From IMG/VR virus record IMGVR_UViG_3300042446_001683: a stretch of DNA of 64,000 nt. One strand, written 5' to 3'. The position numbers and the translations under genes are program-made. The notes beneath the pieces were generated by a model that made no database searches, was not told the DNA's origin, and saw only the letters and a list, made by a program, of their open reading frames with translations. How positions within the stretch are numbered: position 1 is the first letter of the stretch; each line of letters starts with the position of its first letter. Positions 1 through 64,000 of the stretch are shown in pieces. The stretch is from a virus.

Positions 1-1317
1 ACAAGTGGTAACTCTTTATATGGTAACCGTAACCCATCTAGCGCTACTCCATTCGCTACAACTGCTGTATCTGGTGGTTTATATGGTGGTGGTCGTTTCG
101 CTTACTCTACTAACCAATTCTCAGCTTCTTATGCTTTAACTACTGGTTCAAACTTCACTCAATCTTATGCGGCTATTGCTAACTCAGTATGGGCTGCTTT
201 AGGATATGATTCTGATTTATCTGCTTCTGTAGCTTCTGGTAACATTTGGAAATTAACATTAGGTACTTTAGGTGCAGTTTCTGCTTCTTTAGATCCAGAT
301 GGAGTTAGAGCATTTACAGTTTCTGGATCAGGTAATACTACAAACTTACTTCCAGCTAATGTATTATCTAACTACACTACTTTTGATGGTACTACTTTAA
401 CATTCTATTTGACTGGTAGTACTCAAGATCCAGGAGGTGCTATTGCCCCAGTATTATTCTACAACAAGAGAACTACTGACAACACTCGTGGTGACTTTGA
501 AGATACAGCTGCTGGAACAACTTCAGTACCTAACTCTTTAAGTAACACTAGTATTGGATCAGCAATTCCTGAGATTAACATCTCTATGCAATCTCAAGCT
601 ATTACTGCTAAGACTAAAAAGTTAAAAGCAGCATGGACTCCAGAATTTGCACAGGATTTAAACGCTTACCAAAACTTGGATGCTGAAGCTGAATTGACTA
701 ACATTATGAGCGAGTACATCTCTTTAGAGATTGATCTTGAAATCTTAGACATGTTAATCGAGGATGTTCCTTCATCTAACACTGAGTACTGGTCAGCTGT
801 TAACAACGTTACTGCTACTGCTACATCTGCTCCAACCGCAAGTTTAGGTTTCTTCAATACTCAAGGTGCTTGGTTCCAAACTCTTGGTACTAAGATTAAC
901 AAATTGAGCAACAAGATTCACCAATTAACTCTTCGTGGTGGTGCTAACTTCTTAGTAGTATCTCCAACTATTTCAACTATCTTAGAGTCAATCCCAGGAT
1001 TCGCTGCTAACAGCAATGGCGCTGAAGATATGGAATATGCATTTGGTGTACAAAAAGCTGGTCAATTTAACAGCCGCTTTACTGTTTATAAGAATCCTTA
1101 CATGACAGAAAATACTATCTTAGTAGGTTTCCGTGGTAAGCAGTTCTTAGAGGCAGGTGCTGTATTTGCTCCATATATTCCGTTGATCATGACACCTCTT
1201 ATCTACGATCCAACTACCTTCACTCCACGTAAAGGATTGTTGACTCGTTTCGCTAAGAAGATGTTACGTCCTGAATTCTATGGTAAGATCTACATAGCTG
1301 GTTTGAACACCCTATAA
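1..1317 (+). CDS. Major capsid protein, T4 gp23-like (5'-truncated by window)
   Basis: Frame 1 is open from base 1 (TSGNSLYGNRNP...), so the TTG at 409 is not the start. gp23-like motifs: KTKKLKAAWTPEFAQDLNAY, AEAELTNIMSEYISLEIDLEIL, APYIPL, FTPRKGLLTR. Confidence 0.93.
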   Translation, partial: TSGNSLYGNRNPSSATPFATTAVSGGLYGGGRFAYSTNQFSASYALTTGSNFTQSYAAIANSVWAALGYDSDLSASVASGNIWKLTLGTLGAVSASLDPDGVRAFTVSGSGNTTNLLPANVLSNYTTFDGTTLTFYLTGSTQDPGGAIAPVLFYNKRTTDNTRGDFEDTAAGTTSVPNSLSNTSIGSAIPEINISMQSQAITAKTKKLKAAWTPEFAQDLNAYQNLDAEAELTNIMSEYISLEIDLEILDMLIEDVPSSNTEYWSAVNNVTATATSAPTASLGFFNTQGAWFQTLGTKINKLSNKIHQLTLRGGANFLVVSPTISTILESIPGFAANSNGAEDMEYAFGVQKAGQFNSRFTVYKNPYMTENTILVGFRGKQFLEAGAVFAPYIPLIMTPLIYDPTTFTPRKGLLTRFAKKMLRPEFYGKIYIAGLNTL

Positions 1318-1345
1318 ACTAATCTTAGATAATATCTAACAATTG

Positions 1346-1370
1346 AGCCCAGAGTAATCTGGGCTTTTTT
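1346..1370 (+). terminator. Rho-independent terminator after capsid gene
   Basis: AGCCCAGA-GTAA-TCTGGGCT followed by a T-run. Confidence 0.85.
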
Positions 1371-1374
1371 GTTG

Positions 1375-1383
1375 ATATTTATA
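1375..1383 (+). promoter_or_regulatory. Putative late promoter motif ATATTTATA
   Basis: Recurrent intergenic 9-mer upstream of phoH. Confidence 0.65.
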
Positions 1384-1398
1384 CACAAATAATAAGTC

Positions 1399-2094
1399 AT
1401 GACAGATTTCAACCGAAGTGAGGAGGCTAAAAATATCTTTAAAGAAAAAAGAAAGCCTAAAAATCCGATTAGTTTTAAAATACAACTAAACGAAGAACAG
1501 AAAGAAGCAAAGCAAGTCATCTTAGATAATCCTGTCACACTATTAAAAGGTATGGCCGGATCAGGTAAAACATTAGTTGCTTGTCAAGTTGCTTTAGATT
1601 TAATGTTTAGAAAAGACATTGAACGAATCATCATTACCAGACCTACAGTAGCGAAAGAAGAAATAGGTTTCTTACCTGGTGACTTAAAAGAAAAAATGGA
1701 CCCATGGTTAGCTCCTATCTATGCTAACTTACATATGTTATATGATAAGACTAAAATAGAAAAAATGGTAGCAGACGGACAAATTGAAATTGTACCATTT
1801 GCATTTATGAGAGGTAGAACATTTCCTGACGCTGTAGTAATAGTAGATGAATGTCAAAACATTACTCATGGTCAAACAGAAATGATATTAGGTCGCCTTG
1901 GTAAAGGTGGTAAAATGATATTTTGTGGAGACATTACTCAAACAGACTTAAAACAAAAGAAAGATAGTGGTATTGGTTTCTTTACTCGTTTAGAAGCATC
2001 TATTAAAGGAGTAAAAGTAGTAACATTAAAAACAAACCACAGACATGAAATTGTAGAACCTATACTTGGTTTATATGCTGAGTACAGAGATTAG
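1399..2094 (+). CDS. phoH: PhoH-family ATPase
   Basis: GMAGSGKT Walker A, IGFLPGDLKEKMDPW, AFMRGRTF, DECQN, GDITQTD. Confidence 0.93.
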   Translation: MTDFNRSEEAKNIFKEKRKPKNPISFKIQLNEEQKEAKQVILDNPVTLLKGMAGSGKTLVACQVALDLMFRKDIERIIITRPTVAKEEIGFLPGDLKEKMDPWLAPIYANLHMLYDKTKIEKMVADGQIEIVPFAFMRGRTFPDAVVIVDECQNITHGQTEMILGRLGKGGKMIFCGDITQTDLKQKKDSGIGFFTRLEASIKGVKVVTLKTNHRHEIVEPILGLYAEYRD

Positions 2095-2103
2095 ATATTT
2101 ATA
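2095..2103 (+). promoter_or_regulatory. Putative late promoter motif ATATTTATA
   Basis: Recurrent motif upstream of the neck gene. Confidence 0.65.
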
Positions 2104-2116
2104 ACTAAAACACAAC

Positions 2117-3295
2117 ATGAATATTCCTATATATCCAGGTTCTAGTTCATTTTTTCCTGGTTTAACACCATTCGGATTTTATGACTATGATTATCAATTT
2201 CAAACTGATGCTGATAAAGTAGTTACCTTTGTTGCTCGTCGATTAGGATATCCTATTATGGAAGTTGAACTACAGGATTTAAACTTCTATGCAGCTTTTG
2301 AAGAAGCTATTACTACATATGGTAATGAGATCTACGCTTATCAAGCGATGGACAACATGCTAACACTAGAGGGTGCACCTGCGGATACAAGTGTAAATAA
2401 CGCGCTTATTACGCCTAATATGGCTACTATAGTACGTTTATCACAGCAATATGCTGAAGAAGCAGGAGCAGGTGGAAATGTAACTTACTATAGTGGAGCG
2501 CTAGCTTTAACACCTGGAGTCTCAACCTATAATTTAACAGAATGGGCAGTAAGCCAAAGCATATCAGGTGGAATTGAAATTAAAACTGTATTCTATCAAA
2601 ATTTACCTGCAGTTAGTCAAATGTATGCTCCATTTGGAGGATTTGGAGGACTAGGAGGAGTACCAGCAGCTGGTTTATATGGTGGAATGTATGGTGGAGG
2701 ATATGGTGGTGGGTACCTAATGATGCCAGTGGCATATGATGCTGCTGTAGTACAAGGTATAGAAATGAGTAACACAATCCGACTTTCAGCTTATACTTTT
2801 AATATTATTAACAATAAAATCACTGTATTTCCTGTACCATCAATTAATGATACTAGAGATGGATTCTTATGGTTTGAATATATTAAAGTACAAGATAGAA
2901 TAAATAATAGTATTGCTCAACCTGGAGGAAGTGCTAATAATCCTGATTATTTAGTAACAAACCCATCAAATGCTCCATATACTAATCCAACTTATAGTTT
3001 AATTAATTCTATTGGTCGTCAATGGATATTTGAGTATTGTTTAGCATTATGTAAAGAAATGTTAGGATATGTTAGAGGTAAATACTCTACAGTTCCAATT
3101 CCTGATCAAAACTTAACTTTAAACCAATCAGACTTACTATCATCAGCTACAGCTGATAAGGCAGCTTTATTAGAAAGATTAAGAGCATATTTAGGAGATA
3201 TGTCTAAAAAATCACAATTAGAAAGAAGAGCACAAGAAAGTGATTTTAGAAGACAAGAAATTAACAATGTACCAATGACTATATTTATCGGATAA
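2117..3295 (+). CDS. Neck protein, T4 gp13-like
   Basis: RRLGYPIMEVEL N-terminal motif; WIFEYCLALCKEMLGYVRGKY...TLN C-terminal motif; synteny. Confidence 0.75.
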   Translation: MNIPIYPGSSSFFPGLTPFGFYDYDYQFQTDADKVVTFVARRLGYPIMEVELQDLNFYAAFEEAITTYGNEIYAYQAMDNMLTLEGAPADTSVNNALITPNMATIVRLSQQYAEEAGAGGNVTYYSGALALTPGVSTYNLTEWAVSQSISGGIEIKTVFYQNLPAVSQMYAPFGGFGGLGGVPAAGLYGGMYGGGYGGGYLMMPVAYDAAVVQGIEMSNTIRLSAYTFNIINNKITVFPVPSINDTRDGFLWFEYIKVQDRINNSIAQPGGSANNPDYLVTNPSNAPYTNPTYSLINSIGRQWIFEYCLALCKEMLGYVRGKYSTVPIPDQNLTLNQSDLLSSATADKAALLERLRAYLGDMSKKSQLERRAQESDFRRQEINNVPMTIFIG

Positions 3296-3804
3296 TGGCA
3301 CTTTTTGGCAGCGCAAGAGATATTTCAATGTTTAGAAAAATCAACCGTGAGTTGTTAGGAGACATTATTACCCAACAAGTAGCTATATACAAATATGTTT
3401 TAGATAAAACTAAAGTAAACATGTATGGTGAAGCCTCAGGTGGTAAATTCTTTGATGGTCCGATATTATTAAATGCTTTAATTGAAGTAGCTGATAATAC
3501 GAGTCCTACAAGTGAATTTGGTGTTGATTTTGATTGGAGTATTAAAGTAGCATTTTTAAGAGATGATCTAGTAGATGCTAATGTACAGCCTGAAGTAGGT
3601 GATGTTTTCTTATATCAAGAAAGTTATTTTGAGGTAGATAATACAGTCCATACTCAATATTTCGCTGGTAAAGATCCTGATTATCCATACTCTCAAAATC
3701 CACTAAACCCAAATTTAGAAAATTTTGGGTACAATGTAAGTTTAGTTTGCAGTACCCATTACATAGCAGCAGACCGTGTTAATATTATTAAACAAAGATT
3801 ATAA
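3295..3804 (+). CDS. Neck/head-completion protein, gp14-like
   Basis: Between gp13-like and gp15-like genes; NMYGEA, FGVD, PEVGDV motifs. Confidence 0.6.
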   Translation: MALFGSARDISMFRKINRELLGDIITQQVAIYKYVLDKTKVNMYGEASGGKFFDGPILLNALIEVADNTSPTSEFGVDFDWSIKVAFLRDDLVDANVQPEVGDVFLYQESYFEVDNTVHTQYFAGKDPDYPYSQNPLNPNLENFGYNVSLVCSTHYIAADRVNIIKQRL

Positions 3805-4685
3805 TGGCTAAGCAAAGAAAAGTAACACCAAAAACACAAAGAGAAATAAGTGAGTCTTTACAAGAACCACTTACACCTGGTGGTATTGGATTTGCTCCTA
3901 CTGGTAATCCTAATGACTCTAATAATGTTAATAGAGCTAATCAAACATCCTTTAAAGATGACACTGTAAAACCATTCTCAGTAGGTTTAGAAGACTTAGA
4001 CTGGGCTGTGATGTATTATTTTCAAAATGTTATTAGACCAACAGTTAAACAAAATGATGAACTAATACCAGTTCCTATAATATATGGTTCACCTGAAAAA
4101 TGGAAATCATTCCAAAAAGATGGATATTATAGAGATTTAAATGGTAGAATAATGGCTCCATTGTTAATGTTTAAAAGAAATAATATTGATAAAAATAGAA
4201 GTGTAGCTAATAAATTAGATGCTAATCAACCTAACAATATAGCTATATCAGGTAAAAAATACAGCCAACAAAATGCTTATAGTAAATTTAACATACTAAA
4301 CGGGATTAAACCTGAGCAAACATTATACGCTACAGTTGTACCTGATTATTTAACAGTGACATATGACTGTGCTGTGTTTACTTACTATAATGAGCAATTA
4401 AATAAAATAATTGAAGCAGTTGAATACGCATCAGATGCATATTGGGGTGATCCTGAACGTTTTAAGTTTAAAACAAATGTAGACTCATTCACATCAACTG
4501 TAGAATTATCAGATACTGCTGAAAGAATAGTTAAGAGTACTTTTACTCTTAAAATGTTTGGATACATCATACCAGATACAATACAAAAAGATACTTCATT
4601 TATAGGTAAATTTTCTAATAGAAATAAATTAGTAGTGACATCTGAAGTTGTTTCAAACATTAATGATTTACCAAACAATTCATGA
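3804..4685 (+). CDS. Tail completion/sheath terminator, gp15-like
   Basis: VPIIYGSPEKW and PDYLTVTY...EQLNKIIE motifs; synteny. Confidence 0.7.
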   Translation: MAKQRKVTPKTQREISESLQEPLTPGGIGFAPTGNPNDSNNVNRANQTSFKDDTVKPFSVGLEDLDWAVMYYFQNVIRPTVKQNDELIPVPIIYGSPEKWKSFQKDGYYRDLNGRIMAPLLMFKRNNIDKNRSVANKLDANQPNNIAISGKKYSQQNAYSKFNILNGIKPEQTLYATVVPDYLTVTYDCAVFTYYNEQLNKIIEAVEYASDAYWGDPERFKFKTNVDSFTSTVELSDTAERIVKSTFTLKMFGYIIPDTIQKDTSFIGKFSNRNKLVVTSEVVSNINDLPNNS

Positions 4686-4693
4686 TATTTATA
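4685..4693 (+). promoter_or_regulatory. Putative late promoter motif ATATTTATA
   Basis: Recurrent motif. Confidence 0.6.
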
Positions 4694-4706
4694 ACAAATT
4701 AATTTT

Positions 4707-4958
4707 ATGGAAAATAAAGTTTTAACACAAGAAGAAATTCAATCTTTAAAAACAATTCAAACTAACCAATCAAATTTAGTTCAATCATTAGGGACAATAG
4801 AATATAGTATTCAACTTTTAGAATTAGATAAGCAAACTCTTAAGTTACAACTCCAAAAACAAGTTGAAGAAGAAACAAAAGTAGCTAAAGAACTTCAAGA
4901 AAAATATGGTAATGGGAATATTGATTTAGAAAAAGGAGAATTTATACCGGTCTTATAA
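4707..4958 (+). CDS. Small coiled-coil hypothetical protein
   Basis: 83 aa, heptad pattern, ends EKYGNGNIDLEKGEF. Confidence 0.6.
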   Translation: MENKVLTQEEIQSLKTIQTNQSNLVQSLGTIEYSIQLLELDKQTLKLQLQKQVEEETKVAKELQEKYGNGNIDLEKGEFIPVL

Positions 4959-4975
4959 TTTTGACAATTTTTAAG

Positions 4976-4984
4976 ATATTTATA
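4976..4984 (+). promoter_or_regulatory. Putative late promoter motif ATATTTATA
   Basis: Upstream of sheath gene. Confidence 0.65.
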
Positions 4985-5009
4985 ATAAAATCAAACACAT
5001 AACAAAAAC

Positions 5010-7208
5010 ATGGCAGAAACTTTAGTATCACCAGGTGTATTAGCAAGAGAGAATGATAGTTCATTTGTTTCTCAAGGCCCAATAACCGCAGGAGCAGCTA
5101 TTATAGGTCCAACAGTGAAAGGACCAGTAGAATTACCTACAGCTGTTACTTCATACTCACAGTTTGAGCAAATATTCGGTTCATCATTTCAAAGTGGTAG
5201 TCCTGCTCAAACATATTCTTATTTCACTTCCATAGCAGCTTATAATTACTTTAATAACGGTGGAACATCATTATTAGTAGCTCGCGTAGTGACAGGATCA
5301 TATACCTCAGCTACAGCAAGTGCCGCTAACGGTGTAACTGGAGTAGGAGGAAATTATGCTTCAGCTTCATTTACAGTATTAGGCCCATACACAGCTTCTG
5401 GAGCCGGACAAGTTTTTGGTGGAACTATTAAAATAAATGTACCAACAAACATTTCTGGAGAAACTGTTAATTATTGGTTGCAACCATCATGGGGTGGATG
5501 GCAAGAATATGACGCTGGTTCAAATACTGGATTTGTTAGTATGTCAGCTAATCCATCAATAGATGAATGGGGTGGTAAAATGGCAAACTTCATTAATAGT
5601 TCTTCTATTAATAGTGTCACAAACGAAGTATATACTTTATTCTCAGCTTCATATAACACAGGTACAGATGTTCTTACTATATGGAGTAGAACTTCAAGTT
5701 CATTATTAAATGGTACTACTGTTAGATACGGATTTGCTCCATTTAATTACATTTACGCTGGAGCTTCTGATAGTGCTTTCTCAGCAAGTGTAAGCTTAGG
5801 AGGTGGATATGCTGGAGTATTATCAACTTCATTTACTTTAGAAACTTTATCTGAAGGTATTATAATGAATAGTGATAGTACACAAGACTCAGCTGGAGCA
5901 TTACTAAGTGGATCATCAGATAATATCCGATATCAAATTGTTAACTCTAATGCTACTTCAGGAACATTTGATTTATTAATACGTCAAGGTAATGATAACA
6001 CTTTAGAGCCAACAGTATTAGAAACATGGACTAATTTATCTTTAGATCCATTCTCTACAAACTATATATCTAAAGTAATAGGAGATCAATACTATACATT
6101 ACAAACTGATAGTGGAACAGGAACAAAATATTTACAATTAACTGGTAATTATCCGAACATATCAAAATATGTGAGAGTAGGTAGTGTTAACTATACAACA
6201 CCAAACTACTTCCAAAATAACGGAACATTCAACCCAGCATATACAGCTTCTTTACCTACTAATGCAAGTGGTGCATTTGGTGGAGCTTTAGGAGATATAA
6301 AAGCTGGAGCTAATTTTTATAATGCTGTTAATGCTAGTAATACTCAAGGTTTAGTAGGAGAAAATTATGATAACATGATTGCTTTATTAGCTAACCAAGA
6401 TGATTACAAGTATAATGTAATATTAACTCCTGGTTTGTATGATGCAGGTTATACTTCTCAAGTAACAAATATTATAACTAATACTCAAAACAGAGGAGAT
6501 GCTATTTATGTAATTGACCCAGTAGCTTATGGTGCAGGAAGTGTTACTACAGTTACAGCTCAAGCTGCTACTAGAAATACATCATATGCTGCTGAATACT
6601 GGCCATGGTGTCAAATTCAAGACCCAGCAACTGGACAAAACGTTTGGGTACCAGCTTCAACATTAATAGGTGGAGTTTATGCTTATAATGATAATGTTTC
6701 TGAGCCATGGTTCGCACCAGCAGGTATAAACAGAGGTGGATTATCTCAAGTAATTAGAGCTGAAAGACGTTTACCACAAGGTGATAGAGATACTTTATAT
6801 ACTGGAAAAGTAAACCCAATAGCTACATTCCCAGGAACTGGAGTAGTAGTATACGGACAAAAGACATTACAAACAAGAGCAAGTGCTTTAGATCGTGTAA
6901 ATGTTCGTCGTCTATTAATCGCTCTTAAGAACTATATCTCTCAAGTTGCTAATAACTTAGTATTTGAACAAAATACAGCTGCTACAAGAAATAACTTCTT
7001 AGCACAAGTTAACCCATACTTAGAGTCAGTTCAACAAAGACAAGGATTGTATGCTTTCCGAGTAATAATGGATGATAGTAATAATACTCCAACAGTAATT
7101 GATCAAAATCAAATGGTAGGACAAATTTATTTACAACCTACTAAAACTGCTGAATTTATTTACTTAGATTTCAATATTACACCAACTGGAGCAACTTTCC
7201 CAGCATAA
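5010..7208 (+). CDS. Tail sheath protein, gp18-like
   Basis: SPGVLAREND, WFAPAGINRG, GQKTLQ..SALDRVNVRRLL, PTKTAEFI. Confidence 0.95.
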   Translation: MAETLVSPGVLARENDSSFVSQGPITAGAAIIGPTVKGPVELPTAVTSYSQFEQIFGSSFQSGSPAQTYSYFTSIAAYNYFNNGGTSLLVARVVTGSYTSATASAANGVTGVGGNYASASFTVLGPYTASGAGQVFGGTIKINVPTNISGETVNYWLQPSWGGWQEYDAGSNTGFVSMSANPSIDEWGGKMANFINSSSINSVTNEVYTLFSASYNTGTDVLTIWSRTSSSLLNGTTVRYGFAPFNYIYAGASDSAFSASVSLGGGYAGVLSTSFTLETLSEGIIMNSDSTQDSAGALLSGSSDNIRYQIVNSNATSGTFDLLIRQGNDNTLEPTVLETWTNLSLDPFSTNYISKVIGDQYYTLQTDSGTGTKYLQLTGNYPNISKYVRVGSVNYTTPNYFQNNGTFNPAYTASLPTNASGAFGGALGDIKAGANFYNAVNASNTQGLVGENYDNMIALLANQDDYKYNVILTPGLYDAGYTSQVTNIITNTQNRGDAIYVIDPVAYGAGSVTTVTAQAATRNTSYAAEYWPWCQIQDPATGQNVWVPASTLIGGVYAYNDNVSEPWFAPAGINRGGLSQVIRAERRLPQGDRDTLYTGKVNPIATFPGTGVVVYGQKTLQTRASALDRVNVRRLLIALKNYISQVANNLVFEQNTAATRNNFLAQVNPYLESVQQRQGLYAFRVIMDDSNNTPTVIDQNQMVGQIYLQPTKTAEFIYLDFNITPTGATFPA

Positions 7209-7223
7209 AGATTAATTATATAG

Positions 7224-7232
7224 ATATTTATA
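7224..7232 (+). promoter_or_regulatory. Putative late promoter motif ATATTTATA
   Basis: Upstream of tube gene. Confidence 0.65.
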
Positions 7233-7246
7233 ATAAATAAAAAGAC

Positions 7247-7735
7247 ATGGCAATATTAGACGCAAACGAAATATTCTTCACAGCCTTTGAACCAAAACAG
7301 GCTAACAGATTCATCCTTTATATGGATGGTATTCCTAGCTATATAGTTAAAGGAGTAAACGCTGTAACACTGACTCAAGGTGAAGTAACATTGAACCATA
7401 TTAACGTATACAGAAAAGTTAAAGGAAAAACAACTTGGGGTAACATTCAAATGACATTATTTGACCCAATTACACCTTCCGGAGCTCAATCAGTAATGGA
7501 ATGGGTTCGTTTACATCACGAATCAGTAACAGGTAGAGATGGATACTCTGACTTCTATAAAAAGGATTTAGTACTAGATGTATTAGGACCTGTAGGTGAT
7601 GTAGTAAGTGAATGGATTATTAAAGGTGCCCTTATAACTGAAGCTAACTTTGGTGATTATAGTTGGGATACAGAAAACCAAGCAGTGAATATACAATTAA
7701 CATTGACAATGGATTACTGCGTATTAAACTTCTAA
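7247..7735 (+). CDS. Tail tube protein, gp19-like
   Basis: 162 aa directly after sheath; NRF, GKTTW, EWV, YKKD, EW..KGA motifs. Confidence 0.88.
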   Translation: MAILDANEIFFTAFEPKQANRFILYMDGIPSYIVKGVNAVTLTQGEVTLNHINVYRKVKGKTTWGNIQMTLFDPITPSGAQSVMEWVRLHHESVTGRDGYSDFYKKDLVLDVLGPVGDVVSEWIIKGALITEANFGDYSWDTENQAVNIQLTLTMDYCVLNF

Positions 7736-7756
7736 TCTCAAAATCATATTTTAAAA

Positions 7757-7787
7757 GAGCTCGCATATTTTGCGAGCTTCTTTTTTT
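7757..7787 (+). terminator. Rho-independent terminator after tube gene
   Basis: AGCTCGCA-TATTT-TGCGAGCT then TCTTTTTTT. Confidence 0.85.
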
Positions 7788-7792
7788 CTTAT

Positions 7793-7801
7793 ATATTTAT
7801 A
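7793..7801 (+). promoter_or_regulatory. Putative late promoter motif ATATTTATA
   Basis: Directly after the terminator, upstream of 7832. Confidence 0.6.
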
Positions 7802-7831
7802 TATGATATCAAGTTATAACTAATAAAAGCT

Positions 7832-8563
7832 ATGAGCGAAAATAAATTAAACATTCCAACAGAAGTTGTTGAACTTCCATCATTAGGATTAATCTATCCT
7901 GAATCATCACCATTATCAAGTGGTAAAATTGAAATGAAATATATGACGGCTAGAGAAGAAGATATTCTTACTAACCAAAACTATATATCAAAAGGAACAG
8001 TACTAGACAAATTAATGCAATCACTTATAGTCTCAGATATAAATTATGATGAGTTATGTGTTGGTGACAAAAACGCTGTTATGGTAGCTGCCCGTGTATT
8101 AGGATACGGTAAAGATTACTCAGTAACATATGGTGGTGAACAATATATTATTGACTTATCATTATTAGATAATAAATCATTAGATAAGAAATTATTTAAA
8201 AAAGGAGTAAACGAATTTGATTTTACTTTACCTCATACTAATACTCCTATTACATTTAAACTTTTAACTCATGGTGATGAAAAGAAAATTAGCCAAGAAA
8301 TCGAAGGTTTAAAGAAAATCAATAAAGACACCTCACCAGAATTATCTACTCGTTTAAAATACATAATTACATCAGTAAATGGTGATCGTGAATTAAAAAC
8401 AATTAGAGAATTTGTTGATAATTACTTATTAGCTCGTGATTCAAGAGCGTTAAGAGAATATATTAGACAAGTTCAACCTGATGTTGATTTAACATTTACT
8501 ACAAATGATGGAGAGGAGGCTATCATTCCAATCAATTTAAACTTTTTTTGGCCTGACATCTGA
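7832..8563 (+). CDS. Baseplate hub assembly / tail chaperone protein, gp26-like
   Basis: ELPSLG, MTAREEDIL, GDKNAVMVAARVLGYG; ends NFFWPDI; between tube and tape measure. Confidence 0.72.
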   Translation: MSENKLNIPTEVVELPSLGLIYPESSPLSSGKIEMKYMTAREEDILTNQNYISKGTVLDKLMQSLIVSDINYDELCVGDKNAVMVAARVLGYGKDYSVTYGGEQYIIDLSLLDNKSLDKKLFKKGVNEFDFTLPHTNTPITFKLLTHGDEKKISQEIEGLKKINKDTSPELSTRLKYIITSVNGDRELKTIREFVDNYLLARDSRALREYIRQVQPDVDLTFTTNDGEEAIIPINLNFFWPDI

Positions 8564-8834
8564 TAACATCTCTGTAGTAAGAGCTAATTTATTTATTCAA
8601 ATTCATGAAATTGTTTTTCATGGTCAAGGTGGATATGATTGGGATACTATATATAACATGCCTTCATGGTTACGTAAGTTTACATTCAATCGAATACAAA
8701 CTTATTATAAAGAACAAAATAACGAACAGAATGAAGATTTAGCATCTCAATCTAAAAAGATAAAAGAAGGTAAAGTTGATTTACCATCTCATTTTAAAGG
8801 AAAAATAGATAATAAAAAAATAGCCAAGTATTAA
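8541..8834 (+). CDS. Hidden +1-frame ORF (gp51-like / lambda gpT-like chaperone extension), probably expressed by frameshift
   Basis: Open frame TFFGLTSDNISVVRANLFIQIHEIVFHGQGGYDWDTIYNMPSWLRKFTFNRIQ...IAKY*; overlaps the T7 run at 8543-8549; first in-frame ATG only at 8658; absent from ORF track. Confidence 0.7.
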   Translation, partial: TFFGLTSDNISVVRANLFIQIHEIVFHGQGGYDWDTIYNMPSWLRKFTFNRIQTYYKEQNNEQNEDLASQSKKIKEGKVDLPSHFKGKIDNKKIAKY

Positions 8835-8847
8835 AACTTGGCTTTTT
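8822..8847 (+). terminator. Rho-independent terminator
   Basis: AGCCAAGT-ATTAAA-ACTTGGCT-TTTT overlapping the stop of the hidden ORF. Confidence 0.7.
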
Positions 8848-8873
8848 CTATATTTATTACATATATCTAAATT

Positions 8874-11303
8874 ATGGCTCAAGTATCTCTTAACGAATTA
8901 GAAGAATTAAAAAAACTATATCAACAGATTGATGCCCTTACAACGCAACAAGCTGAAGCAGAAGCTAACCGAGTTCAACAACTAGGAAATGCTAGCCAGC
9001 AATTAGCTCGATTACGTAAAGAATACAATGACCTTACCTCAGATATTTCAAGATCTTTAGATATATTCAGATCTATAACTCAAGAAATAAGTAAACAGAA
9101 TTTAGGTATAAATGAATCTAAAAAAGGATATAATGGGTTATCATCTATAGCTGAGAAAGTCCAAAGTCATCAAAAAGGAATATCTGAATTATCTTCTAAA
9201 GATGTTGCTGAACTTCAGAAAAAAGTTAAACAAGAACAATTAAGATTATCTAATGCTCAAAGTTTATTACAAAATAAAGAGCAAGAGTTAACAATTGAAA
9301 AACAACAAAAAGAAGCACTTGCTGCTCAACAAGCAGCTGGAATAGCTTATTTACAAAATCTTCAACAAACTGGAAATATATCAAGCAACCAGTTAAATCG
9401 ATTAAATGCTTTAATAAAAGCACAAGATAAAAATAATAAACAAATAGATTCTTTAAATACTAAACTTTTTGATGTTCAAACTGCATTTTCAAATAATGAA
9501 GCTATCATTAATGAAACAGATGCTGGACTTAGAGATTTAAATTTAACTCTTGAAAGAACTTTTAAACAAGCTCAAAATGTTGAAAAAGCTTTAGGTTTAG
9601 GTGGTAATGCTGCTAAGGGAATAGAAAAAGCTTTAAACAGTGTAGGTTTAGGTGATTTAGCTAGTAAATTAGGTTTAGACGAGGTTAATAAAAAAATGAA
9701 AGAAACCGCTGACAGAGTTACTGAAGGTGGGGAGAAAGCAGCTGGTTTTGGAGGTAAAATTAGAGTTTTAGGGGCGGGTATAGCTGAGATGGGTAAACAA
9801 CTAGCTAAAGGTCTTTTAGACCCATTAGCTATATTAGGTTTCTTATTAAAAGGATTTTTAGCTCTAGATAAAGCCCAAACTGAATTTACTAGAGAAACAG
9901 GACATAGTATTGATTTTGTCGATACACTAAATACTAGTTTAATATCCTCAGCTGATTATATTAGGGCAGCTACTGAATTAACTAAACAGTTTGGTTTGGC
10001 AGCAGATGCTATTTTTACAAAAGAAACTCTTCAAGAAGCTACTGAAATGGTAGAATTGATGGGTGTTACTAATGAACAAGCAGGTGAATTAGCTCGATTA
10101 TCTAAAATATCAGGTACTGAATTAAAAGCTAATAATGAAAAAATTATGGCTTCTTATAGTAGTTTTGTTAAATTAAACAAAACAGGTATAAGTGCTAAAT
10201 CTGTATTTAATGATGTCGCTAAAGTATCTAGTACTATAGCTATGTCATTTAAAGGTAACACAGTAGAAATTGCTAAATCAGTAATGGAAGCTAGGAAATT
10301 AGGATTAAGTCTTGAACAAGTTGATAAAGTAGCAGAATCATTACTTAATTTTGAAGATAGTATAGCTGCTGAATTAGAAGCAGAATTATTAACTGGTAAG
10401 CAAATTAATCTAGAACAAGCTAGGTTATATGCATTAAACAACGATATAGCGGGTTTAACCAAGGAAATAGGTAATAACCAGGAAATCATCGCTTCATTCT
10501 CTTCAGGTAATCGTATCCAACAAGAAGCAATAGCTAAGACTTTAGGTATGAGTAGAGAAGAAATGTCTAAAATGATTTATGATTCACAAATAGCTAATGG
10601 TTTAACAGAAGAACAAGCAGCTAAATTAGCAGATGTATCTTTAGAAGACATGAAACGATTAAGTATACAAGAAAGTATAAATAAATCTATAGAAAAAATG
10701 TCTGAAGCATTAGCTGGTCCTCTATCTATGTTAGCTGAAATGTTAAGTCATAGTACTATCTTGTATGGGATAATGGCAGGGATTGGAATTATTATGGCTA
10801 ATCAAATAGTAGCGAGCACAATAGCGTTTGGAAAAAGTTTAGCTACAGCTATACCTAAATTAACAGCTATATTAGGTTTAGAAAGTGGAATAGCTGCCGC
10901 TAAAATAGCAGTAAATCCATTTTTATTAGTGGCAGGTGCCGCAGCTGCTATAGGATTAGGAGCTTTAATTAATTCTGCTTCAAAACCAAAAACACCTGGA
11001 TTAGCAGAAGGAGGTACTGTATTAAGCGAAGGAGCTATTATGGTAGGAGAAGAAGGACCTGAAATTATGACCGCAAAACCAGGTGCAACTGTCACACCAT
11101 TAAATTCATTAAACGCGGCTAAAACTGGAGGAAATGGAGGATCTGATGCAGCTATATTAAATGAAATTAAAAACTTACTACAACAAATAGCATCAACACC
11201 TGGTACAGTTATGTTAGATGGAACTAAAATAGGAACAGCATTAACTCCGTTTGTAAACCAAACAAACATTCAAACACAAGTTAAAACAGGCGCTAATTTA
11301 TAA
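8874..11303 (+). CDS. Tape measure protein
   Basis: 809 aa, helical, Ala/Leu-rich; LLNFEDSIAAELEAELLTGKQINLEQAR; GLAEGG...VGEEGPE near C-terminus; synteny. Confidence 0.85.
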   Translation: MAQVSLNELEELKKLYQQIDALTTQQAEAEANRVQQLGNASQQLARLRKEYNDLTSDISRSLDIFRSITQEISKQNLGINESKKGYNGLSSIAEKVQSHQKGISELSSKDVAELQKKVKQEQLRLSNAQSLLQNKEQELTIEKQQKEALAAQQAAGIAYLQNLQQTGNISSNQLNRLNALIKAQDKNNKQIDSLNTKLFDVQTAFSNNEAIINETDAGLRDLNLTLERTFKQAQNVEKALGLGGNAAKGIEKALNSVGLGDLASKLGLDEVNKKMKETADRVTEGGEKAAGFGGKIRVLGAGIAEMGKQLAKGLLDPLAILGFLLKGFLALDKAQTEFTRETGHSIDFVDTLNTSLISSADYIRAATELTKQFGLAADAIFTKETLQEATEMVELMGVTNEQAGELARLSKISGTELKANNEKIMASYSSFVKLNKTGISAKSVFNDVAKVSSTIAMSFKGNTVEIAKSVMEARKLGLSLEQVDKVAESLLNFEDSIAAELEAELLTGKQINLEQARLYALNNDIAGLTKEIGNNQEIIASFSSGNRIQQEAIAKTLGMSREEMSKMIYDSQIANGLTEEQAAKLADVSLEDMKRLSIQESINKSIEKMSEALAGPLSMLAEMLSHSTILYGIMAGIGIIMANQIVASTIAFGKSLATAIPKLTAILGLESGIAAAKIAVNPFLLVAGAAAAIGLGALINSASKPKTPGLAEGGTVLSEGAIMVGEEGPEIMTAKPGATVTPLNSLNAAKTGGNGGSDAAILNEIKNLLQQIASTPGTVMLDGTKIGTALTPFVNQTNIQTQVKTGANL

Positions 11304-11311
11304 TATTTATA
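11303..11311 (+). promoter_or_regulatory. Putative late promoter motif ATATTTATA
   Basis: Recurrent motif. Confidence 0.6.
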
Positions 11312-11334
11312 ATAAACTTAAAAACTACAAAATC

Positions 11335-11616
11335 ATGGGATTATTAGATTTACTTCAAAACCAAGGATCTACCTTAACAGCTTATGATGGGACTACTCCT
11401 AGTATTAATCCACTAGCTACTCCTCAATCTCAAATGCATACTGGGTATTCAATTAATGGCACTAACGCTAATGTTGTCAATGGATCATATCAAGAGTACT
11501 TAGATGGTACTGCTAACTTTTTACCAACACCATCACAATTAGATTTAAATGGTGCTACCCCAAATATCTCTCCAAGCGGACAAGGGTTACCATATTTGAA
11601 TAATTTACCTGGATAA
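11335..11616 (+). CDS. Small virion-associated hypothetical protein
   Basis: 93 aa in tail module; PSQLDLNG motif. Confidence 0.55.
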   Translation: MGLLDLLQNQGSTLTAYDGTTPSINPLATPQSQMHTGYSINGTNANVVNGSYQEYLDGTANFLPTPSQLDLNGATPNISPSGQGLPYLNNLPG

Positions 11617-13811
11617 TGGGATTAATTGATTTAAGAACTGATCTTAAATCTCTCAGATATGGTAATGATCAAAGAGGAGGTGGTTCAAGTAACCAACCTT
11701 ACATTACCACTTCCATACCTGAGGGTTTTGCTCCAACGTCAACAGATTTTTTGTTACGTAATGGATATTTAAACCCTGTTAACTCATTCCAGGATGTAAA
11801 AAGATTATCTAAATTCTTTACTGATACAAAAACTCCTAATGGTTTATTATTCACTATTAAACAACAATTATTAGAGAGACAAAATCCTAAATTAGTTAAT
11901 ATTAATAGAATTTATAATCCATTAGGAACATTAGCTCAAGCTGGTTTAAATTCTTTAGGTTTTCATGTTAATAAACAAGGTTTAAACCCATCAGAACCAT
12001 CATATTTTAATGGTGGAACTTATGGTTATTACTACGCTACTAGAGGATTAGGTACAAATCCTCAATCTCAATTTTTACAAGGTGAAGGATATGAAAATAG
12101 ATTAACTATAGCATATACTGCTAAAATAGAAAAAAAACCATTAGGTTCTTTAACTATTAATCCTTTTGGTATAACAAATTTATCTGGGGAAAATATTCTA
12201 TTATCATATTCTGGAGGTCCTAATGCTCCATTAGGATTAGGGATAACTAATATTAGAATTAAAAATCCTACTCGTACTGTAGATTTACCTAAAGATAGAA
12301 CTACATTTAGACTTAAAATAGGTGGAGACAATATTGCTAATAAAAATTATTTAACATATACTGGTAAACCAAATATCAATTGGGTTCTTGATGAGTATAA
12401 ACTTAATATATCTAATCAGGTTATATTTGATTTAGATTTAGAAAATAATCAAGATATATTATTTACAAATAATGTTAGTAATATATTAAATAGAAGCAAT
12501 GATAATGTTGTAAGTACATTATATGCTCCTATATCTGCTAAAGAAAGTACATTAGAAATAAACAGACTAGGATCAGATCCTTCTAAACCAGAATATTATA
12601 CTCCTACTAGTTTAAGAGTTAGTAATTATGGTTACCAAGTATCATCATCTGGAGTAACTGAAGCAGCTATAAATAGATTTAAACTAGTAACAGACAGAAA
12701 TAGTACAACACTCCCACTTGAAAATAGAAATGATCTATACTTTTCAGATGCTAATATAGCAGGTTTTGTTGGAGCTTTTCCAAAGAATGTTGATGAAAGT
12801 AATAATGTTCGTACTTTTTCAACTACACAATTATTAGACGCTGAGTCTGCTGGAAAATTAAAAGATACAGATTTTGGGACAAATGTTATAGATTTTAGAT
12901 CAACAATTGATGCTAGTTTAGGTGGTGGTAAAATTGTATCTACTAACTATAGTTTTTTTAACAGAGAAAATAAAAGCCAAGACCAAGAAGGATATGGTAC
13001 TAGTAAAACCTCATTTAAAGGAAATTATACAGCAGATAGAGGAAGAGTATTAAACCCAAATATAGCTATATCAAATGATCAATTTGAAATAGGTAAAAAC
13101 GGAGAAGATATTATAGATTTTAACTTTAGAATACTTAATCCAGCAAACACAGGAAATAATAGATTAATTGATTTTAGAGCATATCTTGAATCATGGAGTG
13201 ATGGAGTAAAAGCTGATTATAATCCTGTTAAATACATGGGTAGAGCTGAAAGTTTTTATAAATATGGTGGATTTTCAAGAGATTCTTCTATTGAATTTTT
13301 AGTTCCTGCTTTATCAAGAGGAGATATGATTTCTAATTATCGTAAAGTTAATATGATGATGTGGGCATGTGCTCCTAATTACTCTAGTATAGGATTAATG
13401 AGAGGTAATATTACTGAAGTGTCAATGGGTTCTTATTTTAGAAGTATGCCTTCTATTATTAAAAGTGTAGATGTGGTTGAAATAGATGGAATGGGATGGG
13501 ATATAAATCGAAACCAAGAAGGTAAGGTCATTGACTTCCCAGCAGAATATAAAGATAGTATAGGCTTTCAAGATCCTAAAGATTTTGCACCACCAACAGC
13601 TGATGATTTTTTTACTGGGCAGTTGCCAAAAGGATTAAAAATAACAGTTCAATTCACTCCACTCCATCAATTCACCCCAGAATATGGTCAAGCATTTATA
13701 GGTCAAAATCAAACATATGCTGGTCCATTATGGAATCAGGAAAGCACAATTAATAGAAGTGTATTCTTTTCTTCTGAAGAAAGAAATTATTTTCAAGCAT
13801 CACCAAAATGA
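11616..13811 (+). CDS. Baseplate / tail-tube initiator-like protein
   Basis: C-terminal FRAYLESWSD..ADYNPVKYMGRAESFYKYGGFSR segment resembles tube-initiator domains; synteny. Confidence 0.55.
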   Translation: MGLIDLRTDLKSLRYGNDQRGGGSSNQPYITTSIPEGFAPTSTDFLLRNGYLNPVNSFQDVKRLSKFFTDTKTPNGLLFTIKQQLLERQNPKLVNINRIYNPLGTLAQAGLNSLGFHVNKQGLNPSEPSYFNGGTYGYYYATRGLGTNPQSQFLQGEGYENRLTIAYTAKIEKKPLGSLTINPFGITNLSGENILLSYSGGPNAPLGLGITNIRIKNPTRTVDLPKDRTTFRLKIGGDNIANKNYLTYTGKPNINWVLDEYKLNISNQVIFDLDLENNQDILFTNNVSNILNRSNDNVVSTLYAPISAKESTLEINRLGSDPSKPEYYTPTSLRVSNYGYQVSSSGVTEAAINRFKLVTDRNSTTLPLENRNDLYFSDANIAGFVGAFPKNVDESNNVRTFSTTQLLDAESAGKLKDTDFGTNVIDFRSTIDASLGGGKIVSTNYSFFNRENKSQDQEGYGTSKTSFKGNYTADRGRVLNPNIAISNDQFEIGKNGEDIIDFNFRILNPANTGNNRLIDFRAYLESWSDGVKADYNPVKYMGRAESFYKYGGFSRDSSIEFLVPALSRGDMISNYRKVNMMMWACAPNYSSIGLMRGNITEVSMGSYFRSMPSIIKSVDVVEIDGMGWDINRNQEGKVIDFPAEYKDSIGFQDPKDFAPPTADDFFTGQLPKGLKITVQFTPLHQFTPEYGQAFIGQNQTYAGPLWNQESTINRSVFFSSEERNYFQASPK

Positions 13812-14110
13812 ACCGTTACAAAAGTACTAGAATAATAAATCAACCTGAAACTAATATTAAGTATTATAGAGATACTAAATATCCGGTTATACCTTTATCA
13901 ATAAATGACATTTATGTTATTACAGGTGAAGGAGATAGATATGACAAATTAGCTCAACAATATTATGAAGACAGCAGTTTGTGGTGGGTTATTTCTATAG
14001 CAAATGATAATTTATCTCAAAATTCTCTATTTCCTCCAATAGGAGCACAAATACGTATACCAGTAAACATAAGTGGAATTATAAATAGTTATAATTTACT
14101 AAATCAATAA
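13808..14110 (+). CDS. LysM-like baseplate wedge protein (gp53 / tail X-like)
   Basis: GDRYDKLAQQYYEDSSLWWVISIAN...GAQIRIP. Confidence 0.75.
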   Translation: MNRYKSTRIINQPETNIKYYRDTKYPVIPLSINDIYVITGEGDRYDKLAQQYYEDSSLWWVISIANDNLSQNSLFPPIGAQIRIPVNISGIINSYNLLNQ

Positions 14111-14114
14111 GGTT

Positions 14115-17100
14115 ATGGCAACTAGAAGCATTATAGGTCCTGGATTCGAAGATTGGGTTCAAAAGCAAATCTCTGTCCGACAGAATGTAAATAAACTAGA
14201 TAACAGAAATAGACAGGAATTAATGTATCAAAATGTTAATACAGCATTTTTACGTCTAACTTCTGGTGTTAATATAGCCACAGGCTTTGATTCTAATAAC
14301 ACTCCAACAGGATATGATAATGGAGCTGAAGCCAAGACATATCAATTATTTAATACTCGATTTAATAATCAATTTGCAGCTGGAGTAGGTATTGGTGCTC
14401 TTAACTCAGCTTATGGTTTCCAATCTACACCTGACTACGGATTTGTACCACCCCCAGGTTTAATATCAGCTGATGTTAAATCATTAAATAGAGGTGCACT
14501 TCGTGATGCTACAATAAACTTAGTATGTCATAGTGCTACTCAATTTGAAATTATAGACCAACTATATCTTAGATTAGGATATTCTATGTTATTAGAGTGG
14601 GGTTGGTCTACTTATTTTGATAACAGTAATAATTACCAAAATGCTACTACTCAAGTAGATGTTGTTAATAAATTTTTAACAACAGGTACTGACCAAAAAT
14701 CACTTTTAGAAGAGATCCAAAAACAAAGAGAAGCATCAGATGGAAATTATGATGCAATGTTTGGTTTAGTTAAGAATTTTTCTTGGAATTTAGAAAAAGA
14801 TGGAAGCTATAATATTACTTTAAATTTAGTATCAGTAGGAGATATAATAGAGTCTTTAAAAGGAAATGTATCTCATCCTGCTGCTTCACAAACAATTCAA
14901 GCACCACCAGAAGACGAACCTCCATTACAATATAATGCTGACAAATCTACTTTAAATAGAATATTATTTTATTTATCAAGTAAACTTCCACCAGATACTA
15001 TATCAATAACAGGTGGATGGGCTTCATTCCTTCAAGGAAATCAAACTACAGCTGATGAAATTGGAAAGCTTATTGGTTTAACACCTAACCAACGTAATGA
15101 TAGACCAAATAGTCAAGGTGATGTAATAGCATTTATATTCCCACAGTTATTAGGAGTAAAACAAACTAATGCTGGGTATAATGCTCAATATTATATGAAG
15201 CTAGGGCTACTTTTAAGAAGTCTTCAAAACTTTTGTTTATTATATGATACATCTAAACCAGATGATGGAAGTGGAAGTAATGTATCTCCATTATTTAATA
15301 TAAATTTCGAGGAAGAAGAAAACTTTATGTTTACTTTTCCAAGACATGGTAGTTTAGATCCTAGAGTATGTTTAATAGATGTTATAAAAGACTTAGATGA
15401 AGGTACCCCTCCAATTATAAACAATAATAATTCAACAGGAGTTATTATGAGTACCAAAACATATACTTGGAGAGCTATTAATGTACAAATTGGTAATCAA
15501 AATCAACCTTCTTTTAGTGATCCTAATTGGATATTTTTATCTCCAGATATAGCACCTTCCGCAGGAGTTTTAGGTTTTTTTAAATCAAATCTATTAGGAG
15601 AATATTATAATGGTGGTATTCTTTTTGATGGAGGACCTGTTATTGATGGTGATAAAAAAGATGCAAAAGTTAAATCATACACTCCTTCCACAACTAATTT
15701 ACTACAAATTAATCAATCACCATCACCCGGGGCATCAAATACTGTAGCTACAGTTTATCCACCTTCAACATGGTCACCTGTTTTAATAGCTGGTAGTGAT
15801 CTTTTAGTTGATAGATTAAATAGTAATATAAATTCTGTTAGTTTACTAAATGATCTTGTAAATGATGCTAGTGGGATTAGAAGTAGAATAGCTACAACCC
15901 CTGTATCTTTAGATATAGGTCTTAATCGTGAAGCTATTGTTAAACTTGAAGAAAAAATTGCGTATAATGAACAATTTAGCTATAAAGGAAGTGTCTCTGG
16001 TACAGAATATACTGATAATAAATTTTGGATAAAAGAAGTAATAGTAACAACTGTCACATATCTTGATGCTAATGCTGGATATAATGATACTAATGTTAAC
16101 AACAACTCAGAAGAAGTTACTTTAGATACTCAAAATAATCTATTTAGTAATATAAGACCAGGTATTAATTATAGAGTTGATAAAGATAACTATCCATTCA
16201 TTGGTAGAACAATGAATATGTACGTTAATATGAATTTTATAGCTAAAACGTTAGAACAATTTATTGATGCTAAATATGGAGCTATATCTATGTATGACTT
16301 TTTAGATAAATTAATGACAGGTATTCAACAAGCTTTAGGTAATGTAAATAACTTTAATATAAGCTATGATGAAGTAACTAATACTTTTAGTATCATAGAC
16401 GGTACATTTATCCCAGGCTTAGATTTATATAAACCAGAAGCTTTTAAAAATAAACCTGTTGAATTTATTACTCATACATTAGATTCAAGTGCTGGTAGTT
16501 TTATGAGAGACGCTACAGTTAAAACTCAATTATCAAATAATTTTGCTACTCAAGTAACTGTTGGAGCTCAAGCTAATGGGAATGTTGTAGGTGAAAATGC
16601 TACTGCTTTAAGTAGATGGAATGTAGGTTTAGTAGATAGAATTATTTTAGAAAAAGATACTAAAAATGGCGCCAAAGGTACTACCACAGCAGATATAGAC
16701 CAAAAATTCTATGTGAATATAGGTCTAGTACAAAACTTATATACAGCTATTAATGACGGAAACATTACAGATCAACAAATAGATGGCTCAAGAGACGCGG
16801 CTGTTGATTTATTTAAATATGAAACTGGTTTGTATACTAAAGAAGGATTTATACCTGGTATTGGATTTATACCTATTAACGCTGAATTAACAATGGATGG
16901 ATTAAGCGGTATGAGAATATATGAATCATATACTGCTGATACTCGATTACTTCCTCCTAAATATAAAGATGCAATCCAATTTATTATAACAGGAGTATCT
17001 CATCGTATTCAAAATAATGATTGGACCACTACTATAACAAGTATCTCAGGACCTAAATATACTGGAAGAGGATCTACAAAAGCTCTACCAGCTATTAAAA

Positions 17101-17714
17101 CTCATGGTTTAAAAACACCTCCAAAAAGATCAGATACTAAAAATGACGGACCTAATGGAGAGTTCCCAATAGGTAATGATAATGTACAAAGTAATGGAAC
17201 TCCAAGTGGTAAGCATGAGGAAATAATTTTAAAAGCAATGCAAGCTGCTTTCTCTAAAGGCCAAACTAAAGGACAATGTGCTAGAGGAACTGGAACTATG
17301 GCTATAAATGTTGCTGAAATATTAAAAGGAGCAAAACCTAGAGAAATGAGAAAAGGTGACTCAGGTGGAGTATCAGCTAAAGATTCTGCTCATCATGATA
17401 AATTAGTTAATTTAGGTTGGACAAAATATACATTTACTGGATTAACAAAGGCTCAAGCTATAGATTTAGTTAAAAATGGACCAAAAGATAGTAGTGGAAA
17501 AGTAATACCATGGGTAGCTGGAGACGCAGTTTGTTACTGGAATACAGATGGAATAGGATCAAATTTCCACTCTCAATATTACCAAAATAAATTATATACT
17601 AAGTATAATTGGGCTACTGATAATGATGATAATTACAAAACAGATTTTGTTTATAAGAGTAAAAAAGCTGATAAATGGAATGTTGTAGTACTTAAAATAC
17701 CTATTTTAGGATAA
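14115..17714 (+). CDS. Large baseplate hub protein with C-terminal Cys/His peptidase (CHAP/NlpC-like) domain
   Basis: LRLGYSMLLEWGW, GNYDAMFG, LTMDGLSG, FIITGVSH..WTT hub-like motifs; C-terminal GQCARG...GDAV...HSQYY...WATD. Confidence 0.6.
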   Translation: MATRSIIGPGFEDWVQKQISVRQNVNKLDNRNRQELMYQNVNTAFLRLTSGVNIATGFDSNNTPTGYDNGAEAKTYQLFNTRFNNQFAAGVGIGALNSAYGFQSTPDYGFVPPPGLISADVKSLNRGALRDATINLVCHSATQFEIIDQLYLRLGYSMLLEWGWSTYFDNSNNYQNATTQVDVVNKFLTTGTDQKSLLEEIQKQREASDGNYDAMFGLVKNFSWNLEKDGSYNITLNLVSVGDIIESLKGNVSHPAASQTIQAPPEDEPPLQYNADKSTLNRILFYLSSKLPPDTISITGGWASFLQGNQTTADEIGKLIGLTPNQRNDRPNSQGDVIAFIFPQLLGVKQTNAGYNAQYYMKLGLLLRSLQNFCLLYDTSKPDDGSGSNVSPLFNINFEEEENFMFTFPRHGSLDPRVCLIDVIKDLDEGTPPIINNNNSTGVIMSTKTYTWRAINVQIGNQNQPSFSDPNWIFLSPDIAPSAGVLGFFKSNLLGEYYNGGILFDGGPVIDGDKKDAKVKSYTPSTTNLLQINQSPSPGASNTVATVYPPSTWSPVLIAGSDLLVDRLNSNINSVSLLNDLVNDASGIRSRIATTPVSLDIGLNREAIVKLEEKIAYNEQFSYKGSVSGTEYTDNKFWIKEVIVTTVTYLDANAGYNDTNVNNNSEEVTLDTQNNLFSNIRPGINYRVDKDNYPFIGRTMNMYVNMNFIAKTLEQFIDAKYGAISMYDFLDKLMTGIQQALGNVNNFNISYDEVTNTFSIIDGTFIPGLDLYKPEAFKNKPVEFITHTLDSSAGSFMRDATVKTQLSNNFATQVTVGAQANGNVVGENATALSRWNVGLVDRIILEKDTKNGAKGTTTADIDQKFYVNIGLVQNLYTAINDGNITDQQIDGSRDAAVDLFKYETGLYTKEGFIPGIGFIPINAELTMDGLSGMRIYESYTADTRLLPPKYKDAIQFIITGVSHRIQNNDWTTTITSISGPKYTGRGSTKALPAIKTHGLKTPPKRSDTKNDGPNGEFPIGNDNVQSNGTPSGKHEEIILKAMQAAFSKGQTKGQCARGTGTMAINVAEILKGAKPREMRKGDSGGVSAKDSAHHDKLVNLGWTKYTFTGLTKAQAIDLVKNGPKDSSGKVIPWVAGDAVCYWNTDGIGSNFHSQYYQNKLYTKYNWATDNDDNYKTDFVYKSKKADKWNVVVLKIPILG

Positions 17715-17724
17715 AAAATTTAAG

Positions 17725-18270
17725 ATGGCTTATATACCTAAAAATAAAATAAAATCTAACCAATATTCTAATGGAGAATATGCTTATTTAGATCCTTTTA
17801 GACCAAATAATCAAGGATTTGAATATTATGGTAATTATTACACTTTATTTAATGGAAAAGCATTTACTGGAAAATTCCCAGGAGATGGAGATAATTTACC
17901 TCTTATAAAAAGACCTATTGAAGGCCCAACAAATGATTACATACCACCTTCACTTACTACTTCTTCTACCCCACCACTTTATCCAACAGAAAAAGACTAT
18001 GAGTATGGAACTTTTATTAGATATTTTTCTAAAAAAAGAAATGAATATATTTTTGAAGAAATTACACAAGACCAGTACAATACATTAAATGCAAATAAAA
18101 ATCCTAGATATTTTGTGTATAAACCATTTTATATTAAATGGATGTTAACTGGTGATATTCAAACTGTGACTAATTTTAATTATTATTCCATAACTAGTAC
18201 TGAGGTAAAAGAAAATGTTTATGGATTAAATGAGTTTTTAAAAATGGACTATATCAAATACTATAGATAA
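17725..18270 (+). CDS. Hypothetical baseplate-region protein
   Basis: MAYIPK, YYGNYY, PTEKDYEYGTFIRYF, W.LTG. Confidence 0.5.
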   Translation: MAYIPKNKIKSNQYSNGEYAYLDPFRPNNQGFEYYGNYYTLFNGKAFTGKFPGDGDNLPLIKRPIEGPTNDYIPPSLTTSSTPPLYPTEKDYEYGTFIRYFSKKRNEYIFEEITQDQYNTLNANKNPRYFVYKPFYIKWMLTGDIQTVTNFNYYSITSTEVKENVYGLNEFLKMDYIKYYR

Positions 18271-19517
18271 TGGCAGAATTTTTTCCTATAGATGTTAATT
18301 TCCAATCTTACTCAGGATCATTTTCTGGGTCATTTTTTGGTGATGGAAGTGGGATTACAGGTATAAGTGCTTCTTTCTTTTCAGGAAGTGTTACAAATGC
18401 TATAAGTGCTTCTTATGCAGCTAATGGTGGAGTAACTCAATTATTAGCTGGTGCTAATATATCCTTATCGCCAACTAATGGGGTTGGGCAAGTTACAATT
18501 AGTTCAACAGCTGGTGGAGGAGGATTTAATACAGCAACAGGATCCTATGGATCTTTTTATGACACAACAACTCAAACTAATGTTGCTGGTACTGCTCGCT
18601 CAATGTCTCTTAATACAACAGATATTACAAATGGTGTATCTGTTTCTGGTTCTACAAATCCTTTTAACACATATATTAAAGTAGCAAATGCTGGTGTATA
18701 TGATATACAATTTTCTGCTCAAGTAGATAAAACAGATAGTGGAACTGATGAGATATGGATATGGATTAGAAAAAATGGATCAAATTTAACATATACAGCA
18801 ACATCAGTACAACTCCAAGGAAACGGAGCTCATTATGTCGCAGCGTGGAATTTCTTTGTAAATGCAGCTGCAGGTGATTACTTTCAACTAATGTGGTATT
18901 CACCAGACGCAAATGTACGTTTACATGCTGAACCAGCATTTGGAGTAGTGCCAGGTATTCCTTCTTTAATAGTAACTGCAAACCGTGTAGACCAATTTTT
19001 ATCAAACACAGGTTCATTCAGTGGATCATTTACAGGCTCATTATTTGGTACTGCAAGTTGGGCTACTAGTGCCGCAACAGCTTCATCAGTGAATGGTGCT
19101 ACTATTAATAATACCGCTTGGACTTCATACACCCCAGTTTGGACAGCAGCATCTGTAAATCCTGTAATTGGAAATGGAACAATAACAGGTCAATATAAAG
19201 TAATTGGTAAGACGTGTTTTGTAAGAGGTAATGTAGCAATGGGATCAACTACAACATTTGGCACTGGGGAATGGTATATATCAATGCCATTTACAGCGTC
19301 ACACGCAGATGCTATATTAATGACAGCAAATTTACTAGATAATGGAACAGCATGGTACAATGCCACAGTAAATGGAGCACGCGCTGGATTTAATTATAAA
19401 ACAGCTATACAATACCAAGCTGTTGGAGGCACGGCTAATGACATAAACGCAACTCAACCATTTACTTGGGCTAATAGTGATAGATTCCTTTGGAATGGAA
19501 GTTTTGAAATAGCATAA
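18270..19517 (+). CDS. Fibre/appendage protein with C1q-like and C-terminal beta domains
   Basis: SGS-rich linkers; AGVYDIQFSAQV..IWIRKNG; WTSYTPVWT..GNGTITGQYKVIGK. Confidence 0.6.
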   Translation: MAEFFPIDVNFQSYSGSFSGSFFGDGSGITGISASFFSGSVTNAISASYAANGGVTQLLAGANISLSPTNGVGQVTISSTAGGGGFNTATGSYGSFYDTTTQTNVAGTARSMSLNTTDITNGVSVSGSTNPFNTYIKVANAGVYDIQFSAQVDKTDSGTDEIWIWIRKNGSNLTYTATSVQLQGNGAHYVAAWNFFVNAAAGDYFQLMWYSPDANVRLHAEPAFGVVPGIPSLIVTANRVDQFLSNTGSFSGSFTGSLFGTASWATSAATASSVNGATINNTAWTSYTPVWTAASVNPVIGNGTITGQYKVIGKTCFVRGNVAMGSTTTFGTGEWYISMPFTASHADAILMTANLLDNGTAWYNATVNGARAGFNYKTAIQYQAVGGTANDINATQPFTWANSDRFLWNGSFEIA

Positions 19518-19531
19518 AATAATAAACAATA

Positions 19532-19540
19532 ATATTTATA
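19532..19540 (+). promoter_or_regulatory. Putative late promoter motif ATATTTATA
   Basis: Recurrent motif. Confidence 0.6.
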
Positions 19541-19553
19541 GCAAAATACTACT

Positions 19554-19943
19554 ATGTCAGCAGGAAGATATTCATTTACAATAGAACAAGGAACTACATT
19601 CCAATTAGAACTAATATATAAGGATAGCAACCAAACCCCAGTTGATTTAACTGGGTATAGTGGGCGAATGCAATTACGCCCTACAGTAGATTCTAATACT
19701 ATTTATCTTACATTATCTAGCTCTTTAAATGCTGATGGTACTGGCCTAAATTTTAGCGGTAGCAGTGGAACTAATCCACCATCATCTGGCTCTATCGGAA
19801 TATATATAGCTTCATGTACCTCGTCATTACTCAACTTTACTAACGCTTATTACGACTTAGAAATATATTCTGGTAGTAACTGCCCATATACTGTAAGATT
19901 AATTGAAGGACAAGTTCAACTTTCTAAAGAAGTAACTAGATGA
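19554..19943 (+). CDS. Virion structural adaptor protein (BppU N-terminal-like)
   Basis: IEQGTTF, PVDLTGYSGRMQLR, YYDLEI, RLIEGQV..SKEVTR. Confidence 0.6.
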   Translation: MSAGRYSFTIEQGTTFQLELIYKDSNQTPVDLTGYSGRMQLRPTVDSNTIYLTLSSSLNADGTGLNFSGSSGTNPPSSGSIGIYIASCTSSLLNFTNAYYDLEIYSGSNCPYTVRLIEGQVQLSKEVTR

Positions 19944-20155
19944 GAGTTATAGAAGTAGTAACTCAAGGTCCTATAGGTCCTCAAGGTCCTGCTGGTCCTG
20001 TAGCTACAGGATCATTATCCTTATCTAATGTCTTAACTTTAATCCCACAACATCCTTTACCAGCAGGAGTAGCCACAGGATCATTTGCCGTATCATCAAG
20101 TATACCTTCAAAACCTTATTTCTTTGATGGAACAAGTTGGAATGCTCTTTATTGA
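19940..20155 (+). CDS. Short collagen-motif virion protein
   Basis: GPIGPQGPAGP; ends YFFDGTSWNALY. Confidence 0.6.
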   Translation: MRVIEVVTQGPIGPQGPAGPVATGSLSLSNVLTLIPQHPLPAGVATGSFAVSSSIPSKPYFFDGTSWNALY

Positions 20156-20163
20156 TATTTATA
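20155..20163 (+). promoter_or_regulatory. Putative late promoter motif ATATTTATA
   Basis: Recurrent motif. Confidence 0.6.
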
Positions 20164-20189
20164 ATAAATCTAACACGTGGTAAAGTTTC

Positions 20190-20720
20190 ATGAGTAACAC
20201 AGTAAAAGATAATTCTTCATTTAATTATATAACAGTTATTCCTGAATCTGGGAATAACATTACTGTCACTCAACCTCTTGTTAATGTAATTGAAATAGCT
20301 ACAGTAGGACCACAAGGACCAGCAGGACCTCCTGGAACAGGAAGTAGTGGTCCGTTTGTAGATTTTGGTTCATATTGGGGAGCAACTGATAATTTACAAG
20401 TCACAGGTTCATTTAATACAACTGGGTCTGTTTTATTTGTAAGTACTAATTCTAGTATAGTATCTAATCCTGCTTTTGCAAGTAATGATTTCTTTTTAGT
20501 AAGAAACTTAATTACTACTTTTGTAATAAATGATGGAATACAAATCACATCATCAGCAAATAATCCTATACAAGTATTAGGTACTAATAATAATAATTTA
20601 TTACAAGTATCACAAAGTGGATTAATAATATTTTCTACATCATCAACAACTCCTTCAGGTGTTGCACCTAATGGAGGTATTTTATTTACTTCAACAAACT
20701 TTTTTGTAGGAATAGATTAA
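20190..20720 (+). CDS. Collagen-motif virion protein
   Basis: IEIATVGPQGPAGPPG, similar to the preceding ORF. Confidence 0.55.
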   Translation: MSNTVKDNSSFNYITVIPESGNNITVTQPLVNVIEIATVGPQGPAGPPGTGSSGPFVDFGSYWGATDNLQVTGSFNTTGSVLFVSTNSSIVSNPAFASNDFFLVRNLITTFVINDGIQITSSANNPIQVLGTNNNNLLQVSQSGLIIFSTSSTTPSGVAPNGGILFTSTNFFVGID

Positions 20721-20737
20721 TCTAGTATCTTTTATAT

Positions 20738-20746
20738 ATATTTATA
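20738..20746 (+). promoter_or_regulatory. Putative late promoter motif ATATTTATA
   Basis: Recurrent motif. Confidence 0.6.
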
Positions 20747-20767
20747 ACAAAACAAAAAACATAAAAA

Positions 20768-22495
20768 ATGGCAACTTGGAAGAAAGTCATAGTCTCCGGA
20801 TCAAACGCGGAGCTTAATCAAATAACAGCTAGTGGTGGAGTTAATGCTACATTACCTAGTGCACAGCAAGCTAATTTTGTATCATACAACCCATCAACAG
20901 GTCAATTAGGATATTTTGGTACTGGCTCTCTTACAGCTGCAACCGCATCTTATGTTACTGCTTCTGGTGTTGCTGGTCCATTTGGAGCAAATAGTATTTT
21001 AACTGCTTCATATGCTACAACAGCATCATTTGTAACACAAGCAGTAAGTGCTTCGTTTGCAACATTAGCCCAAACTGCTAATACTGCATCTTATGTATTA
21101 CAAGCAGTAAGTGCTTCATTTGCTACAAATGCTTCTCAATTAAATGGTCAAGCAGCTTCTTTTTATCAAAACGCATCTAATATCAATGCAGGTACTTTAG
21201 GAAATTCTTTCCTACCAGCTGCAATTAGTGTTACATCAGTTTCAGCTTCATTTACCGGTTCATTAACAGGTGCTTTAACTGGGACTGCTTCTTTTGCAAC
21301 AAGTGCTTCTCAAGCCACAACAGCAACAAATGCTGTAAATACAGCTGTAACTGATACAACTACAGGAACAGGCCCTTATTATGTAACATTTGTTGATGGT
21401 ACTACAGGAAATAGAGCACAATTAGTTGACTCAGCAGGATTAACATTTAATGCTACAACAAACACATTATCTACAACTGCCTCTCAAGCTATAACAGCTT
21501 CTTACGCCTCAGCAGGAGTAGTATCAGCTAATTTAACTCAAGGTACAGGTGTAACTGCTTTCACTTATAATGGTGGAACAGCTCAAACTGTAGCTGTAAG
21601 TGGAGCATCAGCATTAAGTACTAATGCTATCACTAAATGGACTGGAGCTGCATTTGCTAACTCAAGTTTAACAGATAATGGTACAACAATTACAGGTGCT
21701 ACCTCTATTCAATTAACAGGAGCTTCTTCAGCATTAACAGGTTCATTTACTGGATCTCATTTTGGTCCATTAACTGGAACAGCTTCATTTGCCACATCAG
21801 CTTCTTCAGCTATATCAGCTTCTTATGTATTACAGGCTGTTAGTGCCTCATTCGCTACTTTAGCCCAAACTGCTAACACAGCTTCATTTGTTGTAACAGC
21901 TCAAACTGCAAGTTATGTGTTACAAGCAGTAAGTGCTTCATTCGCAACATTAGCACAAACTGCTAACTCAGCGTCTAATATTACAAATGCTATTACTAAT
22001 GCCGCTGATAATAGATTATTAACAGCAAACGTTGGTGGTACTATTAATGGTGAATCTAACTTAACATTTGATGGTACTACATTATCTGTAACTGGTAATG
22101 CTACATTAACAGGTAACTTAACAGTAGCGGGAACAGCATCGTTTACAAACACTGATAACTTAAACATTAGAGATAAATTTATCTTAATTAATAGTGGATC
22201 AGCAACATTATCAGACTCAGGTTGGATAACACAATACAACGCGGCAGGATCTGGATCAGCATTTTACTTAGATGCAGGTACAGGTACTGATCATGGCCCA
22301 TATGGTCGTTTCGCTGTAGCATTTGATACATTAGGAACCACAACTGCACCAACAGTTAGTGAGTATGTAGTAACAGCAAAAATCAACCAAGCTTCAAACC
22401 CATCAAATGCTGTTCCTCCAACATGGGGTACAGGATCAAATGGATCTGGTAATATGTGGATTACAAATGCTGGGGATATTTTCATTTACGGATAA
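20768..22495 (+). CDS. Ala/Ser/Thr-rich fibre protein
   Basis: MATWKKVIVSGS N-terminus; repeated QAVSASFATLAQTANTAS; LNIRDKFILINSGS. Confidence 0.7.
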   Translation: MATWKKVIVSGSNAELNQITASGGVNATLPSAQQANFVSYNPSTGQLGYFGTGSLTAATASYVTASGVAGPFGANSILTASYATTASFVTQAVSASFATLAQTANTASYVLQAVSASFATNASQLNGQAASFYQNASNINAGTLGNSFLPAAISVTSVSASFTGSLTGALTGTASFATSASQATTATNAVNTAVTDTTTGTGPYYVTFVDGTTGNRAQLVDSAGLTFNATTNTLSTTASQAITASYASAGVVSANLTQGTGVTAFTYNGGTAQTVAVSGASALSTNAITKWTGAAFANSSLTDNGTTITGATSIQLTGASSALTGSFTGSHFGPLTGTASFATSASSAISASYVLQAVSASFATLAQTANTASFVVTAQTASYVLQAVSASFATLAQTANSASNITNAITNAADNRLLTANVGGTINGESNLTFDGTTLSVTGNATLTGNLTVAGTASFTNTDNLNIRDKFILINSGSATLSDSGWITQYNAAGSGSAFYLDAGTGTDHGPYGRFAVAFDTLGTTTAPTVSEYVVTAKINQASNPSNAVPPTWGTGSNGSGNMWITNAGDIFIYG

Positions 22496-22513
22496 TAAAA
22501 AACTAGAAAAGTT

Positions 22514-22711
22514 ATGTCAATGCTCGACGATCTCAGAAATAAGTTTCAACCAACAGAAAAACAGGTTGATACTAACCAACTAAGCCAACAAGAATTAGAA
22601 TACTTGCTTACCCTCTTAAAAAATGTAAATTTAAGAGGGGAGCATGTTGAAATGTTCTACGAATTAGTTTTGAAACTACAAAAACAATATTTAGATTATC
22701 CATCTAAATAA
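22514..22711 (+). CDS. Small helical protein, possible fibre chaperone
   Basis: 65 aa between two fibre genes; GTTATG start context. Confidence 0.5.
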   Translation: MSMLDDLRNKFQPTEKQVDTNQLSQQELEYLLTLLKNVNLRGEHVEMFYELVLKLQKQYLDYPSK

Positions 22712-22729
22712 TAATAAAAATAAAAAGTT

Positions 22730-22978
22730 ATGGATTTATTCGCGGTAGATTTTAGTTTTAACGAACTACAATTCCTTAGACAATCATTAGATTTAGTAAC
22801 AATTAAAGGTACAGATGCTAAATTCTTAGCTAGTCTTCAAATTAAAATTGAGACTGAACTAGCAGAGATCCAGCGGATGTTAACTCAACAAGATGTTGAG
22901 AAACAAGCTGCACTTCAGGAGATTATTGAAAGAGAAGAGAAGAAAGCTAAAAAACAGTCATCCAATATTCCTTCGTAA
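22730..22978 (+). CDS. Small helical protein, possible fibre chaperone
   Basis: 82 aa; ELQFLRQSLDLVTIKG resembles ELEYLLTLLKNVNLRG of the preceding ORF. Confidence 0.5.
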   Translation: MDLFAVDFSFNELQFLRQSLDLVTIKGTDAKFLASLQIKIETELAEIQRMLTQQDVEKQAALQEIIEREEKKAKKQSSNIPS

Positions 22979-22986
22979 TATTTATA
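22978..22986 (+). promoter_or_regulatory. Putative late promoter motif ATATTTATA
   Basis: Upstream of the structured leader and fibre gene. Confidence 0.6.
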
Positions 22987-22995
22987 ATAAACATC

Positions 22996-23057
22996 TGTTG
23001 TTGGCCGTAAGGAAGTAGGCATATACATGGCATAAATGTATGTATCTAACCACAACA
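22996..23057 (+). ncRNA. Candidate structured cis-regulatory RNA (three-way junction) in fibre 5' UTR
   Basis: UGUUG(U)UGG/CCACAACA outer stem, CC-GUAA-GG hairpin, UAG..AUAUACAU/AUGUAUGU..CUA stem. Confidence 0.55.
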
Positions 23058-23070
23058 TTATAATATTACT

Positions 23071-26000
23071 ATGCCAAACTGGAAAAAAGTCGTTGTATCT
23101 GGCTCAAACGCCATATTAAATTCTGTCACAGCCTCATTTACAGGTTCATTAACTGGTGCTTTAATAGGTACAGCATCTTGGGCAACTAACGCTACAAACG
23201 CTGTAGTAACTGTAACAACAGCAAACTCTGACATGTATCTTGGTTTGGCTTCTACGACAGGAGTTACGGGTATATTAGCAGATACTTCAGGTATTACCTA
23301 CAATCCTAGCACTAATACGTTAGGAGGAGCATATACTTCAACCGGTACTCATAAAGGAACTTTTCAAGTAAATTCAATCAATACGGCAGGAACCTACTAT
23401 CCAGTATTTGCTGGTGGCGCAGGCGATACTATACTATATGCAGATGGCGATGCTACTTTTAATTACAATCCAGGTGGAAATTTATTGAGTGTAGGGGCTG
23501 TTAGCGCCACTTCACTCACGGGATCGCATCTAGGAAACACAGTTGGGACAGCATCATGGGCTACTAATTCTTCTACTGCTTCTTTTGTTAACACACTAAA
23601 CCAAAATGTATTAATTACAGGTAGTGTTACTATAGGATCAAGTAGTTTAGGACCAAGTGAAAATACATTAACTCTAGGAGCACGTGATAGTGTAAATGAA
23701 GGAGGTCAAATAGGATTTAATGCTCCTGGTGGGACTTACACATCCGCTTCATTTATCGATCTTTATCAAAACAGAATTAGAATACTCAAAGGTACAAACG
23801 CTAGTAGTACTGGTGAAGTTATTACTTGGAATCTTGGTACCCTTCAAATGGTGTTACCTGCATATACTAATGCATCATCATTCCCAGGAACAGCCACAGC
23901 AAACTTAGCAGTTGACTCAAGTGGTAATGTAATAACAGTATCTACAGCAGGTGGAGCAGCATTCCCATTTACCGGCTCCGCTCTAATAACAGGTAGTTTA
24001 GGAGTTACAGGCTCAACTTCAATACAAGGAACACTTAATCAAGGATCAGCTTCAATTGCATCAGGATTATTCTCTCATGTACAAGGACTATTAACTACAG
24101 CATCAGGAATCTATTCACATGCTGAAGGAGATAGTACACACGCATCTGGATCGTATTCACATGCAGAAGGATCTCTTAGTCGAGCATTTGGAAACTATTC
24201 ACACGCAGAAGGTAGTAATTCATTAGCTGAAGGTAATTATTCACACGCAGAAGGTACTAGTTTAGCAATTGGAGATGTTTCACACGCAGAAGGAGTAGGA
24301 ATAGCAGTTGGAGACTATTCACACGCTGAAGGAACAGGAACAACATCTGGATCGTATTCACACGCTGAAGGTAATGGTACAATAACATCTGGATCCTACT
24401 CTCACGCAGAAGGTAGTACTACTAATGCAATTGGAAATAGTTCACACGCGGAAGGTTCAAGTACCAAAACAGGAATTACAACTGCATACGCATCAACTGT
24501 ATCTTCTGGAGTTGTAACTTTAAACTCTACATATGGTGATGTAAGCCTAGAGTTTGCAACTGATAATAACTTATTATTATACGATACTCCATTTGATGCT
24601 ATTTATGGAACATCCACTTTTATTATAAGTCAATCTTATTTTTCATCTCCAAACACAATTGTAGAATTAGTTGATACAAGTGTAACTACTACAACAGCAT
24701 ATGTAGGTAGTTTAAATTATGGAGTAAGCGGCTGGATCGGCGATTCAACTATACCTGGAGATTATTCACACGCAGAAGGAAATACTAGCGCAGCAGTTGG
24801 AGGATCTTCACATGCAGAAGGTCGAGAAACAATAGCAGTAGGAGCATCTTCACATGCTGAAGGACGTGGTACTAATGCAATTGGAGGTGGTTCACACGCA
24901 GAAGGTTATCTTACAATAGCAGTTGGAGGATTTTCACACGCAGAAGGTGTTGAAACTCAAGCAATTGGAGATGTTTCACACGCAGAAGGAGAAGGTACAA
25001 TAGCATCTGGATTTGCTTCACACGCTGAAGGTGCAGAAACTAAAGCAATTGGACCATATTCACATGCAGAAGGTCGAAGGACATCAGCATCTGGAGACTG
25101 GTCACACGCTGAAGGTGCTAATACTAAAGCCCTTGGAACCTGGTCACACGCAGAAGGATTAGGTACAGTAGCATCAGGCTCATATCAACACGTCCAAGGA
25201 CAATATAACATATCTTCATCAGCAGAAAGTGCATTTATTATAGGAAATGGAATTAATGATGCTAACCGATCAAACTTAGTCTTTGCCTCTGGTTCACAAT
25301 TTCAAATTACTGGTTCTGCTTTAATAACAGGTAGTTTAGGGGTAACTGGATCATTTAACCAAGGTTCAGCCTCATTAGCATCAGGTTTATTCTCTCATGT
25401 ACAAGGATTAGCCAACACAGCATCAGGAATTTATTCTCATGCAGAAGGAAATAGTACACACGCATCTGGATCATATTCACACGCTGAAGGATTAGGTACA
25501 ATAGCATCTGGATCATGGTCACACGCTGAAGGTCGAAGTGCAATATCAATTGGAGCATTTTCACACGCAGAAGGTCGAGATACAGTAGCATCTGGATCCA
25601 ATTCGCATGCAGAAGGTAATAATACACAAGCAATTGGAGACAATTCACATGCAGAAGGTGCCGCTACTCAAGCAATTGGACAAGGATCTCATGCTGAAGG
25701 ATTTAATACAGTAGCATCAGGCTCATATCAACACGTCCAAGGTCAATATAACCTATTCTCATCAGCAGAAAGTGCATTTATTATAGGAAATGGAACTAGT
25801 GGCGCTGCTAGATCAAATCTAGTCTTTGCCTCTGGTTCACAATTCCAAATTACAGGCTCATTAAGAGTAAGTGGTAGTATTACTGGTTCATTATTTGGAA
25901 CAGCATCATGGGCACAAAGCGCTTCAAATGCTATTATAGCAATAGATGCAACATCAGCAGAAGCAGCTAAAACTGTACGAACAATATCAAGTAGTGTAAA

Positions 26001-26562
26001 TGCTGTTTTTTATCCTACATTTGTAGATTCTAATAACACACCAGCATCAAATGAAGCTTTATACACCTCAGATAGAATAACTTTTAATCCTGGAGGGCAA
26101 GTTTTAAATGTCCGAGGACTTTCTGCACAAAATATCCAAGTCACAAGTTCATTAACTGTTAGCGGTTCATTAATATTTACACCACCAACATCTCCTGCAT
26201 TTAATGGTGAAATAGTAAGATTTGGAGCAGGTACACTAACAACAGGACAACTATACTTTCTTAGTTCATCTGGTACATGGTCACTTGCAAATGCTAATTC
26301 AACAGGTAGTAGTACAGGTATGTTAGGTATAGCAGTTGGCTCATCACCAACAACACAAGGATTATTAGTTAGAGGATATGCGGCTAGTTCTTCATATACA
26401 ACAGCAACTGGATCAATTTTGTATGTTGCTACTTCATCTGGTTTAATAACAGCAACACCACCTTCTTCATCAAACCATGTAGTTAGAGTTATTGGGTATA
26501 AAACAACTTTATCAGACACAATTTATTTCACACCAGACCCAACTTGGGTAACATTAGCATAA
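23071..26562 (+). CDS. Long fibre/adhesin with YadA-head-like SHAEG repeats
   Basis: MPNWKKVVVSGS N-terminus; 26 SHAEG repeats of about 14 aa in blocks of 9, 10 and 7. Confidence 0.8.
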   Translation: MPNWKKVVVSGSNAILNSVTASFTGSLTGALIGTASWATNATNAVVTVTTANSDMYLGLASTTGVTGILADTSGITYNPSTNTLGGAYTSTGTHKGTFQVNSINTAGTYYPVFAGGAGDTILYADGDATFNYNPGGNLLSVGAVSATSLTGSHLGNTVGTASWATNSSTASFVNTLNQNVLITGSVTIGSSSLGPSENTLTLGARDSVNEGGQIGFNAPGGTYTSASFIDLYQNRIRILKGTNASSTGEVITWNLGTLQMVLPAYTNASSFPGTATANLAVDSSGNVITVSTAGGAAFPFTGSALITGSLGVTGSTSIQGTLNQGSASIASGLFSHVQGLLTTASGIYSHAEGDSTHASGSYSHAEGSLSRAFGNYSHAEGSNSLAEGNYSHAEGTSLAIGDVSHAEGVGIAVGDYSHAEGTGTTSGSYSHAEGNGTITSGSYSHAEGSTTNAIGNSSHAEGSSTKTGITTAYASTVSSGVVTLNSTYGDVSLEFATDNNLLLYDTPFDAIYGTSTFIISQSYFSSPNTIVELVDTSVTTTTAYVGSLNYGVSGWIGDSTIPGDYSHAEGNTSAAVGGSSHAEGRETIAVGASSHAEGRGTNAIGGGSHAEGYLTIAVGGFSHAEGVETQAIGDVSHAEGEGTIASGFASHAEGAETKAIGPYSHAEGRRTSASGDWSHAEGANTKALGTWSHAEGLGTVASGSYQHVQGQYNISSSAESAFIIGNGINDANRSNLVFASGSQFQITGSALITGSLGVTGSFNQGSASLASGLFSHVQGLANTASGIYSHAEGNSTHASGSYSHAEGLGTIASGSWSHAEGRSAISIGAFSHAEGRDTVASGSNSHAEGNNTQAIGDNSHAEGAATQAIGQGSHAEGFNTVASGSYQHVQGQYNLFSSAESAFIIGNGTSGAARSNLVFASGSQFQITGSLRVSGSITGSLFGTASWAQSASNAIIAIDATSAEAAKTVRTISSSVNAVFYPTFVDSNNTPASNEALYTSDRITFNPGGQVLNVRGLSAQNIQVTSSLTVSGSLIFTPPTSPAFNGEIVRFGAGTLTTGQLYFLSSSGTWSLANANSTGSSTGMLGIAVGSSPTTQGLLVRGYAASSSYTTATGSILYVATSSGLITATPPSSSNHVVRVIGYKTTLSDTIYFTPDPTWVTLA
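24110..25700 (+). repeat. Coding tandem repeat of about 42 bp (TCACACGCAGAAGG core)
   Basis: Repeated tc(a/t)ca(c/t)gc(a/t)gaagg encoding SHAEG, interrupted by spacer modules. Confidence 0.85.
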
Positions 26563-26563
26563 T

Positions 26564-27391
26564 ATGGGAATACAGATTCTAAATAAAGACGTAAGTGTTA
26601 TTTCTAATGTTATGGTAACACCAAAAGCAAGTATTGGTAGTATATTTGGTACAACTGGTTGGGCAAGTGGAGGTGGATTTGCACCTGGAGATTTTGCTTT
26701 TAATGATGGGAATATTGATTACACAACAAATACTGTGACTTTTACTAAAAGTGGTAGGTTGTATATTGAAGGTGTTGCTGATGGTGAACAGGAATCACAA
26801 GGTTATCTAAATGGTCAACAAATGTTTTTCTATTCAATATCTGCAAGTGCAATAGCAAACCCAAATCAATTTAACGACTTGAATGGTGCTTATAATGACT
26901 TATTTTATTTTGGAAGATATGGAGTATTTGATGTAAGTATTGGTAATACTATGTATTTTATTAACTTTGGTGCAGGTAGTCCTTTTGATTCTTCTGTGGG
27001 TACTGCAACCTTTAGAATTAATAGTTTTACAGGAACACTTATTGATAGTTTTACAGCAACTAAGGTTGGAGGTTGTTATCTTACAACAGCAACAGTTCAG
27101 TTTAAAGGATTGTTAGATGACGGTCCTGAGTTAACGGCAATGAGAACATTGAGAGAGCATTACAGAGGTGACGTGTATTACGATGATTTGATTGCAGAGT
27201 ATTACCAAAATGCAGGATTAATTATTCAAGGAATTGAGAACAGCTTAGATCCAAGTGTTGACTACGAATTTATTTATCAAAGTGTTCTAAAAGTTAAAGA
27301 CTACGTAGACCAATCTATGTGGATAGAGGGGTGGAATGAATATTACGAAACCTATTTAACTTTAAAAGCCAAATATATTATAAATGTTTAA
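26564..27391 (+). CDS. Hypothetical protein with C-terminal CFI-box-CTERM-like domain
   Basis: GGCYLTTA...DDGPELTAMRTLRE...IAEYY. Confidence 0.55.
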   Translation: MGIQILNKDVSVISNVMVTPKASIGSIFGTTGWASGGGFAPGDFAFNDGNIDYTTNTVTFTKSGRLYIEGVADGEQESQGYLNGQQMFFYSISASAIANPNQFNDLNGAYNDLFYFGRYGVFDVSIGNTMYFINFGAGSPFDSSVGTATFRINSFTGTLIDSFTATKVGGCYLTTATVQFKGLLDDGPELTAMRTLREHYRGDVYYDDLIAEYYQNAGLIIQGIENSLDPSVDYEFIYQSVLKVKDYVDQSMWIEGWNEYYETYLTLKAKYIINV

Positions 27392-27413
27392 TGTTTATAC
27401 ACTTTAATAAAAC

Positions 27414-27442
27414 TTGGCTTATAAAATCTTTATTATTATATT
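27414..27442 (+). promoter_or_regulatory. Early/middle promoter TTGGCT-N17-TATATT
   Basis: Exact 17-nt spacer; at the start of the replication module. Confidence 0.7.
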
Positions 27443-27459
27443 ATTAGAAAATAAAGGTT

Positions 27460-28737
27460 ATGTATTGGTTAGTAGAAACTAAAGATCAATTAAGAGAATT
27501 TTTTAATCAGGACTATAAAGAAGTCTTTGTTGAGATTATTCCTTATCATAACCATATTCATCCTGCTTTAAATGATGTATGTTTAGTCTATATTAGACCA
27601 ACTTATGATTCTAAAGGATATATGTTTTGTATTGACCACAGTGAAACAATGTCACTTGGAAAAACATATCTTGAAAAATTATTAAAACATATAGACACAG
27701 TTTATGTTAGGGATAAAAAATCATTTCTATACTACTTTCAATTAAATAAAGTAACAGATATTTCTTCTATTAAACATATAGAAACACCATCTGAACCTGT
27801 ATTTGATATTTTTTATAGGAAACATCCTAATAAAACAGATATTAATAAAATAATTCCTATAGTTAAGCATTATGAGGTTTGTGAGAATATTTATACTCAA
27901 CTCCAACAAATTATATTGGACCCAAAACCAGAATATGTTAAATTTTATAATAAAGGTGCTTTAGCATTTTTTGGAATTGAAAAGAATGGAATTAAAATTA
28001 ATGAAGACAAGTTTTATAAATACTATGAACCAAATAATAGCTTATACTCGATACACGATAGTAGGGTGTTTACTCAATATAACCTTAATACTACAACCAG
28101 ACGCCCATCCAATGCATTTAATAGCATTAACTTCGCTGCTCTAAAGAAAGACAACCACTCAAGAGCAAGCTTTATACCACAAAACAATGAATTTCTTGAA
28201 ATTGATATTTCTGCATACCATCCGACTTTGGCTGGACAACTGGTTTCTCATGAATTTAGTAACCCTGATATTCACGCTGATTTTGCTAGCATGTATGGCG
28301 TAGACTACGCTAAAGCAAAAGAACTAACATTTAAGCAGTTATATGGAGGAGTATTTGAAGAATACAAATCACTTCCATTTTTCCAAAAAATTCAAACATA
28401 TGTTCAAAAACAATGGAAATTGTTTAATGAACAAGGCTTTATTAACGCCCCTATATCAGGTTATATGTTTAAAAAGGATTCATTAGAGAATATGAATCCA
28501 CAAAAATTATTCAATTATATTTTACAAAACCTAGAAACATCTACAAACATAAGTATACTACTTAAGATTCATAAGATATTAACAGGTAAAAATACTAAAA
28601 TAGTTTTATACACATATGACTCATTTCTACTTGATTGGGATGAAGATGAAGAGCAAGAATTAGAACAGATCAAAAATATATTTAAGGAAATGAAGTTATC
28701 AATAAAAATTAATGGAGGGAAGAATTATGACTTTTAA
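27460..28737 (+). CDS. Compact family-A DNA polymerase
   Basis: TTTRRPSN..SINFAAL, motif A EIDISAYHP, motif B AKELTFKQLYGG, NYILQ, motif C YTYDSFLLD. Confidence 0.78.
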   Translation: MYWLVETKDQLREFFNQDYKEVFVEIIPYHNHIHPALNDVCLVYIRPTYDSKGYMFCIDHSETMSLGKTYLEKLLKHIDTVYVRDKKSFLYYFQLNKVTDISSIKHIETPSEPVFDIFYRKHPNKTDINKIIPIVKHYEVCENIYTQLQQIILDPKPEYVKFYNKGALAFFGIEKNGIKINEDKFYKYYEPNNSLYSIHDSRVFTQYNLNTTTRRPSNAFNSINFAALKKDNHSRASFIPQNNEFLEIDISAYHPTLAGQLVSHEFSNPDIHADFASMYGVDYAKAKELTFKQLYGGVFEEYKSLPFFQKIQTYVQKQWKLFNEQGFINAPISGYMFKKDSLENMNPQKLFNYILQNLETSTNISILLKIHKILTGKNTKIVLYTYDSFLLDWDEDEEQELEQIKNIFKEMKLSIKINGGKNYDF

Positions 28738-29170
28738 ATCAAACTATGATATGTATGACGCGAACAACGCTAATATTAAGGATTTGAATAATAAGTTATT
28801 TTGCACATTCACAAGTGGTGAGGAATTAGATGAGTTGGTAAGTGAATTATCTACTGTCTACACTATCATGTACAACAAAATGTTTGTGTTATTTGTTAAA
28901 AGCACAAATGAATATGTTATCACATATAATGTCGATCAAGGTAATGTAAATTCAATCCCCGAGAATACAATTCTAGTTCATCGTAAAAAAGAAACCAATA
29001 CACTTTATACTATAAACGCTCTAAATGAACTTATTAAAAAGTTGAATGGAGGAGTAGTTGATATGGCTTATAGAGTAAATTGGCCTCACTATAAAAATAG
29101 TATATTATTAACCCAACATAATGAATTAAAACAATTGAATACAAAGGTATTCAAGATCATTGAATTATAA
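28727..29170 (+). CDS. Hypothetical protein
   Basis: NKLFCTF, TYNVD, HRKKETNTLYTINALN; start uncertain (28712, 28727 or later). Confidence 0.6.
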   Translation: MTFKSNYDMYDANNANIKDLNNKLFCTFTSGEELDELVSELSTVYTIMYNKMFVLFVKSTNEYVITYNVDQGNVNSIPENTILVHRKKETNTLYTINALNELIKKLNGGVVDMAYRVNWPHYKNSILLTQHNELKQLNTKVFKIIEL

Positions 29171-29231
29171 GGTACGTAACGTTAAAGAAACACTACGAGA
29201 AAAGGCATTTTAAAAGCTTGTATTAGCTAAC

Positions 29232-29260
29232 TTGGCCTATTAATAAAAATGTAGTATATT
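29232..29260 (+). promoter_or_regulatory. Early/middle promoter TTGGCC-N17-TATATT
   Basis: Upstream of SSB gene. Confidence 0.7.
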
Positions 29261-29289
29261 AAATAGTAACAATTTAAAACCAAATAAAA

Positions 29290-30138
29290 ATGGACATCAA
29301 TGCGATTAAACAGAGATTAAGCTCTCTACAGTCATCAGGCGCCAAGAAAGAAAAGGTTGACTATTCCAAGTATTATTGGAAGCCTAAAGCCGAAGGTAAG
29401 TATCAAATCCGAGTGGTACCTTCAGTATTAAACAAGAGTAACCCATTTCAAGAAGTGTTCGTACACTACGGGTTCTCAAAATTCCCAATTTATGCTCTAA
29501 CCAACTGGGGTGAAAAAGATCCAATTGTTGAGTTTGCAAAATCACTTCGTACTACACAAGAAAAAGAAAACTGGCAATTGGCTAAGAAATTAGATCCAAA
29601 AATGAGAGTTTTTGCTCCTGTAGTTGTTCGTGGTGAAGAAGAAAAAGGTGTTCGCCTTTGGGAGTTCGGAAAAGAAATCTATATGCAATTATTAGGTATT
29701 GCTGAGGATGAGGATTATGGAGATTTCACTGACATCAACGAAGGACGTGACTTTACAGTTGATGTAGTAACAGGTGATATTGGTGGTCGTCAAGGATTGA
29801 AATCATCAATTCGTGTTAAACCTAAAACGTCACCACTAGGTTCTGATAAAGAAACTATCAAAATGTGGTTAACTGAGCAACCAAATGTTCTTGAGTTACA
29901 ACGCAAAACTGCGTTTGATGATCTTAAAACTATTTTAGCTAATTTCTTAAACCCAGAGGTTGAAGAGACAGTAGCAGTTGAAGTAGATGAAGATGAAGAT
30001 CCGATCATGGCTAAAGCACAAGAAGAGCCTAAAACAAACTATAGTTTAAAGGCAGCACCAGTAGCTAAGGTATCTAAAGCGGATAAGTTCGATGCTTTGT
30101 TTGACGACGAAGAAGAAGGCGAAGGCTCACCATTCTAA
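29290..30138 (+). CDS. Single-stranded DNA-binding protein, gp32-like
   Basis: WKP..GKYQIRVVP, HY, GEKDPI, WEFGK.IY, GRDF; acidic tail. Confidence 0.82.
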   Translation: MDINAIKQRLSSLQSSGAKKEKVDYSKYYWKPKAEGKYQIRVVPSVLNKSNPFQEVFVHYGFSKFPIYALTNWGEKDPIVEFAKSLRTTQEKENWQLAKKLDPKMRVFAPVVVRGEEEKGVRLWEFGKEIYMQLLGIAEDEDYGDFTDINEGRDFTVDVVTGDIGGRQGLKSSIRVKPKTSPLGSDKETIKMWLTEQPNVLELQRKTAFDDLKTILANFLNPEVEETVAVEVDEDEDPIMAKAQEEPKTNYSLKAAPVAKVSKADKFDALFDDEEEGEGSPF

Positions 30139-30154
30139 ATAAATAAAAACTTAT

Positions 30155-31240
30155 ATGGCCAAAAAGAAAGAATCTTTAATGACAGCGGTCTCTGCTGAAA
30201 TGAAAGCTAGTTTTAATCTAGATAAATTTAAAGAGAAAAAATTACTTAACACAACTGTTAAGTTTAAAGAACAAAGATGGATTCCATTCTCTGAAGCATT
30301 ACAAGATTCAACTTCACTTCCAGGTGCAGCGGTAGGACATATTAATCTCTTAAGAGGACACAGTAACACAGGTAAAACAACAGCATTACTTGAGTTGGCA
30401 ATTAATGCCCAGAAAATGGGCATTTTGCCTGTGTTTATTATTACAGAGATGAAATGGTCTTGGGAACATGCTAAACAAATGGGTTTCCAAGTTGAAGATG
30501 TTGTAGATGAATCAACAGGAGAAGTGTTAGACTATAAAGGATTCTTCCTATATACTGATAGAAGTTCATTAGGGACTATTGAAGATGTAGCAGAATTTAT
30601 AGCTGACTTGTTAGATGAGCAAAAGAAAGGTAATTTACCTTATGACTTATGCTTCTTCTGGGACTCAATTGGCTCTATACCTTGTAAAATGAGTGTTGAA
30701 CAGAATAAAAACAATCCAATGTGGAATGCAGGTGCAGTATCACAACAGTTTGGTAATTTTATTAATCAACGTTTCCCATTATCAAGGAAAGAATCATCAC
30801 CATATACAAATTCAATGGTTGCAATTAATAAGATCTGGGTCGCACCAGCTGAAAATATGTTTGCTCAACCTAAAATGAAAATGAAAAACGGTGAGACAAT
30901 GTTTTTAGACGCTTCAATTGTATTAACATTTGGTAATATTACTAATAGTGGTACAAGTAAATTAAAAGCAACTAAGGATGGTAAAGAAGTTGAATTCGCA
31001 GTTCGTACTAAAGTAGCAGTAGATAAAAATCATGTCACAGGATTACAAACTAAAAATACAGTTGTAGCTACAATACACGGTTTTATTCAAGATGATAACA
31101 AGGATATTGCTGACTATAAGAAACAACATGCTCATGAATGGGTGCATATTTTAGGTAGTATTGATGGAATTGGTCTCGCTGAAGATAAGTCCGAATGGGA
31201 TGAGAGTAAAGAGAACATTACATTAATTGACGAAGAATAA
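30155..31240 (+). CDS. RecA/UvsX-like recombinase
   Basis: GHSNTGKT Walker A, ITE, WDSIGS, INKIW, DKNH. Confidence 0.8.
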   Translation: MAKKKESLMTAVSAEMKASFNLDKFKEKKLLNTTVKFKEQRWIPFSEALQDSTSLPGAAVGHINLLRGHSNTGKTTALLELAINAQKMGILPVFIITEMKWSWEHAKQMGFQVEDVVDESTGEVLDYKGFFLYTDRSSLGTIEDVAEFIADLLDEQKKGNLPYDLCFFWDSIGSIPCKMSVEQNKNNPMWNAGAVSQQFGNFINQRFPLSRKESSPYTNSMVAINKIWVAPAENMFAQPKMKMKNGETMFLDASIVLTFGNITNSGTSKLKATKDGKEVEFAVRTKVAVDKNHVTGLQTKNTVVATIHGFIQDDNKDIADYKKQHAHEWVHILGSIDGIGLAEDKSEWDESKENITLIDEE

Positions 31241-31241
31241 A

Positions 31242-32288
31242 ATGGATAAAAAAGATTTATTCCGGTTATTAGATAATATTAAACCAGGAGACGATGAAGA
31301 AGTCACAGGTACATTTTCAAAACATGATAAAGTATTAATTATAGATGGTTTAAATCTATTCTTAAGAAACTTCGCAGTATTGAATTATGTTAACCAGGGA
31401 GGAGTTCATGTTGGTGGTTTAGGTGGTTTTTTAAGATCATTAAGTTTTCTAATTAACACAAATAAACCTACATCTGTGTATATTGTATTCGACGGAGTGG
31501 GTTCTTCCATAAACAGGAAGAACTTACTCCCGGAATACAAATCAGGTAGGAATCAAACCCGAATGACTAACCATGATACATTTGATGATTTAGATGAAGA
31601 ACATGAGTCTAAAGTAAATCAAATTTCTCGACTCATTCACTATTTAAGGTGTTTACCTGTCAATCTAATTATGCTCGATAAGGTCGAGGCAGATGACATT
31701 ATAGCGCATTTATCCCGTTATATGGCCACTAAATACGACAGCAAATGCACAATTGTGTCGGCGGATAAAGATTTCTTACAACTAGTAGACGATAACATAA
31801 CAGTTTATAGTCCTATGGTTAAAGAATATTATACACCAAAACTAGTAAAAGAAAAATTTGGCCTCCCAGCTCATAATTTTATCTTATATAAGACATTAAT
31901 GGGTGATAATTCAGATAAAATACCAGGAGTACAAGGATTAGGACCTAAAAAGTTATTTAAATTGTTCCCTGAATTAGCAGATAGAGAAATGACTTTAGAA
32001 GAGGTTTTTGAAATAAGTGAGTCTAAATACAAAGACAATATTATTTATTCCAGGGTGGTTTTTAATAACGAGAGTATTAGGAACAATTATTTGATTATGG
32101 ATTTAGGTAATCCGTTACTAGATGAGGGTGAAAAGAAGCATATTGAGAGTATAGTTGAACAACCAATTGAAAGAACAAAAGCAGCTGAGTTCATTAAGTT
32201 ATATAACGAAGATGGGTTACATCATACAATCAAAAATGTAGAGTATTGGATTAGAGACACATTCAAAGTTTTAAACAGTTTTAAATAA
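31242..32288 (+). CDS. 5'-3' exonuclease / flap endonuclease (T4 RNase H-like)
   Basis: IIDGLNLF, VFDG, YKSGR, EADD, SADKDF, GDNSDKIPGV; ATG 31242 preferred. Confidence 0.92.
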   Translation: MDKKDLFRLLDNIKPGDDEEVTGTFSKHDKVLIIDGLNLFLRNFAVLNYVNQGGVHVGGLGGFLRSLSFLINTNKPTSVYIVFDGVGSSINRKNLLPEYKSGRNQTRMTNHDTFDDLDEEHESKVNQISRLIHYLRCLPVNLIMLDKVEADDIIAHLSRYMATKYDSKCTIVSADKDFLQLVDDNITVYSPMVKEYYTPKLVKEKFGLPAHNFILYKTLMGDNSDKIPGVQGLGPKKLFKLFPELADREMTLEEVFEISESKYKDNIIYSRVVFNNESIRNNYLIMDLGNPLLDEGEKKHIESIVEQPIERTKAAEFIKLYNEDGLHHTIKNVEYWIRDTFKVLNSFK

Positions 32289-32297
32289 ATAAAAGTT

Positions 32298-33662
32298 ATG
32301 ACGTTAAGTACATTGTCCTCGTATGGAATACATTTCCAGACGAAAGTGATATCTTCCTTATTGACACATAAGGAATTTTTAGTCAACATACATGACATTA
32401 TAAGCGAAGAGTATTTCGATAACTCAGCTCATAAATGGGTCATAAGTGAAATCTTAAAGTACTATGACAAATACCATACTACACCAAGTATGGAAGTCTT
32501 GAAAGTACAAGTAAAGAAAATCGATAATGAAGTTCTACAATTATCAATTAAGGAACAATTAAAAGAAGCATATAAAGCATCAGACGATGACTTAGCTTAT
32601 GTAGAGGAAGAGTTTTCTAACTTCTGTAAGAACCAACAATTAAAGAAAGCATTATTAACATCAGTAGATTTATTAAACGCTGGTGACTATGATTCAATTA
32701 GAAACTTAGTTGATAACGCTTTAAAAGCTGGTGGTGATAAGAATTTAGGATTAGAATATAGTAAAGATGTTGAATCTCGATATAGAGAAGAAGACAGAAG
32801 CCCGATTGCTACACCTTGGCCTTTATTTAATGACCTATTACAAGGTGGTTTAGGTGAAGGTGACTTTGGATTAATATTTGGTAATCCGGGAGGAGGTAAA
32901 TCATGGACATTGATTGCTTTAGGAGCACACGCTGTCCAATTAGGTTTTAATGTAATACACTATACTTTAGAGTTAGGTGAAAGTTATGTTGGAAGAAGAT
33001 ATGATGCTTGTTTAACAGGAATACCTGTAAATAACATTATGGGTTTTAAAGACCAAGTTGAAAAAGAAATACTTGAACTACCAGGTAACTTAGTTATTAA
33101 AGAATATTCACCTGGTAAAGCATCTATTTCAACAATAGAATCACATATTCAAAAATGTATTGACTTAGATTTCAAACCAGATTTGATTATTATCGATTAC
33201 GTAGACTTACTTCGATCAAAAAGAAACAATCGTGAGCGTAAGGATGAAATTGATGATATTTATCTTAGTACTAAAGGTCTTGCTCGTGAATTGAAGTTAC
33301 CTATTTGGAGTGTATCTCAAGTTAATAGAGCGGGAGCTAAAGACGATGTTATTGAGGGTGATAAAGCCGCAGGTAGCTATGACAAAGTCATGATTACAGA
33401 TGTGGCTATTTCTCTCTCTCGTAAAAAAGAAGACAAAGTAGCTGGAACAGGTAGATTTCACTTTATGAAAAACAGATATGGAGGTGACGGTATGACATTT
33501 GGAGCTAAAATTGATACATCAACAGGTCGTTTCGAGATATTTAACGATTATGATGAAAATGAAGAATCATATACACCATCTAAACCTGTAAACAGTTTTA
33601 GTGAAATAAATAGCCTAGATCGAGACATTCTTCAAAAGAAATTTTTTGAACTACAATCTTGA
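32298..33662 (+). CDS. Replicative DNA helicase, DnaB/gp41-like
   Basis: GNPGGGKS, TLEL, IIDYVDLL, SQVNR, KNRYG. Confidence 0.92.
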   Translation: MTLSTLSSYGIHFQTKVISSLLTHKEFLVNIHDIISEEYFDNSAHKWVISEILKYYDKYHTTPSMEVLKVQVKKIDNEVLQLSIKEQLKEAYKASDDDLAYVEEEFSNFCKNQQLKKALLTSVDLLNAGDYDSIRNLVDNALKAGGDKNLGLEYSKDVESRYREEDRSPIATPWPLFNDLLQGGLGEGDFGLIFGNPGGGKSWTLIALGAHAVQLGFNVIHYTLELGESYVGRRYDACLTGIPVNNIMGFKDQVEKEILELPGNLVIKEYSPGKASISTIESHIQKCIDLDFKPDLIIIDYVDLLRSKRNNRERKDEIDDIYLSTKGLARELKLPIWSVSQVNRAGAKDDVIEGDKAAGSYDKVMITDVAISLSRKKEDKVAGTGRFHFMKNRYGGDGMTFGAKIDTSTGRFEIFNDYDENEESYTPSKPVNSFSEINSLDRDILQKKFFELQS

Positions 33663-33679
33663 TGTTATATTAAAATTAT

Positions 33680-34630
33680 ATGATTACTAAAATAAGAAAT
33701 TTTTACAAGCCGTTTGAGTACCAACAGGCGTTTGATTTTTATAAAGATCAACATCGCTCACATTGGTTAGCAGACGAAGTGCCATTAGCATCAGATTTAG
33801 GTGACTGGAAAGGCAAATTAACAGAACCTGAAAGGAATTTAATTGGAAACATATTAAAGTCATTTGCCCAAACAGAAGTTCATGTGAACGATTATTGGTC
33901 GACAAAAGTATCAGTATGGTTTCCAAAACCTGAAATTCAAGCAATGGCTCGTGTGTTTGCTGATTTTGAATCAATTCATGCTGAAGCATATGCTCGTTTG
34001 AATGAAGAATTAGGTTTAGATGATTTTCAAGCGTTCTTAGAAGATGAAACATCAAAAGCAAAAATTGAGCGTTTAATTGAAACACCAGGTGAAACATTAG
34101 AGGAAAGAGCATTATCATTAGCTATATTCTCAGCGTTCACTGAAGGAGTAAATTTGTTTAGTTCGTTTGCTATATTAATGAGTTTCCAATTAAGAAACTT
34201 AATGAAAGGAACAGGCCAAATTGTTGAGTGGAGTGTTAGAGATGAATCATTACATTCTAAAGCAGGATGTTGGTTGTTTAGAACATTACTTGAAGAACAA
34301 CCTGAACTAAATAATAACAGACTAAGAGACGCAGTAATAGAAGCATGCCAAATATCAGTACAATTAGAATTTGATTTTATTGATAAGGCATTTGAAATGG
34401 GAGATGTTGATGGATTAAATGTTAATCAATTAAAGAATTTCATTAAAGCACGAGCTAACGAGAAAATGTTAGAATTAGGTTATAATGCAATTTATAATGA
34501 CATTGATCCGGGTTTATTAAAACAAATTGAGTGGTTCGGTCATTTAACAAGCGGTAAAACGCATCAAGATTTCTTTGCGGGAAGAGTAACTAGTTACTCA
34601 AAGTCAACAGCAGATTGGGACGATTTATAA
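33680..34630 (+). CDS. nrdB: Ribonucleotide reductase class Ia beta subunit
   Basis: HWLADEV, ESIHAEAY, EGVNLFSSF, RDESLH, DFFAGRVTSY. Confidence 0.95.
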   Translation: MITKIRNFYKPFEYQQAFDFYKDQHRSHWLADEVPLASDLGDWKGKLTEPERNLIGNILKSFAQTEVHVNDYWSTKVSVWFPKPEIQAMARVFADFESIHAEAYARLNEELGLDDFQAFLEDETSKAKIERLIETPGETLEERALSLAIFSAFTEGVNLFSSFAILMSFQLRNLMKGTGQIVEWSVRDESLHSKAGCWLFRTLLEEQPELNNNRLRDAVIEACQISVQLEFDFIDKAFEMGDVDGLNVNQLKNFIKARANEKMLELGYNAIYNDIDPGLLKQIEWFGHLTSGKTHQDFFAGRVTSYSKSTADWDDL

Positions 34631-34640
34631 AAAACAAAAA

Positions 34641-36365
34641 ATGAGTATACAAGTAGACACAGATGGATGGGTTAAAGGAAAGAACTACCCAAGTTGGATG
34701 GATGAGATTGCTGTTAGCATGATTTCAAAAGGTTATTTATTGCCTGATGAAGATGTATTTGACGCATATAAAAGAGTAACTAAATCAGCTGCTCGTAGAT
34801 TAAAACGTAAAGACTTACAACCGTTCTTTTATGAGGCGATAGTCAAGAATTGGTTATGTTTAGCATCACCTGTATTATCAAACTTAGGTACAGAACGTGG
34901 AATGCCTATTTCATGCTTTGGTATCGATGTTGGAGACAGCATCGAAGGTATTGCAGATGCTAACTCTGAATTAATGAGACTATCATCTCAAGGTGGTGGT
35001 GTAGGTATTGGTTTATCTCGCATTAGAGGCCGAGGTAAAGCGATTAAAGACAATGGTGTATCTGAAGGTATTGTTCCGTGGGCTAAAATTTATGATTCAA
35101 CCATTTTAGCTACTAACCAAGGATCAGTTCGTAGAGGAGCGGCATCAGTTAACTTAAATATTAATCACCCTGATGTTGAGGAATTTTTACAAATTCGTAG
35201 ACCAAAAGGTGATGTTAATCGTCAATGTTTGAACTTACACCAATGTGTTGTTATTGATGACCAGTTTATGACTAACCTAGACAATAAAGAACCTAGAGCA
35301 ATGAAGTTGTGGGGTGAGATTTTAAAAACACGTCTTGAGACAGGTGAGCCTTATATTATGTTTGAAGATAATGTTAATAATACAAATCCTGAAGCATATA
35401 AGAAAAATAACTTACATGTATCAATGACTAACATTTGTTCTGAGATTTCATTATATACAGATGAATTACATTCATTTATTTGTTGTTTATCATCTTTAAA
35501 CTTAGCTCGTTGGGATGAATGGAAAGATTTTACATTTGAAAATGGAATGACATTACCTGAGTTAACTTGTTGGTTTTTGGAAGGTGTATTACAAGAATTT
35601 ATTGATAGAGCTAAAAATGTTAAGTTTATGGAAAACACAGTTCGTTCTGCTACTAAAGGTAGAGCAATTGGAATTGGTGTTTTAGGATGGCATACATTTT
35701 TACAATCAAAGAATTTACCATTTGTAGGTATTCAAGCAACTGCTTATACAAGAATGATATCTGACTTTATTGAGAAAGGCGCTTTAAAAGCATCTCACGA
35801 CCAAGCAGAATTATATGGTGAGCCAGAATGGTGTAAAGGCACAGGTATGAGACATACTCATCACTTAGCAATTGCACCTACAGTATCAAACGCTCATATT
35901 TCAGGAGGTGTATCACCTTCAATTGAACCTATTCCTGCTAATGTTTATAATTTGAAAACAGCGAAAGGTGTATTCATTAAGCGTAATAAAATATTAGAGG
36001 AATTACTTGAAACTAAAGGATATAACATTGATAGTGTTTGGGAACAAATTCTAAAAGACCAAGGTTCAGTTATTAATGTTCCTTCTTATATTTTAACTGA
36101 TGAAGAAAAGGAAGTATTCTTAACATTCAAAGAAATCAACCAATTAGAAATTGTAAGACAAAATGGTGTTAGACAAGAATATGTAGACCAAGCTATCTCA
36201 TTAAACTTATGTTTTGATCCAAATGATACTCCAAAATGGATTAGCCAAGTACATAAAGAGGCTCATAAACTAGGGATTAAAACATTATACTACTTACGTA
36301 CTGAATCAGTATTAAGAGGAGATAATTTACAGCGTTTATCGGAATGCATCAGTTGTGAAGGATAA
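34641..36365 (+). CDS. nrdA: Ribonucleotide reductase class Ia alpha subunit (short, no obvious ATP cone)
   Basis: PISCF, GGGVG, RRGA, TNICSEI, APTVS, TLYYLR, C-terminal CISCEG. Confidence 0.95.
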   Translation: MSIQVDTDGWVKGKNYPSWMDEIAVSMISKGYLLPDEDVFDAYKRVTKSAARRLKRKDLQPFFYEAIVKNWLCLASPVLSNLGTERGMPISCFGIDVGDSIEGIADANSELMRLSSQGGGVGIGLSRIRGRGKAIKDNGVSEGIVPWAKIYDSTILATNQGSVRRGAASVNLNINHPDVEEFLQIRRPKGDVNRQCLNLHQCVVIDDQFMTNLDNKEPRAMKLWGEILKTRLETGEPYIMFEDNVNNTNPEAYKKNNLHVSMTNICSEISLYTDELHSFICCLSSLNLARWDEWKDFTFENGMTLPELTCWFLEGVLQEFIDRAKNVKFMENTVRSATKGRAIGIGVLGWHTFLQSKNLPFVGIQATAYTRMISDFIEKGALKASHDQAELYGEPEWCKGTGMRHTHHLAIAPTVSNAHISGGVSPSIEPIPANVYNLKTAKGVFIKRNKILEELLETKGYNIDSVWEQILKDQGSVINVPSYILTDEEKEVFLTFKEINQLEIVRQNGVRQEYVDQAISLNLCFDPNDTPKWISQVHKEAHKLGIKTLYYLRTESVLRGDNLQRLSECISCEG

Positions 36366-36366
36366 T

Positions 36367-36375
36367 ATATTTATA
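36367..36375 (+). promoter_or_regulatory. Putative late promoter motif ATATTTATA
   Basis: Upstream of the KQIIKEEI gene array. Confidence 0.6.
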
Positions 36376-36395
36376 GTAAATAATTCTTAATAAAA

Positions 36396-37067
36396 ATGAA
36401 ACTATCACAACTAAAACAAATCATCAAAGAAGAAATTCAAAATTCTTTAAAAGAAGCACCTGCTACCCCAGCATTAAAACCTTTAGATTTTACTAAACTT
36501 GATAATATATTTAATGTATTAACAACACCTCAACCAGGTTTAAGTAAAGAAGAGAGTGGTTATGAAACTATATCTGACGAAAAACCAGGCTCTTTTAAAT
36601 ATGTGACAAAGTTTCTTCAGAAATTAGCTGATGCTCATGCTAAAGGAGATAAAAAGTTTATAGATTTTATATCTAAAAATACAGATACTTTCCCACCTTC
36701 AGTAACAGTTGAGGATGATATTACTGATTATCTTAAAGATAAAAATTTAGCAAAACAGATTCAGAAGCTTAATGATATTTTTTATGGTATAGATTACAAT
36801 CTTTACGAAATTGAACCAGATGATGTTATAAGATCATATAATGAATTAGCGGATTTTGTTAATAAATTTGGTACAACCAAAGATGTAGGTTCTAACTCTA
36901 GAGATGATGCAAAAGCTTGGCTCGCGGCAAAGAACGCGCCAGCTAGCCCTGCGAAAACATACACTGGTAGTGACATGGCTAAATTAGTTAACTCACCAGA
37001 TTTTGATCAAAAATACACTATAACCACTAACGCTAAAGGTGAAATGGTTATTACTCCTAAGAAGTAA
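36396..37067 (+). CDS. Hypothetical protein with MKLSQLKQIIKEEI leader (candidate internal head protein)
   Basis: Shared 14-aa leader, then LKE-A. Confidence 0.6.
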   Translation: MKLSQLKQIIKEEIQNSLKEAPATPALKPLDFTKLDNIFNVLTTPQPGLSKEESGYETISDEKPGSFKYVTKFLQKLADAHAKGDKKFIDFISKNTDTFPPSVTVEDDITDYLKDKNLAKQIQKLNDIFYGIDYNLYEIEPDDVIRSYNELADFVNKFGTTKDVGSNSRDDAKAWLAAKNAPASPAKTYTGSDMAKLVNSPDFDQKYTITTNAKGEMVITPKK

Positions 37068-37073
37068 GTTGTT

Positions 37074-37424
37074 ATGAAACTATCTCAACTAAAACAAATC
37101 ATCAAAGAAGAAATTAAAGATTCTTTAAATGAAGCTAGTAATCTAGAATCTAAAGTAGCTGATTTATATGGATATGCTGGTGTAAAGACTCAGTATGATG
37201 ATGATATGGTTAAGAGATATGGTCAAAAAGTAATTGACCTAGCTGTAGAAATGGCTCCAAAAATATTAGCATATGAATCTGAACTTAAGAACATAGTTAA
37301 GCAAATGGAAGCATCACCAGAAGCAAAAATGCTGTTAAGAGCTATGTCAGAAGCTCGAGGATATAGTGGAGGCAGATCATATGTATCTTTAGGAGATTTA
37401 ATTAACCGATACACAAAAGACTAA
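37074..37424 (+). CDS. Hypothetical protein with MKLSQLKQIIKEEI leader
   Basis: Shared leader, then LNE-A. Confidence 0.6.
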   Translation: MKLSQLKQIIKEEIKDSLNEASNLESKVADLYGYAGVKTQYDDDMVKRYGQKVIDLAVEMAPKILAYESELKNIVKQMEASPEAKMLLRAMSEARGYSGGRSYVSLGDLINRYTKD

Positions 37425-37425
37425 T

Positions 37426-38049
37426 ATGAAACTATCACAACTTAAACAAATCATCAAAGAAGAGATAAACGAACTTGGATTTGACTACCCAGGTAAAGAA
37501 CAAACTCCTTCAGCATATCAAAACGGTATCATGGATACTTTAAAAGCTATACAACAATTAGGAGTAAATGTTGATGTAAATGCTGTAATGGATATACTTT
37601 ACCCAGATGATGAAAGTCCTAAAGATGAAAATCCAATAAATGAAAACTATGTGCTAGATGCTATGGGTACTGTGCTAGTAGGAGGTGTTGGATTAGTATT
37701 AGCAACAGCTGGTATTGTTGGTGGTACTGCTTTAGCTCTAGATAATATCCAATATGGTCCAATAGGTGATACTATTAGAAAATTAAAAAACAAAATAAGT
37801 GATCGTAAATTTAATAAGTATATTAGACCAATACTCCTTCGTTTTAAAAACGATCAAGTATTACAAGATATGTTTGAAAAATATAACTCAGCATCCTCCT
37901 TTGAATTTGATGCAATTAGAAAAGAAATTGCTGACTATATTGAAAGTAAACTTTCATCTAGAGAGTTAAAATATATTAAAGATGTTGTTGATTCATTACA
38001 TATGTCAGATCTATCTAAATCATTTAAACAAGAAGATGATATGATTTAA
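37426..38049 (+). CDS. Hypothetical protein with MKLSQLKQIIKEEI leader and hydrophobic segment
   Basis: Shared leader, INE-L; internal GTVLVGGVGLVLATAGIVGGTALAL. Confidence 0.6.
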   Translation: MKLSQLKQIIKEEINELGFDYPGKEQTPSAYQNGIMDTLKAIQQLGVNVDVNAVMDILYPDDESPKDENPINENYVLDAMGTVLVGGVGLVLATAGIVGGTALALDNIQYGPIGDTIRKLKNKISDRKFNKYIRPILLRFKNDQVLQDMFEKYNSASSFEFDAIRKEIADYIESKLSSRELKYIKDVVDSLHMSDLSKSFKQEDDMI

Positions 38050-38077
38050 TAATCTAGTAACATATTACATTTAAAGT

Positions 38078-38106
38078 TTGGCCTTCGGGCCATTCTTTGT
38101 TATATT
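38078..38106 (+). promoter_or_regulatory. Composite terminator hairpin / TTGGCC-N17-TATATT promoter
   Basis: TGGCC-TTCG-GGCCA + TTCTTT overlapping the -35 hexamer. Confidence 0.7.
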
Positions 38107-38112
38107 TAAGAT

Positions 38113-38406
38113 ATGAAAGTAGGAGCACTAGTAGAATGTATCAACGATACATGGAAACAAAAAACAATAGAAACTGTACCTAACCGTCCTATCAAAGGAA
38201 AGTATTACACAATTAGGACAGCTAATCAATATCCTCATGGTATTGGTGTTACTTTAGAAGAAGTAACTAATGCTAGAACAGTTCAATATCAAGGTCAATT
38301 ATTAGAACCTAGTTTTGATGCTGAACGTTTTAGAGAGTTAACTGACTTACCTGACATTGAGGAATTATTAGAAGAAGTATTTGCAGGCGAATTAACAGAA
38401 AAATAA
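38113..38406 (+). CDS. Hypothetical protein
   Basis: 97 aa; MKVGALVECIND...F.AERFR. Confidence 0.55.
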   Translation: MKVGALVECINDTWKQKTIETVPNRPIKGKYYTIRTANQYPHGIGVTLEEVTNARTVQYQGQLLEPSFDAERFRELTDLPDIEELLEEVFAGELTEK

Positions 38407-38927
38407 TGGTTACAGTAGAACAAGTTTTGAAAGAATTTAATCCTATATTTGGGATTGAAGCACCACCTAAACCAGCTAAACTAGCTAAGTTTAATGTATT
38501 TTATTGGCATAGACGATACCAAATTCATAAACCATTAGGAGCTAAAGCTCGTATTGACGAGAAAATGAAAAATGGTGACTTTGAATACTCACCTTACGCC
38601 AAGTATATCAATTATGAGTACTGGTGGATGGCTGAAGAAATAGCAGAAATACGTAACAGTGATAAAGGTTTTGAAGTAAAACAAGAACATGAACGTAATG
38701 CTATCAAAATGTATAATAGACGTATTGAAAATCTAAGAAAAGATTTTGAACGTGATGAAAAAGAACGTATGAGTAGTCTAAAATACAGTCTAAAACATTG
38801 GATTGGTGGTACCACAGAACAAGTACATACATTCATTTATGAACATGCAGAAGGTACTACTGAGGAATTGATTCAACAGTATAAAAAATGGTTACAAAAT
38901 AGACCAGAAAATGATCTTCCTTATTAA
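38406..38927 (+). CDS. Hypothetical protein
   Basis: 173 aa; FYWHRRY, NGDFEYSPY. Confidence 0.55.
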   Translation: MVTVEQVLKEFNPIFGIEAPPKPAKLAKFNVFYWHRRYQIHKPLGAKARIDEKMKNGDFEYSPYAKYINYEYWWMAEEIAEIRNSDKGFEVKQEHERNAIKMYNRRIENLRKDFERDEKERMSSLKYSLKHWIGGTTEQVHTFIYEHAEGTTEELIQQYKKWLQNRPENDLPY

Positions 38928-38937
38928 GAAAGATAGT

Positions 38938-38966
38938 TTGGCAATAAAAAGAAATATATTTATATT
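38938..38966 (+). promoter_or_regulatory. TTGGCA-N17-TATATT promoter overlapping ATATTTATA (38956-38964)
   Basis: Both motifs occur upstream of the deazaguanine cluster. Confidence 0.65.
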
Positions 38967-38975
38967 AAATAAGTT

Positions 38976-39782
38976 ATGAAAATAAAAGTCTCACATGAAG
39001 TACCATTAGCAGTACTAAACGTCTCACAAACATTCAATGATTACGATTATTGTTTGCCTCACTTACTAGATAGTGAGTATGAATATTTTAAGTATTTTGA
39101 CCAAGCAAAGAAAGATGGTCGTTACATTATCATGGATAATAGTTTACATGAACTAGGACATGCTTATGATACTGAACGTCTATTACATTGGGTTAATTAC
39201 TTTGAACCAAATGAATTTATTGTACCTGATGTATGGCAAGATATGCAAGCATCTATTGATAATGCTGCAGAATGGGCTAAAATTAAGTTACCTTACTATA
39301 CTACTAAAGTAGCGGTTGTTCAAGCAACTAATATTGAAGAAGCAGCTGAATGTTATTTAAAATATAAATCATTAGGTTATAAGAAAATAGCATTTTCATA
39401 TGGTGCCGGGTATTATAAAGAGCATTTTACTCATATATTACCAGCAATTTCTACTGCAATGGGTCGAGTAAATGTTATAGGTAAGTTGTATAATAGCGAT
39501 GTTATTCAATCTACTGATAGAGTTCACTTACTTGGATGTGCTGCTCCTCAAGAGTTTTTATTCCACCAGAATTACCCATTCATTGAAAGTATAGATACTT
39601 CAAATCCAATTATGGCTGCGATGGAAGATAAAATGTATAAAGAACATGGTTTGGATGAGAAACCAATTACTAAAATTGACCATGTTATGAATCGTGCCTC
39701 TGAAGATATTAACTGGTATGCTTTACATTACAATGTAAATAAATTTAGAAAAATTAACCGTTTAGATAAAATTATAAAATAA
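38976..39782 (+). CDS. TGT/DpdA-like TIM-barrel protein, putative 7-deazaguanine DNA transglycosylase
   Basis: IMDNSLHELG, VPDV, AVVQ, VHLLG, SIDTSNP parallel the DSG / PD / H.LG / S.DS motifs of DpdA-type enzymes; heads the que cluster. Confidence 0.65.
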   Translation: MKIKVSHEVPLAVLNVSQTFNDYDYCLPHLLDSEYEYFKYFDQAKKDGRYIIMDNSLHELGHAYDTERLLHWVNYFEPNEFIVPDVWQDMQASIDNAAEWAKIKLPYYTTKVAVVQATNIEEAAECYLKYKSLGYKKIAFSYGAGYYKEHFTHILPAISTAMGRVNVIGKLYNSDVIQSTDRVHLLGCAAPQEFLFHQNYPFIESIDTSNPIMAAMEDKMYKEHGLDEKPITKIDHVMNRASEDINWYALHYNVNKFRKINRLDKIIK

Positions 39783-39787
39783 GAGTT

Positions 39788-39940
39788 ATGGAAGATGTAT
39801 GGCATGGGTTAGTAGCCCCTACACAAGGAAATTTGTATGAACAAGAATGGAATGATGCTATAAAAAAGCTAAAGAAAGGTCGTCTTAGCTTGTCAAACGA
39901 GGATACAGATATTATATTACAAATAGCAAATAAATTATGA
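39788..39940 (+). CDS. Small hypothetical protein (50 aa, not in ORF track)
   Basis: MEDVWHGLVAPTQGNLYEQEW...IANKL*; GTTATG start; ATGA overlap with queC. Confidence 0.55.
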   Translation: MEDVWHGLVAPTQGNLYEQEWNDAIKKLKKGRLSLSNEDTDIILQIANKL

Positions 39941-40785
39941 AGAAACAAGCAGTATTATCATTAAGTGGAGGAATGGATAGTTCTACACTATTGCTTCATC
40001 TCCTCGCCAATGGCTATGAAGTTACAGCATTATCATTTGATTATGGACAAAAACATAATATAGAATTAGAGCGCGCTAAAGATTTAGTTAAATACATTAA
40101 TGGATATTGTATTTTAGATGAAGAGTCTAAAACAGCAGAATACCCATATTATATAAAACATCAAATAATCAAACTAGATGGCCTATCTGAACTATTAAAC
40201 TCAGCATTAGTAACTGGAGGTGAAGAAGTACCTGAAGGACACTATGCTGAAGAGAATATGAAAGCAACAGTAGTTCCTAATCGTAATAAGATTTTTAGTT
40301 CTATTATTCAAGCAGTTGCATTATCAATTGCTGAACAAAAAGATACTGAATGCGCTATTGCAATGGGAATACATGCAGGTGATCATGCTATTTATCCTGA
40401 TTGTCGTCAAGAATTTAGAGATGCTGATTTTGAAGCATTTAAGATGGGTAATTGGGGTGCTGAAAAAGTATATCATTATACACCTTATTTACATACTGAT
40501 AAGTTTGGTATTTTACAAGATGGTAATTCATGTGTTGAATGCTTAGGCTTAGACTTTAATGAAGTATACAAACGTACAAACACATCATACAAACCAATTT
40601 ATTACTTTTTCAGCTGTTACAGTGATTACAAATCAGCATCATCAGTAGAACGAGTTGAAGCATTTATGAAACTTGGAAAACCAGACCCAGTTGAATATGC
40701 TGATGAGACAGGTCCTGTAAGTTGGGAAACAGTAGTAGAACATGTAGAAACAATTTTAAATAATCACAATAATGCCAACATCTAA
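39937..40785 (+). CDS. queC: 7-cyano-7-deazaguanine synthase
   Basis: LSGGMDSST, FDYGQKH, TVVPNRN, HAGDHAIYPDCRQEF. Confidence 0.93.
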   Translation: MKKQAVLSLSGGMDSSTLLLHLLANGYEVTALSFDYGQKHNIELERAKDLVKYINGYCILDEESKTAEYPYYIKHQIIKLDGLSELLNSALVTGGEEVPEGHYAEENMKATVVPNRNKIFSSIIQAVALSIAEQKDTECAIAMGIHAGDHAIYPDCRQEFRDADFEAFKMGNWGAEKVYHYTPYLHTDKFGILQDGNSCVECLGLDFNEVYKRTNTSYKPIYYFFSCYSDYKSASSVERVEAFMKLGKPDPVEYADETGPVSWETVVEHVETILNNHNNANI

Positions 40786-40936
40786 AAAACGAGGTGGGAA
40801 GAAAGCCCATAACAAGCGAGTTACAAAACGTAATGAAACAACCGCTAAAAATAGATTAATCATGGAACGTAAGTTTATGGCTATGTTAAAAGAGCAAATC
40901 CAACGACAAAACCCAGAAACAGAAGATAATGCTTAA
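40772..40936 (+). CDS. Small basic protein (54 aa, not in ORF track)
   Basis: MPTSKKRGGKKAHNKRVTKRN...EDNA*; fills the gap in the operon. Confidence 0.55.
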   Translation: MPTSKKRGGKKAHNKRVTKRNETTAKNRLIMERKFMAMLKEQIQRQNPETEDNA

Positions 40937-40940
40937 ATCT

Positions 40941-41096
40941 ATGAAATACCCAGATCCTAAAAAACATCAACAAATTAGTTTCGCTAAATCATTTTTACGA
41001 TTAGCAGGATATGTATTATTATTTATTAACTTACCTATAGCTGCTAGTGTATTAATAGCTAGTGAAATATTAGGTATAATCGAAGAATTAGTATGA
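40941..41096 (+). CDS. Small membrane protein (51 aa, not in ORF track)
   Basis: MKYPDPKKHQQISFAKSFLRLAGYVLLFINLPIAASVLIASEILGIIEELV*; ATGA overlap with thioredoxin. Confidence 0.65.
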   Translation: MKYPDPKKHQQISFAKSFLRLAGYVLLFINLPIAASVLIASEILGIIEELV

Positions 41097-41344
41097 AAGA
41101 ATTATTTTACTACACAGCAAATTGGTGTAATCCATGCCAAACCTTAGGCCCAATTATGGATGAAATTGCAAGACAAATCCCAGTCCGTAAACAAAATATT
41201 GATTACACTGATCCATCATTATTAGAGGCTGCTAATGTACGAAATGTACCTACAGTTATCCTAGTAGAAAATGGACAAGAACTAAAACGTTTTACAGGAG
41301 TAAAATCACACTCACAAATTATAACTTGGTTAAATGAAGGATAA
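41093..41344 (+). CDS. Thioredoxin
   Basis: WCNPC, VRNVPT, RFTG. Confidence 0.88.
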   Translation: MKELFYYTANWCNPCQTLGPIMDEIARQIPVRKQNIDYTDPSLLEAANVRNVPTVILVENGQELKRFTGVKSHSQIITWLNEG

Positions 41345-41345
41345 T

Positions 41346-41816
41346 ATGAAAACAAAATTCCAATCAACAAAAATATTTGATGGGTTTAGTACTGTATTTC
41401 GTCAATGGAGAGCAGATGGAACACACTGTCAATTTCTACATGGTTATGGTATTTCATTTAAAATTACATTTGAAGGTGAATTAGATGAGAGAAATTGGGT
41501 ATGGGACTTTGGTGGTATGAAAAGAGCTAAAGGTACTATTGATGGTATGAATCCTAAAGCATGGATGGATCATATGTTTGATCATACTGTAATTATGGCT
41601 GAAGATGACCCTTATTTAGAATTATTTGAAGACATGGATAAAAATAAACTTATCCAATTAAGAGTAATACCAGCTACAGGAGCAGAACAGTTTGCTAAAT
41701 ACATTTACGATAAAGTAAATAAATTTGTATTAGAAGAAACAAATAATAGAGTACGTGTTGTTCAAGTAGAATTCAAAGAGCATAATAAAAACTCAGCTAT
41801 CTATGGAGAAATATAA
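41346..41816 (+). CDS. queD: 6-carboxy-5,6,7,8-tetrahydropterin synthase
   Basis: HCQFLHGY, WVWDFG, FDH, AEQFA, V.FKE; ATG 41346 preferred. Confidence 0.88.
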   Translation: MKTKFQSTKIFDGFSTVFRQWRADGTHCQFLHGYGISFKITFEGELDERNWVWDFGGMKRAKGTIDGMNPKAWMDHMFDHTVIMAEDDPYLELFEDMDKNKLIQLRVIPATGAEQFAKYIYDKVNKFVLEETNNRVRVVQVEFKEHNKNSAIYGEI

Positions 41817-41817
41817 T

Positions 41818-42324
41818 ATGGAAACTCCGTATTTAATAAAACAACCTATTTTTAAAGATAATAGAGGATTATTTACCCCAATTGAATTAAATGATAATTG
41901 GACTCAATCTAATGTTATTGTTAATAATAGTATTTATACTTTTAGAGGAATGCATCTACAATCTTCTCCTAAACAACAAAGTAAATTATTATTTGTAATC
42001 CAAGGTAGGATAGTAGATATAATTATTGACCTTAGAAAAGATAGTGAGACTTATAAAAAAGTAGATTCATTTGTTCTAGAAGAAGGAGATGGATTATATG
42101 TTCCTAAAGGATATGCTCATGGGTTTTTAACTTTAACTCCTAATTCTATAGTTAATTATTTAGTAGATGAAGAATACTCACCTAAAAATGAAATAAATAT
42201 ATTATGGTCCTCAATACCAGAAGTTAAGTCTATTATAGATAGATTTTGCTTCAATAATATAGATAATGATGTTGTTTTTAGTGATAAAGATAAACAAGGA
42301 ATCAATTTAAACGAAATATTATGA
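41818..42324 (+). CDS. rfbC: dTDP-4-dehydrorhamnose 3,5-epimerase-like cupin
   Basis: FKDNRGLF, RGMHLQ, Q.KL, DLRKDS, VPKGYAHGF. Confidence 0.82.
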   Translation: METPYLIKQPIFKDNRGLFTPIELNDNWTQSNVIVNNSIYTFRGMHLQSSPKQQSKLLFVIQGRIVDIIIDLRKDSETYKKVDSFVLEEGDGLYVPKGYAHGFLTLTPNSIVNYLVDEEYSPKNEINILWSSIPEVKSIIDRFCFNNIDNDVVFSDKDKQGINLNEIL

Positions 42325-43103
42325 AACCAGGAAGAATAGAAGATTATAATAAAAAATTACCTATTGTAGAGTTATACACAGCTGTACAATCTGAAGGTAG
42401 TAGAGCTGGGATGCCTACAGTAGTTATTAGAACTACAGGATGTACTCACAGATGTTGGTTTGGAGATGGTGGATGGTGTGATAGTTGGTATACAAGTATT
42501 CATCCTGAAAAAGGAAAATATACGTTTAACGATATTATTGCTATTTATGACAATAACCCATTCATTAGAGAAATGATGCTAACAGGTGGTTCACCTACAA
42601 TGCATCCTGACTTAGTAAATGAATTAACCCATTTAGCAGAAAAACGTGGCCTATTTATCACAATTGAAACAGAAGGTTCTCATTTCATTGAAACTGACTA
42701 CCCTATTGGTCTTATATCTCTTAGTCCTAAGTTTAGTAACAGCGTTCCTGCAATTGGGACTATTACTCCGCAAGGTAAAGTTGCTGACCAAAAAATGGTG
42801 GACCAACATAACAAATTTCGTCTCGATAAAGAAGCGATAAAAAAGACATTAGAATACCATCATGACTATCATTTCAAACCTGTTTGTAATCCTATTGAAA
42901 TGTCTGAAGCATGGACTGAGATTGAAGCGTTTAGAGTTGAAATGGATATTCCAAAACGTAAGACTTGGTTAATGCCTCCTGGTGATACAAGAGATGAATT
43001 AATTCGAGTATATCCTATGGTGATGGACTTTTGTAGAGATAATGGTTATAATTTTACAGGTAGAGAACATATTATAGCATTTGACACTAAAAGAGAAGTA
43101 TAA
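42321..43103 (+). CDS. queE: 7-carboxy-7-deazaguanine synthase (radical SAM)
   Basis: VQSEGSRAGMP, RTTGCTHRC...WCDS, LTGGSP, IETEGS, SPK. Confidence 0.88.
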   Translation: MKPGRIEDYNKKLPIVELYTAVQSEGSRAGMPTVVIRTTGCTHRCWFGDGGWCDSWYTSIHPEKGKYTFNDIIAIYDNNPFIREMMLTGGSPTMHPDLVNELTHLAEKRGLFITIETEGSHFIETDYPIGLISLSPKFSNSVPAIGTITPQGKVADQKMVDQHNKFRLDKEAIKKTLEYHHDYHFKPVCNPIEMSEAWTEIEAFRVEMDIPKRKTWLMPPGDTRDELIRVYPMVMDFCRDNGYNFTGREHIIAFDTKREV

Positions 43104-43378
43104 TGGATAAAAAATTATTAACTGAAGCATTAAAAACAAAAAATACTGTTACATTCTTCTACGCTGATTGGTGTGGAGGATGTAAAGTAGCTAATCCTAT
43201 GGTTCAAGAAATCGCTGAAAAACTTGGATTTGAAATTATTAATATTAATGAAAATGAGGAATTAGAAACAGCGTTTGCTATAGATTATTACCCTCACGTA
43301 ATATTATCCAACAAAGGAAAAATTAAACATTACCCAGGGTTACATTCAATAAAAGAGTTACATGAAAGTATTATTTGA
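43103..43378 (+). CDS. Thioredoxin-like protein
   Basis: FYADWCGGCK, YYP. Confidence 0.8.
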   Translation: MDKKLLTEALKTKNTVTFFYADWCGGCKVANPMVQEIAEKLGFEIININENEELETAFAIDYYPHVILSNKGKIKHYPGLHSIKELHESII

Positions 43379-43871
43379 AAATGAAGTCATCGAGGCAAGA
43401 ATTGATTTCTTAGCTACACAAATTTTAAATCGCCATAAATCAGAAAAAATTCCTATTGTTTTAGTATGTGTACTAAATGGTGGATTTGTTTTCTATTCTA
43501 AACTAGCTGAAAAATTATCTTCACTAGACCCAGAATGTGATTTTGTAAAAGTAAGGTCATATGAAGGTAGAGAACGAGGCGATTTAAATATGATACTAGA
43601 CAAATCAGTAGATGTCACTAATAAACATGTTTATATTGTAGATGACATCTACGACTCAGGAATAACAATGAATGCATTAGCAAATCATTTTTATCAATTT
43701 GACCCAGCAAGCGTCCAAATAGTTACTCTGATTAAGCGTTACATCAATGAAGTAAATATACCTGTAGGTTCACTTTATGGATTTGAAATTACAGATGAAT
43801 GGGTTGTTGGATTTGGAATGGATGATGATTTAGGTAAAAAGAGAAGTTTGCCATATATTTTGGCTATCTAG
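43362..43871 (+). CDS. Purine phosphoribosyltransferase (HPRT-like)
   Basis: VLNGG, RSY, IVDDIYDSGIT PRPP-binding motif, WVVGFGMD, RSLP. Confidence 0.88.
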   Translation: MKVLFENEVIEARIDFLATQILNRHKSEKIPIVLVCVLNGGFVFYSKLAEKLSSLDPECDFVKVRSYEGRERGDLNMILDKSVDVTNKHVYIVDDIYDSGITMNALANHFYQFDPASVQIVTLIKRYINEVNIPVGSLYGFEITDEWVVGFGMDDDLGKKRSLPYILAI

Positions 43872-43888
43872 AAATAAATTAATATATT
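43860..43888 (+). promoter_or_regulatory. TTGGCT-N17-TATATT promoter
   Basis: Upstream of folE. Confidence 0.65.
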
Positions 43889-43895
43889 AGGTTAT

Positions 43896-44591
43896 ATGGA
43901 AAATAATAGAAGAAAATTTCACAACGATATTGAGTGTGTGAAGACAGGTTTAGCAAATGGTGCTGCCGCAGATCGTCCATTAACGGATGATGAAAAACAA
44001 TCAATGATTGAAGAAGCCACAGTACATTTTGGTAATTTCTTATCAGCATTAAAATGTGACTGGCAAAATGATCCTAACTCAGCAGATACACCTCGCCGTG
44101 TAGCTAAAGCATATGTTAATGATTTATGGGCTGGTCGTTATAATGGATTTACTGACATTACTTCATTCCCATCAGATGGTTATGATGGAGTAATTATTGA
44201 ACGTAATATCAATTTAACTTCAATGTGTTCACATCATCACCAAACAATTAGAGGTGTAGTTCATATTGGTTATATTGCAGGTGCTGAAGGTCGAGTAATC
44301 GGTTTATCAAAACTAAATCGCATTGTAGAACATTTTGGTCGTAGAGGAGCTATCCAAGAACAATTAACAGCAGCTATTCATCAAGCAGTAAATAAAGTTT
44401 GTGAAGAGAACTTAGGTGTTATTGTAACTGTAGTTGCTACTCACAATTGTGTTAGTTGTAGAGGTATTAAACATCAAGGTGCAGCAATGGTCACTACTAA
44501 AGCATCAGGTGTGTTTATGGAAAACGATAATTTAGCACGTAAAGAATTTTTTGATTCACTTAAAATAAATAATGGTCATGTCTCAATCTAA
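43896..44591 (+). CDS. folE: GTP cyclohydrolase I
   Basis: DTPRRVAK, SMCSHH, GLSKLNR, IQEQLT, HNCVSCRG. Confidence 0.95.
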   Translation: MENNRRKFHNDIECVKTGLANGAAADRPLTDDEKQSMIEEATVHFGNFLSALKCDWQNDPNSADTPRRVAKAYVNDLWAGRYNGFTDITSFPSDGYDGVIIERNINLTSMCSHHHQTIRGVVHIGYIAGAEGRVIGLSKLNRIVEHFGRRGAIQEQLTAAIHQAVNKVCEENLGVIVTVVATHNCVSCRGIKHQGAAMVTTKASGVFMENDNLARKEFFDSLKINNGHVSI

Positions 44592-45066
44592 AGAAAATTA
44601 TGTTCCATTTGTTAGCGAGGTAGAGGAATTTAACGCTACAATGGGTAAACCAAATAATTATGAACCTACTATTCCACCTAAAGATGAGTGGATGTTTGTT
44701 TATAATTTTATTCTAGAGGAACTAGAAGAATATAAAGACGCTTGTGAAACAGGAAATGTTGTAGAAGTATTAGATGCACTTTGTGATATTACTTATGTGT
44801 CACTAGGTAATGGAGCTATGCTTCATGGTCTAAAAGATCAAATTTTACCTGCATATGCTGAGGTTCAAGCTTCAAATATGAGTAAAGTTTGTAAAACAGA
44901 AGAGGAAGCTAACTTTACAGTTCGTGTTCGAGAACAAGAACAAGGTGAAAAATGCCACTATGAAAAACAAGGTGATTATTATATAGTGTATCGTTCTCGA
45001 GACCGTAAAGTAATGAAGTCAATAAACTATTTTAGACCGAATCTTAAACAGTTTTTAGATAAATAA
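44572..45066 (+). CDS. MazG-like all-alpha NTP pyrophosphohydrolase
   Basis: ILEELEEY...EVLDALCDITYV, EVQASNMSK, KVMKS. Confidence 0.82.
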   Translation: MVMSQSKENYVPFVSEVEEFNATMGKPNNYEPTIPPKDEWMFVYNFILEELEEYKDACETGNVVEVLDALCDITYVSLGNGAMLHGLKDQILPAYAEVQASNMSKVCKTEEEANFTVRVREQEQGEKCHYEKQGDYYIVYRSRDRKVMKSINYFRPNLKQFLDK

Positions 45067-47649
45067 ATGTATCAAGCAATATACTACGACTTTCAAACCT
45101 ACACCTACCATTTACGAGACGATAAGCAAGGCTGGATGGATTTCCAATTCCAGCCTACTTACTGGAAAAGAGTAAATGAATGGCAAGATGGAGCTAAACC
45201 TGTATTAACAGGTGGATGGGCTATACCTACTAAAAAATTAGACAAAAACGATCCTGATTTATTAGAAAAAGATATTGATAAGTCATTGTATGTGTTACGA
45301 GAATTATATTACAAATTTGATGATGTAGTTCCTTCTTGGCATAACATAGTTTATATAGATATCGAGATTGAAATGGGAGGTGCATTAACACCTGAGTATA
45401 TTAGGTCCGCTCCTATGCCTTTAACATCTATAGCTTTAATAGACATGACTACTAAACAGAAGATATGTTTTATTGTTGATAAGTCAAAACAAATACCTGA
45501 AACGAATCAGGATGGTAAAATAATTATACCTTGTGGTTCAGAACGAGAGTTAATAGGTAAGTTTTTATCCAAGTATGAAGAGTTAGATCCCACCATATTA
45601 GTCGGCTATAACTCGGCATACTTCGACTTACCATACTTATACTACCGAATGTCACAAGTTGTAGGTGCAGACGAGGTAAGCCGTTTATCTCCGATAGGTA
45701 GAGTTGAAGCACGTGATTTTAATGGTGAAAACCAAGTTAAAATTGGAGGTGTGAATCATTTAGACTATATGTTACTTCATAAGAAGTACATTATGAAAGA
45801 GGAACCATCATATAAATTAGGTGACATTGGAACCAAATATGTTGGGTTAGGTAAAATTGAATATGAAGGCAATTTGAATACATTGTTTAAAAATGATTTA
45901 AATACTTTTATTGATTATAACTTACGAGACGTTGAGATTCTAGAAAAACTAGAAGATAAATTAAAGTTTATTGAATTAACAGTTATGATCTCTCATATCT
46001 GTAATATACCTTATGAGTCAGTCTATTATAACACTGTAATGAATGAAGGTGCTATATTAAAGCATTTGAGACGTGAAGGTATTATTTCACCTAATAAACC
46101 AACAACTCATAATCTGTCTCGTAAAGTAGCCAACTCAACATATGCTGGTGGTTACTTATTAGAACCAATACCAGGTCTATACTTTGATGTAATTGACTTA
46201 GACTTTACTTCACTATATCCTTCAATCATTAAATCACTTAATTTAGGAATTGAAACATTAGTAGGTAGAATTGTTACTTTAAATCCTACCTATGAACAAA
46301 ATCATAGTTTAGAAAAACTTAAAGAACGAGATCCTAATGAAGTAGTAACAGTTGAAAAACTAAATAAAAAGAACTACACATTACAAGCAGCTCAAATATC
46401 AATTGGTAAGTTAATTAAACTAATTGAAGATAATGAGTTCACACTATCAGCTTCAGGCGCTATGTTTAGAACTGATGAACAAAGTGTAGTTGCTAAAATT
46501 TTAGAAGGCTGGTTTGATAAACGAGAACATTATAGAGGTTTAAAGAAAACAGCGGGTAAATCTGAAGACTGGGTTAACTATAAATTATATGATTTGTTTC
46601 AACACTCATTTAAGATCTTACAAAACGCTATGTATGGTACATTTGCTAAGAATGGATGGAGATATACAGATGGACATTTAATTTGTAGTGCTGCTATTAC
46701 TAACAGTGGTCAAAGATTAACTCAAGAAAGTATTATATTTGCTAATGATAAACTAAACACTGAATTAAAATCAGATAAACAATTTATTTGTATTAGTGAT
46801 ACTGACTCTATGTATATTGAATTAGGTGATTTATTAAAACATAGATACCCTGACTCAACACCTGACCAGAAAGATGAATTAATATTAAAAATGGCTACTG
46901 AAATTCAAGATGAGTCAAATTACTACTTGAATGAATTATGTAAGAAAGTATTTAATATTAATCCTAAAAAACATTATTTTCAATTAAAACAAGAGGTAAT
47001 TGCTAAAGGTATCTTAGTTACAGGTAAGAGAAGATATGCAATGTATATTACTAACAAGGAAGGTGTTGCTGTTGAAGAGTTAGACATGAAAGGACTTGAA
47101 TTAATGAAGTCTAACATGAATAAACGATTTAAAGGATTTGGTGAACAATTTATTAAAGATATTTTATTTGGTAAAGCCAAAACAGAAATAGACCAGACAA
47201 TAATTGACTTCTATAAATTAGTTAAGACACTAGATCCTCGAGAATTAGGTAAACCAACAGGTGTAAAACAAATAGCATCATATAGGAACGCTCCTAGAGC
47301 AGGTGAAATGTTTAGTACATTCAGATTAAAAGCACCTAGTAATACTAAGGCAGCTGTTCGTTATAATGACTTATTAAAGTTTAAACGTTTAGATAAACAA
47401 TACGAATCAGTAGTAGAAGGTGATAAAATATTCATTATTAACTTAAAAGCTAATCCTTATAAGTTAGATACAATAGGATTACCAAATGCTAAAGTACCTG
47501 ATGAGATTGAAAAGTTTGTTAAGACATATATTGATGTAGATGAAATTTTTGAATCACTACTATTAAACAAATTAAAGGAACTTTACAAGGACTTAAAATG
47601 GGATTTTCCACCTTTGAATGCAAATGTTAATAAATTCTTTGCCTTCTAA
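45067..47649 (+). CDS. DNA polymerase family B with 3'-5' exonuclease
   Basis: DIEIE, GYNSAYFD, YNLRDV, DFTSLYPS, KILQNAMYG, SDTDS, KRRY, KGLE. Confidence 0.95.
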   Translation: MYQAIYYDFQTYTYHLRDDKQGWMDFQFQPTYWKRVNEWQDGAKPVLTGGWAIPTKKLDKNDPDLLEKDIDKSLYVLRELYYKFDDVVPSWHNIVYIDIEIEMGGALTPEYIRSAPMPLTSIALIDMTTKQKICFIVDKSKQIPETNQDGKIIIPCGSERELIGKFLSKYEELDPTILVGYNSAYFDLPYLYYRMSQVVGADEVSRLSPIGRVEARDFNGENQVKIGGVNHLDYMLLHKKYIMKEEPSYKLGDIGTKYVGLGKIEYEGNLNTLFKNDLNTFIDYNLRDVEILEKLEDKLKFIELTVMISHICNIPYESVYYNTVMNEGAILKHLRREGIISPNKPTTHNLSRKVANSTYAGGYLLEPIPGLYFDVIDLDFTSLYPSIIKSLNLGIETLVGRIVTLNPTYEQNHSLEKLKERDPNEVVTVEKLNKKNYTLQAAQISIGKLIKLIEDNEFTLSASGAMFRTDEQSVVAKILEGWFDKREHYRGLKKTAGKSEDWVNYKLYDLFQHSFKILQNAMYGTFAKNGWRYTDGHLICSAAITNSGQRLTQESIIFANDKLNTELKSDKQFICISDTDSMYIELGDLLKHRYPDSTPDQKDELILKMATEIQDESNYYLNELCKKVFNINPKKHYFQLKQEVIAKGILVTGKRRYAMYITNKEGVAVEELDMKGLELMKSNMNKRFKGFGEQFIKDILFGKAKTEIDQTIIDFYKLVKTLDPRELGKPTGVKQIASYRNAPRAGEMFSTFRLKAPSNTKAAVRYNDLLKFKRLDKQYESVVEGDKIFIINLKANPYKLDTIGLPNAKVPDEIEKFVKTYIDVDEIFESLLLNKLKELYKDLKWDFPPLNANVNKFFAF

Positions 47650-47666
47650 AAAATCTTTATTATATT
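47638..47666 (+). promoter_or_regulatory. Variant promoter TTTGCC-N17-TATATT
   Basis: One mismatch to the recurrent motif; upstream of clamp gene. Confidence 0.5.
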
Positions 47667-47672
47667 ACAAAT

Positions 47673-48398
47673 ATGATATCAAAATTACAACTACAAGCAA
47701 TTATTGAAAAGTACCATTTAAATGGTCAAATTGAAAATGTTAAATGGGAAATAGACGCTGATGGAAAGCTAACTATTAACTTTACAGCTCCTACTCGTGA
47801 GATGTTAGGAACAGTAACTTATAATGGTTTTCCATTACCTGAATCTGAAATTGGAATTAATAACACTACACAACTAGATAAATTATTATCTATTACAGGT
47901 GGTGATTTAGATCTTGGTTATGCTAAAGAAGGTAGAATAATATCTAAATTATTAATAGCAGATAATCAGTTCAATCTAGATTATGCCTTAGCTGACTTAT
48001 TAACCATTCCTAAAACAGGTAAATATAATGGTTCTGAGGATCATGAGATTCAAGTACCAATTGATGATGAAGTAATAACCGCGTTAGTTAAAGCTAAAAA
48101 CGCGTTAACAAATAGTGATAATGTTGTTGTTAAGTTAGGTTTAAACGGTTTAGAGTTCACTTTCGGAGGCGATGTTGAATATGCTAATAAAGTTACTTAT
48201 TCCATTCAAAATCCAACAATAAATGTACCTTCAACATTTAATTTAGTATATGGTTCTGATCTGTTAAAGGAAATATTAGTTGCTAATAAAGGTTCTGAGT
48301 CTGGTATTTTGTATATAAATTCAAATGGTTTAATGAAACTAACATTCTCTCACAAAGAATTACAAAGTACTTACTATATTGTTGCAAAAGAACAATAA
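47673..48398 (+). CDS. DNA sliding clamp, gp45/PCNA-like
   Basis: 241 aa, two-domain beta-rich pattern, after PolB; ends GLMKLTF...STYYIVA. Confidence 0.65.
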   Translation: MISKLQLQAIIEKYHLNGQIENVKWEIDADGKLTINFTAPTREMLGTVTYNGFPLPESEIGINNTTQLDKLLSITGGDLDLGYAKEGRIISKLLIADNQFNLDYALADLLTIPKTGKYNGSEDHEIQVPIDDEVITALVKAKNALTNSDNVVVKLGLNGLEFTFGGDVEYANKVTYSIQNPTINVPSTFNLVYGSDLLKEILVANKGSESGILYINSNGLMKLTFSHKELQSTYYIVAKEQ

Positions 48399-48404
48399 TT
48401 CAAC

Positions 48405-48449
48405 ATATTTATAATAAAGCTTGGCTACCCAAGCAAAAAATGTTATATT
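48405..48449 (+). promoter_or_regulatory. Tandem ATATTTATA (48405-48413) and TTGGCT-N17-TATATT (48421-48449) promoters
   Basis: Both motifs plus hairpin GCTTGG-CTAC-CCAAGC upstream of the groES-groEL unit. Confidence 0.65.
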
Positions 48450-48466
48450 ACAATAAAATAAAAGTT

Positions 48467-48781
48467 ATGGAAAAAAACGATTTATCGTCAGTTACACTGA
48501 TCAAAGATCCGTCAATCGAACCGTATTTCATCGGTCGCGACGCAAACAGCTACACAATTTATGAAACTGTCTACCCAGGTACAAATACTAAGGGAAGAGG
48601 TCGCAAAACACGGACTAAAGAAGCAGTCAAAGCCGTTTCATTCCATACTAACTTTGGCTCAGCATTAAGTTCAATTGCTAAGTTAAAAGTAGAAAAACGT
48701 CAAGTATATGATACTATTCATGAGTATATTACTGAATGGAGACGAGTAAAAGAAGAAATCAATCAAATAGTTAATTTTTAA
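48467..48781 (+). CDS. Hypothetical protein
   Basis: IKDPSIEPYFI; ATG 48467 preferred because 48440 lies inside the promoter. Confidence 0.6.
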   Translation: MEKNDLSSVTLIKDPSIEPYFIGRDANSYTIYETVYPGTNTKGRGRKTRTKEAVKAVSFHTNFGSALSSIAKLKVEKRQVYDTIHEYITEWRRVKEEINQIVNF

Positions 48782-48782
48782 T

Positions 48783-49085
48783 ATGAAACAGTTACAAGCA
48801 ACGTTTAACGCGGTTATCATTAAACCTCGTGAAGAAGAAGAAGGAATGTTCGGTTCTATCATTGTACCCGATATGGGTAAAGAAAAAGCGCTTATTGGTA
48901 CAATCGTATCTGTAGGCCCAGGTCAATCATCATACTCAGGAGCATTTATTCCTACAGTATTAGAAGTAGGAATGGAAGTAATGTTACCAAGTATGGGTCC
49001 AAACAAAATTGAATTGGAAGGACAAGAGTATTGGGTATGCCCTGAAAATCAAGTATTAGCAATCATTAAAACAACAGAACAATAA
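48783..49085 (+). CDS. groES: Co-chaperonin GroES
   Basis: GSIIVPD..KEK..GTIVSVGPG, VG..V, E..VLAII; adjacent to groEL. Confidence 0.88.
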   Translation: MKQLQATFNAVIIKPREEEEGMFGSIIVPDMGKEKALIGTIVSVGPGQSSYSGAFIPTVLEVGMEVMLPSMGPNKIELEGQEYWVCPENQVLAIIKTTEQ

Positions 49086-49086
49086 T

Positions 49087-50703
49087 ATGAGTAAAATTAT
49101 CGAATTCGGTCCTGAAGCAAGGAAAAAACTCGTAACTGGTATTGACAAACTAGCAAACGCAGTTACGTCTACATTAGGTCCAAATGGTCGTAATGTGGTT
49201 ATCGCAAATCAAAATGGTTACCCTCAATCAACAAAAGATGGTGTAACTGTAGCTAAAAACATTTCACTTGAAGATCCAATTGAAGAATTGGGTGTACAAC
49301 TTGTAAAACAAGCAGCTATTAAGACAGCTGAAGGAGCAGGTGATGGTACAACTACATCTACATTGTTGGCTCAAGAAATGGTTAAAGCCGGTTTAATGCA
49401 CTTAAACAATGGAGTAAATGCAGTATCTATCAAGCGTGATATTGATGCCGCAGTTAAAGATGTAGTTGCAGAATTACGCAAAGGTATTTCACAAGACATT
49501 AGCTCTGAAGATCAATTGAAACAAGTAGCTACTATTTCAGGTAATAATGATCCTGAAGTAGGAGAGTTGATTGCAACAGCAATGAATAAAGTAGGTCGTG
49601 AAGGAGTAGTTTACATTGAAGAATCTAAATCAGGTGAAACATATCTTGAAACAGTAGAAGGTATGCAATTTGATCGTGGTTACAAATCTCATTACTTTGT
49701 TACAGATAACAATACAATGAGTTGTACACTTGAGAATGCTATGATTTTGATTGCGGATAAGAAATTTACTTCAATTAAAGAATTATTACCACTATTAGAA
49801 AGTGTATCTTCACAAGGTAAATCATTACTTATTATTGCAGAAGACATTGATGGTGAAGCATTAGCTACACTTATTGTTAATAAAATGAGAGGCACAATTA
49901 AAGTAGCAGCAGTTAAAGCTCCTGACTTTGGTGATCGTAGAAAACTTATTTTAGATGATATTGCAATTTTAACAGGAGGTGAGGTATTTAGTACTGATAA
50001 GGGTATGAAATTAGATCGTTTTGATTCAAAATGGTTTGGTGAAGCCCGATTAGTTACAATTACAAAAGATGAAACAACAATCGTTGACGGAAGAGGAGAA
50101 TCTGAACGAATACAAGCACGTATTGAAGAGTTACAGCTCCAAATCGAAAAAGCAAAAACACCTTTCGAACAAGAAAAACTACAAGAAAGACTCGCGAAAT
50201 TTGTCGGAGGAGTAGCTATTGTTCATGTAGGTGGAAATACAGAAACTGAGGTCAAAGAAAAGAAAGACCGAGTTGATGATGCGCTTCAAGCAACTAAAGC
50301 CGCAATTGAAGAAGGTATTGTTCCTGGAGGTGGTGCTGCTTTATTATATGCTCGTGAAGCAATTAAGAATCGCAAATCAGTAGGTGGAGCAATTGTCTAT
50401 ACAGCATGTGGTGCTCCATTTATGAAAATTCTTACTAACGCTGGTTCTACAGAACAAGAGGCTTATTATTTGATTAATAAGTTAGGTGGTAGTGATAACT
50501 GGAAAGGATATAATCTATTAACTGAGAAATTCGTTAACATGAAAGACGCGGGTATTATTGATCCAACTAAAGTTACTCGTACTGCAATTGAGAACGCAGC
50601 ATCAGTAGCTGGAACAATTCTGTTAACAGAATGTACTGTCGTAGATAAGCCTGAAGATAAAAAACAGGATGATATGATGGGTGGAATGGGAGGTATGTTC
50701 TAA
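49087..50703 (+). CDS. groEL: Chaperonin GroEL
   Basis: TLGPNGRNV, TKDGVTVAK, GDGTTT, EGMQFDRGY, KAPDFGDRRK, GGM tail. Confidence 0.97.
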   Translation: MSKIIEFGPEARKKLVTGIDKLANAVTSTLGPNGRNVVIANQNGYPQSTKDGVTVAKNISLEDPIEELGVQLVKQAAIKTAEGAGDGTTTSTLLAQEMVKAGLMHLNNGVNAVSIKRDIDAAVKDVVAELRKGISQDISSEDQLKQVATISGNNDPEVGELIATAMNKVGREGVVYIEESKSGETYLETVEGMQFDRGYKSHYFVTDNNTMSCTLENAMILIADKKFTSIKELLPLLESVSSQGKSLLIIAEDIDGEALATLIVNKMRGTIKVAAVKAPDFGDRRKLILDDIAILTGGEVFSTDKGMKLDRFDSKWFGEARLVTITKDETTIVDGRGESERIQARIEELQLQIEKAKTPFEQEKLQERLAKFVGGVAIVHVGGNTETEVKEKKDRVDDALQATKAAIEEGIVPGGGAALLYAREAIKNRKSVGGAIVYTACGAPFMKILTNAGSTEQEAYYLINKLGGSDNWKGYNLLTEKFVNMKDAGIIDPTKVTRTAIENAASVAGTILLTECTVVDKPEDKKQDDMMGGMGGMF

Positions 50704-50975
50704 TGGCTACCGAAGTCAAAGAAGAATTAAAATTGATCGCTGAGCGATACCCACCGGGAGACCAGTGGGTATTGTTAAGTGATCCTAATCATGTGTATAA
50801 ATCATTAACAGAAGCATTAGAAGGTTATTTTGAAGAAGCTGGAGGACTATCATGTGATTTTAGATTGTCACCTATGAAAGGTAAATTATATGCTATTGAT
50901 AGTGTAGTGGTTGAAAAAGCAACACCACCCCCACCTCCTCCCCCAAAGAAATTTAACATGTACGGAGACTATTGA
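50703..50975 (+). CDS. Hypothetical protein with poly-Pro tract
   Basis: IAERYPPGDQW; TPPPPPPPKKFNMYGDY. Confidence 0.6.
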   Translation: MATEVKEELKLIAERYPPGDQWVLLSDPNHVYKSLTEALEGYFEEAGGLSCDFRLSPMKGKLYAIDSVVVEKATPPPPPPPKKFNMYGDY

Positions 50976-50983
50976 TATGTATA
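50975..50983 (+). promoter_or_regulatory. Variant late motif ATATGTATA
   Basis: One mismatch; upstream of two leader-bearing genes. Confidence 0.45.
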
Positions 50984-51003
50984 ATAAAAATAAAACTAAT
51001 ACT

Positions 51004-51243
51004 ATGAATAAAGAATTTCTTAAAATGCAAAAATTGGCTGGTTTAATTACTGAAAACCAGTATGACGAAGATGAATATCCTAGACTTGATCAAGAAACAT
51101 ACATGGAGTTTTTAAATGCATGTTTTGAGTGTTTCGATAATGGTGCTAATGCTTATGATGATAGCACTTGGACTGATGATGAAAGAGACTTAGCACAAAA
51201 TCTTGCTAATGTTATAGGAAGAGCTGGGATTGATATTTCTTAA
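51004..51243 (+). CDS. Small acidic protein with MQKLAGLITE leader (candidate internal head protein)
   Basis: ATG 51004: MNKEFLKMQKLAGLITE-NQ then an acidic body. Confidence 0.55.
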   Translation: MNKEFLKMQKLAGLITENQYDEDEYPRLDQETYMEFLNACFECFDNGANAYDDSTWTDDERDLAQNLANVIGRAGIDIS

Positions 51244-51245
51244 TT

Positions 51246-51560
51246 ATGAAAGTATCTGAATTAAAACAAATCATCAAAGAGGAAATCGTTAAAGCATTAG
51301 CTGAAAACGAAATTAAGCCAACCCATAGATCTAATGTAGATTGGTACTATGTTGAAGAATATAGTGACTACCCTGGACCTAAAGGTAGAACAGTCCCTAA
51401 CGCTAGGGAGTATGATGATCCTACTGGATATGATGGAACTGAACTCTATGTACCTGAAGGAACTGTAGGATATATCAAAGATGGTAAATTTATAGTAGCC
51501 TCAGGAAAAAGAGAAGGTAATGATGTTGAATACAAAGCTGAATACTTTGATAAAATATAA
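51246..51560 (+). CDS. Hypothetical protein with MKVSELKQIIKEEI leader
   Basis: Same leader family as 36396-38049. Confidence 0.6.
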   Translation: MKVSELKQIIKEEIVKALAENEIKPTHRSNVDWYYVEEYSDYPGPKGRTVPNAREYDDPTGYDGTELYVPEGTVGYIKDGKFIVASGKREGNDVEYKAEYFDKI

Positions 51561-51590
51561 ATAGTCTTTAAAAACATATTATATTAAAAT

Positions 51591-51619
51591 TTGGCCTTCG
51601 GGCCATTTTTTATTATATT
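51591..51619 (+). promoter_or_regulatory. Composite terminator hairpin / TTGGCC-N17-TATATT promoter
   Basis: TGGCC-TTCG-GGCCA-TTTTTT; near-identical to 38078-38106. Confidence 0.72.
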
Positions 51620-51626
51620 TGGTTAT

Positions 51627-52568
51627 ATGAAAGAAAATAGTTTATTTGTAGAAAAATATAGATCTAAAACATTAGAAGACTATATTGGTAATGAGCAACT
51701 AAAATCTATTGTTGCCCAATATATTAAGAAAAATGATTTACAAAACTTACTATTGTATGGTACACCTGGAACAGGCAAAACAACATTAGCTAAATTAATT
51801 GTAAATAACTTTGATTGTGATTTCCTCTATATTAATGCTTCAGATGAAAGAGGTATTGATACAATTAGAGATAAAGTTCAAGGTTTTGCTTCAAGTGCTT
51901 CATTTAAACCAATTAAAATTATTATCTTAGATGAAGCTGATTTCTTAACTATACAAGCACAAGCATCACTTCGCAACATTATTGAGACATATTCTCGTAC
52001 TACTAGATTTATTTTAACATGTAATTATCTTGAACGTATTATTGACCCACTTCAATCACGTTGTCAAGTATTAAAAATTACACCTCCATCTAAAAAAGAA
52101 GTAGCAAAACATATTGCTGGTATTTTAGATAAAGAAGACATCCATTACACATTAGATGATCTAGCCCTAGTAGTTAATAAACATTACCCAGATGTTAGAA
52201 AAATACTTAATACTTGTCAAGTAAATACTGTTGATGGGGGTGCTAATGACTTATATCTTAAAATAGATAAAACAATATTATCATCAAACAGTTATAAAGA
52301 TGGAGTATTAAAGGAACTTAAATCACCAACTAAATCTAGTTTTAAAAACATCAGACAAATACTTGCTGATAGTAATTTGGATGATTTTGAAGAGATTTAT
52401 AGATTCCTATATGATAGTTTAGATGAGTATGGTAATAATGATCTATCAAAAGCAATGATTGTTATTGAAATAGAAAATTATATGTACCATGCTAACTTCA
52501 GAATTGATAAAGAAATTAATGTAATGGCTTTATTAGCCTCAATTTTAAAAATAATAAATAATAAATAA
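51627..52568 (+). CDS. Clamp loader ATPase subunit, gp44/RFC-like
   Basis: VEKYR, GTPGTGKT, NASDERGID, LDEAD, SRC; ATG 51627 preferred. Confidence 0.93.
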   Translation: MKENSLFVEKYRSKTLEDYIGNEQLKSIVAQYIKKNDLQNLLLYGTPGTGKTTLAKLIVNNFDCDFLYINASDERGIDTIRDKVQGFASSASFKPIKIIILDEADFLTIQAQASLRNIIETYSRTTRFILTCNYLERIIDPLQSRCQVLKITPPSKKEVAKHIAGILDKEDIHYTLDDLALVVNKHYPDVRKILNTCQVNTVDGGANDLYLKIDKTILSSNSYKDGVLKELKSPTKSSFKNIRQILADSNLDDFEEIYRFLYDSLDEYGNNDLSKAMIVIEIENYMYHANFRIDKEINVMALLASILKIINNK

Positions 52569-52572
52569 AGTT

Positions 52573-52815
52573 ATGAGTGAATCAAAACAACCACTTAATG
52601 TCAATGTAGACTTTAAGCAAACACAACCAATTACTTCACCTGATGGGAATCATGTATTTGCTGAAGGAGTAATTTTACGTAAGGTATCTAAATTTCTAAC
52701 AGGTACTTCTGAGGATAGTATTATGCCTATTCCATGTTTCTATGATGTAGTGACAGGAAAAATATTAGTAGAACTGTTACCTAAAGAAGTTAGAGAAGAG
52801 TATGACAATATTTGA
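52573..52815 (+). CDS. Hypothetical protein
   Basis: 80 aa; F..GVILRKVSKF..G...PIP.FY. Confidence 0.6.
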   Translation: MSESKQPLNVNVDFKQTQPITSPDGNHVFAEGVILRKVSKFLTGTSEDSIMPIPCFYDVVTGKILVELLPKEVREEYDNI

Positions 52816-53218
52816 TTGGTTAAAGGAAATTACCTATAATAAATCAAAATGGGAATCATTTACTGAGGAAGACAAAGAGTCATTTAATTGCTACATGATT
52901 CATCGTTTCCTCAGTATGAATCCTGAGTATATAGAGTTCGTGAATTTAGTGCAGACTTTTCCATATTCTGATAAGGAGAAAACATATAATATATATTTAT
53001 ATATGATACCTAAAAATAATATGTTCCTTAAATACATTAAATCTTCTAAAAAGAAAAAGCAAGAATCATTGCTTAAACATATTGCTAACTATTTTGAATG
53101 CTCATTTGGTGAAGCAGAAGAATATATTGATATATTAAGAGACTCAGGTGTGAAAAGTATACTTACTAAATTAGGTATTGAAGAGAAAGAACAAAAAAAG
53201 TTATTAAAAAATGGATAG
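52802..53218 (+). CDS. Clamp loader small subunit, gp62-like
   Basis: FDWL, FNCYMIHRFLSM, IPK..FLKYIK, IANYFECS..EAEEY. Confidence 0.7.
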   Translation: MTIFDWLKEITYNKSKWESFTEEDKESFNCYMIHRFLSMNPEYIEFVNLVQTFPYSDKEKTYNIYLYMIPKNNMFLKYIKSSKKKKQESLLKHIANYFECSFGEAEEYIDILRDSGVKSILTKLGIEEKEQKKLLKNG

Positions 53219-53405
53219 TATAGTTACATCAATAATTAAGCAATTCAAAGAACGAAGTACAGCAGGTAAAACAAAGTATGGTACTGATTTAGACAGAACA
53301 GATCTATCTCTATTAGAGTGGGTTGAACATGCTAAACAAGAACATATGGATGCTATCCTATACCTTGAAAAACTAAAACAACAGTTTATTCAAGAAAACA
53401 AATAA
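53211..53405 (+). CDS. Small protein, possible MazG-like NTP-PPase domain
   Basis: G.TKYGTDLDR, W.EHAKQEHMDAILYL. Confidence 0.45.
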   Translation: MDSIVTSIIKQFKERSTAGKTKYGTDLDRTDLSLLEWVEHAKQEHMDAILYLEKLKQQFIQENK

Positions 53406-53413
53406 ATCAAATT

Positions 53414-54349
53414 TTGAGTACTAAAATACCATCGATAGTCAAAACTATCAGGAGCTATACTCCTCAAGAGATAAATTATGCTTACCATAAGACTATCTCT
53501 TATAGCCAGTTTTCTATTTATAAAGAATGTCCTCACAAATGGGAATTACAATATAAAGACGGATTACAGGAGTATAAACCTACAATTCATACTGTATTTG
53601 GGACTGCAATGCATGAAGTACTTCAAAGTCACTTAACAGTGATGTTTGAAGAAAGCGCAGCCGCAGCTGATAGGGTTGATATCGAGGAACAGTTTGAGGA
53701 AACATTTCGTAAAGTATACTTAGATGAGTATAAGAAAAATAAAAGTACTCATTTTAGTGGCGCTACCGAAATGAGAGAGTTCTATGAAGACGGACTAAAC
53801 ATACTTAGCCAGTTTAAAAAGAAACGAGGACAATATTTTAGTAAAAAAGGATGGCACTTAGTTAAGGTTGAGTTACCAATTGTAATGACGCCTAATAACG
53901 CGTTTAAAAACGTATTATTCAAAGGCTTTATCGACTTGGTATTATATCACGAGCCCACTAATACATTTAAGATAATCGACTTTAAGACGTCTACTCGAGG
54001 ATGGAATGATGAAACTAAGAAAGATGAAGGTAAACAATTCCAATTGATACTTTATAAGTATTTCTTTAGTAAACAATTCAGTATTCCTGAAGATCAAATT
54101 GAAGTTGATTTTCTTATACTAAAGAGAAAGATATGGGAGGAAAGTGAATTTCCTCAAAGTCGTCTTCAAGAATATACTCCTCCAAGTGGTAAAATTAAAA
54201 TAAAGAAAGCTGTGACAGCAATTAATAACTTTCTTGAACAATGTTTTAACACTGATGGCTCATATAAGGACACTACTCACCCAATTACTGTGAATAAGAA
54301 TTGTCAATGGTGCCCTTATAATGACAAAAAAGATTTATGTAATAAGTAA
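53414..54349 (+). CDS. PD-(D/E)XK nuclease (RecB/Cas4-like, Cys cluster)
   Basis: ISYSQ..Y.ECP, FGTAMH, GFIDLV, IIDFKT, QLILY, CQWCPY....C. Confidence 0.85.
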   Translation: MSTKIPSIVKTIRSYTPQEINYAYHKTISYSQFSIYKECPHKWELQYKDGLQEYKPTIHTVFGTAMHEVLQSHLTVMFEESAAAADRVDIEEQFEETFRKVYLDEYKKNKSTHFSGATEMREFYEDGLNILSQFKKKRGQYFSKKGWHLVKVELPIVMTPNNAFKNVLFKGFIDLVLYHEPTNTFKIIDFKTSTRGWNDETKKDEGKQFQLILYKYFFSKQFSIPEDQIEVDFLILKRKIWEESEFPQSRLQEYTPPSGKIKIKKAVTAINNFLEQCFNTDGSYKDTTHPITVNKNCQWCPYNDKKDLCNK

Positions 54350-54367
54350 CTTTTATTAATTTTATAT

Positions 54368-54376
54368 ATATTTATA
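54368..54376 (+). promoter_or_regulatory. Putative late promoter motif ATATTTATA
   Basis: Upstream of the RHH gene and glycosyltransferase operon. Confidence 0.6.
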
Positions 54377-54390
54377 TACAAATAAAAGCT

Positions 54391-54576
54391 ATGAGTAAAA
54401 AAGAAATGACACTAACAAGTGTCAAAGTACAAAGCGAGTTATTTGAAGATTTTAAAATGAGTTGTGTAAAACATAAGTTTTCTTTACAAAAGCTTGTAGA
54501 TCGCACAGTCCATTTATATCTTACAGATGAAGAATTTCGCAAGAATATCCACAATCACAACAATTTAAACCGATAA
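54391..54576 (+). CDS. Ribbon-helix-helix-like DNA-binding protein
   Basis: LTSVKV strand + ELFEDFK helix + SLQKLVDRTV helix. Confidence 0.55.
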   Translation: MSKKEMTLTSVKVQSELFEDFKMSCVKHKFSLQKLVDRTVHLYLTDEEFRKNIHNHNNLNR

Positions 54577-54583
54577 AAGTTAT

Positions 54584-56020
54584 ATGAATTCAAGTTTTGC
54601 TTATCTTCCCCAGAATGAGAGGAAGAAAATCTTACTAATCTGTGACGATATTAGAGTACACTCAGGTGTAGCTACAGTCGCTCGAGAATTAGTGTTAAAC
54701 ACAGCCCAACATTTTAATTGGGTAAACATAGGAGGAGCTATACAGCACCCAGAACAAGGTAAACGATTAGATCTATCTGAAGATACTAACGCTAACACTG
54801 GGTTAAATGACTCCTCAATTATACTTTATCCAAGTAATGGATATGGGGATGCTAATTTAATTAGACAACTGATTAAAATAGAAAATCCAGATGCTATTTT
54901 CTTAATTACTGATCCAAGATATTTTATTTGGTTATTCCAAATTGAGAATGAGATTAGAAAGAAAATGCCTATTATCTATCTTAACATTTGGGATGATTAT
55001 CCAGCTCCAATGTATAATAAAGGATATTATGAGTCATGTGATGCTTTATTAGCTATATCAAAACAAACTAAAAATATTAATGAATTAGTATTAGGTGATA
55101 AGGCTAAAAATAAAATCATTGAATATGTTCCTCATGGATTAAATGAAGAGGTATTTAAACCACTTGATAAAAAAGATAAAGAATTAATTGAATTTAAAAA
55201 ACAATTGTTTGGAGGTAAAGAATTTGATTTTGTTATGTTCTTTAATTCTAGAAATATTAGACGTAAACAAATTCCTGATACATTATTTGCTTATAAAATC
55301 TTTATTGATTCATTAACTGATGAGCAAGCAAGAAAATGTGCTTTTGTATTACATACTCAAGTAGTAGATGATAATGGTACTGATTTAGAAGCAGTAAGAG
55401 AAATGTTATTTGGAAATGATTCTAAATACAATATTATATTCTCTAACCAAGTGTTAGATCCTAGAGGAATGAATTTATTATATAATTGCTCTGATGTTCA
55501 AGTCTTATTAACTAATAATGAAGGATGGGGATTAAGTTTAACTGAAGCAATTTTAGCAGGTAATCCAATTATTGCAAATGTAACTGGTGGGATGCAAGAC
55601 CAAATGCGTTTTAGTAAGAAAGGTAAGTGGATTGATTTTAGTGCTGATTTTCCTTCAAACCATAATGGTACTATTAAAGAACATGGCGAATGGGCGTTCC
55701 CAGTATACCCAACTAATAGATCAATTCAAGGTTCTCCATTAACACCTTACATTTGGGATGACAGATGCAATGCTGAAGATGCAGCAGAACAAATTAAAGC
55801 TGTTTATAATCTATCTAAAGAAGAAAGACAATCATTAGGATTAAAAGGTCGTGAATGGGCTTTATCAGATGAAGCAGGATTTACAGGAGAAAAAATGGGT
55901 CAAAATGTTATTAAAACATTAGACAAATTATTTAAAACTTGGAAACCAAGAGAAAAATATGAGTTAGTAAATGCAAATGAAACTCAACCAAAAATAGTAC
56001 CACATAAATTAGTTTATTAA
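54584..56020 (+). CDS. Glycosyltransferase (GT-B, GT4-like)
   Basis: SGVA, YVPHG, RNIRRK, EGWGLSLTEA..G.PII..TGG. Confidence 0.88.
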   Translation: MNSSFAYLPQNERKKILLICDDIRVHSGVATVARELVLNTAQHFNWVNIGGAIQHPEQGKRLDLSEDTNANTGLNDSSIILYPSNGYGDANLIRQLIKIENPDAIFLITDPRYFIWLFQIENEIRKKMPIIYLNIWDDYPAPMYNKGYYESCDALLAISKQTKNINELVLGDKAKNKIIEYVPHGLNEEVFKPLDKKDKELIEFKKQLFGGKEFDFVMFFNSRNIRRKQIPDTLFAYKIFIDSLTDEQARKCAFVLHTQVVDDNGTDLEAVREMLFGNDSKYNIIFSNQVLDPRGMNLLYNCSDVQVLLTNNEGWGLSLTEAILAGNPIIANVTGGMQDQMRFSKKGKWIDFSADFPSNHNGTIKEHGEWAFPVYPTNRSIQGSPLTPYIWDDRCNAEDAAEQIKAVYNLSKEERQSLGLKGREWALSDEAGFTGEKMGQNVIKTLDKLFKTWKPREKYELVNANETQPKIVPHKLVY

Positions 56021-56031
56021 TAAAAAGTTAT

Positions 56032-57339
56032 ATGAGCAAACCGTTATTTTTTATATCATGTCCTATTGATACTTACTCAGGATATGGAGCACGTTCTCGT
56101 GATTTAGTTAAAGCAATTATTGAGTTAGATAAATACAATGTAAAAATTCTTCCTCAAATGTGGGGGAATACACCTTGGAACTTTATCAATGATAATCCAG
56201 AATGGGGATTTTTAAATAATTACATTTACAACCAACCTCAACTACCTAAACAACCAGAAATTTGGATGCAAATTACTATACCAAGTGAATTTCAACCAAT
56301 AGGAAAATATAACATTGGGGTAACAGCTGGGATTGAAACAACATTATCACCTGGTGATTGGATTGAAGGTATTAATAGAATGAATTTAGTATTAACTTCA
56401 TCTGAACATTCAAAGAAAACATTTATTGATACTGTTTTACAAAAAGTAGATCAACGTTCAAATCAAGTTATTGGGGAAGCTAAAGTTGAAAAACCACTTG
56501 AAGTATTATTTGAAGGAGCAGATGTTAATGTTTATAAACCACTTGATAAAGTAGATTCATTTCCTGAGTTAAACAATATTAAAGAAAAGTTTGCTTTTCT
56601 ATTTGTTGGACATTGGATTAATGGTGATTTAGGAGAAGATAGAAAAAATGTTGGATTATTAGTTAAAATGTTTTATGAACTATTTAAAAACAAAAAAGAC
56701 AAACCAGCGTTAATTTTAAAAACATCTCAATTTGGCTCATCATACTTAGATAGAGATGAAATTTTAAGAAAAATTAATTTTATTAAATCATCAATTAACA
56801 GTAAAGATTTACCTAATGTTTACTTACTACATGGTGAATTTAGTGATAATGAAATGAATGAGTTATACAATCATGATAAAGTTAAAGCAATGATTAACTT
56901 AACTAGAGGTGAAGGATTTGGACGCCCATTACTTGAATTTAGTTTAACTAAAAAACCAATTGTGACAACTAATTGGAGTGGACATACAGATTTCTTACAT
57001 CCTGAATTTACAACATTATTACCTGGTAAATTAACAGATGTGCACCCAAGTGCTGCAAATCAATGGTTACTAAAAGAATCACAATGGTTTTCAGCAGATC
57101 TAGGTCATGCTGGGACAGTTGTTAAAGATATATTTGAAGATTATAAAAAGTATATTGATGGAGGTAAACGTCAAGCTCATAAAAGTAAAACTGAGTTTAG
57201 TTGGGAAAAAATGAAGAGTAAAGTAGATGAATTATTTACTAAATACATTCCTGAGTTCCCAAAACAAGTAGAATTAAAATTACCTACTTTAAAGAAAATT
57301 GAATTACCTAAATTACAAAAAGAAGAAACAAATGGATAA
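56032..57339 (+). CDS. Glycosyltransferase (GT-B, GT4-like)
   Basis: SGYGAR, FLFVGHW, RKN, RGEGFGRPLLE, TNWSGH. Confidence 0.88.
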   Translation: MSKPLFFISCPIDTYSGYGARSRDLVKAIIELDKYNVKILPQMWGNTPWNFINDNPEWGFLNNYIYNQPQLPKQPEIWMQITIPSEFQPIGKYNIGVTAGIETTLSPGDWIEGINRMNLVLTSSEHSKKTFIDTVLQKVDQRSNQVIGEAKVEKPLEVLFEGADVNVYKPLDKVDSFPELNNIKEKFAFLFVGHWINGDLGEDRKNVGLLVKMFYELFKNKKDKPALILKTSQFGSSYLDRDEILRKINFIKSSINSKDLPNVYLLHGEFSDNEMNELYNHDKVKAMINLTRGEGFGRPLLEFSLTKKPIVTTNWSGHTDFLHPEFTTLLPGKLTDVHPSAANQWLLKESQWFSADLGHAGTVVKDIFEDYKKYIDGGKRQAHKSKTEFSWEKMKSKVDELFTKYIPEFPKQVELKLPTLKKIELPKLQKEETNG

Positions 57340-57790
57340 AATTATTAATTGTCCTAAATCAGGAGGTGACTTGTGTTATGAAACACAGGTCACACCTGAA
57401 ATAACAAATTGGATGTCATTATCATGTGGGTTCTGGACTAACTCACTTATGACTGAGGGAAGTGAATTTTACATTGAACAGTTTGAAGTACTTCCTGAGT
57501 TATATAAAGCATTAGCTTGGATTGATCCTGAGACTAAATTAACATGGTTGCCACAAACAATTAATGAACCTAAACAAGGTATGGTGTTTGCTAACGGATC
57601 AGAACCAGATAATTGGATGTGGGCAGCTGTAAAAGCAGTCCCAGTAATTGAAGAAGAAAAACATAAATTCCCAATTCCAAAACAACCAGGTAAGTTTTAT
57701 GAATATAGAATGGACATGGAAACACTCCAACATTTTAATGAAAGAGATTTTATAGAAGCTTTAGATTATATTGGCTTATTAACAAAATAA
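57332..57790 (+). CDS. Hypothetical protein
   Basis: CPKSG, CGFW, LPELYK; ATG 57332 preferred. Confidence 0.6.
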   Translation: MDKIINCPKSGGDLCYETQVTPEITNWMSLSCGFWTNSLMTEGSEFYIEQFEVLPELYKALAWIDPETKLTWLPQTINEPKQGMVFANGSEPDNWMWAAVKAVPVIEEEKHKFPIPKQPGKFYEYRMDMETLQHFNERDFIEALDYIGLLTK

Positions 57791-57799
57791 TATTATATT
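57771..57799 (+). promoter_or_regulatory. TTGGCT-N17-TATATT promoter
   Basis: Upstream of GT2 gene. Confidence 0.65.
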
Positions 57800-57806
57800 A
57801 GGTTAT

Positions 57807-58442
57807 ATGAAAATTAGTTATGGTTTAACAGTTTGTAATGAGCATGAAGAATTATTAAATCTCATTACATATTTAAAAGATAGAATAGATTCTGAGGATG
57901 AGATAGTTGTTGTTTATGATCAAAACAGAGTTACTGATGAAGTACTAAATGTATTAGATCAATATAAAAATGATATACACTCACACCCATTTAATTTCCA
58001 GCAAAACTTTTTAGAAAATAAAAACTTTATGAACAGTAAATGTTCTGGAGACTATATTTTTCAAATTGATGCTGACGAGATACCAGAAGAATTCTTAGTT
58101 CAAAATCTAAAAACAGTCTTAGAACTTAACCCAGTTGACTTACTTATCTCACCTCGTAAAAATTTAGTTCCAGGTTTAACACCTGAACATATACAAAAAT
58201 GGGGATGGATTGTAAATGAACAAGGATGGGTAAATTGGCCTGATTGTCAAAAACGTATCTACAAAAATGATCCGTCTATTAAATGGACTGGACATCAAGT
58301 ACATGGTATGGTTGAAGGATATAAAACTTATATTGAGTTACCACTTCAAGAAGAATGGAGCATAATTCATAATAAGACTATTGATCGACAAGAAAAACAA
58401 AATGAACGTTACGCTAAAATAGATTTAGGACAATTAAAATAA
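57807..58442 (+). CDS. Glycosyltransferase family 2
   Basis: ISYGLTVCNE, GDYIFQIDADE (DXD), W...VH. Confidence 0.85.
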   Translation: MKISYGLTVCNEHEELLNLITYLKDRIDSEDEIVVVYDQNRVTDEVLNVLDQYKNDIHSHPFNFQQNFLENKNFMNSKCSGDYIFQIDADEIPEEFLVQNLKTVLELNPVDLLISPRKNLVPGLTPEHIQKWGWIVNEQGWVNWPDCQKRIYKNDPSIKWTGHQVHGMVEGYKTYIELPLQEEWSIIHNKTIDRQEKQNERYAKIDLGQLK

Positions 58443-58448
58443 ATAAAA

Positions 58449-58859
58449 ATGGAAAGAAAGTATTTACCAACATTAAGTGAATTGATTGATCGTCTATCAA
58501 TTACACAGTTAAAAGAAGTATTCATTACAGATCATAAAGCAGAATATGCCGCTGAAATAGCTGATATAGTACATGATATTCAATTACATTTAGATGAATG
58601 TAAAGAGCCAATCACCGCTGAGACAATTCGTGCTATTGTAGTTTTATCACAAATGAATCTTCATATCTGGCATAATGAATCAAATGTTAGAAGTGGGAAA
58701 TCAGGACCAAATGCATTAGCTTTAACTCATGGGTTAAATGGTATTCGTAATACATCTAAAAATCAAATTCAAGAAGTAATGGGTGGTCGTAAAGACTATA
58801 AAATTGATTGCTTAGCAGCTGATTTTAAAGATTGGGAAATATCATGGAAAACAAAGTAG
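58449..58859 (+). CDS. Helical hypothetical protein (DUF4254-like)
   Basis: ELIDRLSITQLK, NLHIWHNE, N..RN..K..I. Confidence 0.5.
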   Translation: MERKYLPTLSELIDRLSITQLKEVFITDHKAEYAAEIADIVHDIQLHLDECKEPITAETIRAIVVLSQMNLHIWHNESNVRSGKSGPNALALTHGLNGIRNTSKNQIQEVMGGRKDYKIDCLAADFKDWEISWKTK

Positions 58860-59074
58860 ACTATCCAAATATGAAATCTACAGTTAATACTCAAGGAGAA
58901 GTAGTAACTCAGATTATACATTTTGTAGGTGGAATTAAAAGAACATACCATGGTATATTAACATCATCTATAAAACAAGGTCAATTTACTAAGTTTAAAT
59001 GTATTGATGGAAGTATGGTTATGATAAATGATGAAAATGTTTTATGTATTGAAATTTTTACTGAAAAGTTATGA
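58844..59074 (+). CDS. Hypothetical protein
   Basis: IKQGQFTKF...DGSMVMIN; start 58832 or 58844. Confidence 0.5.
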   Translation: MENKVDYPNMKSTVNTQGEVVTQIIHFVGGIKRTYHGILTSSIKQGQFTKFKCIDGSMVMINDENVLCIEIFTEKL

Positions 59075-59574
59075 TAATAGGAAATGGAAGTGTAGCCAAA
59101 GTTCTTACAGATAAAGAAGATATTGTATTTTTTGCCTCAGGAGTTAGTAATAGTTCATGTTTAGATGAAAATGAATATACTCGTGAATTTAATTTACTTA
59201 AAACTGTCCCAACTGATCAACATATAGTATATTTTTCAAATTTAGGAATATATTATAAACATGATAGATACACTCAACATAAACGTGAAGTTGAGGAGTA
59301 TATTCGAAATACTTTTAAAAGTTATACTATTGCTAGGATAGAAGTATGTGAGTGGGTTAAAACACCTCATACTATTTTAAATTATTTTAAAAAACAATTA
59401 AGTGAAGGAATAGAACCTGTAATTCAAGATACTACAAGGTATGTTTTAAGTTTAGAAGAATTTTTATATTGGGTGAATTTAATTCAACCTGGTGTAAGAA
59501 ATGAAATGAACATATTAGGTAGAAAATTGACTATAGCTCAAATTGTTGAAGAAATAAAACAAGGTAAATTATGA
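59071..59574 (+). CDS. Short NAD-dependent epimerase/dehydratase-like protein
   Basis: MIIGNG, FFASGVSNS, YFS, Y..HK. Confidence 0.65.
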   Translation: MIIGNGSVAKVLTDKEDIVFFASGVSNSSCLDENEYTREFNLLKTVPTDQHIVYFSNLGIYYKHDRYTQHKREVEEYIRNTFKSYTIARIEVCEWVKTPHTILNYFKKQLSEGIEPVIQDTTRYVLSLEEFLYWVNLIQPGVRNEMNILGRKLTIAQIVEEIKQGKL

Positions 59575-60491
59575 TTCGAGTTAAAGTATTTTATTTAATA
59601 ATGCCATGGCAAATAGATTATGCTTTATTATCATATACTCAATTTAAAAAATCAAAGTATTACTTAAAAGACGATGTTGAAGTTACTATTGATACACATT
59701 TAAATCTTTCTAGTTATATAACAGATTGGGATAACAGTGAATTACCTAAAGAATTTTTTATTAAAAAGTATAATGATTTAGCTGTTCTTCTTAAAGACTA
59801 TAAACATAATTCAATCATATATGATGGTGAAGAAAATTATGGTCTACTAGACATGCAAAAGATAGCATACGGAGAAGAATTTGATTACTACATACCAGTA
59901 TGTCCTGATATATACTTTAGTGAACATTTACTTTTTTCATTAATAGAATCAGCTAGATTAGCACAAAATAAATATTTTGTTATAACTCCTGAGATACATA
60001 AAATGTGGGACAATACTTGGGATGAGATCACTAACAAAGAATATATGAATGTTCCTTATGAAAAATGGAATGATGTAGATATATTTGACATTAGGTATAA
60101 TCTAAAATCAGCAAGTAGTGATATGTTTTTAGAGCCTACAGCGAGGAGTAAATGGGCTATTTGGTTTGACATCTATAACAAAGCATTCTATGAAGACTTA
60201 TGCCCAGTACATGATGATTGGATAGGTTATGGACCTTGGGATTGGTACTCTAATTTACTTTCAGAGCATATTAAAGTTCTTGGAGTTGATTTTCAACAGT
60301 ATGTTTTAAGAGGACAAACTATTTTTGAATATTCTGTTGGTGATTGGAAAGATAGAGACATTACTAGTTCATATAAAGAATTTTTAAAAATAAAAGTAGG
60401 AGCTAAAGAACAAAGAGAAAAATTTGAAGCTAGAATGATGGAATACTTAAATAAAGGAGTTCAAATGATAAAAGAAAAAAATATTATATGA
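59571..60491 (+). CDS. Hypothetical protein, possible GT-A glycosyltransferase
   Basis: CPDIYF, GYGPWD; located in glycan island. Confidence 0.45.
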   Translation: MIRVKVFYLIMPWQIDYALLSYTQFKKSKYYLKDDVEVTIDTHLNLSSYITDWDNSELPKEFFIKKYNDLAVLLKDYKHNSIIYDGEENYGLLDMQKIAYGEEFDYYIPVCPDIYFSEHLLFSLIESARLAQNKYFVITPEIHKMWDNTWDEITNKEYMNVPYEKWNDVDIFDIRYNLKSASSDMFLEPTARSKWAIWFDIYNKAFYEDLCPVHDDWIGYGPWDWYSNLLSEHIKVLGVDFQQYVLRGQTIFEYSVGDWKDRDITSSYKEFLKIKVGAKEQREKFEARMMEYLNKGVQMIKEKNII

Positions 60492-61123
60492 TAAAAGAAA
60501 AATACTCAGGAGAAATTATTGACAATTTAATAAATTTCTTTAAATTAAATGTAAAAGGAATATTACATGTTGGAGCTCATAAATGTGAAGAATTAGATGT
60601 ATATTTAAAATACACAGACTCTAATAGTATATATTGGATTGAAGCTATAGAATATTTAGTTAAACAAAATTTAGATAATATACCTAATCTAAACATTATA
60701 AATGAGGTGATAGGTGATAAAGATGGAGTAGAAGTTGAGTTTAAAATAACAAATAATACTTTAAGTTCATCAATTTTAGAATTAGGTGAACATAAAGATT
60801 TACATCCTAATGTTATTGTTACCGATGTATTAAAATTAAAAACTAAAACATTAGAAACTATTTTTAATGAAAATTCATTACATGGTAAATTTAACACATT
60901 AGTTTTAGATCTACAAGGAGCTGAAATATTAGCTTTAAAAGGATTAAAAGATATAATTAATGAGTTTGATATTATCTACACTGAAGTAAATGAGAAAGAA
61001 ATATATAAAGAATGTTGTATTTTAGAAGATTTAGACTTATATTTAAATCAATACAATTTTGAAAGAAAATACTTAAACACATTAAATAACTATGGAAACG
61101 CTTTATACATCCGAAAACATTAA
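60488..61123 (+). CDS. FkbM-family methyltransferase
   Basis: LHVGAH, IEA, SSSIL, LDLQGAE..L.G, TEVN. Confidence 0.85.
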   Translation: MIKEKYSGEIIDNLINFFKLNVKGILHVGAHKCEELDVYLKYTDSNSIYWIEAIEYLVKQNLDNIPNLNIINEVIGDKDGVEVEFKITNNTLSSSILELGEHKDLHPNVIVTDVLKLKTKTLETIFNENSLHGKFNTLVLDLQGAEILALKGLKDIINEFDIIYTEVNEKEIYKECCILEDLDLYLNQYNFERKYLNTLNNYGNALYIRKH

Positions 61124-61715
61124 AAATCTTAATACTAAAGGATTTACAGTTATAGATAATGTCTTATCTTTAGATTTAGCAGAAAAAATTTATGATGCTT
61201 ATAATGAAGAAACTGAATGGGATTTATTTAATCAAGTAAGAGAAAAACATTACAGTCATGTTTTTAAATCACCTAACCCATACCTTCCTCAAGAGACAGA
61301 ATCTTACTCAGCTAAATTTAATAGGTCATCTAATTTAGAGAACTCTAGTTTAATCACAAATACATTTAATAACATATTAGTACCGTTATTAAAATCTGTA
61401 TCCCCATTTCATGTGGATGAATTTGATGTTAGATGTTATAAATTAGATAAAGATAATCATTATAGAACACATATTGATGATTACGCTGGGACTATTAATT
61501 TAATTTATTATGTTAATAAAGAATGGAGATGGGATTGGGGAGGAATATTAAATATAGTATCACATGATGATTTAGAATTATGTGAATCCATTTTTCCTAA
61601 ATTCAATAGAGTAGTATTACTAAATAATAAAGTATTTAGATCACCTCACTTTGTCAGTTCTGTTGAGTCATTTGCTTTAAATTCTAGATATTCTATTGTC
61701 TCATTTAATAAATAA
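61092..61715 (+). CDS. 2OG-Fe(II) oxygenase
   Basis: HID, YYVNKEW...WGG, PKFNR, H.V, R.S. Confidence 0.85.
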   Translation: METLYTSENIKNLNTKGFTVIDNVLSLDLAEKIYDAYNEETEWDLFNQVREKHYSHVFKSPNPYLPQETESYSAKFNRSSNLENSSLITNTFNNILVPLLKSVSPFHVDEFDVRCYKLDKDNHYRTHIDDYAGTINLIYYVNKEWRWDWGGILNIVSHDDLELCESIFPKFNRVVLLNNKVFRSPHFVSSVESFALNSRYSIVSFNK

Positions 61716-61718
61716 AAT

Positions 61719-62600
61719 ATGAAAATACTTTCTAATTTTAGATCAGAAAATGATCCTTATTTTTTATTCATTAAACAAAGATACAGTAATAAACCTATCA
61801 CATTTTGGTATGATAAATTACCTGAGTCTATTAAACAGTTAGAATTAAATCCTTACAATTTTTTATTCTTACATGAACCAAATGAATTTTTTGGTTATCA
61901 TACTAATACGCTTAAGTTAAGTCATTATTACACAGCTATATTAACATGGAATGATATGTTATTAACTCAATGTGATAATGCTATTAATTTCACTTATAAT
62001 GGGCAAACATTAGATGATGAATTTATAAACAATATTAGTGGAAAAGAATTTAATATTTCATTTTTATGTGGTACTAAAGAATTAGTTGATGGGCATAAAT
62101 TAAGACAAGAAGTATATAAATTAAAAGAAAAAATTCAAATCCCTAAAAAATGGTATTATGTTTTAGATGATTATGATCAAGTAACTAATACTAGACCTGG
62201 ATATACTGATTATTCTAAAGATTTATCTCATATTCCTCAAGGAGTAGATCCTATAGGATATGGTAGAAGAGTGTTGTTTAATAATTCTATGTTTAATATT
62301 GTTATAGAAAATGTAAACTACAATAATTGGTATAATAAGATAGGTGATAATTTTTTAACTAAAACTATTCCATTATATTGGGGCTGCCCTAATATAGCTG
62401 AGTTTGGGTATGATGAAAGAGGTATCATTAGATTTAATAATGAAAATGAATTATTAAATATTATTAACAACTTAACACCTGAAATTTATAAAGATATGCT
62501 GCCTTATATTAATCACAATTATGAATTAGCTAAAAAAGATACTTTTGAAAATAATATAAGCCAATTTTTTGATAATTTTTTTAATATAAATAACATATGA
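61719..62600 (+). CDS. GT10 (fucosyltransferase)-like glycosyltransferase
   Basis: FNIVIEN...KIGDNF..KTIPLYWGCPNI. Confidence 0.7.
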   Translation: MKILSNFRSENDPYFLFIKQRYSNKPITFWYDKLPESIKQLELNPYNFLFLHEPNEFFGYHTNTLKLSHYYTAILTWNDMLLTQCDNAINFTYNGQTLDDEFINNISGKEFNISFLCGTKELVDGHKLRQEVYKLKEKIQIPKKWYYVLDDYDQVTNTRPGYTDYSKDLSHIPQGVDPIGYGRRVLFNNSMFNIVIENVNYNNWYNKIGDNFLTKTIPLYWGCPNIAEFGYDERGIIRFNNENELLNIINNLTPEIYKDMLPYINHNYELAKKDTFENNISQFFDNFFNINNI

Positions 62601-63073
62601 TATTCCCAGAAGTAAAAGTATACCAACCAGATGTATTTGAAGATTTTAGAGGTGAATTATTTACACTGTATAAACAAGAAGAAAGTGATTTACATTTTAA
62701 CCATGATAAAGTTTCTATATCAAAACAAAATGTTTTAAGAGGATTACATGGTGATAATAAATCTTGGAAATTAATTACTTGTTTAGCAGGAGAAGTATAT
62801 TTAGTTATTGTTGATAATAGACCTAATTCTGAAAATTATTTAAAATGGGATTGGATAGTATTAACAGCTAAGAATAGAAAACAAGTTTTAATCCCACCTA
62901 AATTTGCTAATGGTCATTTTGTTTTAAGCTCAGAAGCTACATTCTTCTATAAATGGTCTTACCCAGGAGAATATCCGGATGTTGAGAGTCAATTTACTTT
63001 AAAATGGAATGATCCAAATATAAACATTCACTGGCCAAGTAATAATCCAATACTATCAAAAAGAGATAAATAA
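62597..63073 (+). CDS. rfbC: dTDP-4-dehydrorhamnose 3,5-epimerase
   Basis: FEDFRG, VLRGLH, KLITC, VDNR, IPPKFANGH, WNDP.I.I.WP. Confidence 0.85.
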   Translation: MIFPEVKVYQPDVFEDFRGELFTLYKQEESDLHFNHDKVSISKQNVLRGLHGDNKSWKLITCLAGEVYLVIVDNRPNSENYLKWDWIVLTAKNRKQVLIPPKFANGHFVLSSEATFFYKWSYPGEYPDVESQFTLKWNDPNINIHWPSNNPILSKRDK

Positions 63074-63077
63074 GAAT

Positions 63078-63998
63078 ATGAAAAAAATAACAACACAAGA
63101 TGTAGAAAATATTGTTGGTTTCCCAATCAGCAATTATTGTAAACAAACTATAGAAGATTTTAATCTTGAATATCAAACTTTAACTCAACAAGAAAGAGAT
63201 AAAGTTATACTAGACATGATTCATCATATTAATCTAAATTTAGAAAAAGCAGGTAAACATCGTTTAGAAAAATGGGAAAATGGATGGGATGAGAATCTTG
63301 AACTATTAAAAGCTGGGAATCATGTAAGTAGTTTAGTTCCAAAATATTTTGGAAAGTATGATGTCATGAGGTGGAAAGGTGATTTTATAAAAAGTAATAT
63401 TAAATATTTTGATTATTATCAACTTGTTATATTAGTAGATGCTATATTACATGAATATATAGGAAATAAGTATAATAATGTATTTGAATTTGGTTGTGGT
63501 CCTGCTTATCATTTATTACGATTTGGAGAATTTAATAATAATATCAACCTAATAGGATTAGATTGGGCTACTTCATCACAAAATATTATTCAAAATATAA
63601 ATGAGTTAGGAATAAATAATAAAATAAAAGGATATAATTTTGATTTCTTTAATCCTGATTACCAAATAGACATTCCTGAAAGTAGTGCTGTGTTCACTTG
63701 TAATGCTTTAGAACAAATAGGTGAAAATTATAAGGATTTTATTGATTTTCTTTTAGTTAAAAAACCTGACATTTGTATTAATTTTGAACCAATCCCAGAA
63801 CTTTTAGATAAAGATAGTCTAGTTGATCAATTATGTGTAATGTATTCTGAAAAGAGAAATTATTTAAAAGGATATTTATCTTATTTAGAACAATTAGAAA
63901 GTGAAGGAAAAATTGAAATAATTCTAAAGAAAAGGCTATTTGGAGGTTCATTATATTTAGAAGGATACCCATCAGTAATATGGAAAATTAAAAAATAA
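63078..63998 (+). CDS. Class I SAM-dependent methyltransferase-like protein
   Basis: FEFGCGPA, GLDW, FDFF, ALEQ, FEP. Confidence 0.7.
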   Translation: MKKITTQDVENIVGFPISNYCKQTIEDFNLEYQTLTQQERDKVILDMIHHINLNLEKAGKHRLEKWENGWDENLELLKAGNHVSSLVPKYFGKYDVMRWKGDFIKSNIKYFDYYQLVILVDAILHEYIGNKYNNVFEFGCGPAYHLLRFGEFNNNINLIGLDWATSSQNIIQNINELGINNKIKGYNFDFFNPDYQIDIPESSAVFTCNALEQIGENYKDFIDFLLVKKPDICINFEPIPELLDKDSLVDQLCVMYSEKRNYLKGYLSYLEQLESEGKIEIILKKRLFGGSLYLEGYPSVIWKIKK

Positions 63999-64000
63999 TA

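Follow-up and report, generated by a model that had tools for sequence, protein, structure and literature searches.

A portable N-terminal tag on varied small proteins of T4-like phages, a candidate signal for loading cargo into the head

We find that four genes in a 64,000-nucleotide stretch of DNA from an uncultured T4-like water phage (IMG/VR record IMGVR_UViG_3300042446_001683; hereafter the window) begin with the same short tag, and that this tag, a module portable at the level of the protein, is confined to viruses; its carriers are T4-like myoviruses with a gene for a gp21-type S77 head protease. Because the tag heads more than 1,000 protein clusters in relatives with a T4-type head protease, it most likely serves to load varied cargo, and from these sequence data we put the probability that it is a capsid-targeting propeptide carrying such cargo into the phage head at roughly 0.6.

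The tag occupies the 14–20 N-terminal residues, with the consensus MK(K/L)S(E/Q)L(K/R)QIIKEEIxKxLxE. The four window genes (at 36396, 37074, 37426 and 51246) open with MK(L/V)S(Q/E)LKQIIKEEI, and a six-frame scan of the window revealed no further copy. Three of them lie in tandem on the plus strand and have the N-terminus MKLSQLKQIIKEEI in common. In tag gene 1 (36396–37067, 223 aa), the tag (residues 1–20; 36396–36455) ends with LKE-A and is followed by a flexible linker and a folded helical body. Tag gene 2 (37074–37424, 116 aa), which starts 6 nt past the stop of gene 1, has the tag end LNE-A and orthologues elsewhere (L004, L018), and tag gene 3 (37426–38049, 207 aa) carries a 14-residue tag and then INE-L. 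Tag gene 4 (51246–51560, plus strand, 104 aa), whose N-terminus is MKVSELKQIIKEEI, reads MKVSELKQIIKEEIVKALAE-N and continues into a small beta domain; its payload family is the most widely kept.

The shared leader, the near-identical 42 nt at its start and the (L/I)xE sites, LAE-N of the fourth gene included, had been pointed out in a first-pass annotation of the window, and all are present: the first 42 nt show 1–4 differences among the three tandem genes and 5–8 relative to the fourth. The divergence described there past the leader holds as well, with no significant similarity among the four proteins beyond residue 20. The hydrophobic segment reported for one protein is found in the third, as a Gly-rich stretch whose most hydrophobic 19 residues are 80–98, and this class (tag plus hydrophobic stretch) occurs again in G014, G002 and phage immuto. 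Pfam and PHROG scans gave no match for the four tag proteins, nor for two of their neighbours.

Both tag islands of the window are preceded by the late-type, promoter-like motif TATTTATA and closed by the same hairpin. At the tandem array, where the first-pass annotation had placed a late motif, TATTTATA (36368–36375, plus strand) lies 28 nt upstream of the first tag gene, and the array is closed by a terminator-like hairpin, TGGCCTTCGGGCCA, with a T-run (38079–38092, plus strand), followed by a TTATATT promoter-like box. The second island is headed by TATTTATA at 48406–48413 (plus strand) and contains, in order, an unknown gene, phage GroES (48783–49085, plus strand; Cpn10, 7e-18), phage GroEL (49087–50703, plus strand; Cpn60, 4e-66; phrog_5725), another unknown gene, a gene with a second tag, and tag gene 4. 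No intergenic gap of at least 15 nt occurs between 48440 and 51560, and GroES, GroEL and the fourth tag gene presumably belong to one late unit. An identical hairpin with T-run (51592–51605, plus strand) closes this island, after which comes a clamp-loader gene with a likely ATG at 51628. The window holds 19 copies of TATTTATA, 15 of them intergenic; of these, 14 sit 19–38 nt (one 92 nt) 5′ of a gene start, and 11 belong to structural genes. Outside the window, 45 of 195 tag genes have TATTTATA in the 60 nt that precede them. We note that TATTTATA is known as a motif only and is shared with structural genes.

The tag extends far beyond the window. A profile scan, which the first-pass annotation had proposed on the strength of its four genes, matched 1,071 protein clusters (50% identity) in public metagenomes at E ≤ 0.001, and the tag peptide pattern is present in 118 IMG/VR stretches; given this recurrence, chance is excluded. 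The motif begins at residue 1 in 121 of the best 150 profile matches, and past the tag 140 of these best 150 fall into 107 unlinked groups. Complete genomes of relatives hold 1–10 tag genes each, and some ORFs have internal or tandem tags, with two or three tag–payload units fused. A third tag, MKYFKLFE..VNE-A, replaces the first on some homologues of gene 1 and keeps the same xE-A junction. With hundreds of unrelated bodies behind a single tag, a leader swap and tandem or internal tags, the modular leader-plus-payload arrangement proposed in the first-pass annotation is strongly supported. No occurrence of the tag was found in 185,579 prokaryote genomes. Searches of 50,697 phage records returned no match for the 22-residue tag consensus, and no relatives, or noise only, for the window payloads and tag (tblastn, blastn). 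The cluster members that we looked up are all metagenomic 'hypothetical' proteins, and a full-text literature search with strings of the first and second tags retrieved no relevant paper; nor did a virion proteome of any carrier come to light. Flavobacterium phage immuto, the only cultured relative, has two weak tag copies, immuto26A_176 and immuto26A_191, annotated as hypothetical.

Structure prediction places a possible cleavage site at the edge of the tag. In the AlphaFold2 models the tag is an amphipathic helix, followed by a coil across the site and then by the folded body: tag gene 1 is predicted to form a helix at residues 3–19, a coil at 20–31 and a domain at 32–157 (pLDDT > 90), and tag gene 4 a helix at 3–20 and a beta domain (pLDDT 89). 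Among 195 tag copies gathered regardless of residues 15–20, [LIVM]xE stands at residues 18–20 in 116 (59%) and anywhere within residues 14–30 in 178; 41% thus have no L-x-E at 18–20 and 9% none in 14–30. I-K-E at residues 10–12 is invariant, partly since the search pattern demanded it. The residue past the tag Glu is most often Asn, and also Ala, Asp, Ser or Gly. The capsid proteins of the clade have V-x-E after LENQAKQ in 69 of 69 cases, and, like the tags, have a variable residue next to it. A Sec or Tat signal peptide was considered and rejected, as no basic N-region followed by a hydrophobic core of at least 7 residues is present; nowhere in the opening 14 residues (MKLSQLKQIIKEEI) do more than two apolar residues adjoin, and Lys and Glu make up 6 of these 14.

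The near-complete carrier genomes encode a candidate protease for such cleavage. The window phage is T4-like, since a gp23-type major capsid gene is present (3′ part, 1–1317, plus strand; phrog_138, 2e-50); its product is 53% identical to the capsid protein of phage immuto. By the order of the head module in relatives, its own protease gene should lie upstream of base 1. Peptidase_S77 (gp21-type) is found in every one of the 7 carrier genomes with a completeness of 90% or more, a count made among carriers alone, and in 11 of 14 long carrier contigs; the protease of the clade is 41% identical to gp21 of KVP40. In the closest capsid relative (L164), which has the S77 protease, a tag gene stands directly between the protease and scaffold genes, and in a 293-kb genome (G014) at least 10 tag genes surround the protease. 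The connection to the head drawn in the first-pass annotation gains indirect support from S77 in carriers, from head-module placement in relatives, from the late-type motif and from the (L/I/V)xE site, which resembles the V-x-E of the capsid proteins. Head modules hold a minority of the tag genes: the profile matched in only 6 of 80 head-module loci, and one of the six is the N-terminus of a terminase. Within 4 kb of tag genes, the commonest neighbour is a GIY-YIG-like protein (28 of 118 loci; the next family reaches 21), and no conserved neighbour enzyme was found at the 118 loci.

We weighed the preferred reading, a head-loading propeptide, against four others. That the four genes are ordinary paralogues, diverged except at the N-terminus, would suit their tandem arrangement and similarly small size and is almost certainly wrong: full-length homology, which the first-pass annotation named as the mark of ordinary paralogues, is absent, similarity ending by residue 20; one body is predicted to be helical and another to be a beta fold; the bodies of the best matches are largely unlinked; and one body occurs with two leaders. 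The conserved 5′ end might instead work as DNA or RNA (a translation enhancer, an RNA target or a recombination cassette) with the peptide as a by-product, as the few differences among the tandem copies, the short-homology recombination of T4-like phages and the existing tandem tag duplications would allow. This is largely refuted by codon-position entropy and by differences within and between genomes. Third-codon-position entropy is 1.45–1.56 bits at I9, I10 and I14, where the residues are unchanged, and this almost free variation of synonymous sites shows that selection acts on the tag as a peptide. Copies encoding the same peptide differ at 4.1 nt within a genome or locus and at 4.6 between, and hence show no sign of homogenisation of tag DNA within genomes. 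In addition, upstream DNA is unconserved, 147 of 195 copies are without the late motif, and some tags stand in the interior of ORFs, well away from any start, which leaves a nucleic-acid role highly improbable. The narrower suggestion of the first-pass annotation, that the 5′ DNA could anchor recombination, is weakly supported: junction swaps and tag duplications exist, whereas the homogenisation of tag DNA within genomes is missing.

Of the readings that act through the peptide, docking to a different hub of the phage or the host (chaperonin, replisome, RNA polymerase or membrane), with the cargo left unpackaged, draws on the 20-residue amphipathic helix and flexible linker, which suit any protein–protein docking, on the location of most tag genes outside head modules and on the shared unit of the fourth tag gene with GroES and GroEL. 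We consider it unlikely. Just 12 of 118 loci have GroEL close to a tag gene, and docking would leave unexplained the (L/I/V)xE at the helix end, the strict co-occurrence with S77, the placement beside protease and scaffold genes in L164 and G014, the late-type motif and a sister tag that reproduces the tail of the scaffold. A recognition sequence for a dedicated modifying enzyme, akin to a RiPP leader, is less probable still. The S77 protease would itself be such an enzyme, in a sense, but no enzyme family is regularly found beside tag genes, the best neighbour reaching only the 28 loci given above, and the payloads are predicted folded domains rather than short peptides.

If the tag is a head-loading propeptide, its amphipathic helix would attach each freshly synthesised protein to the scaffolding core during prohead assembly. 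The protease would then cleave behind Glu20 (L-x-E), and perhaps also behind Glu12 (I-K-E), freeing the payload inside the head; the payload would leave with the DNA and act early in the next cell. A second tag may bear on how such docking would occur. The gene upstream of tag gene 4 (51004–51243, plus strand, 79 aa) begins with MNKEFLKMQKLAGLITE-N, a copy of the C-terminal tail of the scaffold followed by an I-T-E site. Written as a motif, F-x-K/R-M-Q-K/R-L-A-G-L/I, this second tag recurs at the very C-terminus of the scaffold protein of the clade, where the sequences end with ...AFARMQRLAGLRK; as a tag it is followed by I-T-E, and in one ORF it is fused to the first tag. Scaffolding proteins such as gp8 of P22 have a C-terminal coat-binding tail, and by inference the scaffold tail contacts the shell in the clade phages too. 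The match suggests that cargo can use the scaffold's own shell contact, with the difference that the second tag is N-terminal on small proteins and precedes a protease-type site. Kinship of the first tag to the N-terminus of the scaffold (MNREMLKEAIAEAK) was also considered and rejected, the hhalign E-value of 0.89 not being significant.

The payloads are small and diverse, with a median of 104 aa for the whole tagged protein. Among 150 tagged proteins, one contains an ART-PolyVal ADP-ribosyltransferase domain (45.8 bits, cut-off 31.2) and seven match six other Pfam families (DUF6576 twice, DUF5661 once and four weak single matches); the remainder gave no Pfam match. The payloads have no net-charge bias, in contrast to the basic IPII and IPIII of T4. 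With Foldseek at E ≤ 0.001, neither the model of tag gene 1 nor that of tag gene 4 matched the PDB, and tag gene 1 had no counterpart in BFVD either; the ESM Atlas gave no usable match. An SH3-like fold for the fourth payload was set aside, the Foldseek rows being weak and not evidence. Apart from the ART-PolyVal protein, the anti-defence role that the first-pass annotation proposed for the payloads is speculation.

Which head-carried proteins are fired into the host before phage genes are expressed is known for very few phages, yet proteins of this kind, such as IPI and Alt of T4, determine how the first conflicts with host defences end. As the payloads here are small and highly varied, the tag would let a phage lineage try many pre-made proteins. 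In its widest form, the preferred reading is that an abundant, aquatic, mostly uncultured T4-like clade uses interchangeable tags (MKKSELKQIIKEEI..LxE, F-x-K-MQKLAGLITE and MKYFKLFE..VNE) to load into the head, and inject, hundreds of small proteins that are unrelated and fast-evolving; we offer this version tentatively, at less than even odds. Were it true, the tag alone would predict an 'injected proteome' that includes counter-defence or takeover effectors such as ADP-ribosyltransferases. If the tag is a loading signal, a sequence search would mark more than 1,000 candidate cargo clusters in environmental phages. It would likewise supply ready candidates for counter-defence screens and another natural tag, beside the CTS of T4, with which to package foreign proteins, while the scaffold-tail tag, if real, would hint at how cargo finds the prohead.

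The closest known counterpart is the long-known capsid-targeting sequence (CTS) of T4. In the T4 record, ipII and ipIII both begin with MKTYQEFIAE-A, encoded with 30 identical nt, and ipI with MKTF..ITE-A; the three genes have non-structural genes around them. Ten residues are enough for targeting in T4 and are removed by gp21 (review, PMC9026906). Similarly to the tag, the CTS of IPI, IPII, IPIII and Alt is a short amphipathic peptide with an MK start and an (L/I)xE end on unrelated small proteins, and in both cases small arrays with near-identical 5′ DNA lie among non-structural genes, with a gp21-type protease in the relatives here. The packaged ADP-ribosyltransferase Alt has its counterpart in the ART-PolyVal tagged protein. 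The two peptides differ in length (10–19 residues in T4, 14–20 here) and in the residue after Glu, which is Ala in the T4 sites read and most often Asn here. T4 has three internal proteins and Alt, as against more than 1,000 clusters here, known from sequence alone. The tag profile found no match in T4, HTVC008M, P-SSM2, Syn9, Mel-JY01 or RM378; homology of the tag to the T4 CTS (MKTYQEFIAE) is therefore rejected, only the MK start and xE end being alike.

Giant phages offer a further comparison. Their ejection proteins, in phiKZ and SPN3US, are matured at x-x-Glu sites, with the motif (A/S/G)xE, and to our knowledge their propeptides are long and do not share one short tag. They combine a gp21-like protease with head-internal proteins that have propeptides, as is proposed for the phages studied here. 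Two reports (PMC5694885, PMC7411985) describe the ejection proteins as a bolus cleaved by the prohead protease.

That T4-like phages in general rely on a CTS has already been proposed (PMC9026906); new here are a tag of unrelated sequence, the scale on which it occurs, the swapping of leaders and the existence of a second tag. The variable internal-protein genes of T-even phages are said to keep CTS-like sequences (PMC3012670, PMC9026906), and there, as here, the leader is conserved and the body exchanged between related phages. Unlike in T-even phages, exchange here is clade-wide and comes with leader swaps and ORFs that fuse several units. The ip-gene region of T4 also holds segB, just as a GIY-YIG-like gene recurs within 4 kb of tag genes here.

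The window derives from a distant T4-like myovirus. Its genes all lie on the + strand, in DNA of 32% G+C, and the recognisable ones are a gp23-type capsid gene, present as its 3' part (1-1317), and those for PhoH, tail sheath, tail tube, baseplate hub, a gp32-like SSB, a UvsX-like recombinase, ribonucleotide reductase, a family-B DNA polymerase, GroES/GroEL and a clamp loader. The closest cultured phage is Flavobacterium phage immuto (capsid identity 53%), whose head module comprises, in order, the gp20 portal, an S77 "prohead core protein serine protease", an acidic protein at the scaffold position and gp23.

Four genes of the window, all on the + strand, share an N-terminal tag (tag 1): three tandem ORFs beginning with MKLSQLKQIIKEEI (36396-37067, 37074-37424 and 37426-38049) and a distant fourth beginning with MKVSELKQIIKEEI (51246-51560). 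No further copy is found in any frame of the window. The first-pass annotation had proposed this common leader, and its particulars hold: the first 42 nt of the tandem genes differ at 1-4 positions, an (L/I)xE tripeptide, the candidate protease site, follows the leader in each protein (LKE-A, LNE-A, INE-L and LAE-N), and no mutual relationship is found among the four proteins beyond residue 20. The hydrophobic segment ascribed to one of them corresponds to a Gly-rich hydrophobic stretch in the third payload, one of a recurrent class having such a stretch. None of the four proteins matched a Pfam or PHROG family. AlphaFold2 models of the products of tag gene 1 (pLDDT 83; helix 3-19, coil 20-31, helical domain 32-157) and tag gene 4 (pLDDT 89; helix 3-20 followed by a small beta domain) both show a helix that ends at the xE site and runs into coil, and fold searches with the two bodies gave no significant match for either.

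Degenerate DNA patterns for the tag peptide matched 18, then 100, IMG/VR stretches, with no match in 185,579 prokaryote genomes. A profile built from residues 1-30 of 28 copies retrieved 1,071 clusters at E ≤ 0.001 from 1.84 billion representative proteins. Among the best 150 matches (consensus MKKSQLKQIIKEEIxKxLNE), 121 have the motif starting at residue 1, and in another 20 it begins among the first few residues; once the tag is masked, 140 of these proteins form 107 groups without a BLAST link, 92 of them singletons. Pfam leaves nearly all of the 150 unrecognised, and one protein (P0068) joins the tag to an ART-PolyVal ADP-ribosyltransferase domain (45.8 bits vs a cut-off of 31.2). Every cluster member examined by database look-up is a metagenomic "hypothetical" protein, and a full-text literature search found no paper quoting the tag sequence. 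Complete carrier genomes hold 1-10 tag genes. About a fifth of the best matches contain two or three tag-payload units in a single reading frame, and in ORFs of G014, a 293-kb relative, the tag lies between an N-terminal part that looks folded and a further body. Such multi-unit or internal-tag ORFs (proteins P0004, P0007, P0026, P0047 and P0085; locus L145, 4378-5028 and 7491-8036) could be natural polyproteins or the result of lost stop codons.

Many small proteins of the clade begin with M(N)KEFLKMQKLAGLITE(S/N)Q, a second tag whose motif, F-x-[KR]-M-Q-[KR]-L-A-G-[LI], is followed by an I-T-E site and recurs at the very C-terminus of the clade scaffold proteins (...AFARMQRLAGLRK). The motif occurs in 59 ORFs, ≤30 residues from the start in 26 and ≤15 residues from the end in 25. 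It is present in the window on a 79-aa gene (51004-51243, +) directly upstream of the fourth tag gene, and in relatives at L164 (6543-7478) and L146, where one ORF carries tag 1 and immediately tag 2; a full-text literature search found no paper containing its strings. Homologues of the first payload bear either tag 1 or a third tag, MKYFKLFE(N/S)FVNE-A, with homology starting exactly at the E-A junction. The third tag is seen on such homologues in rows P0166, P0167, P0170, P0172 and P0177 of profile search A3 and at loci L247-L253, and is the N-terminus of six IMG/VR proteins with unrelated bodies. These findings on the second and third tags show a modular exchange of leaders and bodies and, in at least one leader, an apparent borrowing of a scaffold motif. 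The modular leader-plus-payload design first suggested for the array is strongly supported by unrelated bodies and by the leader swap at the E-A junction.

A single Peptidase_S77 gene, for the gp21-type head protease, is found in 7/7 carrier genomes that are ≥90% complete, counted among carriers only, and in 11 of 14 long carrier contigs, the three without it being 34-70% complete. The clade protease shares 41% identity with KVP40 gp21. L164 is the relative with the closest capsid (75% identity), and its portal is followed by four other genes, the protease (5380-5991), a tag gene (5994-6338; N-terminus MKKSDLLRIIKEEITKVLTE-E), the scaffold and the capsid; in G014 the interval from portal to scaffold contains at least 10 tag genes, flanking the protease on both sides. 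Tag genes are nevertheless unusual inside head modules: a tag-profile match was obtained at only 6 of 80 such loci, one being a terminase N-terminus. The N-terminus of the clade large terminase, MSQDLKQIIKEEY/RDEY (L178 396; G002 29755), is a partial look-alike with a weak tag-profile score, probably by chance. The product of the G014 portal gene (L145 12827-16849), at 1,340 aa, is roughly double the normal size; it has Hint-like inserts and probably contains inteins.

Tag residues 15-20 were not included in the DNA patterns, so that xE counts at these residues are unbiased. [LIVM]xE lies exactly at residues 18-20 in 116 of 195 copies and anywhere in 14-30 in 178; I-K-E at residues 10-12 also obeys the rule, at residues that the search patterns required. 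Clade capsid proteins have V-x-E directly after LENQAKQ in 69/69 readable sequences, the next residue being T, Q, S, A or V, and T4 gp23 has LTE-A, its maturation site, in its N-terminal region. The residue after the tag Glu is N, A, E, D, S or G, and a protease tolerant of variation at this position would fit the tags.

The 195 distinct tag copies, gathered with patterns degenerate at synonymous sites, also bear on whether the constraint acts on DNA or protein. The third positions of I9, I10 and I14 have entropies of 1.45-1.56 bits (maximum 1.58) with the residues fixed, and copies encoding the same peptide are 4.1 nt apart within a locus vs 4.6 nt between loci. Free third positions and this similar spacing argue that the near-identity of the window tags reflects peptide conservation together with A+T-rich codon use, not homogenisation, and effectively refute a DNA-level signal. 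A start-codon or mRNA signal is ruled out as the main explanation by the same two observations and by the occurrence of tags inside ORFs, while ordinary paralogy of the four genes is effectively refuted by bodies unrelated past residue 20 and by the 107 unlinked groups.

In T4's own record, ipII and ipIII both begin with MKTYQEFIAE-A over 30 identical nt, ipI begins with MKTFKEF...ITE-A, and the ip genes too are set among non-structural genes. According to a review (PMC9026906), targeting needs no more than 10 residues, which gp21 removes. The present tag and the T4 capsid targeting sequence are alike on each point open to sequence test. Homology between them is rejected, no sequence relationship having been found, and the likeness of the tag to the clade scaffold N-terminus is not significant. 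We favour, with a probability of roughly 0.6, a T4-like system of capsid-targeting propeptides whose tag is unrelated to that of T4, whose cargo repertoire is very large and which has two sister tags. That the tag might be the recognition sequence of a dedicated partner enzyme finds no support, since the family found most often within 4 kb of tag genes, GIY-YIG-like, occurs at just 28 of 118 loci (L046-L144, e.g. L100 1158-2012); its proximity suggests that tag genes occupy variable regions visited by mobile endonucleases. In a less likely alternative, the tag would be a helix for general docking to some other hub, which accounts for neither the xE site, the protease link nor the scaffold-tail tag.

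The octamer TATTTATA has 19 copies in the window, of which 15 are intergenic; 14 of these 15 sit 19-38 nt (one 92 nt) upstream of a gene start, and 11 precede structural genes. The copy at 36368 (+), 28 nt upstream of the array, confirms the late motif that had been noted before these genes in their non-structural surroundings. The copy at 48406 (+) precedes a compact unit made up of an unknown gene, GroES, GroEL, an unknown gene, the 79-aa gene (51004) and the fourth tag gene. Both islands terminate in an identical hairpin, TGGCCTTCGGGCCA, with a T-run (38079 and 51592, +), and with the octamer ahead of each they look like late units amid replication genes. After each hairpin (38079-38112 and 51592-51627), a TTATATT box lies 11-14 nt upstream of the next ATG. 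Comparable TATATTA boxes precede replication genes at 33666, 43883, 47661 and 57794, and the box is probably of an early or middle promoter type. The clamp loader likely starts at ATG 51628 rather than TTG 51591. T4 provides just a GroES substitute, gp31; here, phage-encoded GroES (48783-49085) and GroEL (49087-50703) belong, together with the two tagged genes, to one unit (48440-51560) preceded by a late-type motif.

Follow-up and report, generated by a model that had tools for sequence, protein, structure and literature searches.

Known systems

In Z-genome (2-aminoadenine) phages (PurZ, MazZ, DatZ and DpoZ), base-synthesis genes occur together with those of an NTP pyrophosphatase and a polymerase, as in the locus described here. 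These phages make the modified dNTP before replication and rely on a proven dATPase to purge dATP. Closer to the present locus are the Flavobacterium phage immuto and the Campylobacter phage CP220 (Firehammervirus; 100% dADG), both of which encode a DpdA3-type guanine transglycosylase. So far, neither in vitro work nor work in E. coli has shown DpdA3 to carry out complete post-replicative exchange, and ADG nucleoside has been detected in CP220-infected cells (PMC10516641). An earlier proposal, made for Campylobacter phages, was that a modified dGTP is used pre-replicatively (Crippen 2019, cited in PMC6884629). A literature search found no open paper connecting a phosphoribosyltransferase (PRTase) with DpdA clusters; the PRTase considered below is a previously unremarked member of a cluster type that is itself known.

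Organization of the locus

The window is the whole 64,000-nucleotide stretch of virus record IMGVR_UViG_3300042446_001683 that was analysed, and derives from an uncultivated myophage, probably one with a Bacteroidota host. At a probability of about 0.55, it carries a DpdA3-type 7-deazaguanine DNA-modification module, inside a replication and nucleotide-metabolism region, in which base exchange by DpdA3 is combined with guanine salvage by a PRTase that feeds FolE; this figure is a joint one for the module and the salvage reading. The genes concerned are as follows.

33680..34630, + strand: RNR small subunit, just 5' of the cluster (PF00268, E 6e-64)
34641..36365, + strand: RNR large subunit (PF02867, E 4e-95)
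38976..39782, + strand: putative guanine transglycosylase of the DpdA3 subfamily (36% identity with immuto DpdA, 34% with the CP220 homologue; AF2 model)
39937..40785, + strand: QueC, preQ0 synthase type (PF06508, E 2e-38; 64% identity with immuto QueC)
41093..41344, + strand: thioredoxin 1, whose position 5' of queD is kept in relatives (PF00085, E 3e-14)
41334..41816, + strand: QueD, CPH4 synthase (PF01242; phrog_2389, E 1e-42; Cys of CxxxHG retained)
41803..42324, + strand: RmlC-like cupin (PF00908, E 5e-35)
42321..43103, + strand: QueE, CDG synthase, radical SAM (phrog_2076, E 9e-49; TIGR03365)
43103..43378, + strand: thioredoxin 2 (PF00085, E 3e-13)
43362..43871, + strand: Hpt-type 6-oxopurine PRTase (TIGR01203, 128 bits; solved HGPRTs, E 2e-26)
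43896..44591, + strand: FolE, GTP cyclohydrolase I, first step of deazaguanine synthesis (PF01227, E 2e-41; NF006824)
44572..45066, + strand: MazG-like all-alpha NTP pyrophosphohydrolase (PF01503; phrog_671; 75% identity with immuto gp208)
45067..47649, + strand: PolB, family B replicative DNA polymerase (PF00136, PF03104; phrog_262, E 2e-145)

An earlier, sequence-only reading had named eight of these genes (DpdA-like, queC, queD, queE, PRTase, folE, NTP-PPase and polB), and their coordinates and identities were all borne out, each gene lying on the + strand. The tight packing that it described was also found, with folE and mazG overlapping by 20 nt and the polB ATG abutting the mazG stop codon. 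It had seen no queF, and tblastn of the window returned none; a search of the relative G006, a complete genome of 160.8 kb, likewise yielded none. Three genes were absent from that reading, namely the two thioredoxins and the cupin. The cupin gene is wedged between queD and queE; it is missing from the closest relatives, since queD there abuts or overlaps queE. Cupin homologues lie between split polB halves in two other loci (L066 and L085), and the gene is probably a lineage-specific insertion outside the deazaguanine pathway. The sequence-only reading had supposed a single promoter for folE, the NTP-PPase and polB; a scan for sigma-70 promoters returned 68 sites against 62 expected. A match of the form TTGGCT-N17-TATATT ends just 5' of folE.

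The transglycosylase

The DpdA3-like protein scored 25.6 bits against PF20314/DUF6610, slightly short of the family cut-off. It is 36.6% identical to immuto DpdA over 96% of the length and 34.5% identical to CP220 gp056, and it matched phrog_19058 with an E value of 2.5e-39. According to the AF2 model (pLDDT 92, pTM 0.89), the protein has the TGT-type (beta/alpha)8 barrel fold; the top Foldseek matches of this model were bacterial TGT, archaeal TGT and DpdA 7ui4 (E about 1e-8, probability 1.00). Alignment of 17 diverse sequences revealed invariant D54-N-S, P84-D85, Q116, H184-L-L-G187, E193 and D207 of IDTS. From their order and spacing, these residues are the likely equivalents of TGT D102, D156, Q203, G230, E235 and D280. 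DpdA3 is a bare TIM barrel of 260–270 aa that does not contain a zinc subdomain, and the family is uniformly acidic (pI 4.6–5.9) with a single invariant Arg.

The phosphoribosyltransferase

The PRTase matched PF00156 with an E value of 4.5e-22. It scored 128.2 bits against TIGR01203 (HGPRTase; cut-off 150) and 91 against NF006605 (cut-off 181), and because neither cut-off was reached it is treated here as a divergent member of the superfamily and the equivalog name is withheld. Its PRPP-binding motif, which includes the catalytic Asp, reads VDDIYDSGITM (expected xDDIxDSGxT), and D94, D95, D98, G100 and T102 show no or almost no variation among 20 sequences. Throughout the phage Hpt family, the catalytic Asp acting on purine N7 is invariant. 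At the position of the O6-binding Lys, the same family has an almost invariant Arg126 (or, in another alignment, Lys125 next to it); Trp147 stands in place of the stacking Phe and Asn39 in place of the Lys/Arg of the PPi loop. These departures at hallmark positions could reflect an altered base specificity; the Arg126/Trp147/Asn39 pattern is compatible with use of 6-oxopurines or with a shifted specificity. In human HPRT, 7-substituted 7-deazaguanines are neither substrates nor inhibitors (PMC5389723).

Association of the PRTase with deazaguanine clusters

The linkage of the PRTase with these clusters is far beyond chance. When IMG/VR loci were retrieved by the PRTase alone, 76 of 80 were found in que/folE clusters; the four exceptions include one complete genome in which folE lies 53 kb from the PRTase. 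The gap between the PRTase stop and the folE start did not exceed 59 nt in 41 of the 51 distinct relatives. When loci were selected by DpdA3 instead (37 loci whose downstream sequence extended for 6 kb or more), every one had a PRTase beside folE, 27 of the Hpt type and 10 of the Gpt type in the same slot. The IMG/VR loci share ancestry, so these raw counts do not represent independent events. The co-occurrence of PRTase and NTP-PPase with que genes, which the sequence-only reading had proposed as a check, was strongly positive, with a 6-oxopurine PRTase in essentially every such cluster and the NTP-PPase in most. This dNTP pyrophosphatase adjoins folE and the polymerase, as the PRTase does. 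In deposited phage records, no DpdA3 phage was among the matches of the Hpt-type PRTase, several of which were bacterial or unannotated contigs.

The Hpt-like and Gpt-like enzymes are two unrelated, non-homologous PRTase types that occupy one slot, and they have been exchanged at least seven times on the DpdA3 tree, including between well-supported sister pairs. Guanine is the main natural substrate common to the two types. In immuto, the slot is filled by the Gpt type. A Gpt-like domain is also fused to the N-terminus of FolE, with its RGG, DDIxDSGxT, IDK and PWE motifs intact, in phages of Pseudomonas (NP1, PaMx25 and others), Stenotrophomonas, Xanthomonas, Variovorax and Sphingomonas; in Vibrio phages the same domain is located at the folE/queD locus. 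A DpdA of phrog_887 comes after the fusion gene in the one such phage that was analysed closely. Characterized relatives of the fusion-bearing phages display only partial, motif-specific substitution (PMC10484667).

The pyrophosphohydrolase, polymerase and kinase

The MazG-like protein (PF01503, E 1e-8) has an intact EExxE...ExxD metal motif on a four-helix core, in which E49, E50, E53, E65 and D68 are invariant among 15 sequences. The nearest structure to its model (pLDDT 81) was the dUTP-specific DR2231, with a probability of up to 1.0 and a weak E value of 0.03. Apart from the MazG-like enzyme, the complete relative G006 encodes no dUTPase, canonical or otherwise, and relatives that do not carry MazG have an ORF resembling a dUTPase no more than about 3 kb from folE. 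From the likeness of the model to DR2231 and the gene content of G006, the MazG-like enzyme probably takes the part of a dUTPase and sanitizes the nucleotide pool.

The closest cultured match of PolB is 33% identical. Depending on the lineage, the flanking polymerase is either PolB or PolA, in modules that are otherwise syntenic; since the type changes, no dedicated, co-evolving polymerase is involved. The sequence-only reading had likened it to the dedicated polymerase of Z-genome phages, a comparison that this variation speaks against. On the favoured reading, PolB is simply an ordinary neighbouring replicase, adjacent because the module sits inside a replication block. A small P-loop kinase adjoins DpdA3 in CP220 and immuto and the PRTase in phiST, and is present in most complete relatives; it lies 100 kb away in G006 and is missing from the complete genomes G008 and G011.

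Proposed pathway and alternatives

The scheme proposed here starts from observed gene identities, folds, motifs, synteny, co-occurrence, Hpt/Gpt displacement and PRT-FolE fusions, and assigns all substrates and the direction of flux by inference. GTP would be converted to preQ0 by FolE, QueD, QueE and QueC, and, with QueF lacking, preQ0 or possibly ADG is the base predicted to be inserted. DpdA3 would place this base into phage DNA and release guanine; if CP220, phiST and immuto are a guide, replacement is probably very high or complete. The Hpt-type PRTase would combine the released guanine, along with guanine from host nucleic-acid breakdown, with PRPP to form GMP, which host Gmk and Ndk would convert to GTP and so return to FolE. 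The excised base would thereby be rebuilt into its own replacement. Salvage would also clear free guanine, which would compete with preQ0 at the transglycosylase.

The sequence-only reading had placed a different pathway first, from PRTase through RNR to PolB, and had offered salvage of guanine released by DpdA as the simpler alternative. Its gene set and co-occurrence stand, and the overall pattern favours its alternative over its headline pathway: Hpt and Gpt types were swapped at least seven times, Gpt-FolE fusions exist, CP220 carries no PRTase, the flanking polymerase varies and the MazG-like protein is structurally closest to a dUTP-specific enzyme. The invariant N7-handling Asp and the inability of human HPRT to use 7-substituted 7-deazaguanines (PMC5389723) count for salvage as well. 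In the pre-replicative pathway, the PRTase would make the ribonucleotide of a deazaguanine (preQ0, ADG or CDG), kinases and RNR would convert it to the dNTP, MazG would purge dGTP and the polymerase would incorporate the analogue, giving complete substitution. Polymerases accept 7-deaza-dGTP analogues (a point cited in PMC6884629 too), and every other known complete base replacement in phages is pre-replicative; both points speak for such a pathway. So do the gathering of RNR, PRTase, dNTP pyrophosphatase and polymerase in one block, the position of the phiST PRTase beside a dNMP-kinase-like gene and RNR, and the phage Hpt family's own substitutions at purine- and PPi-contacting positions together with its score under the HGPRT cut-off. 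TubE is a proven CDG:PRPP phosphoribosyltransferase, ToyH is predicted to act likewise with preQ0 (PMC6112128), and the modified-dGTP suggestion for Campylobacter phages points the same way (PMC6884629). However, this pathway leaves the universally conserved DpdA3 jobless, and CP220 reaches 100% replacement although no PRTase was found anywhere in its genome; for this reason the phage PRTase is not what completes replacement. Phages with a phrog_887-type DpdA, whose characterized relatives are modified partially and at specific motifs (PMC10484667), have this PRTase type as a fusion with FolE. The free interchange of Hpt and Gpt types, the retained N7-handling Asp and the varying polymerase also oppose it, and a ribonucleotide route would load RNA with the analogue too. 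A Z-genome-like system is not what the modules show, since the polymerase switches, MazG is missing from some and DpdA is always present. We consider the PRTase-based form very unlikely, and pre-replicative routes of all kinds, taken together, unlikely.

Several observations count against guanine salvage as well. Two host kinase steps separate GMP from FolE, so adjacency or fusion of PRTase and FolE does not join consecutive enzymes; the Hpt is divergent and below cut-off, TubE offers a precedent for another substrate, and DpdA3 is unreconstituted, acidic and zinc-less. The dNTP pyrophosphatase, conserved in the module and translationally coupled to folE, is a further point against it. Some of these features would fit an exchange at the nucleotide level, in which DpdA3 swaps guanine on dGMP (or dG or dGTP) and not on DNA. 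The MazG/dUTPase-like enzyme would then supply dGMP and deplete dGTP, an AAA_28/DNMK-type kinase would rephosphorylate the product and the PRTase would salvage guanine, with pre-replicative completeness in the style of Z-genome phages. Every conserved component, the dNTP pyrophosphatase included, is thereby given a job, and the P-loop kinase beside DpdA3 or the PRTase, the small acidic barrel with its one invariant Arg, the failure to reconstitute DNA-directed DpdA3 activity in E. coli and the detection of ADG nucleoside in cells infected by CP220 (PMC10516641) are in agreement. Yet all characterized enzymes of the TGT superfamily work on polynucleotides, nucleotide binding by DpdA3 is conjectural, and little can be read from the acidity and small size of the protein; the kinase is distant in G006 and absent from two complete genomes, and some clusters lack MazG. 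Such an exchange is quite unlikely. The least probable explanation is that PRTase and MazG are generic nucleotide-metabolism genes lying near the que genes by chance. MazG-like genes are indeed widespread in unrelated phages (307 records), and the entire region is a nucleotide-metabolism and replication block. Against this, IMG/VR homologues of the PRTase occur almost only within que clusters, the deposited matches include bacterial and unannotated contigs and no DpdA3 phage, PRT-FolE fusions exist, and the slot beside folE survives at least seven type swaps, rearranged gene order and a switch of polymerase or of DpdA type.

Comparison with known systems

In contrast to Z-genome phages, the window encodes a transglycosylase, the polymerase type is not conserved among related modules, and a dGTPase is conjectural. 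TubE and ToyH of tubercidin and toyocamycin biosynthesis, compared here by description, resemble the phage PRTase in belonging to PF00156 and in having genes near FolE, QueD and QueE homologues; TubE attaches CDG to PRPP on the way to a nucleoside antibiotic, and the TubE/ToyH clusters, unlike the window, contain no transglycosylase (PMC6112128). The Queuovirinae-like siphophages (NP1, PaMx25, JG012, Baskent_P4_1 and VpKK5) share the biosynthetic genes and the coupling of PRTase with FolE, there fused or adjacent, but have a DpdA1-type enzyme (phrog_887), a Gpt-type PRTase and a cluster without MazG.

CP220 shares with the window its DpdA3 homologue (34% identity), the que genes, a family B polymerase and the large myovirus form. 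Its que genes are scattered, however, and its DpdA3 is flanked by an HD-domain/P-loop fusion and an AAA_28 kinase. The Flavobacterium phage immuto (PMC10516641) is similar in QueD, QueE, FolE, MazG-like protein and QueC (62–77% identity) and in DpdA3 (36%), and it likewise has a PRTase directly 5' of folE and a polymerase followed by GroES and GroEL. It differs in its Gpt-type PRTase, PolA, QueF, DpdN formyltransferase and AAA_28 kinase beside DpdA3, whereas the window has an Hpt-type PRTase, PolB and an extra cupin, and no QueF, DpdN or kinase. The predicted base differs correspondingly, being preQ0 or ADG for the window and fdPreQ1 for immuto.

Organization of the cluster

The region from 38976 to 47649 is a single close-packed run of genes on the + strand, in which folE overlaps mazG by 20 nt and the ATG of polB directly follows the mazG stop codon. 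The gene inventory and tight packing described in the sequence-only reading were thus borne out, and two thioredoxins and a cupin were added to them.

Genes of the cluster (coordinates, strand, product)
38976-39782, +, DpdA3-type transglycosylase
39937-40785, +, QueC
between QueC and the first thioredoxin, +, three tiny ORFs
41093-41344, +, thioredoxin, first
41334-41816, +, QueD
41803-42324, +, RmlC-like cupin
42321-43103, +, QueE
43103-43378, +, thioredoxin, second
43362-43871, +, Hpt-type phosphoribosyltransferase (PRTase)
43896-44591, +, FolE
44572-45066, +, MazG-like NTP pyrophosphohydrolase
45067-47649, +, family B DNA polymerase (PolB)

The cluster is embedded in a block of genes for replication and nucleotide metabolism in a large phage, with a gp32-like SSB, a UvsX-like recombinase, a 5'-3' exonuclease, a DnaB-like helicase and both RNR subunits upstream, and GroES, GroEL and clamp-loader genes downstream. 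No near-identical counterpart of the cluster's DNA was found among 50,697 phage records, and the best PolB match in cultured phages was 33% identical. A 160.8-kb IMG/VR contig (G006) with terminal repeats and about 95% protein identity to the window was judged complete and used as its whole-genome proxy. Pfam and PHROGs gave no match for the five ORFs that separate RNR from dpdA3, for the small ORFs within the cluster or for 47673-48398; therefore, no kinase is visible within or adjoining the cluster. Among 14 long relatives, there were no real matches to thymidylate kinase (PF02223) or T4-type dNMP kinase (PF21448), and the sole kinase recovered was an AAA_28 kinase distant from the cluster. 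A scan of the window for sigma-70 promoters and terminators was uninformative.

Several other features of the window were recorded. The cupin gene behaves like a mobile moron gene, because it is an insertion in the que cluster that the closest relatives lack (there queD overlaps queE), and its homologues (L066:4273-4716 and L085:15803-16258; 41–44% identical) lie between the halves of a split polB. The polB gene is divided into two ORFs in many related contigs (L028, L029, L030, L033, L036-L038 and others) and is a single 860-aa gene in the window. At 36396-38049, three successive ORFs (223, 116 and 207 aa) with no Pfam or PHROG match open with the identical 14-residue peptide MKLSQLKQIIKEEI and then fully diverge. 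At 27460-28737, a 425-aa ORF without a Pfam match weakly resembles phrog_17 'DNA polymerase' (E 2.4e-8 over residues 199-404) and is possibly another, minimal polymerase-like gene in addition to PolB. A low-GC island (25–29%) at 54584-63073 encodes three glycosyltransferases (two GT1 and one GT2), together with an FkbM-type methyltransferase, a 2OG-Fe(II) oxygenase and another RmlC-like epimerase; possible roles are the hypermodification of DNA with sugars or the remodelling of glycans.

The transglycosylase and the predicted base

Complete G replacement is reported for DpdA3 phages, G giving way to dADG in CP220 (Campylobacter), dDG in phiST (Cellulophaga) and fdPreQ1 in immuto (Flavobacterium); a post-replicative mechanism was inferred by the same authors, whose reconstitution of DpdA3 was unsuccessful (Cui, Hutinet et al., PMC10516641). 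In a profile search, DpdA3 of the window matches Pfam DUF6610 marginally, just short of the cut-off; the protein shares 36% identity with the annotated immuto DpdA and 34% with the CP220 homologue. The structures closest to a confident model built from 17 diverse homologues (pLDDT 92) are the TGTs of bacteria and archaea and DpdA, which inserts preQ0 into DNA. The residues invariant among these homologues (DNS, PD, Q, HLLG, E and the Asp of IDTS) fit, by order and spacing, the base pocket and nucleophile of TGT, to which they probably correspond. The family is acidic throughout, and it lacks the cysteine cluster and hence also the zinc subdomain.

QueC of the window is 64% identical to that of immuto, whose pathway runs via preQ0, and QueD keeps its catalytic Cys. 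QueF, DpdN and a DpdL-like gene are found neither in the window, where the lack of queF had been noticed at the outset, nor in G006. On these grounds the prediction for the inserted base is preQ0, with ADG as a possible alternative. The greater divergence of DpdA3 from its immuto homologue, compared with 62–77% identity for the biosynthetic enzymes, fits a different inserted base. Some close relatives carry queD alleles only 39–43% identical to that of the window (L003:8146-8628, L011:12290-12772 and L018:8475-8963) amid neighbouring genes that are 95–97% identical, which indicates mosaic exchange inside the cluster. The divergent allele was considered as a DpdL decarboxylase and rejected, since the Cys motif of QueD is present in both alleles.

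Linkage of the PRTase with the module

When IMG/VR was queried with nothing but the PRTase, 80 loci were retrieved, of which 76 have the gene within the same module, most commonly in the order DpdA3-QueC-Trx-QueD-QueE-(Trx)-PRT-FolE-MazG-PolB. Among the remaining four, one is a complete genome with folE 53 kb distant. The gap between PRTase and folE is 18–59 nt in 41 of the 51 distinct PRTases with room downstream. A query with DpdA3 gave more than 580 matching stretches; among the best 80, which were examined, every one of the 37 new loci that extend 6 kb or more downstream has the PRTase adjoining folE, and a MazG-like gene is also present in 27 of these, although loci of both censuses share ancestry and the bare counts overstate independence.

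The independent evidence for linkage is in rearrangements and displacements. The PRT-FolE pair is kept in an altered order (PRT-FolE-QueD-QueE in loci L078, L080 and L082), alongside another polymerase (the lineage of L023 and the immuto-like one have PolA) and alongside another type of DpdA (L078 and L082 have a TGT-family gene of 422 aa). The linkage of PRTase, MazG and polymerase is real, and the co-occurrence of PRTase and NTP pyrophosphohydrolase with que genes, which the sequence-only reading had named as a check, is positive.

In 10 of the 37 DpdA3-selected loci, and in immuto, the Hpt-like PRTase is replaced by a small Gpt-like PRTase. The two types are scarcely alignable beyond the PRPP motif, and at least seven changes of type occur on the DpdA3 tree, some of them within strongly supported sister pairs. 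The Gpt-like PRTase of phiST adjoins a dNMP-kinase-like gene and RNR. In several phages, the Gpt-like PRTase is a domain at the N-terminus of a fused PRT-FolE protein, namely in Pseudomonas phages NP1, PaMx25, JG012 and Baskent_P4_1 and in Stenotrophomonas, Xanthomonas, Variovorax and Sphingomonas phages; Vibrio phages have a Gpt-like domain at the folE/queD locus. The PRTase motifs are all intact in the Gpt-like domains. In Baskent_P4_1, a phrog_887 transglycosylase directly follows the fusion gene. It is an unannotated 345-aa ORF (L095:6747-7784; phrog_887, queuine tRNA-ribosyltransferase/DpdA, E 8e-79), and the deposited record (PP992516.1) thus misses dpdA.

A PRTase of any kind is absent from the CP220 genome. 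There, DpdA3 is flanked directly upstream by gp055 (L002:10862-11893), in which an HD-domain phosphohydrolase is joined to a P-loop kinase-like domain, and directly downstream by an AAA_28 kinase; each is a candidate for a role in the nucleotide pool of this PRTase-less lineage.

The MazG-like enzyme and the polymerase

No protein of the module is more conserved than the MazG-like one (75% identity to immuto), in which the metal-binding motif is intact and a C-terminal extension is conserved. Neither the protein nor its profile had a sequence-level match in the PDB; its model is nearest, as a weak fold match, to DR2231, which is a dUTP-specific MazG-like enzyme. A canonical dUTPase is absent from complete relatives carrying this MazG, and in three MazG-less relatives a divergent ORF resembling trimeric dUTPases lies no more than about 3 kb from folE. 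A dUTPase-type sanitiser would be the parsimonious reading of these models and gene patterns. The adjoining polymerase is the resident replicase and no dedicated partner, because its type switches between PolB and PolA from lineage to lineage.

Role of the PRTase

Hpt and Gpt enzymes have no sequence relationship, and guanine is the chief natural substrate common to them. Three patterns suggest that selection acts on plain guanine phosphoribosylation: the recurrent Hpt/Gpt interchange, the constant adjacency or fusion of the PRTase to GTP-consuming FolE, and its presence in phages of another DpdA type, whose characterized relatives have partial, motif-specific modification (PMC10484667). The cost per substituted G is one dGTP and one GTP, with one guanine released. 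Each exchange would free this guanine while consuming one GTP-derived deazaguanine; its salvage by the PRTase would close the cycle beside FolE, or fused to it, and would also take away a competitor of the incoming base at the transglycosylase. An Asp that handles purine N7 is invariant in the phage Hpt family, and human HPRT ignores 7-substituted 7-deazaguanines (PMC5389723); such selectivity is what a salvage enzyme would need next to a large preQ0 pool. Guanine salvage, which the sequence-only reading held to be the simpler alternative, is favoured here with a probability of roughly 0.55, and its headline pathway of pre-replicative G replacement is less likely.

To our knowledge, all other complete base replacements in phages are pre-replicative. 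On a pre-replicative model, DpdA3 phages would build a deazaguanine deoxynucleotide at pool level, either through the PRTase acting on preQ0, ADG or CDG, followed by RNR, or through DpdA3 itself swapping the base on dGMP, with dGTP purged in both routes by the MazG/dUTPase-like enzyme. A modified-dGTP idea has already been raised for Campylobacter phages, as cited in PMC6884629, and TubE, a purine PRTase of tubercidin biosynthesis, ribosylates 7-carboxy-7-deazaguanine (PMC6112128). Also in favour of a pre-replicative route, the phage Hpt family falls under the HGPRT equivalog cut-off and has family-specific residues at three hallmark positions; a dNTP pyrophosphatase accompanies the system, as does a small kinase in most complete relatives. 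DpdA3 is a bare acidic barrel, with DNA as its presumed substrate, and its action on dGMP would give each conserved part a role. Loci L078 and L082 were rejected as DpdA-free, PRTase-only systems, because the TGT-family gene lies a few kb off, and the DpdA-free argument for a pre-replicative model therefore failed. Furthermore, CP220, without a PRTase, shows that complete replacement is not due to a phage PRTase. Taken together, all pre-replicative variants are considered unlikely; if true, they would overturn the published post-replicative model, and a nucleotide-level DpdA3 would be a TGT-fold enzyme that acts on free nucleotides.

Comparison with known systems

The putative guanine-salvage enzyme is conserved in hundreds of uncultivated phages and in several cultured ones (immuto, phiST and NP1-like phages), and in the cultured systems the PRTase is readily approached by genetics and biochemistry. 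For annotators, 'PRTase next to folE' can be used as a marker of deazaguanine DNA-modification modules. PRTases in DpdA phages are not discussed in the central DpdA papers or in open papers containing both 'DpdA' and 'phosphoribosyltransferase', and a conserved guanine PRTase, whether Hpt-like, Gpt-like or FolE-fused, appears to be an unreported component. Baskent_P4_1 shares the gene arrangement queE-queC-queD-folE-dpdA with the Queuovirinae. The cluster itself is an uncultivated representative of the already known DpdA3 systems, and we know of no phages other than these that reportedly replace one canonical base entirely by post-replicative base exchange.
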